A stretch of DNA of 32,000 bases, taken from the NCBI GenBank assembly GCA_021732745.1, contig JAKFUK010000001.1, positions 42,931 through 74,930 of the forward strand. The letters are read 5' to 3'. Every line of letters starts with the position of its first letter. Position 1 is the first letter of the stretch. Below the pieces are notes generated by a model. The model was not told the DNA's origin and did no database searches. It was given only the letters and a program-made list of their open reading frames with translations. This document shows positions 1-32,000 of the stretch, one piece after another. Origin of the DNA: Nevskia sp. Its GTDB lineage: Bacteria; Pseudomonadota; Gammaproteobacteria; Nevskiales; Nevskiaceae. The translations under genes and the position numbers were made by a program.

Positions 1-1523
1 CGGAACGGGTCGCCATCCACGATTTTCGCGAGGGCTTGGCACCGCGGTCGATCACCTATAGCGAACTCGACGACGCCAGCCGACGCATTGCCGCCAACCT
101 CGTGCGAGTCGGCGTGCGGCGTGGCGATGTGGTGTCCTTCCAGTTGCCCAACTGGTGGGAATTCGTGGCCATCCACCTGGGCTGCCTGCGCTGCGGCGCG
201 GCCAGCAATCCGATGATGCCGATTTTCCGCCAGCGCGAGCTGTCGTTCATGCTCGCGTTCGCGCAGTCGCGCGTGGTCATCGTGCCCAAGCTGTTCCGGG
301 GCTTCGATCACGCGGCGCTCATCCGTTCGCTCAGGCCGGGGCTGCCGCACCTCGAACAACTGGTGGTGGTCGGCGAGGATGGCGCCGAAGGTTTCGAGAA
401 TGTCCTGCTGGCAGCCTGCGAGATGCCGCCGCTTGAACCGCCGCTGTCGGCCGACGAGGTCGTGCAACTGCTCTACACCTCCGGCACCACCGGCATGCCC
501 AAGGGCGTGATGCATTCCTCCAACACCCTGCTTGCCAATATGCGGCCCTTCGTGGAAAGGCTCGGCCTGAGGGGCAGCGATGCGGTATTCATGGGCTCGC
601 CGCTGGCGCACCAGACCGGCTTTCTGTATGGCATGTGGCTGCCCATCGCGCTGAAGACCACGCTGTCGCTGATGGACGTGTGGGACAAGGAGCGCGCCTG
701 GTCCATCATCCAAGCGCAGAAGTGCAGCTTCACCATGGCCTCCACGCCGTTCCTTGCCGACCTGATGACGGCAAGCGGCGCGCCACCGGCCGCCGAGGTG
801 GCGCTGCGCATCTTCACCTGTGGTGGCGCGCCGATCCCCCGTGCGCTTGCCGAACAGGCGGTGGCGCGCCTCGGCATCAAGCTGCTTTCCGTTTACGGGA
901 TGTCGGAGAACGCGGCCGTCACCGTCACCGCGCCGGACGCCCCCGCGGAGAAGGTGTTCACGGCCGACGGATCACCGCTGCCCGGTGTGCGCGTGCGCGT
1001 GGTCGATGCCCAAGGCGTTGATCTTCCCGTCGGTGAAGAGGGCCAGCTCCTGATTCACTCGCCGTCCAATTTTCTCGGCTATCTCCTCAAGCCGGAGGCC
1101 TACGGCATGGATGCCGAGGACTGGTTCGAATCCGGCGACCTCGCCCGCATGGACGCCGACGGCTACGTCCGCATCACCGGACGCAGCAAGGACATCATCA
1201 TCCGGGGTGGCGAGAACGTGCCGGTGGTGGAGGTGGAGAATCTGCTGTACCGGCACCCGGCCATCGTCGATGCAGCGGTGGTCGGCATGCCGCACCCGCG
1301 CCTGGGCGAGACCGGCTGCTGCTTCGTGAGTCTGAAGCCGGGCCAGAGCTTCGATCTCGCGGCGCTGCGCCAATACCTGGACACGGCCGGCATGACGCGC
1401 ACCTACTGGCCCGAACGCGTGGAGATCGTCGAGAGCTTCCCGCGAACGGCGAGCGGCAAGATCCAGAAATTCCAGCTGCGCGAAACCGCACGGCAGTTCG
1501 CCGAAGAAGCCGTCACCGCCTGA
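1..1523 (+). CDS. AMP-dependent acyl-CoA synthetase/ligase; the 5' end lies outside the window
   Basis: The frame stays open upstream of the listed TTG at 36 (..ERVAIHDFREG LAPRSITYSELD..). AMP-binding motif LLYTSGTTGMPKGV, hinge motif GDLARMDADGYVRITGRSKD, C-terminal SGKIQK lysine motif. Confidence 0.85.
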   Translation, partial: ERVAIHDFREGLAPRSITYSELDDASRRIAANLVRVGVRRGDVVSFQLPNWWEFVAIHLGCLRCGAASNPMMPIFRQRELSFMLAFAQSRVVIVPKLFRGFDHAALIRSLRPGLPHLEQLVVVGEDGAEGFENVLLAACEMPPLEPPLSADEVVQLLYTSGTTGMPKGVMHSSNTLLANMRPFVERLGLRGSDAVFMGSPLAHQTGFLYGMWLPIALKTTLSLMDVWDKERAWSIIQAQKCSFTMASTPFLADLMTASGAPPAAEVALRIFTCGGAPIPRALAEQAVARLGIKLLSVYGMSENAAVTVTAPDAPAEKVFTADGSPLPGVRVRVVDAQGVDLPVGEEGQLLIHSPSNFLGYLLKPEAYGMDAEDWFESGDLARMDADGYVRITGRSKDIIIRGGENVPVVEVENLLYRHPAIVDAAVVGMPHPRLGETGCCFVSLKPGQSFDLAALRQYLDTAGMTRTYWPERVEIVESFPRTASGKIQKFQLRETARQFAEEAVTA

Positions 1524-1559
1524 TGTCCCGCCATTTTTTCCGTCGCTGAGCACGACCCG

Positions 1560-2777
1560 ATGCCCGGACCCCTTCAGGGCGTACGCGTCCTCGATCTGAC
1601 CACGGTCCTGATGGGACCCTATGCCACGCAGATCCTCGCGGACTACGGCGCCGATGTGCTCAAGGTCGAGCCGCCGGAGGGCGATGGCACGCGCGGCATC
1701 GGCCCGATGCGCTCGCCCGGCATGGGCGCGATCTTCCTCAACGCCAATCGCGGCAAGCGCAGCATGGTGCTCGACCTCAAGCGTCCAGAGGCGCGGGCCG
1801 CGCTGCTGCGTCTGGCCGAGAACATGGACGTGCTGATCTACAACGTGCGCCCGCAGGCGATGGCGCGGCTGGGCCTGTCCTACCAGGAAGTGCGCGAGGT
1901 CAATCCGCGCATCGTCTATGTCGGCGTCTTCGGTTATGGCCGCGCCGGTCCGTATGGCGATCGTCCGGCCTACGACGACCTGATCCAGGGTGCCACCGGC
2001 CTGCCGGCGCTGTCCCTGATGGCCGGCAGCGAGACACCGCGCTACGTGCCCACCACCATCGCCGACCGCACCGTCGGGCTCAGCGCCGTCGGCGCGATTC
2101 TCGCCGCCCTGCTGCATCGCGAACGCAGCGGCGAGGGCCAGAGCGTGGACGTGCCGATGTTCGAGACCATGACGCAGTTCGTCATGGGCGATCACCTCGG
2201 CGGGCGCAGCTTCGTGCCCGCCGAGGGGCCGACCGGCTATGCGCGCCTGCTGGCACACGAGCGCCGGCCCTACCCGACCCGCGACGGCCATATCTGCGCG
2301 CTGATCTACTCCAACCAACACTGGAAAAGCTTCTGCGCGCTGATCGACCGGCCGCAGATGTTCGCCAGCGACGCCCGGCTCGCCAGCCTCACCACGCGCA
2401 CCCAGCATATCGACGCGCTGTACCGGTTCGTGGCCGAGCAGATGACGGCGCGCAGCACCGCCGAATGGATGCAGGCGCTGGAGGAGGCCGACATTCCCTG
2501 CATGCCGATGCACACGCCCGACAGCCTGATCGACGATCCGCATCTGCGTGCCGTCGGCTTTTTCTCGCAGGTCGAACATCCCAGCGAGGGCAGCCTGCTG
2601 TCGATGGCCGTACCCAGCACCTGGTCGCACAGCCAGCCTGCGCCCGCCCGTCCCGCCCCGCGCCTGGGCGAGCACACGGCCGAGGTGCTGCGCGAACTCG
2701 GCTACGACGAGGCGGCGATCATCAGCCTCACCGAACGCCGAGCCACGGTCACCGCCGTCGCCAAGGGAGCGGCATGA
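1560..2777 (+). CDS. Family III CoA-transferase (CaiB/BaiF type)
   Basis: 405 aa. N-terminal PLQGVRVLDLTTVLMGPYATQILADYGADVLKVEPPEGD is typical of the family. The catalytic-Asp region TTIADRTVG is present. The stop overlaps the next start (ATGA at 2774-2777). Confidence 0.85.
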   Translation: MPGPLQGVRVLDLTTVLMGPYATQILADYGADVLKVEPPEGDGTRGIGPMRSPGMGAIFLNANRGKRSMVLDLKRPEARAALLRLAENMDVLIYNVRPQAMARLGLSYQEVREVNPRIVYVGVFGYGRAGPYGDRPAYDDLIQGATGLPALSLMAGSETPRYVPTTIADRTVGLSAVGAILAALLHRERSGEGQSVDVPMFETMTQFVMGDHLGGRSFVPAEGPTGYARLLAHERRPYPTRDGHICALIYSNQHWKSFCALIDRPQMFASDARLASLTTRTQHIDALYRFVAEQMTARSTAEWMQALEEADIPCMPMHTPDSLIDDPHLRAVGFFSQVEHPSEGSLLSMAVPSTWSHSQPAPARPAPRLGEHTAEVLRELGYDEAAIISLTERRATVTAVAKGAA

Positions 2778-3219
2778 AGACCATCGGCATCGGCTTTCAC
2801 TTCGAGGATCTGCCCGTCGGCTTCCACTTCCGCAGCGCCGGCCGCACGCTGGCCGAGGCAGCTTCGTGAACCTGACCTGGCTCACCGAGGAAGTCTTCAC
2901 CAACCACGCCGCGCGCGAAGGCCTGTCCCTGCCCGCCAAGGTCGTGCCTGGTGTCCTGGTCATGAGCTTCGCCGAGGGCCTGCTCACCCCCGCCATCCAG
3001 CACACCGGCCTGGCATTCCTGCATGCCGATCTCGACGTGCGTGCACCCACCTGCGTGGGCGATACCATCCATGTCGAGTGCGAGGTCATCGAGGCCCGCA
3101 CCACCTCCAAGGGCGACCGCGGCCTGGTTCGCAGCCTCAATCGCGTGGTCAACCAGCACGGCAGGGATGTGCTGGTGTACAAGCCGCTGCGCCTGCTGCG
3201 CCGACGCGACGCCGCCTGA
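2774..3219 (+). pseudogene. MaoC-like (R)-specific enoyl-CoA hydratase/dehydratase, interrupted by a 1-nt frameshift near 2861-2862
   Basis: The N-terminal 31 codons (MKTIGIGFHFEDLPVGFHFRSAGRTLAEAA) end at TGA 2867-2869. The rest of the hot-dog domain (FVNLTWLTEEVFTNHA...GDTIHVECEVIEARTTSKGDRGLVRSLNRVVNQHGRDVLVY) continues in another frame from 2863. Total length is 446 nt, one short of 149 codons. Confidence 0.7.
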
Positions 3220-3253
3220 TCCATTCAACACGACAGACACACCCAGACGACAA

Positions 3254-4417
3254 ATGCCCATCGAACGACACGAGCGGTTCCCGGAAATGCGCGACGCGCT
3301 GCGCGACCTGTGCAGCCGCTTCCCCGACGAATATTTTCTGAAGATCGACGAACAGCGCGGCTACCCGGAAGCCTTCATCAAGGCGCTGACCGAGGCCGGC
3401 TGGCTGTCTGTGATGATCCCGCAGGAGTACGGCGGCTCCGGCCTGGGACTCGCCGAGGCCTCCGTCGTCATGGAGGAGATCAACCGCTGCGGCGGCAATG
3501 CCGGAGCCTGCCACGGCCAGATGTACAACATGAGCACCCTGCTGCGTCACGGCTCGGACAAGCAGAAGCAGCTGTACATGCCGAAGATCGCCAGCGGTGA
3601 ATGGCGCCTTCAGTCGATGGCCGTGACCGAGCCGACCACCGGCACCGACACAACCAGGCTCAAGACCACGGCGGTGAAGAAGGGCGACCGCTACGTCGTC
3701 AACGGCCAGAAGGTGTGGATCTCGCGCCTGCAGCATTCGGAGCTGATGATCCTGCTCGCGCGCACCACGCCCATCGACCAGGTCAAGCGCAAGTCCGAGG
3801 GCATGTCGATCTTCATGGTGCATCTCGACCAGGCGCTGGGCCACGGCATGGAAATGCGCCTGATCCCGAACATGGTCAACCACGAGACCAACCAGGTGTT
3901 CTTCGACAACCTGGAGATTCCCGAGGAGAACCTGATCGGCAAGGAAGGCCAGGGCTTCAAGTACATCCTCGACGGCCTCAACGCCGAGCGCACCCTGATC
4001 GCCGCCGAGTGCATCGGCGACGGTTACTGGTTCGTCGACCGCGCGACCCGCTACGCCAAGGATCGCATCGTGTTCGACCGGCCCATCGGCCAGAACCAGG
4101 GCGTGCAGTTCCCGATTGCCGAGTCCTACATCGAGGTCGAGGCCGCCAACCTGATGCGCTGGCGCGCCTGCGAGCTGTTCGACACGCACCAGCCCTGCGG
4201 TGCGGAGGCCAACATGGCCAAGTACCTGGCCGCCAAGTCCTCGTTCGAGGCCGCCAACGTCTGCCTGCAGACCCACGGCGGTTTCGGCTTCGCGTCGGAA
4301 TACCACGTCGAGCGCAAGTTCCGCGAGACCCGCCTGTACCAGGTCGCCCCGATCTCCACCAACCTGATCTTCTCGTACGTGGCCGAACACGTGCTCGGCC
4401 TGCCGAGGTCGTTCTGA
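3254..4417 (+). CDS. Acyl-CoA dehydrogenase family protein, of a subfamily lacking the canonical C-terminal catalytic Glu
   Basis: 387 aa counted from MPIERHERFPEM; the listed ORF start at 3023 overlaps the MaoC gene. ACAD motifs MAVTEPTTGTDTT and GQKVWISR are present. The C-terminus is RLYQVAPISTNLIFSYVAEHVLGLPRSF. Confidence 0.85.
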   Translation: MPIERHERFPEMRDALRDLCSRFPDEYFLKIDEQRGYPEAFIKALTEAGWLSVMIPQEYGGSGLGLAEASVVMEEINRCGGNAGACHGQMYNMSTLLRHGSDKQKQLYMPKIASGEWRLQSMAVTEPTTGTDTTRLKTTAVKKGDRYVVNGQKVWISRLQHSELMILLARTTPIDQVKRKSEGMSIFMVHLDQALGHGMEMRLIPNMVNHETNQVFFDNLEIPEENLIGKEGQGFKYILDGLNAERTLIAAECIGDGYWFVDRATRYAKDRIVFDRPIGQNQGVQFPIAESYIEVEAANLMRWRACELFDTHQPCGAEANMAKYLAAKSSFEAANVCLQTHGGFGFASEYHVERKFRETRLYQVAPISTNLIFSYVAEHVLGLPRSF

Positions 4418-5595
4418 TGCTGCCGCTGGAAGGCCTGCTGGTCGTTTCGCTGGAACACGCCATCGCGGCACCCTTGGCGACGCGGCACCTCGCTGACCTC
4501 GGCGCGCGCGTCATCAAGATCGAGCGGCCCGAGGGCGGCGACTTCGCCCGCGCCTACGACCAGCGGGCGCGCGGCGTGGCCTCGCACTTCGCCTGGTGCA
4601 ACCGCAGCAAGGAAAGCCTGACGCTGGACGTCAAGCACCCGCAGGCCAATGCCGCGCTGATGAAGCTGGTGGCCAAGGCCGATGTGCTGGTGCAGAACCT
4701 GGCGCCAGGTGCGGCGGCGCGACTGGGCCTGTCGTACGAGGCCCTGTCGGCGCTTTATCCGCGCATCATCGTCTGCGACATCTCCGGTTACGGCGACAGC
4801 GGACCCTATGTCGAGAAGAAGGCTTACGACTTGCTGATCCAGGCCGAATCCGGCTTCCTGTCGATCACTGGCACCGCCGACGCACCGGCCAAGGCCGGCA
4901 ATTCCATCGCCGACATTTCCGCCGGAATGTATGCCTACAGCGGCATTCTCGCGGCGCTGCTGGAGCGTGGCCGTACCGGCCGCGGCCGGCGCGTGGACAT
5001 CGCGCTGCTGGAGTCGATGACCGAGTGGATGGGCTATCCGCTGTATTTCGGGCTGGACGGCGCAGCACCGCCGCCGCGCAGCGGTGCGGCGCACGCCACG
5101 ATCTACCCCTATGGCCCGTTCAAGGCCGGCGACGGCGGCAGCGTGCTGCTGGGCGTGCAGAATGATCGCGAGTGGAAGCTCTTCGCGCGCGTCGTGCTGC
5201 AGCGTCCCGAACTGGCGGACGACGGGCGCTTCGCCGGAAACGCGACGCGCGTGGCGCATCGGGAGCTGATCGACGAGATCGCGACCGCGTCCTTTGCCAG
5301 CATCACCATCAGCGAACTGGTGCGCCGCCTTGACGAGGCCGGCATCGCCAATGGCCGCATCAACGACGTGCACGAGGTCTGGAACCACCCGCAACTCGCC
5401 GCGCGCGGCCGCTGGGACCGGGTGCCGATTCCGGGCGGAGAAATTCCGGTCCTGATTCCACCGGGACGGCGCGATGCCGACGATGTCCGGCTCGGCCCGG
5501 TGCCGGCCCTCGGCGAGCACACGCGCGCGATCCTGCAAGAACTCGCCTACAGCGACGCCGACATCGCCGATCTGCGCGCGGCCAAGGCGATCTGA
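4417..5595 (+). CDS. Family III CoA-transferase (CaiB/BaiF type; candidate dicarboxylate:succinyl-CoA transferase)
   Basis: 392 aa counted from MLPLEGLLVVSLEHAIAAPLATRHLADLGARVIKIERPEGGD. Catalytic-Asp region NSIADISAG. The start overlaps the upstream stop (TGATG at 4415-4419). Confidence 0.85.
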   Translation: MLPLEGLLVVSLEHAIAAPLATRHLADLGARVIKIERPEGGDFARAYDQRARGVASHFAWCNRSKESLTLDVKHPQANAALMKLVAKADVLVQNLAPGAAARLGLSYEALSALYPRIIVCDISGYGDSGPYVEKKAYDLLIQAESGFLSITGTADAPAKAGNSIADISAGMYAYSGILAALLERGRTGRGRRVDIALLESMTEWMGYPLYFGLDGAAPPPRSGAAHATIYPYGPFKAGDGGSVLLGVQNDREWKLFARVVLQRPELADDGRFAGNATRVAHRELIDEIATASFASITISELVRRLDEAGIANGRINDVHEVWNHPQLAARGRWDRVPIPGGEIPVLIPPGRRDADDVRLGPVPALGEHTRAILQELAYSDADIADLRAAKAI

Positions 5596-5629
5596 ACCCA
5601 GCACCCCTCACCCAATCAAAGAACCGCAC

Positions 5630-7000
5630 ATGACTCTCACCCTCACCCCCGCCGCCGACCAGGGCGCCGAACTCGCCCGCTTCGCCGCCGAGATTTCCTG
5701 CGCCAGCGTTCCAGCCCATGTGCTGCGCCGCGCCGAAGATCTGTTCCTGGACTGGATGGCCTGTGCCCTGGCTGGCCGCAGCGGTGAACCGGTGCAGGCG
5801 CTGGAGCGCTTCGTCGAGCGCCACGCCAAGCCCGGCGACGCCGAACTGCTGACTTCGCGGAAGCGCGTCGATCCGCTGTTCGCCGCCATGCTCAATTCCG
5901 GCGCCTCGCACATGGTCGAGCAGGACGACGTGCACAACGGCTCGGTGTTCCACGCCGCCGCCGTGGTGTTCGGGCCGGCGCTGGCCCTCGCACAGTCGCG
6001 CAAGGCCAGCGGCGCGCAAATGCTGGAAGCCATCGTCGCCGGTTACGAGGTGGGCATCCGGATCGGCGAGTTCCTGGGCCGCGCGCACTACAAGCGCTTC
6101 CACACCACGGCGACGGTCGGCTGCATCGCGGCCGCCGCCACCGCCGGACGCCTGCTCAATCTGAATGCCGAGCAGATGGCCTGGGCCTTCGGCAGTGCCG
6201 CGACGCAGGCCGGCGGCCTCTGGGAATACCTGCGCGAAGGCGCACAGTCCAAGCAGCTGCACTGCGCGCATGCCGCGATGGCCGGCATCACCGCCGCGGA
6301 GCTGGCCGCCGACGGCTATACCGGTGCGCGGCGCGCGCTGGAAGGTGCCGGTGGCATGGGTGCCTCGATGTCCGAGGGCGCCGACCCGGCAAAGCTGGTC
6401 GATGGCCTGGGCTCGCGCTGGACCCTGGCCGAGTCCTCCTTCAAGTTCCATGCATCCTGCCGTCACACGCACCCGGCCGCCGATGCGCTGCAGAGGCTCA
6501 TGCAGCGCGAACATCTCAAGCACGAGGATCTCGCCGACGTGCTGTGCGGCGTGCACCAGAGCGCCATCGACGTGCTGGCACCCGTCGTCGAACCGTCCTC
6601 CGTGCATCAGTCCAAGTTCTCCATGGGCACGGTGCTGGGTCTGATCGCCGTCTTTGGCCGCGCGCAGTTGCCGGATTTCGACGCGCACTACCTGGATGCC
6701 AAGGTGGTCGCGGTGCGCAAGAAGGTGCGCATGACGCTCGATGCGGAAGTCGAAGGCGCCTACCCGGCGCGCTGGATCGGCAAGGTCTGGGTCAAGACCA
6801 CCGACGGCCGCAGCTTCGAGGCGCGTGTCGATGAACCCAAGGGCGATCCCGGCAACACGCTTAGCCGGCCGGAACTCGAGGACAAGGCGCAAAGGCTCGC
6901 GTCCTACGCGCGCGGCGCAAGCGATGGCGAGATGAAGGCGATCATCCAGCGGGTCTGGAATCTCGAAAACGAGACCAGCGTCCAGGGCTGGCTGACGTGA
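5630..7000 (+). CDS. MmgE/PrpD family protein
   Basis: 456 aa counted from MTLTLTPAADQGAELARFAAE. N-domain pattern LFLDWMACALAG...NSGASHMVEQDDVHNGSVFHAAAVVFGPALA and overall length fit the 2-methylcitrate dehydratase-like family. Confidence 0.8.
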   Translation: MTLTLTPAADQGAELARFAAEISCASVPAHVLRRAEDLFLDWMACALAGRSGEPVQALERFVERHAKPGDAELLTSRKRVDPLFAAMLNSGASHMVEQDDVHNGSVFHAAAVVFGPALALAQSRKASGAQMLEAIVAGYEVGIRIGEFLGRAHYKRFHTTATVGCIAAAATAGRLLNLNAEQMAWAFGSAATQAGGLWEYLREGAQSKQLHCAHAAMAGITAAELAADGYTGARRALEGAGGMGASMSEGADPAKLVDGLGSRWTLAESSFKFHASCRHTHPAADALQRLMQREHLKHEDLADVLCGVHQSAIDVLAPVVEPSSVHQSKFSMGTVLGLIAVFGRAQLPDFDAHYLDAKVVAVRKKVRMTLDAEVEGAYPARWIGKVWVKTTDGRSFEARVDEPKGDPGNTLSRPELEDKAQRLASYARGASDGEMKAIIQRVWNLENETSVQGWLT

Positions 7001-7791
7001 TCCCCGCGCGCAGTTACCTGTTCGTGCCGGGCAACCGCTGCGAACGCATCGCCAAGGCCATCGCCAGCGGTGCCGACGCGGTGATCGTCGATCTGGAAGA
7101 CGCGGTGCCGCCGGCCGAAAAGGACGCCGCGCGCGCTGCGGTGCTCGCCAGTCTCGATGCTGCGCGACCGATCTGGCTACGCATCAACGGCGAGCAGACG
7201 CCGTGGTTCGCGGCGGATCGCGCGCTGTGCGGGTTGCCCGGCATCGCCGGCATCGTGCTGCCCAAGGCCGAGTCCGGCGCGCTCGTCACCGAACTGCACA
7301 CGGCTGCTGCGCGCCCGGTGCTGCCCACCATCGAAAGTGGCCTGGGCCTGGCGCGGCTGGAGGCCATCGCCACGGCGACGGGCACCGAGCGCCTGGTTTT
7401 CGGCAGCATCGACCTGCGCCTGGACCTCGCCATTCCCGGCGACGAGCCCGTGCTCGATCCCTACCGCATGCAACTGGTGCTGGCCTCGCGCCTTGCCGGC
7501 CTGCCCTCGCCCGTGGACGGCGTGACCACCAGCTTTTCCGATCCGGCCGTGGTCGAGGCTGACACGCGAAGGTCCGCGTCGCTCGGCTTCACCGGCAAGC
7601 TGTGCATTCACCCGCAGCAGATCGCAGCGGTGCATCGCGGCTTCGGCCCGACCCAGGCCGACATCGACTGGGCGCGCCGCGTGGTCGCGGCCGACGACAG
7701 CGCCGACTGCCGCGCCGTGGCGCTCAACGGCCAGATGGTGGATCGCCCGGTCGTCGAGCGCGCCCGCGCCATCCTCGCGCGTGCCAGCTGA
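6997..7791 (+). CDS. HpcH/HpaI aldolase / citrate lyase beta-like (CitE-like) acyl-CoA lyase
   Basis: 264 aa. The GTG start overlaps the upstream stop (GTGA at 6997-7000). SYLFVPGNRCERIAKAIASGADAVIVDLEDAV, PTIESGLG and GSIDLRLDL match CitE / citramalyl-CoA / malyl-CoA lyase signatures. Confidence 0.8.
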   Translation: MIPARSYLFVPGNRCERIAKAIASGADAVIVDLEDAVPPAEKDAARAAVLASLDAARPIWLRINGEQTPWFAADRALCGLPGIAGIVLPKAESGALVTELHTAAARPVLPTIESGLGLARLEAIATATGTERLVFGSIDLRLDLAIPGDEPVLDPYRMQLVLASRLAGLPSPVDGVTTSFSDPAVVEADTRRSASLGFTGKLCIHPQQIAAVHRGFGPTQADIDWARRVVAADDSADCRAVALNGQMVDRPVVERARAILARAS

Positions 7792-7857
7792 TTTGGTTTT
7801 GCCTTCATCCGCATGCTGAGATTTCAACCCAGCCCACTCTCACAGGAACTACTGCAA

Positions 7858-8643
7858 ATGACTGCACCTCTGCTGTTCAGCGTTGTCGACGGCGTCGGCG
7901 AAATCGTCCTCAACCGTCCGGACGCCGGCAATGCCTTCGACGAACCCATGCTCGATGCCTGGGTCGCGGCCCTGCAGCAATGCCACGACGACGACGCCGT
8001 GCGTGCCGTGCTGCTGCGCGCCAACGGCCGCCATTTCTGCGCCGGTGGCGATCTGCACGACATGAAACGCGAGCTGGAAGGTCCGCCCTCGATCCACAAG
8101 AACAAGCTGTGGTCGGGCGTGCACCGCATTCCGAAACTGATGATGCAGATCGACAAGCCGGTGGTTGCCGCGATGCAGGGCGCGGCAACCGGGGCCGGTC
8201 TGGACATGGCGCTGCAGTGCGATTTCCGCGTGGCCGCCGCCAACGCGCGCGTCGCGGCGAGCTACGTCAAGATCGGTCTGGTCCCCGGTGATGGCGGCGC
8301 ATGGCTGCTGCCCCGCATCGTCGGCCTGCCGCGCGCGCTGGAGATGCTGCTCACCGGCGATTTCGTGGAAGCCGAGGAAGGCAAGCGCATCGGCCTGTTC
8401 AATCGCGTGGTGCCGCTGGCGGAACTGGAGAACGAAGCCCGTTCACTGGCGCGTCGCCTGGCCGACGGCGCCGCCACCGCGATGCGTCTGACCAAGCGCG
8501 CGACGTACCAGGGCCTGCACCTGGACTTCACCACCCACCTCGATCAGGTTTCCTCGCACTTCGTGCTCGCCGCCAAGAGTCCCGAGCATCGCGAGGGCGT
8601 GAACGCCTTTCTGGAAAAGCGCACGCCCAACTTCAAGGTGTGA
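7858..8643 (+). CDS. Enoyl-CoA hydratase/isomerase (crotonase) family protein
   Basis: 261 aa counted from MTAPLLFSVVDGVGEIVLNRPDAGNAFD. Oxyanion-hole segments RHFCAGGDL and KPVVAAMQGAATGAGLDMALQCDFRVAA are present. An alternative upstream ATG at 7813 is possible. Confidence 0.85.
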   Translation: MTAPLLFSVVDGVGEIVLNRPDAGNAFDEPMLDAWVAALQQCHDDDAVRAVLLRANGRHFCAGGDLHDMKRELEGPPSIHKNKLWSGVHRIPKLMMQIDKPVVAAMQGAATGAGLDMALQCDFRVAAANARVAASYVKIGLVPGDGGAWLLPRIVGLPRALEMLLTGDFVEAEEGKRIGLFNRVVPLAELENEARSLARRLADGAATAMRLTKRATYQGLHLDFTTHLDQVSSHFVLAAKSPEHREGVNAFLEKRTPNFKV

Positions 8644-8663
8644 ACCGCTAACGACTACCCGGT

Positions 8664-8690
8664 GGCCGCCAGACTCAGGTCTGGCCGGCC
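8664..8690. terminator. GC-rich stem-loop between convergent operons; no U-tract
   Basis: The arm ggccgccagac (8664-8674), loop tcag and arm gtctggccggcc (8679-8690) pair with one bulge. It sits between the crotonase stop (8643) and the stop of the minus-strand ORF (8675-8677). Confidence 0.3.
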
Positions 8691-9262
8691 ATCTGGCGCT
8701 GTCGCTTCATTCCCGAATAGCGGTACATCCCCAGGCCCAGCACGACGACGCCGAGAAGCAGCAGGTAGAACCCGTAGCGCTTCGGCGGGATGCCGACACT
8801 GAACGGAAAGCGCGAAACGTATTGCCCCTGGGCTCCCGCCGTCACCAGGCCCACGAATTTCCCCGGCGTGGTGAAGCTGTATTCGAGCGGCACGCTGCCC
8901 GACACGTAGATCTTCGGCGGCAGGTGCACCACGGTGACCGCATCCAGCTGGCTCTCGTCGCCGGTGTCGCGGATGATCCTCACCTCGATCGGAATTTCCC
9001 GCAGCTCCGGTTCGATCGCGTCCATCACCACGATGGTGTTGCCGACCTTGGGAATGTCCTCGCAGAACTCGCGATTGCCGTTGATCTCCGGCTGGTAGCC
9101 GGTGAAGTGCATGTTGAACGGTCCCAGCCGCAGCTTGCACATGTCGTCGTCGACCGACAGCCCGCCGTGCGCTCCTGCCCCTTGACTCAGCGTGAGTCCC
9201 AGCACGGCGCTACACGTGATGAGCGTGGAGCGCCGCCAGCTGCAACCAGTCCGATTGTGCAT
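8675..9262 (-). CDS. Secreted, C-terminally membrane-anchored hypothetical protein downstream of pmoB. Candidate PmoD/AmoD-like copper accessory protein by position and architecture only.
   Basis: 195 aa. Signal peptide MHNRTGCSWRRSTLITCSAVLGLTLSQGAGA|HGG. Soluble domain of about 130 aa containing DDDMCKLRLGPFNMHFTGYQPE and EFCEDIP. C-terminal TM helix FYLLLLGVVVLGLGMY. It starts 14 nt after the pmoB stop on the same strand. Confidence 0.5.
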   Translation of the reverse strand: MHNRTGCSWRRSTLITCSAVLGLTLSQGAGAHGGLSVDDDMCKLRLGPFNMHFTGYQPEINGNREFCEDIPKVGNTIVVMDAIEPELREIPIEVRIIRDTGDESQLDAVTVVHLPPKIYVSGSVPLEYSFTTPGKFVGLVTAGAQGQYVSRFPFSVGIPPKRYGFYLLLLGVVVLGLGMYRYSGMKRQRQMAGQT

Positions 9263-9276
9263 TTCGCAAGCGCTCT

Positions 9277-10563
9277 TCAGTGAGACTGCGCGAGCTGCAA
9301 CTGCGTGAAGACAGGAACGATCGGGCCGAACACTTCCGCCATGTGCCTCTGACCTTTCGCGTCGAAGAAGAACAGCATGCCGCCGACGCGGCTGTCCACA
9401 TTGGTCAGGAAACTCACCAGCCGCTCGATCTCCCAGGCCGCATCGGTAGCCTCGATGCGCAGCGTCCGCTTCTCGCCGGGGGCGATCGGCGAGCTGTCAC
9501 TGAGCTTGAGACTGGAACCCGCAACCAGGTCTTTCGGGAACGAAGGGTCCACCCCGGCGACGGCAACGTCGAGCGACTTGTCCAGAAAGCGCAGATTGGC
9601 CGTGGTGAATTCCCCCAGCCGCATCGGCGATTCGGACTGGTTGGTGATCTCCACGTCGAGCCGCAGGCTGCGGCCCGGAACATCGTAGGTGGCATCCTTC
9701 ATCTCGACCGCCACCAGGGACGGCACCTGCGGCAGCGGCTTGGTCTTGAACGAACCCGCCTGCAGCGGCACCACGTATTCGTATTTTTGCGTGGTGTATC
9801 GATAACCGCCGATCACCACCACCAGCACCAGCACCAGCAGCCCGGCGGCGACACGATCATCGGTGCGCGTGATCAGCAGGTCCTCGCGTCCCTTCCGGAT
9901 GGCATTCCAGCGCGGCACGATCAGCGGCCGGCGGATCCACCAGACGATCCAGGCCACGGCGAGCAGGGCATAACCTGCCTGCCACCACTGCACGCGCGCG
10001 ACGCCGTAGTGCTGGAGGTCGTCGATCACCTCGCCGGTCATGGTCGTGACCGGCAGCTTGTAGTCCGCCGCGCTGCCGGTGACTTCGACCCAGTGACCGG
10101 GCCCGACGATGGGACCGGCACCGTGGACGTTGAGCACCGGATGGAGGTGCCAGCGGCCGGGAACACGGCCGGCCATCACCATCTTGAAGGGATAGTCGCG
10201 GCCGATTTCCAGTTGACGCACCGACTGCTGCGCCGGCATGTCGTTGATGTACGACTCCACGCGCGTCATCACCGCGCCGGGTGAGGCGTTGGACAGAAAG
10301 GCAAGCTCCGGCTTGGACGCGGCATCAGGCCAGTCCGTGAACAGATGGAATTTGCCCTCCACTGTCACCTTGTCGTTGACGCCGATCTTTTCGCTGGACC
10401 AGGTCACGTCATACCAGTGCACGGTGCGCGTGCGGATGTAAGGCTCGGTGGCACGCTCGCCGTGGGCGGCTGCGGGCAACGAAACCAGCGTGGTCGCAGC
10501 CGTCATTGCAGCGAGCAGGATCGACAGGCCAAAGCGCCGAAGCGACATGCGGTGCAGGCTCAT
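9277..10563 (-). CDS. pmoB: Copper membrane monooxygenase subunit B (PmoB/AmoB family)
   Basis: 428 aa counted from MSLHRMSLRRFGLSILL. The signal peptide ends AAA|HGERATEPYIRTRTVHWYDV. HxH pair in GRWHLHPVLNVHGAGPIVGPG. Two central TM helices (WWQAGYALLAVAWIVWWI and AAGLLVLVLVVVIGGY) and a C-terminal soluble domain. The ATG overlaps the pmoA stop (ATGA at 10563-10560). Confidence 0.9.
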   Translation of the reverse strand: MSLHRMSLRRFGLSILLAAMTAATTLVSLPAAAHGERATEPYIRTRTVHWYDVTWSSEKIGVNDKVTVEGKFHLFTDWPDAASKPELAFLSNASPGAVMTRVESYINDMPAQQSVRQLEIGRDYPFKMVMAGRVPGRWHLHPVLNVHGAGPIVGPGHWVEVTGSAADYKLPVTTMTGEVIDDLQHYGVARVQWWQAGYALLAVAWIVWWIRRPLIVPRWNAIRKGREDLLITRTDDRVAAGLLVLVLVVVIGGYRYTTQKYEYVVPLQAGSFKTKPLPQVPSLVAVEMKDATYDVPGRSLRLDVEITNQSESPMRLGEFTTANLRFLDKSLDVAVAGVDPSFPKDLVAGSSLKLSDSSPIAPGEKRTLRIEATDAAWEIERLVSFLTNVDSRVGGMLFFFDAKGQRHMAEVFGPIVPVFTQLQLAQSH

Positions 10564-11402
10564 GATGCCGCTCCCGGCTGCGCGGCCGCGGCACCGACCG
10601 CTTTCCCCGCAGCCTTCCCCTTGTTGCCGTAGATCAACTTGAAGCGCTCGCCGACCGGGAAAAACCTTGCGTTGCAGGCGAGCACGCCGAGGCCCCAGAA
10701 CATGTAGTACAGGAAGATGCACACGAACGCGGAGAAGAACGCCGAAACCCAGGTCGGCGTGTCGCCGAAGGTGCGCAGGGTGCCGCGTTCGATGATGCGG
10801 ATGTACTCCGGCGTGCCGGCACGCGGGAAGGTGTAGCCGATCAGGTCAGCGACCGAGGTCATGTCGCCCATGTTCATCACCGGCTGAAAATAGCCGGCCA
10901 TGTAGATCCAGTTGGCTGGATAGAACAGCAGGCCGTACAGCACCGCGCCGAACATGCCGGTCACCAGCCAGCTCCGCGACAGCACCAGGATGGCGTCTAG
11001 CACCAGCGCGCCCATCAGGCAGGTTCCAGGCACGACCAGACTCAAGGGAAAATAGGCCAGTCCCTGCCAGCTGTGGTAGCGCACGATCCAGGTGCCGAGC
11101 AGCAGCAGTAGCAGGCTCGCGGTGGCGCCGACCGGAAGACGAAACAGGTTCCAGAAAATGGCCTGGAACGAAGCGGCCATGATGATGGTGGTGATCGGGA
11201 TGATCAGGATCCAGTACTGGCGATCCTTCCAGTCGATGAAGAAATCCCAGTCGCCACCCAGCAGCAGGAAGCTGATGTGCGACACCGACCAGACCAGGAA
11301 GGCGGCTACAACGATGATGAGCACGTCCAGCGTGCGCGACCAGGGGATCGCCCGGGACGACAACTCGGATACTTTCAGAATCGCACGATCATTTTCAGTC
11401 AT
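10560..11402 (-). CDS. pmoA: Copper membrane monooxygenase subunit A (PmoA/AmoA family)
   Basis: 280 aa counted from MTENDRAILKV, with a GAGGAGG Shine-Dalgarno sequence (SD) 7 nt upstream. Hallmarks LLGGDWDFFIDWKDRQYW, WQGLAYFPLSLVVPG and GTPEYIRIIERGTLRTFGDTPTWVSAFFSAF. There is an extra Gly/Ala/Lys-rich C-terminal tail. Confidence 0.9.
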   Translation of the reverse strand: MTENDRAILKVSELSSRAIPWSRTLDVLIIVVAAFLVWSVSHISFLLLGGDWDFFIDWKDRQYWILIIPITTIIMAASFQAIFWNLFRLPVGATASLLLLLLGTWIVRYHSWQGLAYFPLSLVVPGTCLMGALVLDAILVLSRSWLVTGMFGAVLYGLLFYPANWIYMAGYFQPVMNMGDMTSVADLIGYTFPRAGTPEYIRIIERGTLRTFGDTPTWVSAFFSAFVCIFLYYMFWGLGVLACNARFFPVGERFKLIYGNKGKAAGKAVGAAAAQPGAAS

Positions 11403-11542
11403 TTGTCCCCTCCTCGGATTCATCTGCGTCTATCCATGGCGATGCCGACCGGCGCGCGGGACTCGCGACACCGTAATCGGCACCGTCATGGACGACAGCG
11501 TTTTGTTTTTCGGTATCGCGACCCGCGATGCGAAGTGGCGAC

Positions 11543-12337
11543 TCAGGCCGGATTTGCGTTGTCTGCCGTACCGCCGACTTCCTTGAACAGCTCCGCCATG
11601 CGGCCGATCACCTGGATGAACAGGCCACCCAGGGCGAGACCGGTCCAGCCCAGGATCGGAAAGCCCCAGTGCAGGGGATGGCTGAAGATTTCCTCGGTCA
11701 TCCAGAACGCGTGACCCCACTCGTTGAAGCCGAGGTTGGGCAGAATCAGACCTGGGCCGAGCACCGCCATGATCAGCGGCAGCGAGTAGCCACGAGCGAA
11801 CGCCGGGATGCGCGTGGTGGCATACAGCAGGCTGCTCACGCCGAACACGATGTACATCGGCACGCAGGCGTAGAACACCACGATGTGACTGGGTGTGAGC
11901 GCGGTATCGCGGATCACCGTCTGGTGCCAGGTGGCATCACCTTCGCCAAAGAAGCTGGCGATCCACAGGAACGAAAACGTGTACATCATGAACCAGGCGA
12001 TGAGGCCGAAATACCGCTTCAGCTCCGTCTCGCCGCTCATGCTGTCCATGTCGCGGTCGCGGGTGAACCACAGGTACATCCAGACGCACAGGCCGCTGCC
12101 GAAGATCAGCGGCACCTCGACCTTGAACAGTGTCATCCAGTACGTTGCAAATTCCGGCGACGTGGCGTCGAGTCCGTACTCGAACGAAAACGCACCCTGG
12201 TAAAGGCGAAGACCGGCGTATACCGCCAGCAACAGGCCCCAGCCAATGGCAACTGGCCCGAGGCTGAACATCTTGCGCTCCTTGGGAACACTGGAAGCCC
12301 GTGCGGACGGGATCGACGACGCCACTTGGATCGACAT
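11543..12337 (-). CDS. pmoC: Copper membrane monooxygenase subunit C (PmoC/AmoC family)
   Basis: 264 aa counted from MSIQVASSIP, with an AGGAGA SD 7 nt upstream. Hallmarks SPEFATYWM, GEGDATWHQTVIRDTALTPSHIV and PNLGFNEWGHAFWMTEEIFSHPLHWGF. Confidence 0.9.
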   Translation of the reverse strand: MSIQVASSIPSARASSVPKERKMFSLGPVAIGWGLLLAVYAGLRLYQGAFSFEYGLDATSPEFATYWMTLFKVEVPLIFGSGLCVWMYLWFTRDRDMDSMSGETELKRYFGLIAWFMMYTFSFLWIASFFGEGDATWHQTVIRDTALTPSHIVVFYACVPMYIVFGVSSLLYATTRIPAFARGYSLPLIMAVLGPGLILPNLGFNEWGHAFWMTEEIFSHPLHWGFPILGWTGLALGGLFIQVIGRMAELFKEVGGTADNANPA

Positions 12338-12570
12338 GCTTTGTCTCCTGATCAGCGGGGGGAAATCTGGCAGAAACCGGCCGGGTGCAAGGCGCAGCCT
12401 TTGGGAGCCGGGCGCAGGTCTTGTTGACGGCAAAGGCTAGTCGGGGCCGCAGTGACGCCGCGCGCGATGCTCTCCCGCGAATGGACCGACCGATGGATCG
12501 ATTCCGTCATTTTTTTGCTCCTCGCCGCGAGCCCCGTAAACGGGGTCTGTCGAGCTGACTAGAATCCATA

Positions 12571-12586
12571 TTGATAGTTTTGTCAA
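12571..12586. promoter_or_regulatory. Imperfect palindrome TTGATAGTTTTGTCAA in the AT-rich pmoC/tetR divergent intergenic region; candidate operator or promoter core
   Basis: TTGA-N8-TCAA symmetry. The minus-strand reading gives TTGACA at 12586-12581. It lies inside the only AT-rich island (about 12555-12610) between the divergent genes. Confidence 0.3.
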
Positions 12587-12729
12587 CAGAACGCTGACGA
12601 ATGACATTCGGCCGTGCAGCAGTCCCGTTATCAGCCTGCTGGGACCGAATACCCGCCGCGCGCCGCCGCAGCCCGGACAGATCGCCGCGGGACGGGGGCG
12701 CCGGCTCGCGCACTGCTATCGTGTACCCG

Positions 12730-13350
12730 ATGAAGAATCCCAAGTCGTCAGGACGACCCGCCGTCAGACCGCCACGCAGGCGCATGCACCGCGAGGCGCG
12801 TACACGCCAGTTGCTCGACTGCGCCATCACGGCGTTCGCCGAGCGCGGCACCGCTCGGGCCGGTCACGCCGATGTTGCGCGCCTCGCCCCGGTATCGGTC
12901 GCCACGGTCTTCGAATACTTCCCCACCCGCGAACTCCTGCTCGACGCGGTGCTCAGGGACATCGAGCAATTCCTGTATGCGGTGGTGGCGCTCGGGACCA
13001 CCGCCGCCGATACACGCGGCCGCGTGCTGGAAATCTTCCATGCGTTCCAAGGCTGCGTAGACGATCAGCCCCAGCACATGCGGGTCTGGCTGGATTGGAG
13101 CACGTCGATCCGCGAGGACGTCTGGCCGCATTACGTGGAGGTGCAGGAGCGCATCATCGGCATGTTCGAGCAGATGATCGAAGCCGGCCGCGCTGCGGGC
13201 TCGATCAGTTCCGCGGTCATCGCCGGCGACGCCGCGCGCATCCTGGTGGGCCAGGCGCACATGATCGTGATGATGCGATTCGCTCACGTCGATCAGGCGA
13301 CCGTGGTCCGGTTCATCGATCACATGATCGACAGCGCCCTTCCCCGCTGA
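12730..13350 (+). CDS. TetR/AcrR family transcriptional regulator
   Basis: 206 aa counted from MKNPKSSGRP. N-terminal HTH region RTRQLLDCAITAFAERGTARAGHADVARLAPVSVATVFEYFPTRELLLDAVL. Divergent from pmoCAB. The start codon is uncertain because there is no clear SD. Confidence 0.8.
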   Translation: MKNPKSSGRPAVRPPRRRMHREARTRQLLDCAITAFAERGTARAGHADVARLAPVSVATVFEYFPTRELLLDAVLRDIEQFLYAVVALGTTAADTRGRVLEIFHAFQGCVDDQPQHMRVWLDWSTSIREDVWPHYVEVQERIIGMFEQMIEAGRAAGSISSAVIAGDAARILVGQAHMIVMMRFAHVDQATVVRFIDHMIDSALPR

Positions 13351-13403
13351 CCGCTGCCGTTCCCGAGACACTACCGGCCCGCCCCGGCCCCCGGCCAAGG
13401 ATC

Positions 13404-14582
13404 TCAGCCTGCAAACGCGGCGATTCCGGTCTGCGCCCGCCCGAGGATCAGCGCGTGCACGTCGTGCGTGCCTTCGTAGGTGTTGACGGCTTCCAGGTTC
13501 AGCACGTGGCGGATGACGTGGTACTCGTCTGAGATGCCGTTGCCGCCGTGCATGTCACGCGCAACGCGCGCGATGTCCAGGGCCTTGCCGCAGTTGTTGC
13601 GCTTGATGAGCGAGATCATTTCCGGCGCGGCCTGGCCCTCGTCCATCAGGCGTCCCACTCTCAGTGCGGCGTGCAGGCCCAGCGCGATCTCGGTCTGCAT
13701 GTCGGCGAGCTTCTTCTGGATGAGCTGGTTGGCCGCCAGCGGCCGACCGAACTGCTTGCGCCCCAGGGTGTAGTCGCGCGCGCCCCGCCAGCAGAACTCC
13801 GCCGCGCCCATCGCTCCCCAGGCAATACCGTAGCGCGCCTTGTTGAGGCAGCCGAAAGGCCCCTTGAGTCCGCGCACCTCGGGCAGCAGGTTTTCCTGCG
13901 GGACGAACACCGAGTCCATCACGATCTCGCCGGTGATCGAGGCGCGCAGGCTGAACTTGCCCTCGATCTTGGGCGCCGACAGACCCTTCATCCCCTTTTC
14001 GAGCACGAACCCGCGAATATGCCCGGCGTCGTCCTTGGCCCAGACCACAAACACGTCGGCAATCGGCGAGTTGGTGATCCACATCTTCGCGCCGCTCAGG
14101 AGATAGCCACCGTCGGTGGCGCGAGCGCGCGTGAGCATGCTGCCGGGATCGGAACCGTGATCAGGCTCGGTCAGGCCGAAGCAACCCACCCATTCGCCGC
14201 CGGCGAGTTTCGGCAGGTACTTCTGCTTCTGCGCCTCGGTGCCGTAAGCGTAGATCGGATACATCACGAGCGAGGACTGCACGCTCATGGCCGAGCGATA
14301 GCCGGAATCCACGCGCTCCACCTCGCGCGCAATCAGGCCATAGGCGACGTGACTCACGCCCGGACAGCCGTAGCCGTGGAGAGACGCGCCCAGCAGGCCC
14401 AGCGCGCCCATCTCGGTCATGATCTCGCGGTCGAAACGCTCATGCCGGTGCGCGTCACGCACGCGCGGCAGCAGACGTTCCTGGCAGTAGTTGCGTGTGG
14501 CCTCGCGCACCAGGCGCTCCTCGTCACTGAGCTGGGCTTCCAGCAGCAGCGGGTCTTCCCATTGAAAACTGGCGTGGCTCAT
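13404..14582 (-). CDS. gcdH: Glutaryl-CoA dehydrogenase
   Basis: 392 aa. [21 protein letters not shown] at the N-terminus, [32 protein letters not shown], and the catalytic Glu in [16 protein letters not shown]. Confidence 0.9.
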
Positions 14583-14639
14583 CTGAGATTCGCGTTCCTG
14601 AATGTGATGGTTTGGAAAGTGAAAGATTCAGCCCGTCGC

Positions 14640-15128
14640 CTAGGGACGGGCCACCTGCGGCTTCTTGCCCCGGCGATAGACCAGCAGCGTGCGGCGAAAC
14701 GAAATCACCAGCACGCCGTTCTGGTTGTGACCCTCGGTGCGCACCGTGACCACGCCGACGTCCGGCCGCGAGCGTGACTCGCGCGTCTCCAGCACCTCGG
14801 AGCGCGAGTAGAGCGTGTCACCCTCGAATACCGGGTTCGGCAGCCGCACCTCGTCCCAGCCCAGGTTCGCGAACACGTTCTGTGAAACGTCGGTGACGCT
14901 CTGGCCGGTGACGAGCGCCAGCGTCAGACAGGAATTGATCAGCGGGCGCCTGAACTCGGTCTGCGCGGCGTAGTGCTGGTCGAAGTGCAGCGGCGCGGTG
15001 TTCTGCGTCATCAGCGTGAACGAGATGTTGTCGTTCTGCGTCAGCGTGCGGCCCAGCGGATGGGGGTAGACATCGCCCACCTCGAAATCCTCGAAAAAGC
15101 GTCCTTCCCAGCCGGTCTTGACCGCCAT
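14640..15128 (-). CDS. MaoC-like (R)-specific enoyl-CoA hydratase/dehydratase
   Basis: 162 aa, single hot-dog domain. FEDFEVGDVYPHPLGRTLTQNDNISFTLMTQNTAPLHFD...GDTLYSRSEVLETRESRSRPDVGVVTVRTEGHNQNG. Upstream of gcdH on the same strand. Confidence 0.8.
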   Translation of the reverse strand: MAVKTGWEGRFFEDFEVGDVYPHPLGRTLTQNDNISFTLMTQNTAPLHFDQHYAAQTEFRRPLINSCLTLALVTGQSVTDVSQNVFANLGWDEVRLPNPVFEGDTLYSRSEVLETRESRSRPDVGVVTVRTEGHNQNGVLVISFRRTLLVYRRGKKPQVARP

Positions 15129-15198
15129 GCTCGCTGATCCTGTGTTCGTTCATGTATGAGCCGGACGCCCGCCCATTTGAGCCCCGGCGAGCGACCAG

Positions 15199-15240
15199 AT
15201 TGATTAGACTGATTACCTACTAATTCTAACAATTGTTTGG
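15199..15240. promoter_or_regulatory. AT-rich divergent promoter region carrying TTAGACTGA and the near-palindrome TCTAACAATTGTTTG; both are repeated at 18166-18189
   Basis: attgattagactgattacctactaattctaacaattgtttgg. AACAATTGTT (15228-15237) is a perfect 10-bp palindrome. The region lies between the MaoC-gcdH operon (minus) and the DUF445-WS/DGAT operon (plus). Confidence 0.4.
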
Positions 15241-15285
15241 CCTTGCTGGCGGCATCCCGGCCGCCTGGCCAGATCGGGGGAGAGC

Positions 15286-16551
15286 ATGGTCGACGCAAAC
15301 TGGCTGCACGGCATCCTGACGGATGTGCAGGCCAACTGGTTTCTCTACGCCTCCATGCCGCTGGTGGCCGCGGCCATCGGCTACGGCACCAAGATCGCGG
15401 CCATTCACATGATGTTCCAGCCGCTCAAGTTCGTCGGCATCCGGCCGCCCTACCTGGGCTGGCAGGGCATCATTCCGCGCAATGCGGCGCGTATGGCAAC
15501 CATCGCCTGCGACACGCTCACCTCGCGTCTGCTCAAGCCCGAAGAACTGTTCGACCGCCTCGACCCGTTGCGCGTGGCGATGGCCGTCGATCAGCCCCTG
15601 CGAGCGGCGGTCGAGGAAATCGTTCACGAAGTGTTCGAGCACTATTCGCCGGGCCTGTGGACCGCGGCGCCCGCCTCGATGAAGCGCACCATGATCCGGC
15701 GGGTCCAGGACAAGTCGCCGCAACTGATCGAGGACATCATGTCGAAGATCCGCGGCGACCTGAACTCGGTATTCGATCTCAAGGACATGGTGGTGAGCAA
15801 TCTTGTGAAGGACAAGGAACTGCTCAACCAGATGTTCCGCGAGGTGGGTCGCGGCGAATTCCGGTTCATCCGCAATTCCGGCATCTACTTCGGCTTCGTG
15901 ATCGGCTGCGTGCAGGCGCTGGCCTGGGCGTTGACGCACTCGATGTGGATCATGCCGCTGTTCGGCGGACTCACCGGCTGGCTCAGCGACTGGCTGGCGC
16001 TGAAAATGGTCTTCCGGCCCAAGGAGCCCACGCGCTACCTCGGCTTGTTCACCTGGCAGGGGCTGTTCATCAAGCGCCGCCAGCAGGTGGCCTCGGAGTA
16101 CGGCCGGCTCATGGCGCAGCGCGTGCTCACGCCCAGCGCCGTCATGGCCTCTATCCTGCGCGGCCCGCTGTCCGACCGCCTGTACACGATGATCCAGAAC
16201 GAGGTCCGCGCCGCGATCGACGAGCAGGCGGGATTCGCGCGGCCACTGGTGGTGCTGTCGGTGGGAGGCGACAAGTACCTGGAGATGAAGCGCCTGGTCG
16301 CGGGCAAGATCGTGGAACGCCTGCCCGAGGCCATGCGCCACGTCGAGGCCTACGCATTCGAGGCGCTCGACATCGAGAACACGCTCAAGACCAAGATGGC
16401 GCAACTCACGGTCGACGAGTATGAGGGCCTGCTCCGTCCGGCCTTCCAGCAGGACGAGTGGATCCTGATCGCGGTGGGTGCCGCCTTGGGCTTCCTGGTC
16501 GGCGAGATGCAGGTCCACGTGATGCTTGCCTTTGCCGTGAATCCACAATGA
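15286..16551 (+). CDS. DUF445-like integral membrane protein of unknown function
   Basis: 421 aa, with a strong SD (GGGGGAGAG) upstream. N-terminal TM plus AAAIGYGTKIAAIHMMFQPLKFVG...GWQGIIPRNAARMA, and C-terminal DEWILIAVGAALGFLVGEMQ. This resembles the DUF445 (YheB/YjiN) pattern, recalled from memory only. Confidence 0.6.
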   Translation: MVDANWLHGILTDVQANWFLYASMPLVAAAIGYGTKIAAIHMMFQPLKFVGIRPPYLGWQGIIPRNAARMATIACDTLTSRLLKPEELFDRLDPLRVAMAVDQPLRAAVEEIVHEVFEHYSPGLWTAAPASMKRTMIRRVQDKSPQLIEDIMSKIRGDLNSVFDLKDMVVSNLVKDKELLNQMFREVGRGEFRFIRNSGIYFGFVIGCVQALAWALTHSMWIMPLFGGLTGWLSDWLALKMVFRPKEPTRYLGLFTWQGLFIKRRQQVASEYGRLMAQRVLTPSAVMASILRGPLSDRLYTMIQNEVRAAIDEQAGFARPLVVLSVGGDKYLEMKRLVAGKIVERLPEAMRHVEAYAFEALDIENTLKTKMAQLTVDEYEGLLRPAFQQDEWILIAVGAALGFLVGEMQVHVMLAFAVNPQ

Positions 16552-16618
16552 CAGCTGCCGAATACACAATGCGAAACGATTCTGACTGCACCGCGCGATG
16601 CGCGGTGGGAGAACCATC

Positions 16619-18076
16619 ATGACGGATACCCGAGCCTTCAACTCCGCCGACCTGCACTCACTCGAGGGCTGGGGCGGCGGACCGGAGATGAGTCACTTCG
16701 AAGGCGTGATGTGGCGCCTGGACGTCAACCCGCACATGCGTTCGACCATGACCGGGGTGGAGATCCTCGACCACGCGCCGGACTGGCAGCGTCTGCGCGC
16801 CGCCCACGAGCGCCTCACGGCGTCGATTCCGCGCTTCAGGCAGCGCGTGGTGGAACCCCTGTTCGGTCTGGGCACGCCGCACTGGGTGGATGACCCGGAC
16901 TTTTCGCTCGACTACCACCTGCGCCGCCTGCGCGTGCCGGAACCGGCCACGCCGCGTCAGTTGCTGGAACAGGCGCAGTGGATCGCGATGACGCCCTTCG
17001 ACCGCGCCCGCCCGCCGTGGGAGGTGATCCTGATCGAGGGCCTGGCCGACGGCCGCGCGGCCTACGTGCTGAAAATGCACCACGCCCTGTCCGACGGCCA
17101 CGGCATGATGCAGTTGCTCTCGCAGGCACACAGCCACAGCGCCCAACCAGGACCGCCGGTGGAACAGCCGGCGCGCCAGCCCGCCGCCCCGCTGCCCTCC
17201 ACCGGTGCGGTGCTGGGGCGGCAAGTGCGCGCAGGCCTGTCGCGACTGCCGCAGCAGACGCGCAAGCTGGTCGCCGACGTGGCGCAGGGCCTGCAGCGTC
17301 CTGACGCGGCGCGCGAGGCACTGCGATATGTGCAGTCAGCAGCGCGCATCCTCGGCCGCAAGCCGGCACCCAAGTCGCCGCTGATCGCCGGCCGCAGCCT
17401 GTCATGGCATTTCGACGCGCTGGATTTTCCGCTGGACGATTTCAAGGCCGCCGCCAAGCGTGCCGGTGCCAGCCTCAACGATGCCTACATCGCCGGTATC
17501 GCCGGCGGGTTCCGGCGCTATCACGAGCAACTCGGCCAGCCCATCGCCAAGTTGCCCATCGTGTTCCCCGTCAGCGTACGCACCGCGGCGGACGGCCTCG
17601 GCGGCAACCGTTTCGTCGGTGGCCAATTCGACGCGCCGCTGGACGAACCCGATCCGGTCGCCTGCATGAAGACGGTCGGCGCGTTCGTGGAGACACTGCG
17701 CGCGGAGCCGGCGCTCGACGTGCTGTTGCGCGTGATGCCGATTGTCGGCCGCCTGCCCACGCCGCTGCTCGGCAAGATGATGTCCGGCGTCACTGCCGCC
17801 CAGGACGTGCAGGCCACCAACGTGCCGGGGCTGCGCCGCCCGGTGTACATCGCCGGTGCGAGAGTCACCCACTTCTTCGGCTTCGGTCCCCTGCCCGGCT
17901 GCGCCGCCATGTTCGCGATGCTCTCGCACGACCAGCGCTGCTGCATCGGCATCAACACCGACGCCGCCGCCGTGCGCGAGCCGGATCGCCTGGTGGAATG
18001 CCTGCGCCTGAGCTTCGACGAGATCATGGGCATTCCCGGAATCACCGAGGTCTTCGCCGGGCCGGGCAAGCCGTAG
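16619..18076 (+). CDS. Wax ester synthase / diacylglycerol O-acyltransferase (WS/DGAT) family
   Basis: 485 aa counted from MTDTRAF, with a GGGAGA SD 8 nt upstream. Catalytic HHxxxDG motif as MHHALSDGHG. Conserved PLNRARPPW-like segment TPFDRARPPWEVILIEGL and C-terminal NVPG motif (QATNVPGLRRPVYIAG). Confidence 0.85.
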   Translation: MTDTRAFNSADLHSLEGWGGGPEMSHFEGVMWRLDVNPHMRSTMTGVEILDHAPDWQRLRAAHERLTASIPRFRQRVVEPLFGLGTPHWVDDPDFSLDYHLRRLRVPEPATPRQLLEQAQWIAMTPFDRARPPWEVILIEGLADGRAAYVLKMHHALSDGHGMMQLLSQAHSHSAQPGPPVEQPARQPAAPLPSTGAVLGRQVRAGLSRLPQQTRKLVADVAQGLQRPDAAREALRYVQSAARILGRKPAPKSPLIAGRSLSWHFDALDFPLDDFKAAAKRAGASLNDAYIAGIAGGFRRYHEQLGQPIAKLPIVFPVSVRTAADGLGGNRFVGGQFDAPLDEPDPVACMKTVGAFVETLRAEPALDVLLRVMPIVGRLPTPLLGKMMSGVTAAQDVQATNVPGLRRPVYIAGARVTHFFGFGPLPGCAAMFAMLSHDQRCCIGINTDAAAVREPDRLVECLRLSFDEIMGIPGITEVFAGPGKP

Positions 18077-18091
18077 GGAACTTCGTCGGCC

Positions 18092-18127
18092 GGGAGTCGG
18101 CACGACACTGACGTCGTGCCAACTCCC
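18092..18127 (+). terminator. Long GC-rich stem-loop immediately after WS/DGAT; no U-tract
   Basis: GGGAGT-c-GGCACGAC [actgac] GTCGTGCC-a-ACTCCC gives 14 bp of stem with one mismatch. It starts 16 nt after the TAG at 18074-18076 and is followed by an A-run (aacaaaaaag). Confidence 0.4.
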
Positions 18128-18165
18128 GCGGCCGAACAAAAAAGAAGCCTCTTTGCCCCTCGCAA

Positions 18166-18185
18166 TCTAACAGGTGTTTGTTAGA
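18166..18185. promoter_or_regulatory. Perfect 7-bp inverted repeat TCTAACA-N6-TGTTAGA upstream of the 11-gene operon; candidate operator
   Basis: tctaacaggtgtttgttaga lies 75 nt upstream of the ATG at 18260. It shares TCTAACANNTGTTTG (13 of 15 positions) and TTAGACTGA (9 of 9) with the 15199-15240 region. Confidence 0.45.
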
Positions 18186-18259
18186 CTGACGCCTCGCAGC
18201 CGGGATGTCTGTCGCTTGCATAACGCCGCTGCGATCCATCACGTGACCGAGGAACAAGC

Positions 18260-19723
18260 ATGATCGGCATCACCTGTTACGGCGCCTATGTGCCAAGACT
18301 GCGGCTCAGCCGTGCCGCGGCGGCCCAGGCCAACGCATGGGCCAATCCGGGCCTGCTCGCCCAGGCGCGCGGCGAGCGCTCGATGGCCAACTGGGACGAG
18401 GACAGCCTGACGATGGCGGTGGAAGCCGCACGCGACGCGCTGGCCGGCCGCAACACGGACGGCATCGGCGCCCTCTACTTCGGCTCCACCACGCATCCCT
18501 TCGCCGACCGCCAGAACGCGGGCCTGGTCGCCTCCGCGCTCGACCTGCCGGAATCGATCAGTTCCTCCGACTTCGGCGGCGCGCAGAAGGCCGGCACCGC
18601 CGCGCTGATCGCAGCACTCGACCGCGCGACGGCCGGACGCCCGGGCGAGGCCCTGGTGGTGGCCGCCGAACATCGCCGGGCGCGTCCCGGCAGCGCCCAG
18701 GAGTTGCAGTACGGCGATGCCGCCGCTGCCTTCACGATCGGCAATTCCGCAGTGATTGCCGAGTTCCTCGGCAGCCACAGCGTGTCGGTGGATTTCGTCG
18801 ATCATTACCGCGCGACGGGCCAGGAATTCGATTACATCTGGGAAGAGCGCTGGCTGCGCGACGAGGCGTTCCAGAAGTGGGTGCCGGCCGCGGTGACAGC
18901 CGGGCTGGAAAAAATTGGGATCGCCCCCGGCAGCATCCATCACTTCGTGCTGGCCGAGCCGGTCGCCAAGCTCTCCGCGCTGGTCGCCAAGCGTTGCGGC
19001 ATCACCGAGACCGCCATCGCCGACAGCCTGCTCGGCGTGGTCGGACATGCCGGCTCGGCGCACGCCCCGCTGATGCTTGCCGCGGCACTGCAGAAGGCGC
19101 AAGCCGGACAGACCATCGTGGTCGTCGGCTTTGGCCAGGGTTGCGACGTGCTGGCCTTCCGCACCACCGCCGCGCTGGGCGAACTGCCCGCGCGCAGCGG
19201 CGTCGCCGGCAGTCTCAAGCGCCGCAAGGAAGAAAAGAATTACCCGAAGTTCCAGTCCTTCAACGAGACCGTCTCGCCGGAAAAAGGTCTGCGCGGCGAA
19301 GCCAATCCGCAGACCGCGCTGTCGGCGATGTACCGCAACCGCCGCATGCTGTCCGGGCTGGTCGGGGGCAGTTGCACGAAGTGCGGCACCGCGCAGTTCC
19401 CGCCCGCCGACATCTGCGTCAATCCGTCCTGCCATCACCAGGGACCGATGCAGCCGTACCGCTTCGCCGACGAGGCGGGCCGCATCAAGACCTGGTCCGC
19501 GGACTGGCTCACCTACACGCCCGACCCGCCCGCGCACTACGGCATGGTGGAGTTCGAGCGCGGCGGTCGCTTCGTCGCCGACATCACCGACTGGGATCTC
19601 GGCAAGGTCGAGGTCGGACAGCCGGTCCGCATGGTGTTCCGCGTGCGCGGGCGCGATGCGCAACGCGGCATGGTTCGCTATTTCTGGAAGGCCGCGCCGC
19701 TGGCCGGCACGGGGGAGCACTGA
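18260..19723 (+). CDS. Fusion protein: an HMG-CoA synthase/KAS III-like domain (catalytic triad substituted) plus a C-terminal DUF35 zinc-ribbon/OB-fold domain
   Basis: 487 aa. The N-terminal part aligns by eye with HMGCS (GITCYGAYVPRLRL, NWDEDSLTMAVEAARDAL, GFGQGCDV). However it has GSTTHPF where GTES is expected, GGAQKAGTAAL where EACxGxTA is expected, and LAEPVAK where FHxPxxK is expected. The C-terminal part has CTKC...CVNPSC plus an OB-fold (YGMVEFERGGRFVADITD...VGQPVRMVF). Confidence 0.8.
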   Translation: MIGITCYGAYVPRLRLSRAAAAQANAWANPGLLAQARGERSMANWDEDSLTMAVEAARDALAGRNTDGIGALYFGSTTHPFADRQNAGLVASALDLPESISSSDFGGAQKAGTAALIAALDRATAGRPGEALVVAAEHRRARPGSAQELQYGDAAAAFTIGNSAVIAEFLGSHSVSVDFVDHYRATGQEFDYIWEERWLRDEAFQKWVPAAVTAGLEKIGIAPGSIHHFVLAEPVAKLSALVAKRCGITETAIADSLLGVVGHAGSAHAPLMLAAALQKAQAGQTIVVVGFGQGCDVLAFRTTAALGELPARSGVAGSLKRRKEEKNYPKFQSFNETVSPEKGLRGEANPQTALSAMYRNRRMLSGLVGGSCTKCGTAQFPPADICVNPSCHHQGPMQPYRFADEAGRIKTWSADWLTYTPDPPAHYGMVEFERGGRFVADITDWDLGKVEVGQPVRMVFRVRGRDAQRGMVRYFWKAAPLAGTGEH

Positions 19724-19724
19724 G

Positions 19725-20930
19725 ATGAGCAGCGGAATTCGCGACAAGGTCGCCATCCTGGGAATGGGCTGCTCGCGCTTCGGCGAGCGCTGGGACATGG
19801 GTGCCGAGGAACTGATGGTGGAGTCCTTCACCGAGGCTCTCACCGACGCCGGCATCGGCCGCGAGCAGGTTCAGGCCGCCTGGCTGGGCTCCTGCATGGA
19901 CGAGGTCAACATCGGCAAGTCGGCGCTGCCGGCCTCGATGGCCCTGCGCCTGAACAATATCCCGGTGACGCGAGTCGAGAACTACTGCGCCACCGGCACC
20001 GAGGCCTTTCGCGGCGCGGTGTATGCGGTGGCGTCCGGTGCCTGCGACATCGCGCTCGCCATCGGCGTGGAAAAACTCAAGGACACCGGCTACGGCGGAT
20101 TGCCGGGGCTGGATGTCGGCTCGATGCCGCCGCTGTGGTGGCCGAACCTGTCGGCACCCGGTGTGTTCGCACAGGTCGCGAGCGCCTACATGAACCGCTA
20201 CAAGGTGCCGCGCGATGTGCTCAAGCGCGCGCTCGCGGAAATTTCCGCCAAGAGCCACGCCAACGGCGCCAAGAACCCGAAGGCGCATCTGCGCAACCCG
20301 GTGAGCTGCGACACCATCATGGCCTCGCCGATGATCGCCGAGCCGCTGGGCCTGTTCGACTGCTGCGGCGTGTCCGACGGCTCGGCCGCGGCCATCGTCA
20401 CCACGCCGGAGATCGCCAGGTCGCTGGGCAAGCATCCCGACCAGATGGTCACGGTCAAGGCGCTGCAACTCGCGCTGTCGAATGGTTCCGAAGGCGGCTA
20501 CAACGACTGGGACGGCTCCTACATCCACACCACGCGCGTCGCCGCGAAGCGTGCTTACGCCGAAGCCGGCATCACCCGGCCGCGCGATGAAATCTCGATG
20601 TTCGAGGTTCACGACTGCTTCTCGATCACCGAACTGGTGACGATGGAGGACCTGTCACTGTCCTCCGATGGCGGCGCGATCAAGGACGTGATGGACGGCT
20701 TCTACAACGCCGACGGCAAGATTCCCTGCCAGATCGACGGCGGCCTCAAGTGCTTCGGCCATCCGATCGGCGCGTCCGGCATCCGGATGGTCTACGAGAT
20801 GTACCTGCAACTGCTCGGCCGCGCCGGCGAGCGTCAGCTCAAGAACCCGCGCTACGGCCTGACCCACAACCTCGGTGGCTTTCCGCACCAGAACGTCGTC
20901 GGCATTTCCATCGTCGGACGCTACCAATGA
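19725..20930 (+). CDS. SCP-x / archaeal-type thiolase (PhlC-like), with catalytic residues present
   Basis: 401 aa counted from MSSGIRDKVAILGMGCSRFGE, with a GGGGGAG SD upstream. Nucleophile Cys in VENYCATGTEAF, plus VHDCFS and KCFGHPIGASG. It starts 1 nt after the upstream stop. Confidence 0.85.
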   Translation: MSSGIRDKVAILGMGCSRFGERWDMGAEELMVESFTEALTDAGIGREQVQAAWLGSCMDEVNIGKSALPASMALRLNNIPVTRVENYCATGTEAFRGAVYAVASGACDIALAIGVEKLKDTGYGGLPGLDVGSMPPLWWPNLSAPGVFAQVASAYMNRYKVPRDVLKRALAEISAKSHANGAKNPKAHLRNPVSCDTIMASPMIAEPLGLFDCCGVSDGSAAAIVTTPEIARSLGKHPDQMVTVKALQLALSNGSEGGYNDWDGSYIHTTRVAAKRAYAEAGITRPRDEISMFEVHDCFSITELVTMEDLSLSSDGGAIKDVMDGFYNADGKIPCQIDGGLKCFGHPIGASGIRMVYEMYLQLLGRAGERQLKNPRYGLTHNLGGFPHQNVVGISIVGRYQ

Positions 20931-20964
20931 ATTTCATCTTTCAACTGCACCGGAAAACCTGCGC

Positions 20965-22143
20965 ATGAAACCACTCGCGGCCATTGTCGCCGTGTCCGAG
21001 ATGAAGCCCGGACGCTACCCGAACTACAACGGCATGGAGATGTACCGGCAGGTCATCTCGCAGTTCCTGCGCGAATGGCCGCAACTGCGGCCCTCGGATA
21101 TCGGTGGCCTGCTGTCAGCACCCGCCGGCATGGCCTCGGCCGACGGCACCGATGTGTTCGCGCACGAAAAGATCTCGGAAGAACTCGGCATCGAGCCGAC
21201 CTTCAGCGAGACCATCAATGCCGGCGGCGGCACCTACGCGCTGATGCTGATCCGCGCGTCCCTGGCCATCGAGCGCGGACTCTGCGATTCCGTGCTCTGC
21301 CTGGGTGCCGGGCGCTTCCCCAACGTGGGCAGCGGCATGGCCGAGATGATGAGCAAGCTGATCAGCCATCCCGAGTTCGAATATCCGTACGGCACCTATA
21401 TCCCGCCGATCTTCGCGCTCAACGCCACGCGCCACATGCACGAATTCGGCACCACGCGCGAGCAGCTCGCGCAGGTCGCGGTGTCGCAGCGCGAATGGTC
21501 GCTGCTGCATCCGGATGCGCTGATGGCCCCGCAGGGGCGGCTGACGATCGACAAGGTGCTGTCCTCGCGCCCGATCACCTACCCGTTCAATCTGCTCGAC
21601 TGCTCGGTGCCCAGCGAAGGCGGATCGGCGGTGCTGGTGGTGTCGCCGAAGATCGCCCAGCGCTACGCCAAGAAACCCTGCTTCCTGTATGGCTTCGGCG
21701 AGAAGCACACTCATTCCAGCATCAGCCAGGCGCATGACCTGACCACGCTCGGCTCCAGGGAAACCTCGGCGCAGGCCTACCGCATGGCCGGTGTCGGACC
21801 CAAGGACATGGACTTCGCCCAGCTCTACGACTCCTTCAGCATCAACCCGATCATCTACGCCGAAGATCTTGGCCTCTGCGCCAAGGGCCAGGGCGGCGCG
21901 TTCTTCGCCGGCGGCCGCACCGCGCCGGGCGGCGAATTCCCGGTCAATACCTATGGCGGGCTGATGTCCTTCGGCCACGTCGGCGATGCCTCCGGCCAGA
22001 CCATGATCGTGGAAGCGGCACGCCAGATCATGGGTATTGCCGGCGAAGCACGCCAGTTGAAGAAAGCCGATCTCGGCGTCGTTCACTGCTACGGCGGAAT
22101 GATGTCCGAGCACGCCACCCTCGTTCTCGGGAGCGCGTCATGA
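20965..22143 (+). CDS. Thiolase-like protein lacking the catalytic Cys/His residues; candidate non-thiolytic enzyme or scaffold
   Basis: 392 aa. Collinear with the preceding thiolase (GLCDSVLCLGAGR against GACDIALAIGVEK). However it has INAGGGTYA where NYCATGTEA stands, LYDSFS where VHDCFS stands, and MSFGHVGDASG where KCFGHPIGASG stands. Confidence 0.75.
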   Translation: MKPLAAIVAVSEMKPGRYPNYNGMEMYRQVISQFLREWPQLRPSDIGGLLSAPAGMASADGTDVFAHEKISEELGIEPTFSETINAGGGTYALMLIRASLAIERGLCDSVLCLGAGRFPNVGSGMAEMMSKLISHPEFEYPYGTYIPPIFALNATRHMHEFGTTREQLAQVAVSQREWSLLHPDALMAPQGRLTIDKVLSSRPITYPFNLLDCSVPSEGGSAVLVVSPKIAQRYAKKPCFLYGFGEKHTHSSISQAHDLTTLGSRETSAQAYRMAGVGPKDMDFAQLYDSFSINPIIYAEDLGLCAKGQGGAFFAGGRTAPGGEFPVNTYGGLMSFGHVGDASGQTMIVEAARQIMGIAGEARQLKKADLGVVHCYGGMMSEHATLVLGSAS

Positions 22144-22556
22144 GCAACCCCGCCGTCAACCCCAAGCCGATCCCCGAAATCAACGCCCACAGCAAGCCCT
22201 ACTGGGACGGCGCACAGCGCGGCGAGCTGATGATTCAGCGCTGCCGCGGCACCGGCAAGCCCTTCATGTACGCGCGCTGCTGGAGCCCCTTCGACTTCTC
22301 GCCCGACCCCATCTGGGAAAAGGCCAGCGGGCTGGGCACGGTGTTCAGCTACACCGTCGTGTACCAGCCGCCGTATGCGGCATTCAAGGCCGACTGCCCG
22401 TTCGTGATGGCCATCATCCAGCTCGACGAAGGTCCGCAGATGATGAGCAACGTCCTCAACTGCGATCCGGAATCCGTGCGCATCGGGATGAAGGTCAAGG
22501 TCTGCTTCGAGACCCGCAGCGGCGGCTTCAAGATTCCGCAGTTCGAACCGGCCTGA
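22140..22556 (+). CDS. DUF35 OB-fold (acyl-CoA-associated) protein with a degenerate zinc ribbon
   Basis: 138 aa. The start overlaps the upstream stop (ATGA). N-terminal SKPYWDGAQRGELMIQRC...ARC holds only two Cys instead of CxxC...CxxC. The OB-fold core is GTVFSYTVVYQP...FVMAIIQLDEGPQMMSNVL...GMKVKVCFE. Confidence 0.75.
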   Translation: MSNPAVNPKPIPEINAHSKPYWDGAQRGELMIQRCRGTGKPFMYARCWSPFDFSPDPIWEKASGLGTVFSYTVVYQPPYAAFKADCPFVMAIIQLDEGPQMMSNVLNCDPESVRIGMKVKVCFETRSGGFKIPQFEPA

Positions 22557-22578
22557 ATCCTTCAATAGCGAGCATCCC

Positions 22579-23721
22579 ATGAGCGAAGAATCCGTCGCTG
22601 CCGTCCGTGAAGCCGCCGAGGGGCTCACCCGCGGCATCTCGCGCGAATACTGGTTGCAGTGCGCGAAGGAAAAGAAGTTTCCGCAGAAACTCTGGGACGC
22701 GATGGCCGAAACCGGCCTTCTCGGTCTGACCGTGCCCGAGGAATACGGCGGCAGCGGCGGCGGCCTGTCCGAACTGATGGTGCTCAACGAGGTCACTGCC
22801 CGCGCCGGCGTCATCTCGCTGTTCTTCGTGCTCGGCAGCTTCGCGCGCATGCCGATCATCAAGCACGGCACACCGGCGCAGATCAGAAAATTCGTCACGC
22901 CCACCGCCACCGGCGAGGGCAAGATGTGCTTCGGCGTGACCGAGCCCAATGCCGGCACCAACACCTTCCGCCTGCAGACCACGGCCGCAAGGAACAGCGG
23001 CGGCTGGCTGGTCAACGGCTCCAAGGTGTTCATCACCGGCGCGAAGGAATCGACGTCGATGCTGCTGATCGCGCGCACCTCGGCGTTCGATCCGGCCAAG
23101 CCGCGCGGCGGGCTGTCGCTGTTCATCCTGGATTCGCACACGCCGGGCATCGAGTACCAGCGCCTGAACATCGAGGTGCTCGGCGAAAGCCAGTACCTGG
23201 TGTTCTTCAAGGATGCGCAGCTGCCGCAGGACGCGCTGATCGGCGAAGAAGGCAAGGGCATGAAGTACCTGTTCGACGGCCTCAACACCGAGCGCCTCGC
23301 GCTGGCCTCGATGGCCGTGGGCCTGGGCAATCGCGCGCTGGACAAGGCGGTGGCGTACTCGAAGGAGCGCTCGCCTTTTGGCACGCCCATTGGCAGCTAC
23401 CAGGGCCTGCAGCACCCCATGGCACGCGCCAAGGCGCATCTCGAAGCCTCGCGCCTGATGATGCTGGAAGCCGCCCGCACCTTTGATCGTGGGGAGGACG
23501 CCGGCCCGCTGTCGAACATGGCCAAGCTGCTCACCTCGGAGGCCTGTGACGAGGCGGTGGACATTGCGCTGCAGGTCCATGGCGGCTACGGCTTCGACCA
23601 GGATTACGACGTGGTCACGCTGTGGCCCTTCGCCCGCCTGATGCGCGTGGCGCCGGTCAACAACGAGATGATCCTCAACTACATCGGCGAGCACGTGCTC
23701 GGCCTGCCGCGCTCGTACTGA
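22579..23721 (+). CDS. Acyl-CoA dehydrogenase family protein; paralog of 3254-4417, lacking the canonical catalytic Glu
   Basis: 380 aa. FGVTEPNAGTNTF and GSKVFITG are present. The C-terminus is RLMRVAPVNNEMILNYIGEHVLGLPRSY, with Pro where the YEGT-type Glu is expected. Confidence 0.85.
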   Translation: MSEESVAAVREAAEGLTRGISREYWLQCAKEKKFPQKLWDAMAETGLLGLTVPEEYGGSGGGLSELMVLNEVTARAGVISLFFVLGSFARMPIIKHGTPAQIRKFVTPTATGEGKMCFGVTEPNAGTNTFRLQTTAARNSGGWLVNGSKVFITGAKESTSMLLIARTSAFDPAKPRGGLSLFILDSHTPGIEYQRLNIEVLGESQYLVFFKDAQLPQDALIGEEGKGMKYLFDGLNTERLALASMAVGLGNRALDKAVAYSKERSPFGTPIGSYQGLQHPMARAKAHLEASRLMMLEAARTFDRGEDAGPLSNMAKLLTSEACDEAVDIALQVHGGYGFDQDYDVVTLWPFARLMRVAPVNNEMILNYIGEHVLGLPRSY

Positions 23722-23750
23722 ACCACCTGCTCACTCGAACGATCCCCGTC

Positions 23751-24224
23751 ATGGCCAATGATCTGTCCGTCACCGTCGCGCCCTATCTGTTCAGGGAACG
23801 CTGGAACGAAAGCCCGTTCATGCAGGCCCAGGGGCTGACGGCCGAGGAGATCGCGCCCGGCGAGGTGGCGATTCACCTGCGCTCGCCCACGCTGGCCCAG
23901 CGCGGCGCGGGCGGGCCGCCGGACGCCATCAACGGCGGGGTGATTTCCTACATGTTCGACGGCGCGCTGGGCTATGCCATCGTCTCGGCACAGATCCCGC
24001 GCCTGGAGGCTGCAGGCCTGTCCCGGGCTGCCTATTCGCAGGTCACGATGAATCTCGACATCACCTACCTCGCGGCCGCGCAGGGCGGGTCGTTCAGCGC
24101 CGTCGGCAGGGTGTTGCGCGTCGGCCGCAGCACCGCCTTTGCGCAGGGCGAACTGCTCAACGGACGTGGCGAGGTCTGCGCCACCGCCAAGGGCATCTGG
24201 CGCGTGTTCTGGCCGCTGCAGTGA
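23751..24224 (+). CDS. PaaI/hot-dog fold thioesterase family protein
   Basis: 157 aa counted from MANDLSV. NGGVISYMFDGALGYAI and the C-terminal GRVLRVGRSTAFAQGELLNGRGEVCATAKG are typical of PaaI/YigI-type hot-dog thioesterases. Confidence 0.7.
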   Translation: MANDLSVTVAPYLFRERWNESPFMQAQGLTAEEIAPGEVAIHLRSPTLAQRGAGGPPDAINGGVISYMFDGALGYAIVSAQIPRLEAAGLSRAAYSQVTMNLDITYLAAAQGGSFSAVGRVLRVGRSTAFAQGELLNGRGEVCATAKGIWRVFWPLQ

Positions 24225-24255
24225 GCCGCCCACTTCTTCTTAACCGAATCCGAAC

Positions 24256-26036
24256 ATGAAACCTGCTTCCCTACGCATCGGCTGCGCCTCCGGCTTCTGG
24301 GGCGACACCGAGTACGCCGCCGCCCAGCTGGTGACCAGAGGCAACATCGATGTGCTGGTCTTCGACTACCTGGCCGAAGTCACCATGTCCCTGCTGATCC
24401 GGGTCAAGGCCAAGGATCCCAACGCCGGTTTTGCGCCGGACTTCGTGACCACGCTCAAGCCGCTGCTCAAGGAGATCAAGGCGCGCGGCATCAAGGTGGT
24501 GAGCAATGCCGGCGGCGTCAATCCCGCCGCCTGCCGCGAAGCGCTGGCCAGGGCGGCACAGGCCGAGGGCGTGGAGCTGAAGATCGCCGCCGTGCTGGGC
24601 GATGACCTGCTGCCGCAGACGGAAAGCGCACGCGGTGAAGGCACGCGCGAGATGTTCTCCGGCCAGGCGATGCCGGCAAGGATCATGAGCGCCAATGCCT
24701 ATCTCGGTGCCTTCCCGATCGCCGCCGCGCTGGAAGCCGGCGCGGACATCGTCGTGACCGGCCGCTGTGTCGACAGCGCGGTGGTGCTCGGCCCATTGAT
24801 CCAGGCCTTCGGCTGGAAGCAGCACGACTACGATCAATTGGCCCAGGGCAGCCTGGCCGGCCACATCATCGAATGCGGCGCGCAGTGCACTGGCGGCAAC
24901 TACACCGACTGGCATCTGGTCAAGGGCTGGGACGACATGGGCTTCCCGATCGCCGACTGCTCGCCCGACGGCAGCTTCGTGATCGAAAAGCCCGCGGGCT
25001 CCGGCGGCCTGATCGTGCCGTCCACGGTGGGCGAGCAGATGGTCTACGAGATCGGCGATCCGCGCGCCTACCTGCTGCCCGACGTGAACTGCGACTTCAC
25101 CCAGGTGACGCTCGAACAGGTCGGCGAGCAGCGCGTGCGCGTCGCGGGTGCCAGGGGCAGCGCACCCACGCCACACTGCAAGGTCAGCGCGACCTATCTC
25201 GACGGCTTCCGCGCCACCGCCATGTTCATGATCGGCGGCATCGACGCCTCGACCAAGGGCACGCGCACCGCCGAGGCGCTGCTCGCGCGCTGCCGGCGTC
25301 TGTTCGCCGAGCGCAGCCTGGGAGACTTCAGCGAAACGAGCATCGAGGTCCTTGGTGCCGAAGCGACCTACGGCCCGCATGCGCGGGTGCAGCCGCGCGA
25401 GGTAATGGTGAAGATCGGCGCGCGTCACCCGAACAAGGATGCGCTGGACATCTTCTCCCGCGAGATGGCGCCGATGGCGCTGGCCACCTCCCCCGGCATC
25501 ACCGGCTTCCTCGGCGGCCGTCCCAAGGTGCAGCCGGTGGTGCGCCTGTTCTCCTACCTGTGGCCGAAATCGATGATCCCGGTGCGCCTGGAACTCGATG
25601 GCCAGGACCTGGCCTGCCCGCAGATGAGCGGCCTGCCTTTCGATCCCGCAAAGCTCCCCGACATCGGTGGACCGCTACCGGCAGCCGCGGCGTTCGCCGA
25701 TGGCACGCGCCTGGTGCCGCTGGTGCAGCTCGCCTACGGCCGCAGCGGCGACAAGGGCGACTCCGCGAACATCGGCATCCTCGCGCGCAAGGCCGACTAC
25801 CTGCCCTACATCCGCGCGGCGCTGACGGCTGATGCGGTCGCGAAATGGTTTGCCCACCGCGCCGAAGGGCCGGTGCATCGCTGGGACATGCCCGGTGTCC
25901 TGGGCCTGAATTTCCTGCTGGAAAAAGCGCTCGGCGGCGGCGGCATGGCCTCGATCCGCATTGATCCCCAGGGCAAGGCCTACGCGCAGATGCTGCTCGA
26001 CTTCCCCGTTCCCGTGCCTGCCGGGCTTGTGACCGA

Positions 26037-26040
<4 letters not shown>
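24256..26040 (+). CDS. DUF1446 / AtuA-like (acyclic terpene utilisation A family) protein
   Basis: 594 aa. The N-terminus is LRIGCASGFWGDTEYAAAQLVTRGNIDVLVFDYLAEVTMSLL, and the length of roughly 590 aa matches my recollection of AtuA-type proteins. Confidence 0.75.
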
Positions 26041-27518
<1,478 letters not shown>

Positions 27519-27528
27519 ACAATCGACC

Positions 27529-28035
27529 ATGAAAAAAATTCTAGCCATCGACGGCGAGCAGTACGCCTGCACGCTGACACGCACACCCGGCAGCCTGCGC
27601 CTGCAGGCCGGCGAACGCAGCTTCGACTGCGCGCTCGACGCGCTCGGCGACGGCCGCTACCGCGTGCGCGCCGGCGATGCGCGGCGCGAAGCGCTGATTG
27701 CCCAGCACGGTGATCAGGTCTGGATCCACCTGGATGGCCGCACGCACACGATCCAGCGCATAAACCCGCTCGACCTCCTCGCCGCCAGCGGCCGCGGCGG
27801 CGCGGACAGCGCCCTGTCGCCGATGCCCGGCACCATCCTCACCGTGCAGGTGAAGGTCGGCGAGACGGTGAAATCCGGCCAGGTCCTGCTCACCATGGAA
27901 AGCATGAAACTGGAAGTGACCATCACTGCGCCGCACGACGGCGAGATCGCCGAAGTGCTGTGCGCACCCGGACAGAGCGTGCCGGTCAAGGCCACCCTGG
28001 TGCGCTTCGCGGCAAAGGCGGAGGCCACCTCATGA
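27529..28035 (+). CDS. BT-like domain plus biotin carboxyl carrier (biotinyl/lipoyl) domain protein
   Basis: 168 aa. C-terminal biotinyl domain PMPGTILTVQVKVGETVKSGQVLLTMESMKLEVTITAPHDGEI, with the candidate biotinyl-Lys codon at 27907-27909. No obvious SD. The first codons are AT-rich (atgaaaaaaattcta). Confidence 0.8.
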   Translation: MKKILAIDGEQYACTLTRTPGSLRLQAGERSFDCALDALGDGRYRVRAGDARREALIAQHGDQVWIHLDGRTHTIQRINPLDLLAASGRGGADSALSPMPGTILTVQVKVGETVKSGQVLLTMESMKLEVTITAPHDGEIAEVLCAPGQSVPVKATLVRFAAKAEATS

Positions 28036-29630
28036 TGCAGCGTATCGAAACGCGGATATCGCCGGCCTCGACCGCGTTCCGCGCCAACAGCGTGGCGATG
28101 CAGCGCATCTGCGGCGACTTCAAGGCCCTGCAGGAACGCATCCGTCACGAGCGCCCGCAACGCGACATCGAACGCCTGCGGCGGCAGAAGAAACTGCTGG
28201 TGCGCGAGCGGCTGGAATTGCTGCTCGACCCAGGCACGCCGTTTCTCGAACTCTCCAGCATCGCGGCCTACGATCAATTCAACGGCGAGGCGCCGGGCGC
28301 GAACGTCATCGCCGGCATCGGCGTGGTCGGCGGCCGCGAGGTGATGATCCACGCCGACGATTCCAGCAACAAGGGCGGCGCCTGGTATCTCTTGTCGGCG
28401 CCGAAGATCGTGCGCGCGCTGGAAATCGCCATCGAGAACCGCCTGCCCGTCGTACACCTCTGCGACAGTGCGGGCGGCTATCTGGAAGACCTCTCCGGCG
28501 TGTATGTGATGGGCGGCCGCGTGTTCCGTCACCAGTGCATCCTGTCGAAGATGGGCATTCCGCAGGTCGCCGTGGTGCTCGGACACTGCACCGCCGGTGG
28601 CGCCTACGTGCCCGCCCTGTGCGAACACACGATCATGGTGCGCGGCACCGGCGCGGTGTTTCTCGGCGGCCCGCCGCTGGTGAAGGCCGCGACCGGCGAG
28701 GAAGTCACGGTCGATGCGCTCGGCGGTGCCGACATGCATACCTCGGTGTCCGGCGTGGCGGACTACCCGGTGGACAGCGAGGAAGAAGGCATCGCGCTGG
28801 CCCGCGCCATCGTCTCCAGCTTCTCGCAGCCGAAGAAGCACTTCGACTGGGTGGATGCCGAGGCGCCCTACTACGATCCGCGCGAGCTGTACGGCATCGT
28901 TCCGGTGGACTACAAGACCCAGTTCGACATGCGCGAGGTGATCGCGCGCATGGTCGATGCCAGCCGCTTCCAGGAATACCAGCCGAACTACGGCACGACC
29001 CTGGTCTGCGGATGGGCGCGGCTGTGGGGCTGCAAGGTGGGCCTGCTCGGCAACAACGGCGTGCTGTTCTCCGACAGCTCGCTCAAGGCCGCGCACTTCA
29101 TCCAGCTCTGCAACCAGATGGGCACGCCGATGATCTTCCTGCAGAACACCACCGGCTACATGATCGGGCGCGAGTACGAGGAGCGCGGCATCACCAAGGA
29201 CGGTGCCAAGATGCTGATGGCACAGGCCGGCTCCGAAGTGCCCAAGCTCACCGTCGTCACCAGCGGCGCGTTCGGCGCCGGCTACTACGGCATGTGCGGC
29301 CGCTCCTGGGACCCGCGCATGATCTTCTCCTGGCCGCAGGCCAAGATGGGCGTGATGGGGCCGGAGCAGGCCGGCAACACGCTGGCCGACGTCAAGCTGC
29401 GCCAGTTGCGCCGTGATCGTCCCGAGGCCGGCGACGAGGAAGTGGCCGAGCTGCGCAAGCGCACGCGCGAGAAATCCGAGCGTGAGACCAGCACCCTGTG
29501 GTTCTCCGCGCGCTGCCAGGACGACGGCGTGCTCGATCCGCTCGATACGCGCAACGCGCTCGGCATCGCGCTGTCCTGCGCGGCCAACGTGCCGCTCGCC
29601 GAGCAGCGCTATGGCGTGTTCCGGATGTGA
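28032..29630 (+). CDS. Acyl-CoA carboxylase carboxyltransferase (beta) subunit, methylcrotonyl-/geranyl-CoA carboxylase type
   Basis: 532 aa counted from MMQRIETR. ATGA overlap with the BCCP stop, and a GGAGG SD upstream. KLLVRERLELLLDPGTPFLELS, GGREVMIHADDSSNKGGAW, HCTAGGAYVPALC and FLGGPPLVKAATGE are present. Confidence 0.9.
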   Translation: MMQRIETRISPASTAFRANSVAMQRICGDFKALQERIRHERPQRDIERLRRQKKLLVRERLELLLDPGTPFLELSSIAAYDQFNGEAPGANVIAGIGVVGGREVMIHADDSSNKGGAWYLLSAPKIVRALEIAIENRLPVVHLCDSAGGYLEDLSGVYVMGGRVFRHQCILSKMGIPQVAVVLGHCTAGGAYVPALCEHTIMVRGTGAVFLGGPPLVKAATGEEVTVDALGGADMHTSVSGVADYPVDSEEEGIALARAIVSSFSQPKKHFDWVDAEAPYYDPRELYGIVPVDYKTQFDMREVIARMVDASRFQEYQPNYGTTLVCGWARLWGCKVGLLGNNGVLFSDSSLKAAHFIQLCNQMGTPMIFLQNTTGYMIGREYEERGITKDGAKMLMAQAGSEVPKLTVVTSGAFGAGYYGMCGRSWDPRMIFSWPQAKMGVMGPEQAGNTLADVKLRQLRRDRPEAGDEEVAELRKRTREKSERETSTLWFSARCQDDGVLDPLDTRNALGIALSCAANVPLAEQRYGVFRM

Positions 29631-29635
29631 TTGAC

Positions 29636-30799
29636 ATGAACGACACTGCCTCCAGTGAAGACGATGCGCTGATCGACGCCATCGAGCGCTTCCTCGCGGG
29701 CGAGGTGCGGCCGGTGGCCATCGCCCTCGAACAGGCCGACGAATATCCGAAGGCCATCGTCGAGCAGATGCGCGACATGGGCCTGTTCGGCGCCATCATT
29801 CCCGAGGCCTATGGCGGACTGGGGCTCAGCGCGCAGACCTACGCGCGCCTGATCGAGACGATCGCGGCCGAGTGGATGTCGCTGTCCGGCATCATCAACT
29901 CGCACCTGATCATGGCTTCGGCGGTGCTGCGTTTCGGCACGGAAGCTCAGAAGGAATATTTTCTGCCCCGCTTCGCCAGGGCCGAGCTGCGCGGCGGCAT
30001 CGCGCTGACCGAGCCGGACTGCGGCACCGACCTGCAGGCCATCCGCACCGTCGCCCGCCGCGAAGGCGAGCACTACCTCGTCAACGGCGCCAAGACCTGG
30101 ATCACCAACGGGCTGCACGGCAACTGCTTCGCGCTGCTGGTCAAGACCGACCCCAAGGCCGACCCGCGCCACCGCGGCATGAGCCTGTTCATTGCCGAAA
30201 AAGGCCCCGGCTTCTCGGTGCCGCGCAAGCTGCCGAAACTGGGCTACCGCGGCATCGACACCGTGGAGATGCTGTTCCAGGACTACCGCATTCCGGCCGA
30301 GCGCCTGGTCGGCGGCGTCGAGGGCCGCGGACTGCAGCAGATTCTCGGCGGCCTGGAACTGGGCCGCATCAACGTCGCCGCGCGCGGGGTCGGCGTCGCG
30401 CGCTCGGCTTACGAGGAGGCGCTGAGTTATTCGCAGCAGCGCAAGACCTTCGGCAAGCCGATCTGCGAGCACCAGGCGATCCAGCTCAAGCTGGCCGACA
30501 TGGCCACGCGCGTGCAGGCCGCCCGGCTGCTGGTGGACTCCGCCGCCCGCGCCTACGACGCCGGACGGCGCTGCGATCTGGAGGCGGGCATGGCCAAGCT
30601 GTTCGCCACCGAAGCCGCGATGGAAAACGCCGCCGAATCTCTGCGCATCCACGGCGCCTACGGCTATTCGCGCGAAGTGCGGGTGGAACGGCTGTACCGG
30701 GACGCGCCCCTGCTGGCGATCGGCGAAGGCACCAATGAAATGCAGCGCCTGATCATCGCGCGCCGCCTGCTCGACGCGGCGGCCCCTCGCCAGCAATAG
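29636..30799 (+). CDS. Acyl-CoA dehydrogenase (canonical; isovaleryl-/citronellyl-CoA dehydrogenase-like)
   Basis: 387 aa counted from MNDTASSEDD. IALTEPDCGTDL and GAKTWITNG are present. The catalytic Glu is retained in PLLAIGEGTNEMQRLIIAR. Confidence 0.9.
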   Translation: MNDTASSEDDALIDAIERFLAGEVRPVAIALEQADEYPKAIVEQMRDMGLFGAIIPEAYGGLGLSAQTYARLIETIAAEWMSLSGIINSHLIMASAVLRFGTEAQKEYFLPRFARAELRGGIALTEPDCGTDLQAIRTVARREGEHYLVNGAKTWITNGLHGNCFALLVKTDPKADPRHRGMSLFIAEKGPGFSVPRKLPKLGYRGIDTVEMLFQDYRIPAERLVGGVEGRGLQQILGGLELGRINVAARGVGVARSAYEEALSYSQQRKTFGKPICEHQAIQLKLADMATRVQAARLLVDSAARAYDAGRRCDLEAGMAKLFATEAAMENAAESLRIHGAYGYSREVRVERLYRDAPLLAIGEGTNEMQRLIIARRLLDAAAPRQQ

Positions 30800-30809
30800 A
30801 GGATCTTGT

Positions 30810-30844
30810 GAATTCCTCTACCGCGCTCGGCAGTAGAAGAATTC
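30810..30844. terminator. Stem-loop between convergent operons (12-bp stem, one mismatch); no U-tract
   Basis: GAATTCCTCTAC [cgcgctcggca] GTAGAAGAATTC. An alternative smaller hairpin, TAGAGGA-N10-TCCTCTA (30797-30820), includes the ACAD stop codon. Confidence 0.3.
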
Positions 30845-30870
30845 GGAACCTATCGGTACTGACCCAGTTC

Positions 30871-31191
30871 TCAGTGCTGACCCAGCGGCGTTCGGGCCAC
30901 GATGCCGTCGAGCGACTGGGAGAGCTTGATCTGGCAGCCCAGTCTCGACCCGGGTCCGACACACTCGGCGAGTTCCAGCAACGATTTTTCCATGTCCTCT
31001 GCCGGCACCAGCTTGTCCAGCCATTCGGGCTCGATGAACAGGTGGCAGGTGGCACATGCGCAGCAACCGCCACAATCACCGTCGATACCCGGTATCAGGT
31101 TGCCAACCGCTGCTTCCATCAGCGACGTACCGTCGGCGACTTCGACCGAGCGGACGGTGCCGTTGTGTTCGATAAACGTGACCTTGATCAT
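30871..31191 (-). CDS. [2Fe-2S] ferredoxin, putidaredoxin/adrenodoxin type
   Basis: 106 aa. MIKVTFIEHNGTVRSVEVADGTSLMEAAV, cluster motif CGGCCACATCH, and a distal Cys in RLGCQI. Directly downstream of the P450 on the same strand. Confidence 0.9.
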   Translation of the reverse strand: MIKVTFIEHNGTVRSVEVADGTSLMEAAVGNLIPGIDGDCGGCCACATCHLFIEPEWLDKLVPAEDMEKSLLELAECVGPGSRLGCQIKLSQSLDGIVARTPLGQH

Positions 31192-31213
31192 CTTTCATTC
31201 CTGTCTGGGAAGA

Positions 31214-31231
31214 CCCCGCGGCTACGCGGGG
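31214..31231 (-). other. Intercistronic GC hairpin between the P450 and ferredoxin genes
   Basis: CCCCGCG-gcta-CGCGGGG forms a perfect 7-bp stem. It lies 23 nt upstream of the ferredoxin ATG (31191) and 47 nt after the P450 stop. Confidence 0.3.
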
Positions 31232-31277
31232 CTTTCATGGCTGATGCGGTGCACTGAACGCCTCGCGAAGCGGGGGC

Positions 31278-32000
31278 TCAGGCGTCGATCCGCACCTGCA
31301 TCGATTCATAGCCTTTGATGAACGGCGAAGCCACGCGCTCGGGTGCTCCGATCACCTTGATCTGCCCGGGTTTCGGCCAACGCTTAAGGACTTCCTCCCA
31401 CAGGATGCGGATCTGCATTTCCGCCAACCGGTTGCCCACGCAGCGGTGAATGCCGAAACCGAACGACAGGTGCTGACGCGGCCGGGCACGATCAATGATG
31501 AAATTGTTGGGATTCTCGATGGCCTCTTCGTCGCGGTTGCCGGAGACGTACCACATCACCACCTTGTCGCCCTTGCGGATGTTCTTGCCGCCAAGCACGG
31601 TGTCTTCGGTCGCCGTCCGCCGCATGTGCGAAAGCGGCGTCTGCCAGCGCACGATCTCCGGAATCATCGACGCCACCAGCGCCGGGTTGGCGCACAGCTT
31701 TGCGTACTGCTCGGGATTTTCATTCAGCGCCAGCACGCCGCCGGTCATCGAACTGCGCGTGGTGTCGTTGCCACCGACGATCAGCAGCAGGACGTTGCCC
31801 AGAAACTCTTCGGGCGTCATGTTCCGGGTGCGCGCGTCATGCGCCATCATCGAAATCAGGTCGGACCGCGGCTCGGCGTTGACGCGCTCGTTCCAGAGCC
31901 GGGTCATGTACGCCGCGCACTCGCCCATGATCTGCATGCGGTGTTCTTCGGAGTCCACCAAGCCCTCGCCCGGCAGGGCCACGGTGGCATCAGACCAGTA
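31278..32000 (-). CDS. Cytochrome P450, CYP153-like alkane/terminal hydroxylase; the N-terminal part lies outside the window
   Basis: The frame is open to the window edge (..YWSDATVALPGEG..). I-helix LLLIVGGNDTTRSSMTGG, EIVRWQTP, and heme loop HLSFGFGIHRCVGNRLAEMQIRILWEE closely match my recollection of CYP153 signatures. Confidence 0.85.
   Translation of the reverse strand, partial: YWSDATVALPGEGLVDSEEHRMQIMGECAAYMTRLWNERVNAEPRSDLISMMAHDARTRNMTPEEFLGNVLLLIVGGNDTTRSSMTGGVLALNENPEQYAKLCANPALVASMIPEIVRWQTPLSHMRRTATEDTVLGGKNIRKGDKVVMWYVSGNRDEEAIENPNNFIIDRARPRQHLSFGFGIHRCVGNRLAEMQIRILWEEVLKRWPKPGQIKVIGAPERVASPFIKGYESMQVRIDA

Follow-up and report, generated by a model that had tools for sequence, protein, structure and literature searches.

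A tetrad-less HMG-CoA synthase-like/DUF35 fusion protein as the probable non-catalytic partner of an SCP-x-type thiolase in Nevskia sp.

INTRODUCTION

What task is performed by a protein that is built like an HMG-CoA synthase (HMGCS) with its catalytic residues replaced, carries a DUF35 module at its C-terminus and is encoded immediately before a thiolase gene? This question was raised by a locus of Nevskia sp. analyzed within a window of 32 kb, the whole stretch of DNA under study. The initial annotation had cited the archaeal thiolase/HMGCS/DUF35 complex and the PhlABC complex as background, in agreement with published accounts (PMC12960953, PMC12329534), and had regarded the fused architecture as uncharacterised. 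The features of the locus are collected in Table 1.

Table 1. Features of the Nevskia locus, in positions of the 32-kb window
Feature	Position	Strand	Remarks
Perfect palindrome TCTAACA-N6-TGTTAGA	18166..18185	+	upstream of fusion gene
Pseudo-HMG-CoA-synthase/DUF35 fusion gene	18260..19723	+	487 aa
HMGCS/KAS III-like thiolase-fold domain without catalytic tetrad	18260..19264	+	aa 1-335
Flexible linker between both domains	19265..19339	+	approximately aa 336-360, about 25 residues
DUF35 module	19355..19708	+	zinc ribbon aa 366-395, OB fold aa 396-483
SCP-x/archaeal-type thiolase	19725..20930	+	NF004810; predicted catalytic partner
C88 (NYCATG) of partner thiolase	19986-19988	+	putative nucleophile
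HDCF 296-299 of partner thiolase	20610-20621	+	catalytic motif
CFGH 343-346 (G345-H346-P) of partner thiolase	20751-20762	+	catalytic motif
Cys-less thiolase-fold protein, Sal/Ltp2/SLP-like	20965..22143	+	same operon
Stand-alone DUF35 protein	22140..22556	+	138 aa; two Cys only in ribbon region

RESULTS

Architecture of the fusion protein

The fusion gene (GC3 of 0.87) ends with a TGA stop at 19721-19723 and is separated by 1 nt from the ATG of the thiolase gene at 19725. Pfam searches of its product detected ACP_syn_III_C (residues 216-296), zf-ChsH2 (367-392) and OB_ChsH2_C (407-461). Residues 1-303 aligned with positions 2-307 of the 347 positions of the archaeal HMGCS model NF003274 (E 1.6e-57), evidencing a collinear HMGCS/KAS III thiolase fold, with a score of 195 bits that lay below the cut-off of 244. 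The score against TIGR00748 (155 bits, cut-off 353) was likewise below the threshold of the HMG-CoA synthase equivalog. Foldseek comparison of an AlphaFold model gave TM scores of 0.86 to the archaeal HMGCS 6esq_I, 0.82-0.83 to PhlA and 0.81-0.84 to MucA.

In the same model, residues 340-359 of the linker had a pLDDT below 50, and the linker was also the least conserved segment of the fusion (42% identity, versus 53-54% in the two domains). In the DUF35 module, PF12172 and PF01796 both scored above their cut-offs and beta-strands were modelled over residues 368-480. The four cysteines of the zinc ribbon (CTKC...CVNPSC) are C372, C375, C386 and C391; all four were invariant in the alignment of relatives and were retained in about 90% of distant representatives. 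The C-terminus of the fusion matched the archaeal DUF35 protein 6esq_E (E 1e-11) and also PhlB (5m3k_B). That both the fold and the C-terminus are closest to subunits of three solved tripartite complexes supports a role of the fusion as a partner protein.

Loss of the catalytic tetrad

Catalytic positions were read from a residue-by-residue phmmer alignment to 6esq_I (E 1e-34), in which the posterior was high around each catalytic motif. The catalytic Glu in GSESHPY of the archaeal enzyme corresponds to T77 in GSTTHPF of the fusion (codon 18488-18490), the Cys in EFACKAGT to Q109 in GGAQKAGT (codon 18584-18586), and the His in VFHQPNGK to A232 in VLAEPVAK (codon 18953-18955). The fourth residue of the tetrad, Asn in LGNTYS, is H263 in VGHAGS (codon 19046-19048). 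The assignments were checked at codon level. The initial annotation had described a 487-aa product collinear with HMGCS in which Glu, Cys and His are replaced; the alignment confirmed this and restored no triad, just as Pfam and the four cysteines bore out the C-terminal DUF35 module.

The loss extends to the whole family. Neither Glu nor Cys nor His was found at the respective catalytic position in any of 81 relatives (51-97% identity) or in any of 118 representatives of 50%-identity clusters (31-51% identity). Across the representatives the Cys position varies between L, Q, R and M and the His position between P, Y, A and S, mostly non-nucleophilic residues, and this variation argues against a replacement catalytic set. 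Judged from these alignments, the HMGCS-like domain is catalytically dead and is not an HMG-CoA synthase (EC 2.3.3.10).

An alternative is that the domain still works as an enzyme through non-canonical residues, for instance as a lyase or hydrolase acting together with the thiolase on an HMG-CoA-like Atu intermediate, such as a 3-hydroxy-3-alkylglutaryl-CoA, in the opposite direction to the archaeal channelling complex. Its good conservation and many invariant polar residues (R13, R15, D46-E47-D48, D83-R84 and D178-x-x-D181-H182-x-R184) would fit, as would an operon that also encodes AtuA and a geranyl-CoA-carboxylase-like enzyme, with a product class resembling HMG-CoA. We consider this alternative quite unlikely, given that the three catalytic residues are missing from their positions in all of about 200 aligned members, and given the variable replacements, the failure of a published fused complex to give HMG-CoA (PMC12960953) and the location of most family members outside an Atu-like context. 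A function other than that of a scaffold, such as ligand binding or regulation, may nonetheless be exerted by so well conserved a pseudo-synthase domain.

A widespread family paired with an intact thiolase

A census of HMGCS-like proteins fused to DUF35, as envisaged in the initial annotation, showed the architecture to be widespread: more than 4,264 homologues of approximately 485 aa exist, 584 clusters at 50% identity match the fusion at E<1e-30, and the complete architecture is retained down to 31% identity. The homologues of the same length and the complete matches down to that identity rule out a frameshift or assembly artefact. Some members are additionally fused to SDR and/or SCP2 domains. 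A survey by Liao et al. covered about 1,000 bacterial HMGS/ACAT/DUF35 loci (PMC12960953). In one related locus (L049), a 905-aa ORF suggestive of natural read-through from the fusion gene into the thiolase gene was dismissed, as a TGA stop is present; the long 'ORFs' of two further loci (L018 and L048) are probably of the same kind, and they concern only C-terminal tails, leaving the motif counts unaffected.

A thiolase gene lay downstream on the same strand in 64 of the 66 related loci with sufficient downstream DNA, at a spacing of mostly 2-230 nt in the informative ones. The pairing spans several classes and phyla and recurs on plasmids of Variovorax, Sphingomonas, Azoarcus and Rhodococcus. 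The Nevskia thiolase scored 673 bits against NF004810 (cut-off 403), and its best PDB matches were 7yvy_A and the thiolase of the archaeal complex, 6esq_A (6e-50); BbsB matched at 7e-38, and PhlC aligned over the C-terminal third only. An SCP-x-type thiolase with an intact nucleophile, 1 nt after the stop of the fusion gene, had been noted at the outset, and the model match and C88 are in line with it. The Cys, HDCF and C-x-G-H motifs were 100% conserved in 67 of 67 partner thiolases of the family. Across the same genomes the thiolase was more conserved than the fusion (69.6% versus about 53%), as expected for a catalytic subunit compared with a scaffold.

A second thiolase-fold/DUF35 pair follows in the operon. 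The Cys-less protein has G88 in place of the nucleophile, YDSF for HDCF and SFGH for CFGH, and matches 4u4e_A (2.5e-74), 9myr_A (5e-53) and Ltp2 (6ok1_A, 4e-32); 9myr_A carries YDCY, the motif given for CtSal. The stand-alone DUF35 protein was recognized by PF01796 (3e-24) and PF12172 (1.6e-6). The true partner of the fusion could therefore be the Cys-less protein, with the stand-alone DUF35 protein serving the active thiolase, or all four proteins could form one assembly: the four genes follow one another at short distances in Nevskia and in five related loci (L001, L003, L004, L005 and L012), and Sal/Ltp2 aldolases are known to pair with DUF35 domains (PMC12329534). Such arrangements appear highly improbable to us. 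The Cys-less protein accompanies the fusion gene in Nevskiales only, whereas dozens of genomes keep the fusion-thiolase pair but have neither the Cys-less paralogue nor the extra DUF35 gene. In addition, the start of the stand-alone DUF35 gene overlaps the end of the Cys-less gene by 4 nt (ATGA), suggesting that it is these two that are coupled.

Operon and genomic context

The palindrome preceding the fusion gene occurs once in the window, where 0 chance matches are expected. It is kept upstream of the orthologous gene in five Nevskiales loci (L001, L002, L003, L004 and L012), where its flanks diverge, and is degenerate in a sixth (L005). It is likely an operator in the promoter region of the operon. 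A sigma-70 scan upstream of the fusion gene found no consensus promoter and is uninformative there, in a genome of 67% GC.

The fusion-thiolase pair heads an operon that continues with the Sal/Ltp2-like aldolase candidate and its DUF35 protein, an acyl-CoA dehydrogenase, a thioesterase, AtuA, a biotin-dependent acyl-CoA carboxylase (geranyl-CoA-carboxylase-like) and a second dehydrogenase. According to a Pfam scan, the window is rich in genes of acyl-CoA catabolism. Within Nevskiales, the genome stands near Panacagrimonas/Polycyclovorans. A copper monooxygenase and a P450 neighbour the operon. The Atu-like neighbours are conserved within Nevskiales only, so what they suggest about the substrate is local and indirect.

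Elsewhere the pair keeps similar company. The gene order is SDR-MaoC-fusion-thiolase(-ACAD-CoA transferase) in Variovorax and Sphingomonas, and fusion-thiolase-MFE-2-type hydratase pair-SDR in Reyranella soli. About 40 related loci have an SDR gene after the thiolase gene. A MaoC gene immediately before the fusion gene, the Variovorax/Sphingomonas arrangement, occurred in 0 of 80 genome loci; in these, hydratase and SDR sit downstream of the thiolase. The neighbouring genes, in Nevskia and in other phyla alike, suggest a specialised beta-oxidation pathway in which the pair would take the thiolase step.

A Friedel-Crafts C-acyltransferase of the PhlABC/MucABC type, acting on a small-molecule acceptor, was also weighed, since the family profile matches PhlA best (3.7e-49) and PhlA and MucA likewise lack the tetrad. 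We give it very little credence. PhlC and MucB no longer carry HDxF, and Friedel-Crafts enzymes of this type have acquired residues for acceptor binding (PMC12960953), whereas HDCF is kept in every partner thiolase inspected, and PhlC does not match the partner thiolase beyond its C-terminal third. No PKS or NRPS genes were found by Pfam scan among the likely-gene ORFs across the 32-kb window, and the published fused complex acts as a thiolase, not as an acyltransferase (PMC12960953).

DISCUSSION

The fusion is, in our judgement, probably a non-catalytic partner of the adjacent SCP-x-type thiolase, the pair performing the thiolase step for methyl-branched or bulky acyl-CoAs. A silent fused scaffold partnering the thiolase had been put forward in the initial annotation, and the proposal has gained from the family-wide loss of Glu, Cys and His, from the conserved pairing and from the assay of a homologous architecture. 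By analogy with the archaeal, PhlABC and MucABC complexes, the DUF35 domain would clamp a dimeric pseudo-synthase to the thiolase. The thiolase would be the sole catalyst, cleaving a 3-ketoacyl-CoA thiolytically with CoA, and the dead domain would give stability or solubility and probably form part of a shared chamber for CoA and substrate. The content of the operon (aldolase candidate, AtuA, carboxylase and dehydrogenases) makes the thiolase step in the breakdown of methyl-branched (isoprenoid-type) or otherwise bulky acyl-CoAs the likely job of the pair. Sequence features, the loss of the triad throughout the family, the conserved pairing, the fold and the operon contexts are observed here; that the two Nevskia proteins bind each other, what the dead domain contributes and which kind of substrate is cleaved are points that we infer.

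The statement that the architecture was uncharacterised has been overtaken. Liao et al. (Nat Commun, 30 January 2026) expressed and assayed the fused HMGS-DUF35/ACAT pair of Pseudomonas fluorescens, which shows the same motif pattern: it made neither HMG-CoA nor acetoacetyl-CoA and cleaved acetoacetyl-CoA thiolytically, and the H294Y substitution, at the His of HDxF, almost eliminated this cleavage (PMC12960953). H296 of the Nevskia thiolase is the equivalent of H294 in PfACAT. The architecture is thus already known and no longer new, and the Nevskia gene adds another member. Acetoacetyl-CoA, the published in vitro substrate, says little on the natural one.

Those authors offer a different reading of their complex, which applied to Nevskia would make the pair an evolutionary leftover, an inactivated mevalonate-type complex whose primary function is lost and which no pathway has yet recruited: 1,001 of 1,030 loci have no secondary-metabolism neighbours, and generic thiolysis of acetoacetyl-CoA was the sole activity found (PMC12960953). 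We regard this as unlikely for a family that is large and old (584 clusters, with the architecture kept at 31% identity), in which both fusion domains are clearly constrained and certain members carry an added SDR or SCP2 domain. The pair occurs in beta-oxidation-type operons of Alpha-, Beta- and Gammaproteobacteria and Actinobacteria, and in Nevskia it stands first in an operon whose likely operator is conserved. We argue that beta-oxidation contexts fit the 'unrecruited intermediate' view less well and that this view is too pessimistic.

More speculatively, bacteria might widely possess a counterpart of the peroxisomal MFE-2/SCPx beta-oxidation system for methyl-branched or bulky acyl-CoAs, in which the pair is the dedicated thiolase module and the dead domain shapes substrate access. 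In the Nevskia island it would act in series with the Sal/Ltp2-like retro-aldolase and its DUF35 protein, AtuA and the carboxylase, in the degradation of isoprenoid-type hydrocarbons after oxidation by the copper monooxygenase or P450. This wider scheme is conceivable, and we hold it as rather doubtful.

The gene pair is present in thousands of bacterial genomes under uninformative or misleading names, among them 'HMG-CoA synthase family protein', 'OB-fold domain-containing protein', 'KAS III C-terminal domain-containing protein' and 'acetyl-CoA acetyltransferase'. If the upstream gene is recognised as encoding a dead scaffold and the thiolase gene as encoding the catalyst, false calls of a mevalonate pathway are avoided. 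Attention is also drawn to a specialised thiolase of catabolism, which may act on branched alkanoates, terpenoids or xenobiotic side chains, and the gene contexts collected here supply concrete candidates for the search for the natural substrate.

Comparison with known systems

The closest system is PfACAT/HMGS-DUF35, a likeness based on its published architecture and motifs and not on sequence alignment. Both have HMGS and DUF35 in one polypeptide without the E-C-H-N tetrad, both thiolases have a catalytic Cys, HDxF and GHx, and both lack PKS/NRPS neighbours; the former is regarded by its authors as an unrecruited intermediate, whereas the Nevskia pair heads a catabolic operon. A literature search on catabolic DUF35/thiolase systems brought up no further paper on the fused form, and one on COG1545, COG3425 and UPF0219 gave no matches.

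The archaeal thiolase/HMGCS/DUF35 complex provides the best single-sequence and structural match to the N-terminal domain of the fusion (E 1e-34, TM 0.86). Its DUF35 protein and thiolase are among the best matches to the fusion C-terminus and to the partner, and both thiolases are of the HDxF type. The archaeal HMGCS, however, is active (E82/C114/H238/N270), DUF35 is a separate polypeptide and the complex channels acetoacetyl-CoA in mevalonate biosynthesis; the Nevskia synthase is predicted to be dead and carries DUF35 on the same polypeptide, in a catabolic gene context. PhlABC (5M3K/5MG5) and MucABC (9VBO/9VBT) share with the Nevskia pair a tetrad-less HMGS-like subunit and a DUF35 bridge, and confine catalysis to the Cys of the thiolase-like subunit. 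They differ in the HDxF motif, absent from PhlC and MucB (PMC12960953) and retained as HDCF in Nevskia, and in their phenolic or tetramic acceptors, secondary-metabolite clusters and separate DUF35, whereas the Nevskia neighbours are beta-oxidation genes.

On the catabolic side, the benzoylsuccinyl-CoA thiolase BbsAB (7PXP) is likewise an HDxF thiolase of the SCP2 type requiring a DUF35 partner, and other pairs of DUF35 with an SCP2-type thiolase belong beside it, but BbsA is a bare DUF35 protein without the pseudo-synthase domain to which that of Nevskia is fused. In the steroid side-chain aldolases ChsH2(DUF35)-Ltp2 and Shy(DUF35)-Sal, a thiolase-fold protein is recruited by a DUF35 domain that is joined to a second enzyme domain. 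There the fused domain is a MaoC hydratase and the partner a Cys-less retro-aldolase, whereas the Nevskia partner is a predicted active thiolase, and the likeness mainly concerns the second pair of the operon (20965-22556).

Finally, peroxisomal SCPx thiolase operates with MFE-2, a hydratase and SDR dehydrogenase. To our knowledge, the eukaryotic peroxisomal SCPx/MFE-2 system has no pseudo-HMGS or DUF35 component. The analogy resides in the combination of an SCP-x-type thiolase with an MFE-2-type hydratase and an SDR, and in the SCP2 domains borne by some members of the bacterial family.

Loss of the catalytic tetrad in the fusion protein

The TGA stop of the fusion gene ends at 19723 and the ATG of the partner thiolase follows at 19725, with a ribosome-binding site (GGGGGAG) located within the 3' end of the fusion gene. 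The NCBIfam model of archaeal HMG-CoA synthases matched residues 1–303 of the fusion protein (E 1.6e-57) at 195 bits, below its cut-off of 244, so that no curated family claims the protein. In a phmmer alignment with 6esq_I, the HMG-CoA synthase of the Methanothermococcus complex (E 1e-34), which was free of gaps and of high posterior probability at all motifs, T77, Q109, A232 and H263 of the fusion (codons verified) were placed opposite the catalytic Glu, Cys, His and Asn; PhlA likewise lacked the tetrad residues in the same alignment. A family profile built from 48 members kept the register of the single-sequence alignment. Its best matches were PhlA (3.7e-49), a second PhlA-type protein (9skh_A), archaeal HMG-CoA synthase (1.9e-45) and MucA (9vbo_A), and its C-terminus matched the archaeal DUF35 subunit. 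An AlphaFold model of the fusion (mean pLDDT 82.7, pTM 0.87) consisted of two folded domains and a disordered linker at residues 340–359, and the top ranks in Foldseek were held by 6esq_I (TM 0.86), PhlA (0.82–0.83) and MucA (0.81–0.84). The collinearity with HMG-CoA synthases and the substituted triad described in the initial annotation were borne out by the alignment to 6esq_I, the 48-member profile and the fold of the model; no triad was restored by rigorous alignment.

Features of the fusion operon and its surroundings
Feature	Position	Strand	Remarks
Acyl-CoA ligase to enoyl-CoA hydratase gene run	36-8643	+	
amoC/amoA/amoB-type operon	9277-12433	-	Pfam E 1e-77 to 1e-142
TetR-family protein	12601-13350		
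Wax-ester synthase gene	16598-18076		
Inverted repeat	18091-18128		16-nt arms, 94% complementary; 6-nt loop, then A-rich run
Perfect palindrome	18166-18185		TCTAACA-N6-TGTTAGA; 75 nt upstream of fusion ATG
Fusion gene	18260-19723	+	487 aa; coding-type codon bias, GC3 0.87
KAS III-type C-terminal domain	fusion aa 216-296		Pfam
ChsH2-type zinc ribbon	fusion aa 367-392		Pfam
ChsH2-type OB fold	fusion aa 407-461		Pfam
Cys-less thiolase-fold gene and stand-alone DUF35 gene	20965-22556	+	4-nt gene overlap
AtuA to acyl-CoA dehydrogenase gene set	24256-30799	+	

A search of 5.8 billion proteins retrieved more than 4,264 homologues of the fusion, the best 120 of which were all 453–527 amino acids long and all had precomputed DUF35 domain hits. 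Exhaustive searching of representatives of 50%-identity clusters gave 3,216 matches (584 at E<1e-30), and almost all of the top 150 were 465–495 amino acids long. These thousands of homologues of the same length, with end-to-end matches down to 31% identity, led us to reject the possibility that the fusion is an artefact.

Among 81 sequences from genome loci (51–97% identity), the tetrad columns contained Thr or Ser for Glu, Gln, Leu or Met for Cys, Pro or Ala for His, and Asp, Glu, His or Leu for Asn. Glu, Cys and His were found at their respective positions in none of 118 distant representatives, whose replacements were varied (including Leu, Gln, Arg and Met at the Cys position, and Pro, Tyr, Ala and Ser at the His position); about 90% of these proteins retained the four zinc-ribbon Cys. 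Because Glu, Cys and His are missing from their positions across both aligned sets, loss of catalysis is, as judged from the alignments, ancestral to the fused family. The variety of replacements argues against a substitute catalytic set. Together with the published lack of HMG-CoA chemistry (PMC12960953) and the many contexts unrelated to Atu, it makes it quite unlikely that the fusion is itself an enzyme of a non-canonical kind with HMG-like Atu intermediates as substrates.

The partner thiolase and conservation of the pair

The partner is a thiolase of the SCP-x/archaeal type. With NF004810 (cut-off 403) it scored 673 bits, and in the PDB it was matched best by 7yvy_A and by 6esq_A, the thiolase of the archaeal complex. 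It carries C88, H296-D-C-F and C343-F-G-H346, which are invariant in 67 partner thiolases. Since HDCF is retained and PKS/NRPS genes are absent, a Friedel-Crafts acyltransferase is extremely improbable. Eighty genome loci were recovered from Nevskiales, Rhodocyclaceae, many Alphaproteobacteria and others, and in 66 of them the sequence extended 1.4 kb or more past the fusion gene; 64 of these 66 had a thiolase gene 3' of the fusion on the same strand, usually after a gap of 2–230 nt. Plasmids of Variovorax, Sphingomonas, Azoarcus and Rhodococcus also have the pair in their annotation. In the distant set, identity to the window proteins was 69.6% for the thiolase and, for the fusion, about 53% in each of the two domains and 42% in the linker. 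A catalytic subunit together with a partner that is constrained but not catalytic should give such a pattern. That the fusion is an unrecruited relic is contradicted by this constraint, by the breadth of the family and by the operon contexts, and we regard it as unlikely.

Taken together, the analysis makes it likely that the fusion is a non-catalytic subunit. Its DUF35 module, on a flexible tether, would clamp the thiolase and the dimeric pseudo-synthase together in the manner of 6ESQ, 5MG5 and 9VBT; thiolysis would be performed by the partner thiolase alone, and the dead domain would provide stability and part of the chamber for CoA and substrate.

The thiolase-fold protein of the second pair lacks both catalytic Cys, with G88 at the nucleophile position, YDSF for HDCF and SFGH for CFGH, and the stand-alone DUF35 product has just two Cys in the ribbon region. 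The best PDB matches of the former were 4u4e_A (2.5e-74), 9myr_A (5e-53) and Ltp2 (6ok1_A). The motif given for CtSal (PMC12329534), YDCY, is present in 9myr_A; in Sal this Cys is essential, whereas the window protein has Ser at that position. By its sequence the second pair is probably a retro-aldolase pair of the Sal/Ltp2 type. Cross-pairing of the fusion with this Cys-less paralogue is very unlikely, since the fusion–thiolase pair is conserved where the paralogue is missing.

Genomic context

A 183-nt intergenic region, which holds the palindrome, lies 5' of the fusion–thiolase pair. The palindrome, present in a single copy in the window and kept in orthologous Nevskiales loci although their flanks diverge, is likely an operator, and the TetR-family protein is perhaps its regulator. 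The inverted repeat, just past the wax-ester synthase stop codon, may be a hairpin of the terminator type that sets the synthase gene apart from the fusion operon. After the pair come the Cys-less thiolase-like gene, the stand-alone DUF35 gene, and genes for an acyl-CoA dehydrogenase, a 4HBT thioesterase, AtuA (with a ferredoxin-like domain), biotin carboxylase, BCCP, carboxyltransferase and a second acyl-CoA dehydrogenase. The set beginning with AtuA, in the orientation of the pair, is acyclic-terpene-utilisation-like and hints at degradation of 3-methyl-branched acyl-CoAs via carboxylation.

Upstream of the pair are genes for the wax-ester synthase, a MaoC hydratase, a dehydrogenase and the TetR regulator, and an operon for an amoCAB-type copper membrane monooxygenase amid acyl-CoA catabolic genes, presumably a hydrocarbon monooxygenase and not an ammonia or methane monooxygenase. 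Farther upstream, genes for an acyl-CoA ligase, a family III CoA-transferase, an acyl-CoA dehydrogenase, MmgE/PrpD, a CitE/HpcH-like lyase and an enoyl-CoA hydratase resemble itaconate or methylcitrate-type C5-dicarboxylate handling. The nearest genomes were those of Panacagrimonas (97%), Polycyclovorans (95%) and Nevskia, and conservation of the extended operon does not reach beyond this group. For the window pair we infer a role in the degradation of methyl-branched or isoprenoid-type acyl-CoAs.

On the Variovorax and Sphingomonas plasmids the order is SDR–MaoC hydratase–fusion–thiolase, followed in Variovorax by acyl-CoA dehydrogenase and CoA transferase genes. Five genes of Reyranella soli (locus L046, 7986–12668) encode the fusion, the thiolase, an MFE-2 hydratase-2 N-like protein, a MaoC dehydratase and an SDR; in about 40 related loci an SDR gene, on the same strand, is found 3' of the thiolase. 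The Azoarcus pair adjoins genes for acetyl-CoA hydrolase/transferase, ETF, SDR, MaoC and enoyl-CoA hydratase, and the order on the Rhodococcus plasmid is CoA ligase–ring-hydroxylating dioxygenase–fusion–thiolase–hydratase–dehydrogenase. On the latter (R. qingshengii, locus L084, 4103–12583) a distant fusion (32% identity) and its thiolase follow the CoA ligase and a two-subunit dioxygenase, a layout recalling the ibuprofen ipf cluster, where a bare DUF35 protein accompanies the SCP-x thiolase. Extra C-terminal domains (SDR and/or SCP2) were found in three cluster representatives (P0125, P0127 and P0154): SCP2 in duplicate in a protein of 722 aa, SDR with SCP2 in one of 911 aa, and SDR alone in one of 800 aa. 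Such domain fusions tie the pseudo-synthase/DUF35 protein to beta-oxidation of the MFE-2/SCPx type and, combined with the collected neighbourhoods, point to a pair that takes the thiolase step in a beta-oxidation module resembling MFE-2/SCPx.

Comparison with known systems

The structure of the MucABC complex was determined by Liao et al. (Nat Commun, 30 Jan 2026), who compared the complex with its PhlABC and archaeal counterparts (PMC12960953). In the fused complex of P. fluorescens, ACAT retains Cys, HDxF and GHx, and neither HMG-CoA nor acetoacetyl-CoA was formed from acetyl-CoA; acetoacetyl-CoA was cleaved thiolytically, and H294Y almost abolished this cleavage (PMC12960953). The window pair has exactly the same motif pattern. 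The initial annotation had proposed a silent scaffold partnering the thiolase, in an architecture thought to be uncharacterised. Because the motif pattern of the assayed complex recurs in the window pair, the mechanistic core of that proposal is right, and the architecture is no longer uncharacterised. The assembled contexts make the natural substrate and the contribution of the dead domain accessible to experiment. By this comparison, the fusion and its thiolase are a new member of a recently characterised kind of pair, and their novelty is low.

Follow-up and report, generated by a model that had tools for sequence, protein, structure and literature searches.

The window analyzed here, a 32,000-nucleotide stretch of Nevskia sp. 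DNA, contains 11 co-directional genes on the + strand (G1 to G11; positions 18260–30799) with intergenic spacings of −4 to +34 nt. G1 and G2 are separated by 1 nt (19723/19725), ATGA-type overlaps of 4 nt join G3 to G4 (at 22140), G7 to G8 (at 26037), and G9 to G10 (at 28032), and the remaining gaps are 5–34 nt; identical gene starts are called on public contigs with an identical AtuA protein. A preliminary description of this DNA had reported the same coordinates and junctions; domain searches confirmed its domain assignments for all 11 genes, and the sequence ‘oddities’ that it saw in G1, G3, and G5 are borne out residue by residue.

The stem-loops said to precede and follow the operon are both strong hairpins with lower folding energies than shuffled sequences. 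The upstream hairpin (18091–18128, + strand) lies between the stop codon of a WS/DGAT gene (18076) and the operon, has 16-nt arms that are 94% complementary, and folds at −37.9 kcal/mol (z −6.1; none of 200 shuffles was equally good); it is without a T-run, likely marks a transcript boundary, and may be an intrinsic terminator. The downstream hairpin (30810–30844, + strand), 11 nt past the G11 stop, has 15-nt arms (−17.3 kcal/mol, z −3.2) and likely marks the 3′ end of the transcript. The operator-like repeat ahead of the operon is a perfect palindrome (TCTAACA-N6-TGTTAGA; 18166–18185, no strand; 75–94 nt 5′ of the G1 ATG) that is a candidate operator; it has a single match in the window (0.11 expected by chance; at least one match in 9 of 100 shuffles), is kept at the identical offset in loci L001, L003, and L090, and was not found in L006, L007, L089, and L091.

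Contigs of Polycyclovorans-like bacteria and of Panacagrimonas carry all 11 genes in unchanged order; Fdx-CYP153 lies downstream of the block, and ACAD-MaoC-DUF445 lies upstream. Several Nevskiales bacteria associated with oil or algae have kept the operon intact, and the gene order of this operon-like unit is conserved among several Nevskiales genera. The CYP153 and CuMMO neighbors are also syntenic in relatives (e.g., CuMMO is upstream of the block in L095 and L096). In the window, the syntenic neighbors outside the operon include genes on the − strand for an acyl-CoA dehydrogenase (ACAD; 13404–14582) and a MaoC/mesaconyl-CoA-hydratase-like protein (14640–15128), both identified with Pfam; this pair is equally placed beside the block in L090, L091, L095, L096, L098, and L099. 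No hydratase is encoded within the 11-gene operon. The lack of a hydratase and a lyase, which had been remarked upon previously, thus holds for the operon but not for the window, in which a crotonase (7813–8643), the MaoC protein, and a CitE/HpcH-type TIM-barrel lyase (6997–7791) are encoded upstream; the MaoC protein is a candidate for the hydration step that the operon lacks.

G1 (18260–19723) combines HMGCS-like and zf/OB ChsH2 (DUF35) domains (Pfam, NCBIfam). In an alignment to the archaeal HMGCS (6esq_I), the Glu/Cys/His triad is replaced by Thr/Gln/Ala; the C-terminus aligns with the DUF35 protein 6esq_E, and its zinc-ribbon cysteines (C372, C375, C386, and C391) are invariant across the family. 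As judged from these residues, the HMG-CoA-synthase-like domain of G1 is catalytically dead; it is fused to a four-Cys DUF35 (zinc ribbon plus OB), and G1 is the predicted scaffold subunit for G2 (19725–20930). The latter, a thiolase that scores 673 bits against PRK06157, keeps the nucleophilic Cys (NYCATG) and the HDCF and GH motifs (vs 6esq_A and 7yvy_A) and is predicted to be an active SCP2/archaeal-type thiolase, the partner of G1. G1 and G2 are adjacent, without the rest of the block, in ∼45 loci of other taxa, in which G2 is 65–73% identical. This pair is no unknown oddity; the same architecture has already been characterized in P. fluorescens, that is, the ACAT/HMGS-DUF35 complex that is a purely degradative thiolase.

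In G3 (20965–22143; Thiolase_C_1), the nucleophilic Cys is replaced by Ala and HDCF by YDSF; YD[A/S]F and GH are present in 118/118 aligned family members. The closest solved relative is an uncharacterized ‘thiolase’ (4u4e). The YDxF tyrosine is the catalytic base in the thiolase-fold retro-aldolases Ltp2 and Sal, and the H294Y substitution in PfACAT nearly abolishes thiolysis. G3 shares this tyrosine with Ltp2 and Sal but not their second catalytic residues (Tyr344 and Cys304, respectively; Ser and His instead), and we predict that it is a retro-aldolase subunit. G4 (22140–22556; OB_ChsH2_C, 85 bits) is its stand-alone DUF35 partner. The zinc ribbon of G4 is degenerate (two of the four Cys), and the Cys ligands of G4-type proteins are lost in Nevskiales only. 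In all 38 metagenome loci with a length of 12 kb or more, G3 and G4 are adjacent; in other taxa, hotdog hydratases and an ACAD follow the pair. The proposal that thiolase-fold/DUF35 proteins supply C–C cleavage is plausible for G3/G4, in which the aldolase-type Tyr is present.

The operon encodes two ACADs. In G5 (22579–23721), the glutamate of the YEG motif is replaced by Pro (VAPVNNE instead of IYEGTNE), and the Glu in LNTERL is located at the helix-G position of IVD/LCAD, which is occupied by Thr255 in MCAD. Orthologues share both of these features, and the catalytic Glu appears to have been relocated to the IVD/LCAD position. An orthologue (59–60%) follows AtuA in Betaproteobacteria, and homologues beside G3–G4 in other loci share 39–53% identity (45–53% where directly downstream). 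G11 (29636–30799) has the motif of a canonical ACAD (IGEGTNE), and its best PDB match is FadE3 (4iv6, 444 bits). Its scores against IVD, MCAD, and SCAD are all ∼231–237 bits; with IVD no better than MCAD or SCAD, its assignment as an IVD or AtuD orthologue was rejected. G6 (23751–24224; 4HBT, E 2.8e-9) is a divergent hotdog-fold (4HBT/PaaI-like) protein for which the PDB matches are weak and are all uncharacterized members of the thioesterase superfamily; as the gene immediately upstream of AtuA it is conserved, and Rhizobacter and Acidovorax likewise have a 4HBT gene next to AtuA (52–57% identity).

G7 (24256–26040) is AtuA (DUF1446; Pfam AtuA, 498 bits) and carries a ferredoxin-like domain at its C-terminus (AtuA_ferredoxin). 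In Beta-, Alpha-, and Gammaproteobacteria, as well as in an actinobacterium, AtuA has biotin carboxylases as neighbors. The view that the function of AtuA is unclear is outdated; an AtuA-family protein, CmlA, has been deposited and used as subunit A of citramalate lyase (PDB 9ERQ/9EVF), the enzyme that cleaves citramalate, a tertiary hydroxy acid, to pyruvate and acetate. G7 weakly matches 9erq_A (‘Citramalate lyase, subunit A’) in sequence, and the only significant PDB fold match of its AF2 model (pLDDT 82) is citramalate lyase 9evf_A (E 1.4e-22, TM 0.70; 17% identity to CmlA). On the basis of this model, the ‘missing lyase’ is probably AtuA itself; we predict that it cleaves a tertiary 3-hydroxy-3-alkylglutaryl intermediate, its presumed substrate, and that acetate is set free. 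CmlA acts on the free acid rather than on a CoA ester.

G8 (26037–27518), a biotin carboxylase, and G9 (27529–28035), a BT domain plus biotinyl carrier (BT_MCC_alpha and Biotin_lipoyl matches; MKL motif), are the two halves of a split α subunit; the order AtuA-BC-BCCP-CT is also found on a Pseudosulfitobacter plasmid. The carboxyltransferase G10 (28032–29630; Carboxyl_trans) scores 524 bits against PaMCC β, 428 bits against GCC β, and at most 264 bits against PCC/ACC carboxyltransferases, so that PCC/ACC was rejected; also, it aligns from an N-terminal helix that is absent in PCC. Its best solved relatives are the MCC β subunits of P. aeruginosa and human and M. tuberculosis AccD1. Although G10 is closer overall to MCC than to GCC, it has Gly at the position of Phe191 in MCC (MGG for HFG), as does GCC, and, without the three-residue MCC insertion, it aligns with GCC without a gap; these features are conserved in orthologues, and the underlying criteria for distinguishing MCC from GCC were established by mutagenesis (PMC4673880). 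The carboxylase is, as proposed, geranyl/methylcrotonyl-like; G10 belongs to the γ-carboxylating MCC/GCC lineage, and its pocket, enlarged as in GCC, points to substrates with a longer chain than that of methylcrotonyl-CoA.

Taken together, these assignments point to a catabolic operon for β-substituted (most likely methyl) acyl-CoAs that block β-oxidation, a reading to which we give about as much credence as doubt; the four widespread modules joined in it most likely remove methyl branches that stall ordinary fatty-acid breakdown. The route is built on family membership and motifs, from which we infer the order of the steps and the substrates. An ACAD (G5, with the IVD/LCAD-type base, or the canonical G11) would form a 3-methyl-2-enoyl-CoA, the γ-methyl group of which would be carboxylated by G8/G9/G10. 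Hydration would be catalyzed by an enzyme encoded outside the operon (the MaoC protein or the crotonase) or, alternatively, by the hotdog protein G6. G7 would then cleave the tertiary alcohol to acetate and a 3-oxoacyl-CoA that would be thiolysed by G2 on the G1 scaffold. G3/G4 could provide a bypass without carboxylation, that is, retro-aldol cleavage of a tertiary β-hydroxyacyl-CoA to acetyl-CoA and a ketone. Oxidation of branched or isoprenoid hydrocarbons by the neighboring CYP153 and CuMMO would probably supply the substrates. Several findings count against this reading: G7 has only 17% identity to CmlA, which takes a free acid; G3 lacks the second catalytic residue of Ltp2 and of Sal; the operon itself encodes no hydratase; G10 is closer overall to MCC than to GCC; and G11 is, by score, neither an IVD nor an AtuD orthologue.

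Rather than being a single indivisible invention, the 11 genes are a concatenation, specific to Nevskiales, of modules (G1–G2, G3–G4–G5, G5/G6/G7, and G7–G10) that occur apart elsewhere. AtuA was not found within 10 kb in 33 of the 34 non-Nevskiales G3–G4 loci, Solimonas and Algiphilus, which are close relatives, either lack G5 or have a truncated copy, and the carboxylase is absent in another close relative, Nevskiaceae MAG L006; because these relatives lack G5 or the carboxylase and keep the rest, the block may not be one linear pathway. The operon could then be a catabolic toolbox, with a thiolase complex, an aldolase-like/ACAD module, a hotdog/AtuA module, and a carboxylase/ACAD module gathered beside alkane oxygenases to serve different substrates or pathways, without any need to pass intermediates from one module to the next. 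The independence of every module elsewhere, with a far wider spread than the block, favors this, as does the sharp dip in identity at G6 (85%) and G7 (76%) between flanking genes that are 92–98% identical, which implies cassette exchange inside the block. However, the 4-nt overlaps cross module borders (e.g., G7/G8), several genera share one and the same gene order, G3/G4-like pairs recur independently near AtuA/carboxylase clusters outside Nevskiales (Rhizobacter, Prauserella, and L145), and all of the modules address one chemical problem, a blocked β-carbon; we consider a toolbox without hand-over unlikely.

Another reading concerns alicyclic or otherwise bulky substrates. If the operon degraded the side chains of alicyclic or bulky β-substituted acids (naphthenic-acid or steroid-like) instead of methyl-branched acyclic chains, G3/G4 would cleave a ring-borne tertiary β-hydroxyacyl-CoA to a cyclic ketone and acetyl-CoA. 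In favor of this, the characterized thiolase-fold aldolases (Ltp2 and Sal) and their DUF35 partners act on steroid side chains, DUF35-associated SCP2-type thiolases accept bulky substrates (e.g., BbsAB), and mixtures of naphthenic acids elicit a response of the atu genes in Pseudomonas. The Pseudomonas atu biosensor, however, responds to acyclic acids and not to ringed naphthenic acids, the window contains no genes for degradation of steroid or alicyclic rings, and a γ-carboxylase requires a methyl or methylene group in the γ position relative to the thioester, an arrangement that isoprenoid-type chains have (PMC4673880); we consider this reading improbable. We give even less credence to an ordinary leucine/isovalerate (Liu) pathway, with G8–G10 as the methylcrotonyl-CoA carboxylase and either G11 or G5 as the isovaleryl-CoA dehydrogenase. 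The MCC β subunits nearest to G10 and the position of the Glu in G5 fit this assignment, but G10 lacks both hallmarks of MCC, G11 is no closer to IVD than to MCAD or SCAD, methylglutaconyl-CoA hydratase and HMG-CoA lyase are missing from the operon, and such a pathway would leave no role for AtuA, for the inactive HMGCS scaffold, or for the aldolase-like pair; it is very improbable.

No characterized pathway that matches the 11-gene block was found in the literature searched. The operon is a good place to test the function of the long-mysterious AtuA. The residues of G1/G2 match those of PfACAT/HMGS-DUF35, in which a thiolase that works in degradation is combined with a dead scaffold, and the G3–G4 pairs with a hydratase and an ACAD in other taxa match the ACAD-hydratase-aldolase logic of steroid side-chain degradation; from its sequences, we read the operon as a further form of Atu/Liu-type catabolism of branched acyl-CoAs.

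The eleven genes at 18260–30799 (G1–G11, numbered in operon order; "the block") lie on the + strand of a window with a G+C content of ~66%. They encode a dead HMG-CoA synthase (HMGS) fused to DUF35 (G1), a thiolase (G2), a Cys-less thiolase-fold protein (G3), a DUF35 protein (G4), an ACAD (G5), a hotdog (4HBT) protein (G6), AtuA (G7), a biotin carboxylase (BC; G8), a BT-BCCP protein (G9), a carboxyltransferase (CT; G10), and a second ACAD (G11); Pfam and NCBIfam agree with the domains named in the preliminary description. With gene starts taken from the calls on public contigs that encode an identical AtuA protein, the short gaps and overlaps reported there are recovered as a 1-nt gap at 19723/19725 and 4-nt overlaps at 22140, 26037, and 28032; the remaining gaps are 5–34 nt. 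The flanking stem-loops and operator-like repeat are likewise found, that is, a hairpin at 18091–18128, 3' of the WS/DGAT gene (−37.9 kcal/mol, z −6.1), a hairpin at 30810–30844, 3' of G11 (−17.3 kcal/mol, z −3.2), and the perfect palindrome TCTAACA-N6-TGTTAGA at 18166–18185, which occurs once in the window (at least one match in 9 of 100 shuffles) and has the same offset in the closest relatives. The hairpins are judged by their folding energies because a terminator scan flagged neither of them, owing to the absence of T-runs. Co-transcription of G1–G11 is read from this anatomy because a sigma-70 consensus scan upstream of G1 found no promoter.

The preliminary description had proposed a survey of conservation and synteny; this located the full block, in identical order, in Polycyclovorans-like and Panacagrimonas contigs, where the shared flanks are ACAD-MaoC, DUF445, sometimes WS/DGAT, and Fdx-CYP153. 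CuMMO-TetR is upstream of the block in two loci (L095 and L096). Solimonas and Algiphilus are without an intact G5, and a Nevskiaceae MAG has CuMMO and G1–G7, with the carboxylase absent within the flank. Parts of the block are found more widely. G7 is ~70% identical to proteins of many Burkholderiales, in which the gene order is CT, BC-BCCP, ACAD, ACAD, AAA, VWA, NUDIX/MBL, 4HBT, AtuA, and a G5-like ACAD (59–60% identity). On Pseudosulfitobacter (Roseobacter) plasmids, an AtuA that is 62% identical to G7 is directly preceded by a crotonase and followed by split BC, BCCP, and CT genes (CT 60% identical to G10); a second CT, 74% identical to G10, is located just upstream, and a Liu-like carboxylase cluster is nearby. 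We conclude that four widespread modules have been strung together in the block, a combination specific to Nevskiales, and that the association of AtuA with biotin carboxylase is general.

Several observations concern the surroundings of these loci. In Rhizobacter and Acidovorax (L086/L087, 4000–9500), the betaproteobacterial AtuA clusters are always accompanied by an AAA (MoxR-like) ATPase, a VWA/CoxE protein, and a NUDIX-metallo-beta-lactamase fusion, whose genes sit between the carboxylase/ACADs and 4HBT-AtuA. In an algal-culture metagenome contig (L003, 16466–21785) from a near-identical strain, G11 is shortened (361 aa) and is directly followed by KfrA, a phage-type integrase, and mercury-resistance (mer) genes in place of Fdx-CYP153. 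A mobile element has inserted here at the block's 3' edge; a plasmid-borne location was rejected despite these genes because the other contigs are long and chromosomal. Downstream of the block in Algiphilus sp. W345 (L089, 16589–21686) are a Baeyer-Villiger/FMO-type monooxygenase and a TetR gene, together with a second carboxyltransferase and an ACAD on the opposite strand; these genes hint at a link to ketone metabolism. In several relatives the block has a WS/DGAT wax-ester synthase gene (16619–18076 in the window; downstream in L001 and L090) on one side or on both, as would fit a hydrocarbon/lipid island. Between the operon and CYP153, an ORF of 106 aa (30871–31191, − strand) has no Pfam match; because its syntenic counterpart in L090 is annotated as Fer2 (2Fe-2S ferredoxin), it is probably the ferredoxin of the P450. 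Upstream, the CuMMO operon (9277–12433, − strand; order C-A-B) is followed by a 195-aa ORF (8675–9262), also with no Pfam match; a 36% identical homologue is located downstream of pmoB in a Nevskiaceae MAG (L006) that has two copies of pmoC.

The two genes that head the operon encode a thiolase on an inactive scaffold. G1 residues 2–328 align to the archaeal HMG-CoA synthase 6esq_I and residues 358–481 to the archaeal DUF35 subunit 6esq_E; in the alignment to 6esq_I, the positions of the Glu/Cys/His triad are Thr/Gln/Ala, so the active Glu-Cys-His site of the archaeal mevalonate-pathway thiolase/HMG-CoA synthase complex is absent from G1 and an active HMG-CoA synthase is ruled out. The DUF35 of G1 keeps 4/4 zinc-ribbon cysteines, all invariant across the family, and G2 keeps the thiolase Cys (NYCATG), HDCF, and GH (FGHP). 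We took the residue definition of the PfACAT/HMGS-DUF35 type from PMC12960953 (checked for G2: Cys, HDxF, and GHx); its three-part layout is present here, with an HMGS that has lost its catalytic residues fused to DUF35 and the ACAT adjoining at the 1-nt gap. The Pseudomonas fluorescens complex thiolyses acetoacetyl-CoA and makes neither acetoacetyl-CoA nor HMG-CoA, the H294Y substitution in the HDxF of PfACAT nearly abolishes activity, and the authors describe the type as an orphan 'evolutionary intermediate' to which no pathway is assigned (Nat Commun 2026, PMC12960953). By its architecture and motif residues, G1/G2 is a member of this characterised type, with thiolysis as its predicted reaction. 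The G1 family is very large (>4,000 matches), and the G1–G2 pair is conserved in 80 GTDB loci (G2 identity 65–73%); outside Nevskiales, G3–G11 are not alongside the pair in those loci.

The second thiolase-fold protein is of a different kind. G3 has Ala at the nucleophile position (INAGGGT) and YDSF in place of HDCF, with GH kept; YD[A/S]F is present in 118/118 aligned homologues. The absence of the Cys together with the Tyr in HDxF rules out a thiolase, and both features are those of the thiolase-fold aldolases Ltp2 (YDHF) and Sal (YDCY), in which the Tyr of the motif is the catalytic base. However, the second catalytic residue of Ltp2 (Tyr344) or Sal (Cys304 of YDCY) is not in G3: the third motif position is Ser/Ala in the G3 family, not His/Cys (Ser in G3, at the Sal Cys304 position), and the GH histidine is kept (His338, placed by approximate spacing, Tyr+50) at the position of Ltp2 Tyr344 and Sal Gln352. 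We predict that G3/G4 may act like Ltp2/Sal, yet by their catalytic residues they fall outside both clades. G4, a stand-alone DUF35 protein with a 4-nt overlap with G3, has a degenerate zinc ribbon (22140–22556; residues ~30–55): the window protein keeps 2/4 Cys and those of Panacagrimonas, Solimonas, and Algiphilus keep 1/4, so that the Nevskiales G4 proteins are without 2–3 of the 4 Cys ligands, whereas almost all other homologues (~60 sequences) have CxxC...CxxC. A DUF35 partner always adjoins G3; G3–G4 are adjacent in 38/38 metagenome loci, often with a G5-like ACAD and a crotonase, and among these an AtuA is ≤10 kb away only in the Nevskiales loci and L145. Elsewhere, a G3/G4-like pair is located near an AtuA cluster in Rhizobacter. 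In Prauserella (an actinobacterium), the pair is transcribed divergently from an ACAD-CT-BC/BCCP-DinB-AtuA-ligase operon, and a MaoC-type hydratase gene comes after the pair; in a Porticoccaceae MAG, the pair precedes genes for hotdog proteins and an ACAD. The aldolase-like pair is thus recurrently, but not obligatorily, associated with AtuA.

In G5 the YEG glutamate is missing (VAPVNNE) and a Glu occupies the position of MCAD Thr255/IVD Glu254 (LNTERL), both conserved in the orthologues; the Glu at the IVD position rules out a dead ACAD or a desulfinase-like enzyme. G11 is a canonical ACAD and is not specifically IVD-like. G6 is a divergent hotdog protein with only weak PDB matches, all to uncharacterised proteins. 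The slot directly upstream of AtuA holds a crotonase in Roseobacters and the hotdog G6 in Beta- and Gammaproteobacteria; because G6 fills the slot of the crotonase, we speculate that it might replace the hydratase. We also observed that, among close relatives (L090, L098, and L091), the genes that flank G6–G7 (23751–26040) are 92–98% identical to those in the window, whereas identity falls to 85% in G6 (61% in L091) and 76–79% in G7; this looks like a hotdog/AtuA cassette swapped by recombination inside an otherwise conserved operon.

The preliminary description had proposed a geranyl-CoA carboxylase (GCC)- or methylcrotonyl-CoA carboxylase (MCC)-like enzyme, and the scores of the G10 carboxyltransferase bear this out: 524 bits against Pseudomonas aeruginosa MCC beta, 428 against GCC beta, and ≤264 against PCC/ACC carboxyltransferases. 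The last value rules out PCC or ACC for G8–G10 and thereby argues against the plain propionyl- or acetyl-CoA carboxylase that the description had named as the outcome that would count against it. G8 and G9 together make up a split alpha subunit. G10 carries the N-terminal extension of the gamma-carboxylating lineage (aligned to PaMCC from residue 4), but it has MGG against the HFG of MCC, that is, Gly at Phe191, and it has no 'dre' insertion; this Gly is assigned from the MCC alignments and from the ungapped coordinate ranges of GCC 5ikl_B (a 100:100 stretch) rather than from a residue view of GCC. Phe191 and the 3-residue insertion, the hallmarks of MCC (Liu), are absent from G10 and its orthologues, and xxxHFG with the Phe is present in PaMCC, human MCC, Mtb AccD1, 9tps, and 9yx0. 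By reciprocal mutagenesis, Jurado et al. showed this residue to determine whether methylcrotonyl- or geranyl-CoA is the substrate (PMC4673880). Judged by the features given there for GCC beta, G10 has the N-terminal helix, the Gly, and no 3-residue insertion, although its overall score is still higher to MCC.

To our knowledge, AtuA has gone unexplained in terpene-utilisation clusters since their description. An older proposal made it a 3-hydroxy-3-alkylglutaryl lyase, and the Atu pathway needs, after carboxylation and hydration, the same kind of cleavage as the reaction of CmlA, a subunit of citramalate lyase. G7 scores 498 bits to Pfam AtuA (DUF1446/PF07287) and 91 bits to AtuA_ferredoxin; its only PDB sequence match is 9erq_A/9evf ('AtuA family protein | Citramalate lyase, subunit A (cmlA)'). 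An AlphaFold (AF2) model of G7 (pLDDT 82.4, pTM 0.84) has a CmlA-like fold: in a Foldseek search, its single significant PDB match is 9evf_A ('Citramalate lyase - ADP - pyruvate complex'; E 1.4e-22, TM 0.55/0.70, 496 columns), and the next match has an E of 2e-3. Our search of the literature did not find a primary paper on a citramalate lyase with AtuA/CmlA; Raoultella cmlAB has been used (Berg laboratory) as a lyase that converts citramalate directly to pyruvate and acetate (2026 preprint). The statement in the preliminary description that the function of AtuA is unclear is therefore outdated, as a family member, CmlA, is a citramalate lyase and is the only significant fold match of G7. By this analogy, we infer that G7 may cleave a 3-hydroxy-3-alkylglutaryl intermediate as an acetate-releasing lyase; because it is accompanied by acyl-CoA enzymes and carboxylases, either a CoA ester or a larger 3-hydroxy-3-alkylglutarate is its probable substrate.

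What is demonstrated for the block is family membership, the state of the motifs, and synteny; beyond these we infer a route for the removal of beta-branches. An ACAD would act first, followed by gamma-carboxylation and by hydration catalyzed by an enzyme encoded outside the operon; AtuA would then release acetate, and G2 on its G1 scaffold would thiolyse the product. G3/G4 would provide a parallel retro-aldol bypass for tertiary beta-hydroxyacyl-CoAs. The candidate hydratases are a MaoC protein (14640–15128), syntenic with the block, and a crotonase (7813–8643); with a CitE/HpcH-type lyase (6997–7791), these are located in or near a separate upstream operon. This second operon-like run (36–8643, + strand) encodes an AMP-ligase, a family-III CoA-transferase, an ACAD (~3270–4417), a second CoA-transferase, MmgE/PrpD, the CitE/HpcH lyase, and the crotonase; the gene set resembles those for C5-dicarboxylate or itaconate-type degradation. 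Homologues of its first CoA-transferase are found beside betaproteobacterial AtuA clusters (54%) and beside G1–G2 in Reyranellaceae (45–47%).

The putative class of substrate, branched or isoprenoid hydrocarbons, is suggested only by three features: the GCC-like pocket, an IVD-type ACAD, and the CYP153/CuMMO neighbours. An alternative, which we consider quite improbable, is that the operon is an undescribed route for assimilating methyl ketones formed by sub-terminal alkane oxidation, by CuMMO or a P450 and then an alcohol dehydrogenase. G3/G4 would function as an aldolase, joining acetyl-CoA and R-CO-CH3 to give a 3-hydroxy-3-methylacyl-CoA that would be dehydrated to a 3-methyl-2-enoyl-CoA; G8–G10 would carboxylate the methyl group, an ATP-driven pull on the unfavourable aldol addition; and, after rehydration, AtuA would free acetate to give R-CO-CH2-CO-SCoA for thiolysis by G1/G2. 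If true, this would be a net CoA-templated carboxylation of a ketone methyl group, accomplished without an acetone-carboxylase or a Baeyer-Villiger enzyme, and every C-C enzyme of the block would have its place in a single sequence of steps. The block itself is real and conserved, and its logic elaborates known beta-branch removal; it may, but need not, operate as one pathway.

In Nevskiales associated with phytoplankton and oil, CuMMO genes lie on one side of the block and CYP153 on the other. The block may serve as a marker for the breakdown of branched/isoprenoid hydrocarbons (pristane, phytane, phytol derivatives), compounds that resist degradation more than n-alkanes do. In the literature searched, we found nothing relevant that links Atu or GCC with pristane, phytane, or phytol, and an Alcanivorax pristane proteome paper does not mention carboxylase, Atu, or DUF35 proteins. 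The block also gives a setting to two orphan families: the dead-HMGS::DUF35/thiolase pairs, which form a very large family, and a large clade of DUF35-partnered thiolase-fold proteins with the YD[A/S]F motif. Its main experimental appeal is AtuA: in the block AtuA neighbours a GCC-like carboxylase, the unit encodes neither a crotonase-type nor a TIM-barrel lyase, and a relative of AtuA is an acetate-releasing lyase, so the old lyase proposal is directly testable.

Among known systems, the G1/G2 pair is most like PfACAT/HMGS-DUF35, from which it differs in heading a catabolic operon here, in Nevskiales only; the archaeal thiolase/HMGCS/DUF35 complex and PhlACB are more distant. G3/G4 share with Ltp2-ChsH2(DUF35) and Sal-Shy(DUF35) the loss of the nucleophile, the YDxF Tyr, a DUF35 partner, and, in other taxa, the company of an ACAD and a hotdog hydratase; in contrast, the DUF35 is not fused to a MaoC hydratase, its zinc ligands are lost in Nevskiales, and no steroid context surrounds the block. 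G7 belongs to the same Pfam family as CmlA of Raoultella planticola CmlAB (9ERQ/9EVF), and the chemistry proposed for G7, in which a tertiary hydroxy acid gives off acetate, is likewise that of CmlA; however, the identity is only 17%, a ferredoxin-like domain is fused in G7, and G7 travels with acyl-CoA enzymes and carboxylases.

As the preliminary description had suggested, the block may be undescribed: no paper on it was found in the mostly non-subscription literature searched. The closest known system is Pseudomonas atuABCDEFGH/Liu. The block shares its AtuA (PF07287, as G7), its ACADs, a gamma-carboxylating biotin carboxylase with the GCC-type Gly and no MCC insertion, and, as proposed, the strategy of removing a beta-methyl branch through carboxylation, then hydration, then cleavage by a lyase. 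The AtuE crotonase, the AtuB/AtuG SDRs, the AtuH ligase, and a divergent, adjacent AtuR are not among the eleven genes. The absence of AtuE, AtuB/G, and a lyase noted in the preliminary description thus stands for the operon; as regards the hydratase and lyase functions it does not extend to the window, in which a crotonase and the CitE-type lyase lie upstream; the crotonase, an AMP-ligase, and a TetR gene are 5–18 kb upstream of the operon in other transcription units. Unlike the Atu system, the block has an alpha subunit divided between BC and BT-BCCP genes and a CT that overall is nearer MCC than GCC, and it adds three elements: a hotdog protein encoded beside AtuA, a thiolase with its dead HMGCS::DUF35 scaffold, and an aldolase-like thiolase-fold protein with its DUF35 partner.

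Follow-up and report, generated by a model that had tools for sequence, protein, structure and literature searches.

Genes of the locus

The window, by which we mean the whole 32,000-nucleotide stretch of Nevskia sp. DNA that was analyzed, encodes on its plus strand a thiolase-fold protein of 392 residues without thiolase cysteines (20965..22143; hereafter TLP), which is followed by a stand-alone DUF35 protein of 138 residues (22140..22556, plus strand) with an intact OB fold and a degenerate zinc ribbon. The stop of TLP overlaps the DUF35 start in an ATGA at 22140-22143, as the sequence-only reading had noticed. Downstream on the same strand lie an acyl-CoA dehydrogenase (ACAD) of 380 residues (22579..23721; Pfam ACAD domains), a hot-dog thioesterase of the 4HBT/PaaI type (23751..24224; Pfam 4HBT, 2.8e-09, and a gene call in an identical MAG contig), and a 594-residue AtuA family protein (24256..26040; Pfam AtuA, 2.5e-149, plus AtuA_ferredoxin). 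Next come the biotin carboxylase (26037-27518), BCCP (27529-28035), and carboxyltransferase (CT; 28032-29630) of a carboxylase that Pfam and, for CT, the PDB place in the methylcrotonyl-/geranyl-CoA carboxylase (MCC/GCC) clade. The CT subunit matches MCC beta best (3u9r_B, 3.2e-156; human MCC beta, 1e-152), then GCC beta (5ikl_B, 5.3e-127), with true PCC at about 1e-67. A third ACAD, of 387 residues (29636..30799, plus strand; Pfam and NCBIfam), ends the operon.

AtuA, a gamma-carboxylating MCC/GCC-type carboxylase, and an ACAD are hallmarks of Atu clusters, and we regard the window cluster as a terpene-type (Atu-like) breakdown cluster of a hydrocarbon-degrading bacterium. The crotonase-type hydratase AtuE and the HMGL-type lyase LiuE have no counterparts in it: no window gene has an HMG-CoA-lyase (HMGL-like) domain, and the operon contains no crotonase, the nearest (7813-8643) belonging to another operon.

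Upstream of TLP, domain and residue comparison identifies a dead HMG-CoA-synthase (HMGCS)/PhlA-like domain fused to a C4 DUF35 (18260-19723, plus strand; Cys to Gln, His to Ala) and an intact SCP2-type thiolase (19725-20930, plus strand; Cys88, HDC298F, GH346P). This thiolase has its own DUF35, the one fused to the upstream gene, and 18260..20930 is a complex separate from TLP-DUF35.

A large family with a thiolase fold

TLP has the two-domain thiolase fold of the SCP2-thiolase-like subclass. It matches Pfam Thiolase_C_1 (PF22691) at 8.5e-54 in the domain search, its AF2 model reaches a pTM of 0.87, and Foldseek superposes that model on thiolase-fold chains with TM scores of 0.78-0.86, including 0.80-0.86 for 4u4e, 9myr, and 6ok1 and 0.81 for TbSLP. 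The model is unreliable at the His338 loop, where pLDDT falls below 50 (residues 332-340). The gene recurs, identical or nearly so, on many contigs and is no chance open reading frame. By its sequence TLP falls into a large family, unnamed and without functional annotation, in which a Y-D-[A/S]-F motif is invariant. Members are widespread among soil bacteria and hydrocarbon degraders, among them Porticoccaceae, Nevskiaceae, Mycobacterium, and Pseudonocardiaceae. All 18 NCBIfam matches of TLP, including those to every 'lipid-transfer protein' model, lie under the cut-off; the best is PRK06158 (319.6 bits, cut-off 421).

The closest PDB match overall is 4u4e (2.5e-74), and the closest characterized one is CtSal (5.4e-53, 33% identity, TM 0.86). 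Cys-bearing thiolases and Ltp2 follow at 1.8e-36 or weaker in the same search, and Ltp2 itself (3.7e-32, 25% identity) is no nearer to TLP than are true thiolases. The label 'Ltp2-type', under which TLP was first described, finds no support in this ranking, nor in the replacement of the Ltp2 residue Tyr344 by His338.

Active-site residues

As had been proposed, TLP aligns end to end with the adjacent thiolase (27% identity). The nucleophilic Cys is lost: NYC88ATGTEA of the neighbor stands opposite INAGGGTYA in TLP, a stretch without any Cys (N85-A-G-G-G-T90; Ala86/Gly87/Gly88 at 21220-21228, plus strand) that departs from the N-x-C-x-[ST]-G pattern of active SCP2-type thiolases. The Cys falls on Ala86 or Gly87, according to the alignment, and Gly87 and Gly88 are invariant among the 119 homologues over which residue conservation was counted. 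Likewise, H296-D-C298-F of the neighbor becomes Y288-D-S290-F in TLP (21826-21837, plus strand), and all 119 homologues have YD[A/S]F in place of the HDCF that carries the acid/base Cys. The sequence-only reading was right on both of these losses and less so on two further points. It took a C-terminal Cys-to-Ser change as catalytic; KCFGHP and MSFGHV do align, but the Cys in KCFGH has no catalytic role in this type of thiolase: the acid/base Cys of SCP2-type thiolases sits in HDCF (PMC12329534). It also held TLP to be stripped of every catalytic Cys and His, whereas His338 of FGH (21976-21978, plus strand), the thiolase GH histidine, is kept and is invariant (119/119).

Several positions are shared with the characterized aldolases. 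Tyr288, present in every homologue, aligns with Tyr302 of Sal and Tyr294 of Ltp2; Arg17 and Gly378, both conserved, align with Lys19 and the oxyanion Gly391 of Sal; and Arg202 (21568-21570, plus strand), conserved in 113 of 119, aligns with Sal Arg216, whose replacement in R216A raises Km 5-fold (PMC12329534). The acid residues of these enzymes are absent. Position 290, equivalent to the Sal acid Cys304, is Ala in 90 and Ser in 29 of the homologues, and Sal loses its activity in each of the variants C304S, C304A, and C304H (PMC12329534). Of the Tyr294/Tyr344 pair and the YDHF motif of Ltp2, the Tyr294 counterpart alone is present, His296 being replaced by Ser290 and Tyr344, by way of Gln352 in Sal, by His338; Gln347/Gln352 of Sal correspond to Leu333/His338. 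Tyr376 (22090-22092, plus strand) is near-invariant, its equivalence to the Cys of the classical thiolase CxG motif being uncertain by one residue. Tyr288, His338, Gly87/88, Gly377, and Arg202, positions that line the active site in Sal or keep catalytic elements of thiolases, are invariant or nearly so across phyla, and the many further invariant polar residues of the family argue for an enzyme under selection.

The DUF35 partner

The DUF35 partner matches Pfam OB_ChsH2_C (PF01796) at 3.3e-24, which covers the OB fold, and the zf-ChsH2 ribbon weakly (1.6e-06); in the PDB it matches the DUF35 domains of Shy (1.6e-19) and ChsH2 (2.6e-14). In place of CxxC...CxxC, its ribbon reads C35-R-G-T38 ... 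C47-W-S-P50, with ligand positions 2 and 4 lost and a spacer two residues shorter than in C4 relatives. These are the sole Cys of the ribbon, as first noted, but the protein as a whole has five rather than the two initially credited to it. Among relatives with a TLP 82-96% identical to that of the window, P, L, R, or H stands in place of Cys47, and Cys35 is the only conserved ribbon Cys in the DUF35 of the window clade. No His occupies the position that contributes to the Cys3His zinc site of Shy. The ligands are lost only in the window clade and in one further locus (L077), and the C4 site is kept in the DUF35 proteins of other family members (about 63/79). Judged from this comparison of sequences, the loss of zinc is real but confined to the window clade.

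Synteny of the family

Synteny was counted over 80 genomes. A DUF35 gene lies directly downstream of TLP in 79 of them, and in 52 a MaoC-type hot-dog hydratase pair or fusion comes directly after DUF35, at +1.3/+1.8 kb. Loci with the hot-dog pair span Proteobacteria, Actinobacteria, Nitrospirae, Chloroflexi, and Binataceae. An ACAD is often the next gene after the pair and occurs within a few kb in 60 of the 80 loci, and no 3-hydroxyacyl-CoA dehydrogenase is present in the four hot-dog-pair operons that we read gene by gene. The family shows the igr-type module, in which an ACAD and a MaoC-type hydratase occur without 3-hydroxyacyl-CoA dehydrogenase; in TLP, DUF35, hydratase, and ACAD it has the complement of enzymes known from the igr operon for steroid side chains and from the Sal-Shy systems.

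Relatives of the window ACAD at 22579..23721 (47-55% identity) lie 2.6 kb downstream of TLP in Nitrospirae, Binataceae, Chloroflexi, a deltaproteobacterial MAG, and Salinisphaeraceae, and others (39-41%) lie just upstream of TLP in Actinobacteria; this ACAD would be the module's own dehydrogenase and the source of the 2-enoyl-CoA. The window clade lacks the hot-dog pair that stands next to TLP elsewhere, and the sole MaoC hydratase of the window, of 162 residues, lies 6 kb away on the minus strand (14640..15128). This (R)-hydratase resembles RipB/Ich and mesaconyl-CoA hydratase (Pfam MC_hydratase, 4.2e-24, and MaoC, 6.9e-21; NCBIfam RipB_Ich, 6e-60, under the cut-off), is co-located with TLP in eight Nevskiaceae loci, and is a candidate to supply the tertiary 3-hydroxyacyl-CoA in the window clade.

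The same survey bears on the view that TLP is a pseudoenzyme which, with DUF35, only scaffolds or regulates the neighboring thiolase and the dead HMGCS-like complex, in the manner of PhlA in PhlACB. The four genes lie close together, the cluster already has one dead thiolase-superfamily domain (HMGCS-like) beside an intact thiolase, 6esq and 5m3k show subunits of the thiolase and HMGCS folds bridged by DUF35 proteins, and TLP is missing the acid residue of the known aldolases. The thiolase and the HMGCS-like fusion, however, accompany TLP in only 10 of 80 loci, whereas TLP-DUF35 is kept in 79; the thiolase is served by a DUF35 of its own, and a scaffold would not need the invariance of active-site residues across phyla. 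We consider such a role, which the sequence-only reading had left as its alternative, improbable.

AtuA and the MCC/GCC-type carboxylase join the pair in Nevskiaceae, as in the window, and in Pseudonocardiaceae, and in Mycobacterium nebraskense (one contig) AtuA and the hot-dog pair stand beside TLP-DUF35. This AtuA/carboxylase association is found in only 15 of 80 loci, and the carboxylase, counted by its CT subunit, in only 12, so it cannot define the substrate of the whole family.

Proposed function and mechanism

With a probability that we put at roughly 55%, TLP and DUF35 would form a complex that acts as a CoA-ester retro-aldolase on tertiary 3-hydroxyacyl-CoA, here probably 3-hydroxy-3-alkylglutaryl-CoA. 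A C-C lyase on tertiary 3-hydroxyacyl-CoA had been suggested at the outset, and the suggestion has gained from the closeness of CtSal, the base Tyr, the CoA-contacting Arg residues, the oxyanion Gly, and the synteny with DUF35, hydratase, and ACAD; the absence of the Sal and Ltp2 acids speaks against it.

The complex is expected to be built like Sal-Shy(DUF35) and Ltp2-ChsH2(DUF35), in which two DUF35 subunits flank a central dimer. An ACAD, here the gene immediately downstream of DUF35, would form a beta-branched 2-enoyl-CoA, a MaoC-type hydratase would add water to give a tertiary 3-hydroxyacyl-CoA that is not oxidizable to a ketone, and TLP would cut between C2 and C3 to yield a ketone and acetyl-CoA (or a short acyl-CoA). 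Tyr288 of the YD[A/S]F motif may act as the base on the beta-hydroxyl, as in Sal and Ltp2, and the thioester enolate would be held by the kept oxyanion elements, His338 and the backbone of Gly377/Gly378. Because both the Sal acid (Cys) and the Ltp2 acid (Tyr344) are absent, the mechanism or the proton donor must differ; candidate donors are Tyr376, His338, or a water molecule bound by His67/Glu68 (21163-21168, plus strand) or by Glu246/His248 (21700-21708, plus strand).

Other chemistry on an acyl-CoA, namely decarboxylation of a carboxylase product (a CoA ester of malonyl type or with a carboxymethyl branch), or a hydrolase or isomerase reaction, seems to us quite unlikely. The carboxylase is encoded in the window operon, the oxyanion His338 and Gly are kept in TLP, and condensing-enzyme relatives without Cys (KS-Q/CLF-type) decarboxylate by means of the oxyanion His and Gly. 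TbSLP, which has the same fold, slowly decarboxylates malonyl-CoA, but CtSal does not decarboxylate malonyl-CoA, and TbSLP itself is argued to be an aldolase (PMC12329534). A decarboxylase would moreover leave an invariant Tyr at the base position of Sal and Ltp2 without an obvious role, and the hydratase pair is present in 52 of 80 loci against 12 for the carboxylase CT subunit, which points to a hydrated, not a carboxylated, substrate.

For the retro-aldolase favored here, the choice of substrate in the window follows from the surroundings: TLP and DUF35 lie within an Atu-like operon that also encodes AtuA and an MCC/GCC-type carboxylase, so that the substrate is probably 3-hydroxy-3-alkylglutaryl-CoA, which fits this context. 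It would arise from a 3-methyl-branched (isoprenoid-type) enoyl-CoA through carboxylation and hydration, and its cleavage would give acetyl-CoA and a 3-oxoacid, which could be re-activated and then cut by the neighboring thiolase. The substrate is nevertheless not settled, because AtuA and the CitE/HpcH-like lyase of the window (6997-7791), a candidate lyase for the carboxylase product, are rival candidates for that step. TLP might instead be a retro-aldolase for uncarboxylated tertiary alcohols such as 3-hydroxy-3-methylacyl-CoA or (1-hydroxycycloalkyl)acetyl-CoA, forming a methyl or cyclic ketone and acetyl-CoA, with AtuA or the CitE-like lyase handling 3-hydroxy-3-alkylglutaryl-CoA. Most family operons consist of TLP, DUF35, the hot-dog pair, and ACAD without a carboxylase, and in a paralogous cluster on a Nevskiaceae chromosome (L012) an ACAD and a hot-dog pair replace the carboxylase genes. 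CitE-like enzymes cleave citramalyl-CoA and HMG-CoA (M. tuberculosis Rv2498c), some authors name AtuA as the lyase, and the orphan enzyme (1-hydroxycyclohexan-1-yl)acetyl-CoA lyase (EC 4.1.3.35) is of this type. We nonetheless hold this division of labor to be unlikely for the window, where the genes of the TLP pair, AtuA, and the carboxylase all run in one direction in what appears to be a single operon, an arrangement that recurs in Pseudonocardiaceae, and the role of AtuA as a lyase is putative, a review giving the lyase step to LiuE.

Significance

To our knowledge, thiolase-fold aldolases have so far been known only from steroid side-chain degradation, with two different catalytic pairs described, and the YD[A/S]F family carries neither acid residue. 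If its members are aldolases, the chemistry extends to non-steroid branched substrates, a gene becomes available for orphan lyase activities of the EC 4.1.3.26 and EC 4.1.3.35 types, the role of AtuA in terpene degradation is affected, and the DUF35 zinc site would prove dispensable. We offer, as a possibility that we tend to doubt, the broader view that the family has arrived independently at a third way of catalyzing retro-aldol cleavage with the thiolase fold, with Tyr288 as the base and a new acid (Tyr376 or a water activated by His338), and is a general non-steroid 'beta-branch remover' of bacteria that would work with a hot-dog hydratase and an ACAD on tertiary 3-hydroxyacyl-CoAs whose parent acids are isoprenoid, methyl-branched, or alicyclic. 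The long-missing 3-hydroxy-3-alkylglutaryl-CoA lyase of Atu-like clusters would then be a member of this family, leaving AtuA a different role, and the Nevskiaceae DUF35 would work without zinc. The payoff, if the family members are aldolases, would be better annotation of pathways for the degradation of branched alkanes, isoprenoids, and naphthenic acids, and new biocatalysts for C-C bond formation.

Comparison with known systems

The most similar structure, the putative thiolase 4u4e of Sphaerobacter thermophilus from structural genomics (36% identity, TM 0.80/0.87), resembles TLP in its YDSF motif, in having no nucleophilic Cys, and in keeping DC and GH; in the alignment it differs by a Thr at the near-invariant Tyr376 position and by the absence of the His67-Glu68 pair. 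The crystal entry holds no partner, and we found neither a publication on 4u4e nor a paper that cites the structure.

The nearest characterized enzyme is CtSal-CtShy(DUF35), the bile-acid C5 side-chain aldolase of Comamonas testosteroni (PDB 9myr; PMC12329534), which like TLP has Gly for the nucleophile, a base Tyr in YDxx, a CoA-binding Arg, and an oxyanion Gly. CtSal depends on a DUF35 partner, whose zinc site is non-canonical, and catalyzes the step that immediately follows that of a MaoC hydratase (PMC12329534). Its acid is Cys304 (YDCY), where the TLP family has Ser or Ala; its DUF35 is fused to the hydratase Shy and binds zinc (Cys3His), whereas that of TLP stands alone with one conserved Cys; and Sal belongs to a steroid cluster, the TLP pair lying outside one. 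The cholesterol C3 side-chain aldolase TcLtp2-ChsH2(DUF35) (PDB 6ok1) also has the thiolase fold without a catalytic Cys, and its base Tyr (YDHF) stands where TLP has Tyr288. It, too, depends on DUF35, and the tertiary 3-hydroxyacyl-CoA that it cleaves is the product of an ACAD and a MaoC hydratase; its DUF35 is part of ChsH2, unlike the stand-alone partner of TLP, and has a zinc site of the C4 type.

Other steroid aldolases can be likened to the TLP pair by description, not by sequence. Atf1 of Mycolicibacterium neoaurum is an aldolase with a stand-alone DUF35 of 138 residues, ChsH4 (PMC10398937), and Ltp3 and Ltp4 of Rhodococcus/Mycobacterium are described, in a passage of PMC6593523 citing Wilbrink 2012, as aldol-lyases for C24-branched sterol side chains. 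Both Atf1-ChsH4 and Ltp3/Ltp4 act on steroids. The C24-branched sterol route includes carboxylation of the branch, and its logic would then be the one proposed here for TLP.

The Pseudomonas Atu/Liu systems (AtuA, the geranyl-CoA carboxylase AtuC/F, AtuE, LiuE) share with the window AtuA, an MCC/GCC-clade carboxylase, and ACADs in one operon. None of the eight genes atuA-H of the Pseudomonas atu clusters is thiolase-like or a DUF35, whereas the window operon has both; the lyase step in Pseudomonas is assigned to LiuE or, tentatively, to AtuA, and the window operon is without an HMGL-type lyase and a crotonase. Finally, the archaeal thiolase/HMGCS/DUF35 complex, BbsAB, and PhlACB share with TLP the Thiolase_C_1 fold subclass and a DUF35 partner. 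SCP2-type thiolases with DUF35 keep the nucleophilic Cys and the acid/base Cys of HDCF, of which TLP has neither, and it is the adjacent gene at 19725-20930 that is a member of their group.

Residues of the active site

The thiolase-like protein (TLP, 392 aa; 20965–22143, +) aligns over its full length, at 27% identity, with the intact SCP2-type thiolase encoded next to it (19725–20930, +), and its stop codon overlaps the start of its 138-aa DUF35 partner (22140–22556, +) in an ATGA at 22140–22143. The sequence-only reading had described both features, and every sequence string that it quoted is present. Its account of a lost nucleophile and a replaced His-Asp-Cys motif is borne out as well: Cys88 of the neighbor (NYCATG) is matched by N85-A-G-G-G-T90 in TLP, and H296-D-C298-F by Y288-D-S290-F. 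The claim that TLP is stripped of every catalytic Cys/His holds for cysteine but not for histidine, because the histidine of GH338V (GH346P in the neighboring thiolase) is kept and is invariant in 119 of 119 homologs. The C-terminal Cys that it counted as catalytic, in KCFGH of the neighbor, is non-catalytic; the acid/base Cys of SCP2-type thiolases is that of HDCF (PMC12329534). The observation as a whole was essentially right, and its interpretation, an Ltp2-type retro-aldolase, is partly supported.

Among solved structures, TLP is closest to a Sphaerobacter thermophilus 'putative thiolase' (4u4e; 2.5e-74), followed by the bile-acid side-chain aldolase CtSal (9myr_A; 5.4e-53) and then by Cys-bearing thiolases together with the cholesterol side-chain aldolase Ltp2 (6ok1_A), at 1.8e-36 to 3.7e-32. 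Structure comparison with an AlphaFold model of TLP (pTM 0.87) repeats this ranking (4u4e, 36% identity; CtSal, 33%, TM 0.86; Ltp2, 25%, TM 0.80). The 4u4e protein also carries YDSF; it is an unpublished structural-genomics entry, and a search for literature citing it found no paper. TLP reaches none of the curated NCBIfam cut-offs for thiolases or lipid-transfer proteins. Among the candidates scored in the protein database, 896 relatives have E ≤ 1e-10, in Gammaproteobacteria (especially Porticoccaceae), Actinobacteria (Mycobacterium, Prauserella, Amycolatopsis), Chloroflexi, Nitrospirae, Binataceae, and others; where named at all, they are called 'thiolase family protein' or 'acetyl-CoA acetyltransferase', and homologs on plasmids bear only generic names ('thiolase family protein' and 'OB-fold domain-containing protein'). 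The window belongs to a gammaproteobacterium of the Nevskiaceae, and the same gene occurs at 94–99% identity in Polycyclovorans, Panacagrimonas, and Nevskia MAGs, and many metagenome contigs encode an identical protein.

Conservation was assessed in those 119 of the 120 best hits that are full-length, each at least 52% identical to TLP, and residues were mapped through a HMMER alignment of TLP with CtSal, using published residue roles (PMC12329534). Tyr288, the equivalent of the catalytic base (Tyr302 in Sal, Tyr294 in Ltp2), is present in 119/119. Gly87/Gly88, equivalent to Gly88/Gly89 of Sal, where the Gly89 backbone contacts the beta-OH, are invariant, and strong conservation extends to Gly378 (109/119; Sal Gly391, oxyanion hole), Arg202 (113/119; Sal Arg216, CoA pyrophosphate), and Arg17 (115/119; Sal Lys19, CoA 3′-phosphate). 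In Sal, R216A raises Km 5-fold (PMC12329534). The family thus keeps the catalytic base, the CoA-binding site, and the oxyanion elements, but neither of the two known proton donors. Ser290 aligns with the catalytic acid of Sal, Cys304, but was rejected as a catalytic residue since the motif is Y-D-[A90/S29]-F across the set. We also rejected a Sal-type mechanism, given Ser or Ala at this position and the inactivity of Sal C304S, which is shared by C304A and C304H (PMC12329534). His338, again in 119/119, occupies the position of the Ltp2 catalytic acid Tyr344 (Sal Gln352). The Ltp2-type label does not hold either: the second catalytic Tyr and the His of YDHF are missing, and Ltp2 is as distant from TLP as true thiolases are. 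TLP is probably a C–C lyase with a thiolase fold, but is of neither the Ltp2 nor the Sal type.

The alignment suggests three candidate proton donors peculiar to the family: Tyr376, His67-Glu68, and Glu246/His248. Tyr376 (118/119) lies at or adjoining the position of the classical thiolase CxG Cys, where Sal and 4u4e have Thr and the neighboring thiolase Leu. Cys375 was dismissed as a replacement for that Cys, its position being variable (T55/S38/C18/A8). His67-Glu68 align with the end of the beta2-alpha2 loop, which in Sal borders the substrate pocket next to the zinc finger of DUF35 (PMC12329534). Model pLDDT is below 50 at residues 120–142 (21322–21390), the beta4-alpha4 loop, disordered in the CtSal crystal as well, and at 332–340 (21958–21984), the loop bearing His338, where the model is unreliable.

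Zinc ribbon of the DUF35 partner

The ribbon of the partner is degenerate, as had been proposed (C35-x2-T38 ... C47-x2-P50), with an OB-fold match that is still strong (3.3e-24). Ribbons of about 20 high-GC loci were read from tblastn coordinates. CxxC...CxxC is kept in other partners of the TLP family (~63/79); it is degenerate in 15/15 loci of the clade whose TLPs are ≥82% identical to that of the window (Nevskiaceae, Solimonas, Extensimonas) and in one Salinisphaeraceae locus. Because degeneration is confined to these loci, the predicted zinc loss is real but lineage-specific, and not a trait of the whole family. Cys35 is the only ribbon Cys conserved in degenerate loci; a residual two-ligand metal site of Cys35 and Cys47 was rejected, as close relatives have Pro, Leu, Arg, or His in place of Cys47. 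The zinc site of Sal is rearranged, which gives its substrate cleft a different shape (PMC12329534), and we speculate by analogy that zinc loss might adjust the TLP substrate pocket.

Genomic context

The pair lies in a tight block of co-directional genes (18260–30799, +) that opens with an HMG-CoA-synthase/KAS-III-like domain fused to DUF35 (18260–19723, +) and the intact thiolase. After the pair come an acyl-CoA dehydrogenase (ACAD; 22579–23721, +), a hot-dog thioesterase, and AtuA, then biotin carboxylase, BCCP, carboxyltransferase, and another ACAD (all +, to 30799). MaoC hydratase and ACAD genes lie upstream on the minus strand.

One alternative is that TLP serves as a scaffold or partner of the adjacent thiolase. 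In the HMGCS/PhlA-like domain Gln108 stands in place of the catalytic Cys and an Ala in place of the catalytic His, so the domain is dead as a synthase, like PhlA. Its fusion protein and the intact thiolase resemble a complex of the PhlACB type or of the archaeal thiolase/HMGCS/DUF35 type. Because this complex has its own C4 DUF35 and adjoins TLP in only 10 of 80 loci, TLP and its DUF35 are a separate unit and the partner role is unlikely; the invariant active-site residues of TLP speak further against a pure scaffold.

We searched the 80 loci by tblastn with proteins of the window and of three distant operons. A DUF35 gene follows at +0.7 kb in 79/80, and 52/80 have a hot-dog hydratase pair at +1.3/+1.8 kb, one subunit of FAS1_DH_region type and one of MaoC type, fused in some Actinobacteria into a 332-aa double hot-dog protein. 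Most loci also have an ACAD gene downstream or upstream. The Porticoccaceae order is TLP, DUF35, hot-dog A, hot-dog B, ACAD, then ETF-QO and ETF; that of Dehalococcoidia is TLP, DUF35, ACAD, a 140-aa protein, and crotonase.

Two unrelated lineages, Pseudonocardiaceae and Nevskiaceae/Solimonas, have AtuA and an MCC/GCC-type (methylcrotonyl-/geranyl-CoA) carboxylase next to the pair. In the Mycobacterium nebraskense locus (L090, 3862–5575), AtuA is split into a 463-aa AtuA domain and a 111-aa AtuA_ferredoxin domain, whose genes adjoin the hot-dog pair and diverge from ACAD-TLP-DUF35. The Nevskiaceae chromosome OZ244200.1 (L012, L013) carries two paralogous thiolase/TLP/DUF35/ACAD/thioesterase/AtuA clusters; one goes on with carboxylase genes, and L012 has instead an ACAD and the family hot-dog pair. 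Three loci of Extensimonas (Comamonadaceae; L017–L019) encode a TLP at ~90% and a zinc-less DUF35 at 77–78% identity to those of the window, next to another thiolase-like gene that has a C4 DUF35. Such high identity in a betaproteobacterium, in a different context, indicates that the pair probably arrived there by lateral transfer.

Just upstream of the thiolase genes are those of a wax-ester synthase/DGAT (16598–18076, +) and a DUF445 membrane protein (15286–16551, +), a neighborhood typical of lipid-storing hydrocarbon degraders. A copper membrane monooxygenase operon (8675–12433, −; AmoC, AmoA, AmoB-like) sits between two acyl-CoA catabolic operons; its 195-aa exported protein has no Pfam match, and a TetR regulator gene lies at 12601–13350. 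The operon at 36–8643 (+) encodes an acyl-CoA ligase, two family III CoA-transferases, a small hot-dog protein, an ACAD, an MmgE/PrpD-family protein, a CitE/HpcH-like C–C lyase (6997–7791), and a crotonase, and resembles dicarboxylate catabolism of the itaconate or methylsuccinate type.

Proposed function and comparison with known aldolases

We propose, with a probability of roughly 0.55, that TLP and its partner form a retro-aldolase that depends on DUF35 and acts on a tertiary 3-hydroxyacyl-CoA. If so, a glutaryl-type substrate is slightly favored. MCC/GCC-type carboxylases carboxylate the 3-methyl group of 2-enoyl-CoAs, and MCC beta (3.2e-156) and GCC beta (5.3e-127) are the best matches of the window's carboxyltransferase, far ahead of true propionyl-CoA carboxylases (~1e-67). 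The substrate would be the hydrated carboxylated 3-methyl-2-enoyl-CoA, a 3-hydroxy-3-alkylglutaryl-CoA; thioester-assisted C2–C3 cleavage would give acetyl-CoA and a 3-oxoacid that, once re-activated, could feed the adjacent intact thiolase. Genes of a CoA ligase and two CoA-transferases lie upstream.

A non-orthologous lyase in this operon is plausible because the window holds no gene of the HMG-CoA-lyase type and the literature disagrees on the lyase of the Pseudomonas Atu pathway, naming AtuA (PMC4847356) or LiuE (PMC4097962). AtuA itself is an alternative lyase for the carboxylase product; literature searches on DUF1446/AtuA and on AtuA with DUF35 returned nothing relevant. The CitE/HpcH-like lyase is a rival candidate for that product or for HMG-CoA-like intermediates. 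AtuA occurs in only 15/80 loci, 12 of them with the carboxyltransferase, so uncarboxylated tertiary alcohols must be the substrates of the family at large; the family's cognate hot-dog pair is missing from the window. TLP represents a widespread, uncharacterized subfamily with a catalytic make-up unlike that of Ltp2 or Sal, recruited here into an Atu-like operon.

The retro-aldol step in a paper on Ambrox was discarded as a precedent, being unrelated. In the route for C24-branched sterol side chains, the branch is carboxylated. Ltp3 and Ltp4, which a passage of PMC6593523 cites as aldol-lyases for such chains, offer a functional precedent for TLP by literature description, not sequence. ChsH4 and Atf1 likewise combine a stand-alone 138-aa DUF35 protein with an aldolase (PMC10398937). 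The TLP operons read gene by gene (Porticoccaceae, Dehalococcoidia, Prauserella, M. nebraskense) contain no 3-hydroxyacyl-CoA dehydrogenase, and they encode the same enzyme set as Shy-Sal and the igr operon (ChsE, ChsH, Ltp2), in which dehydrogenation and hydration lead to cleavage rather than oxidation.
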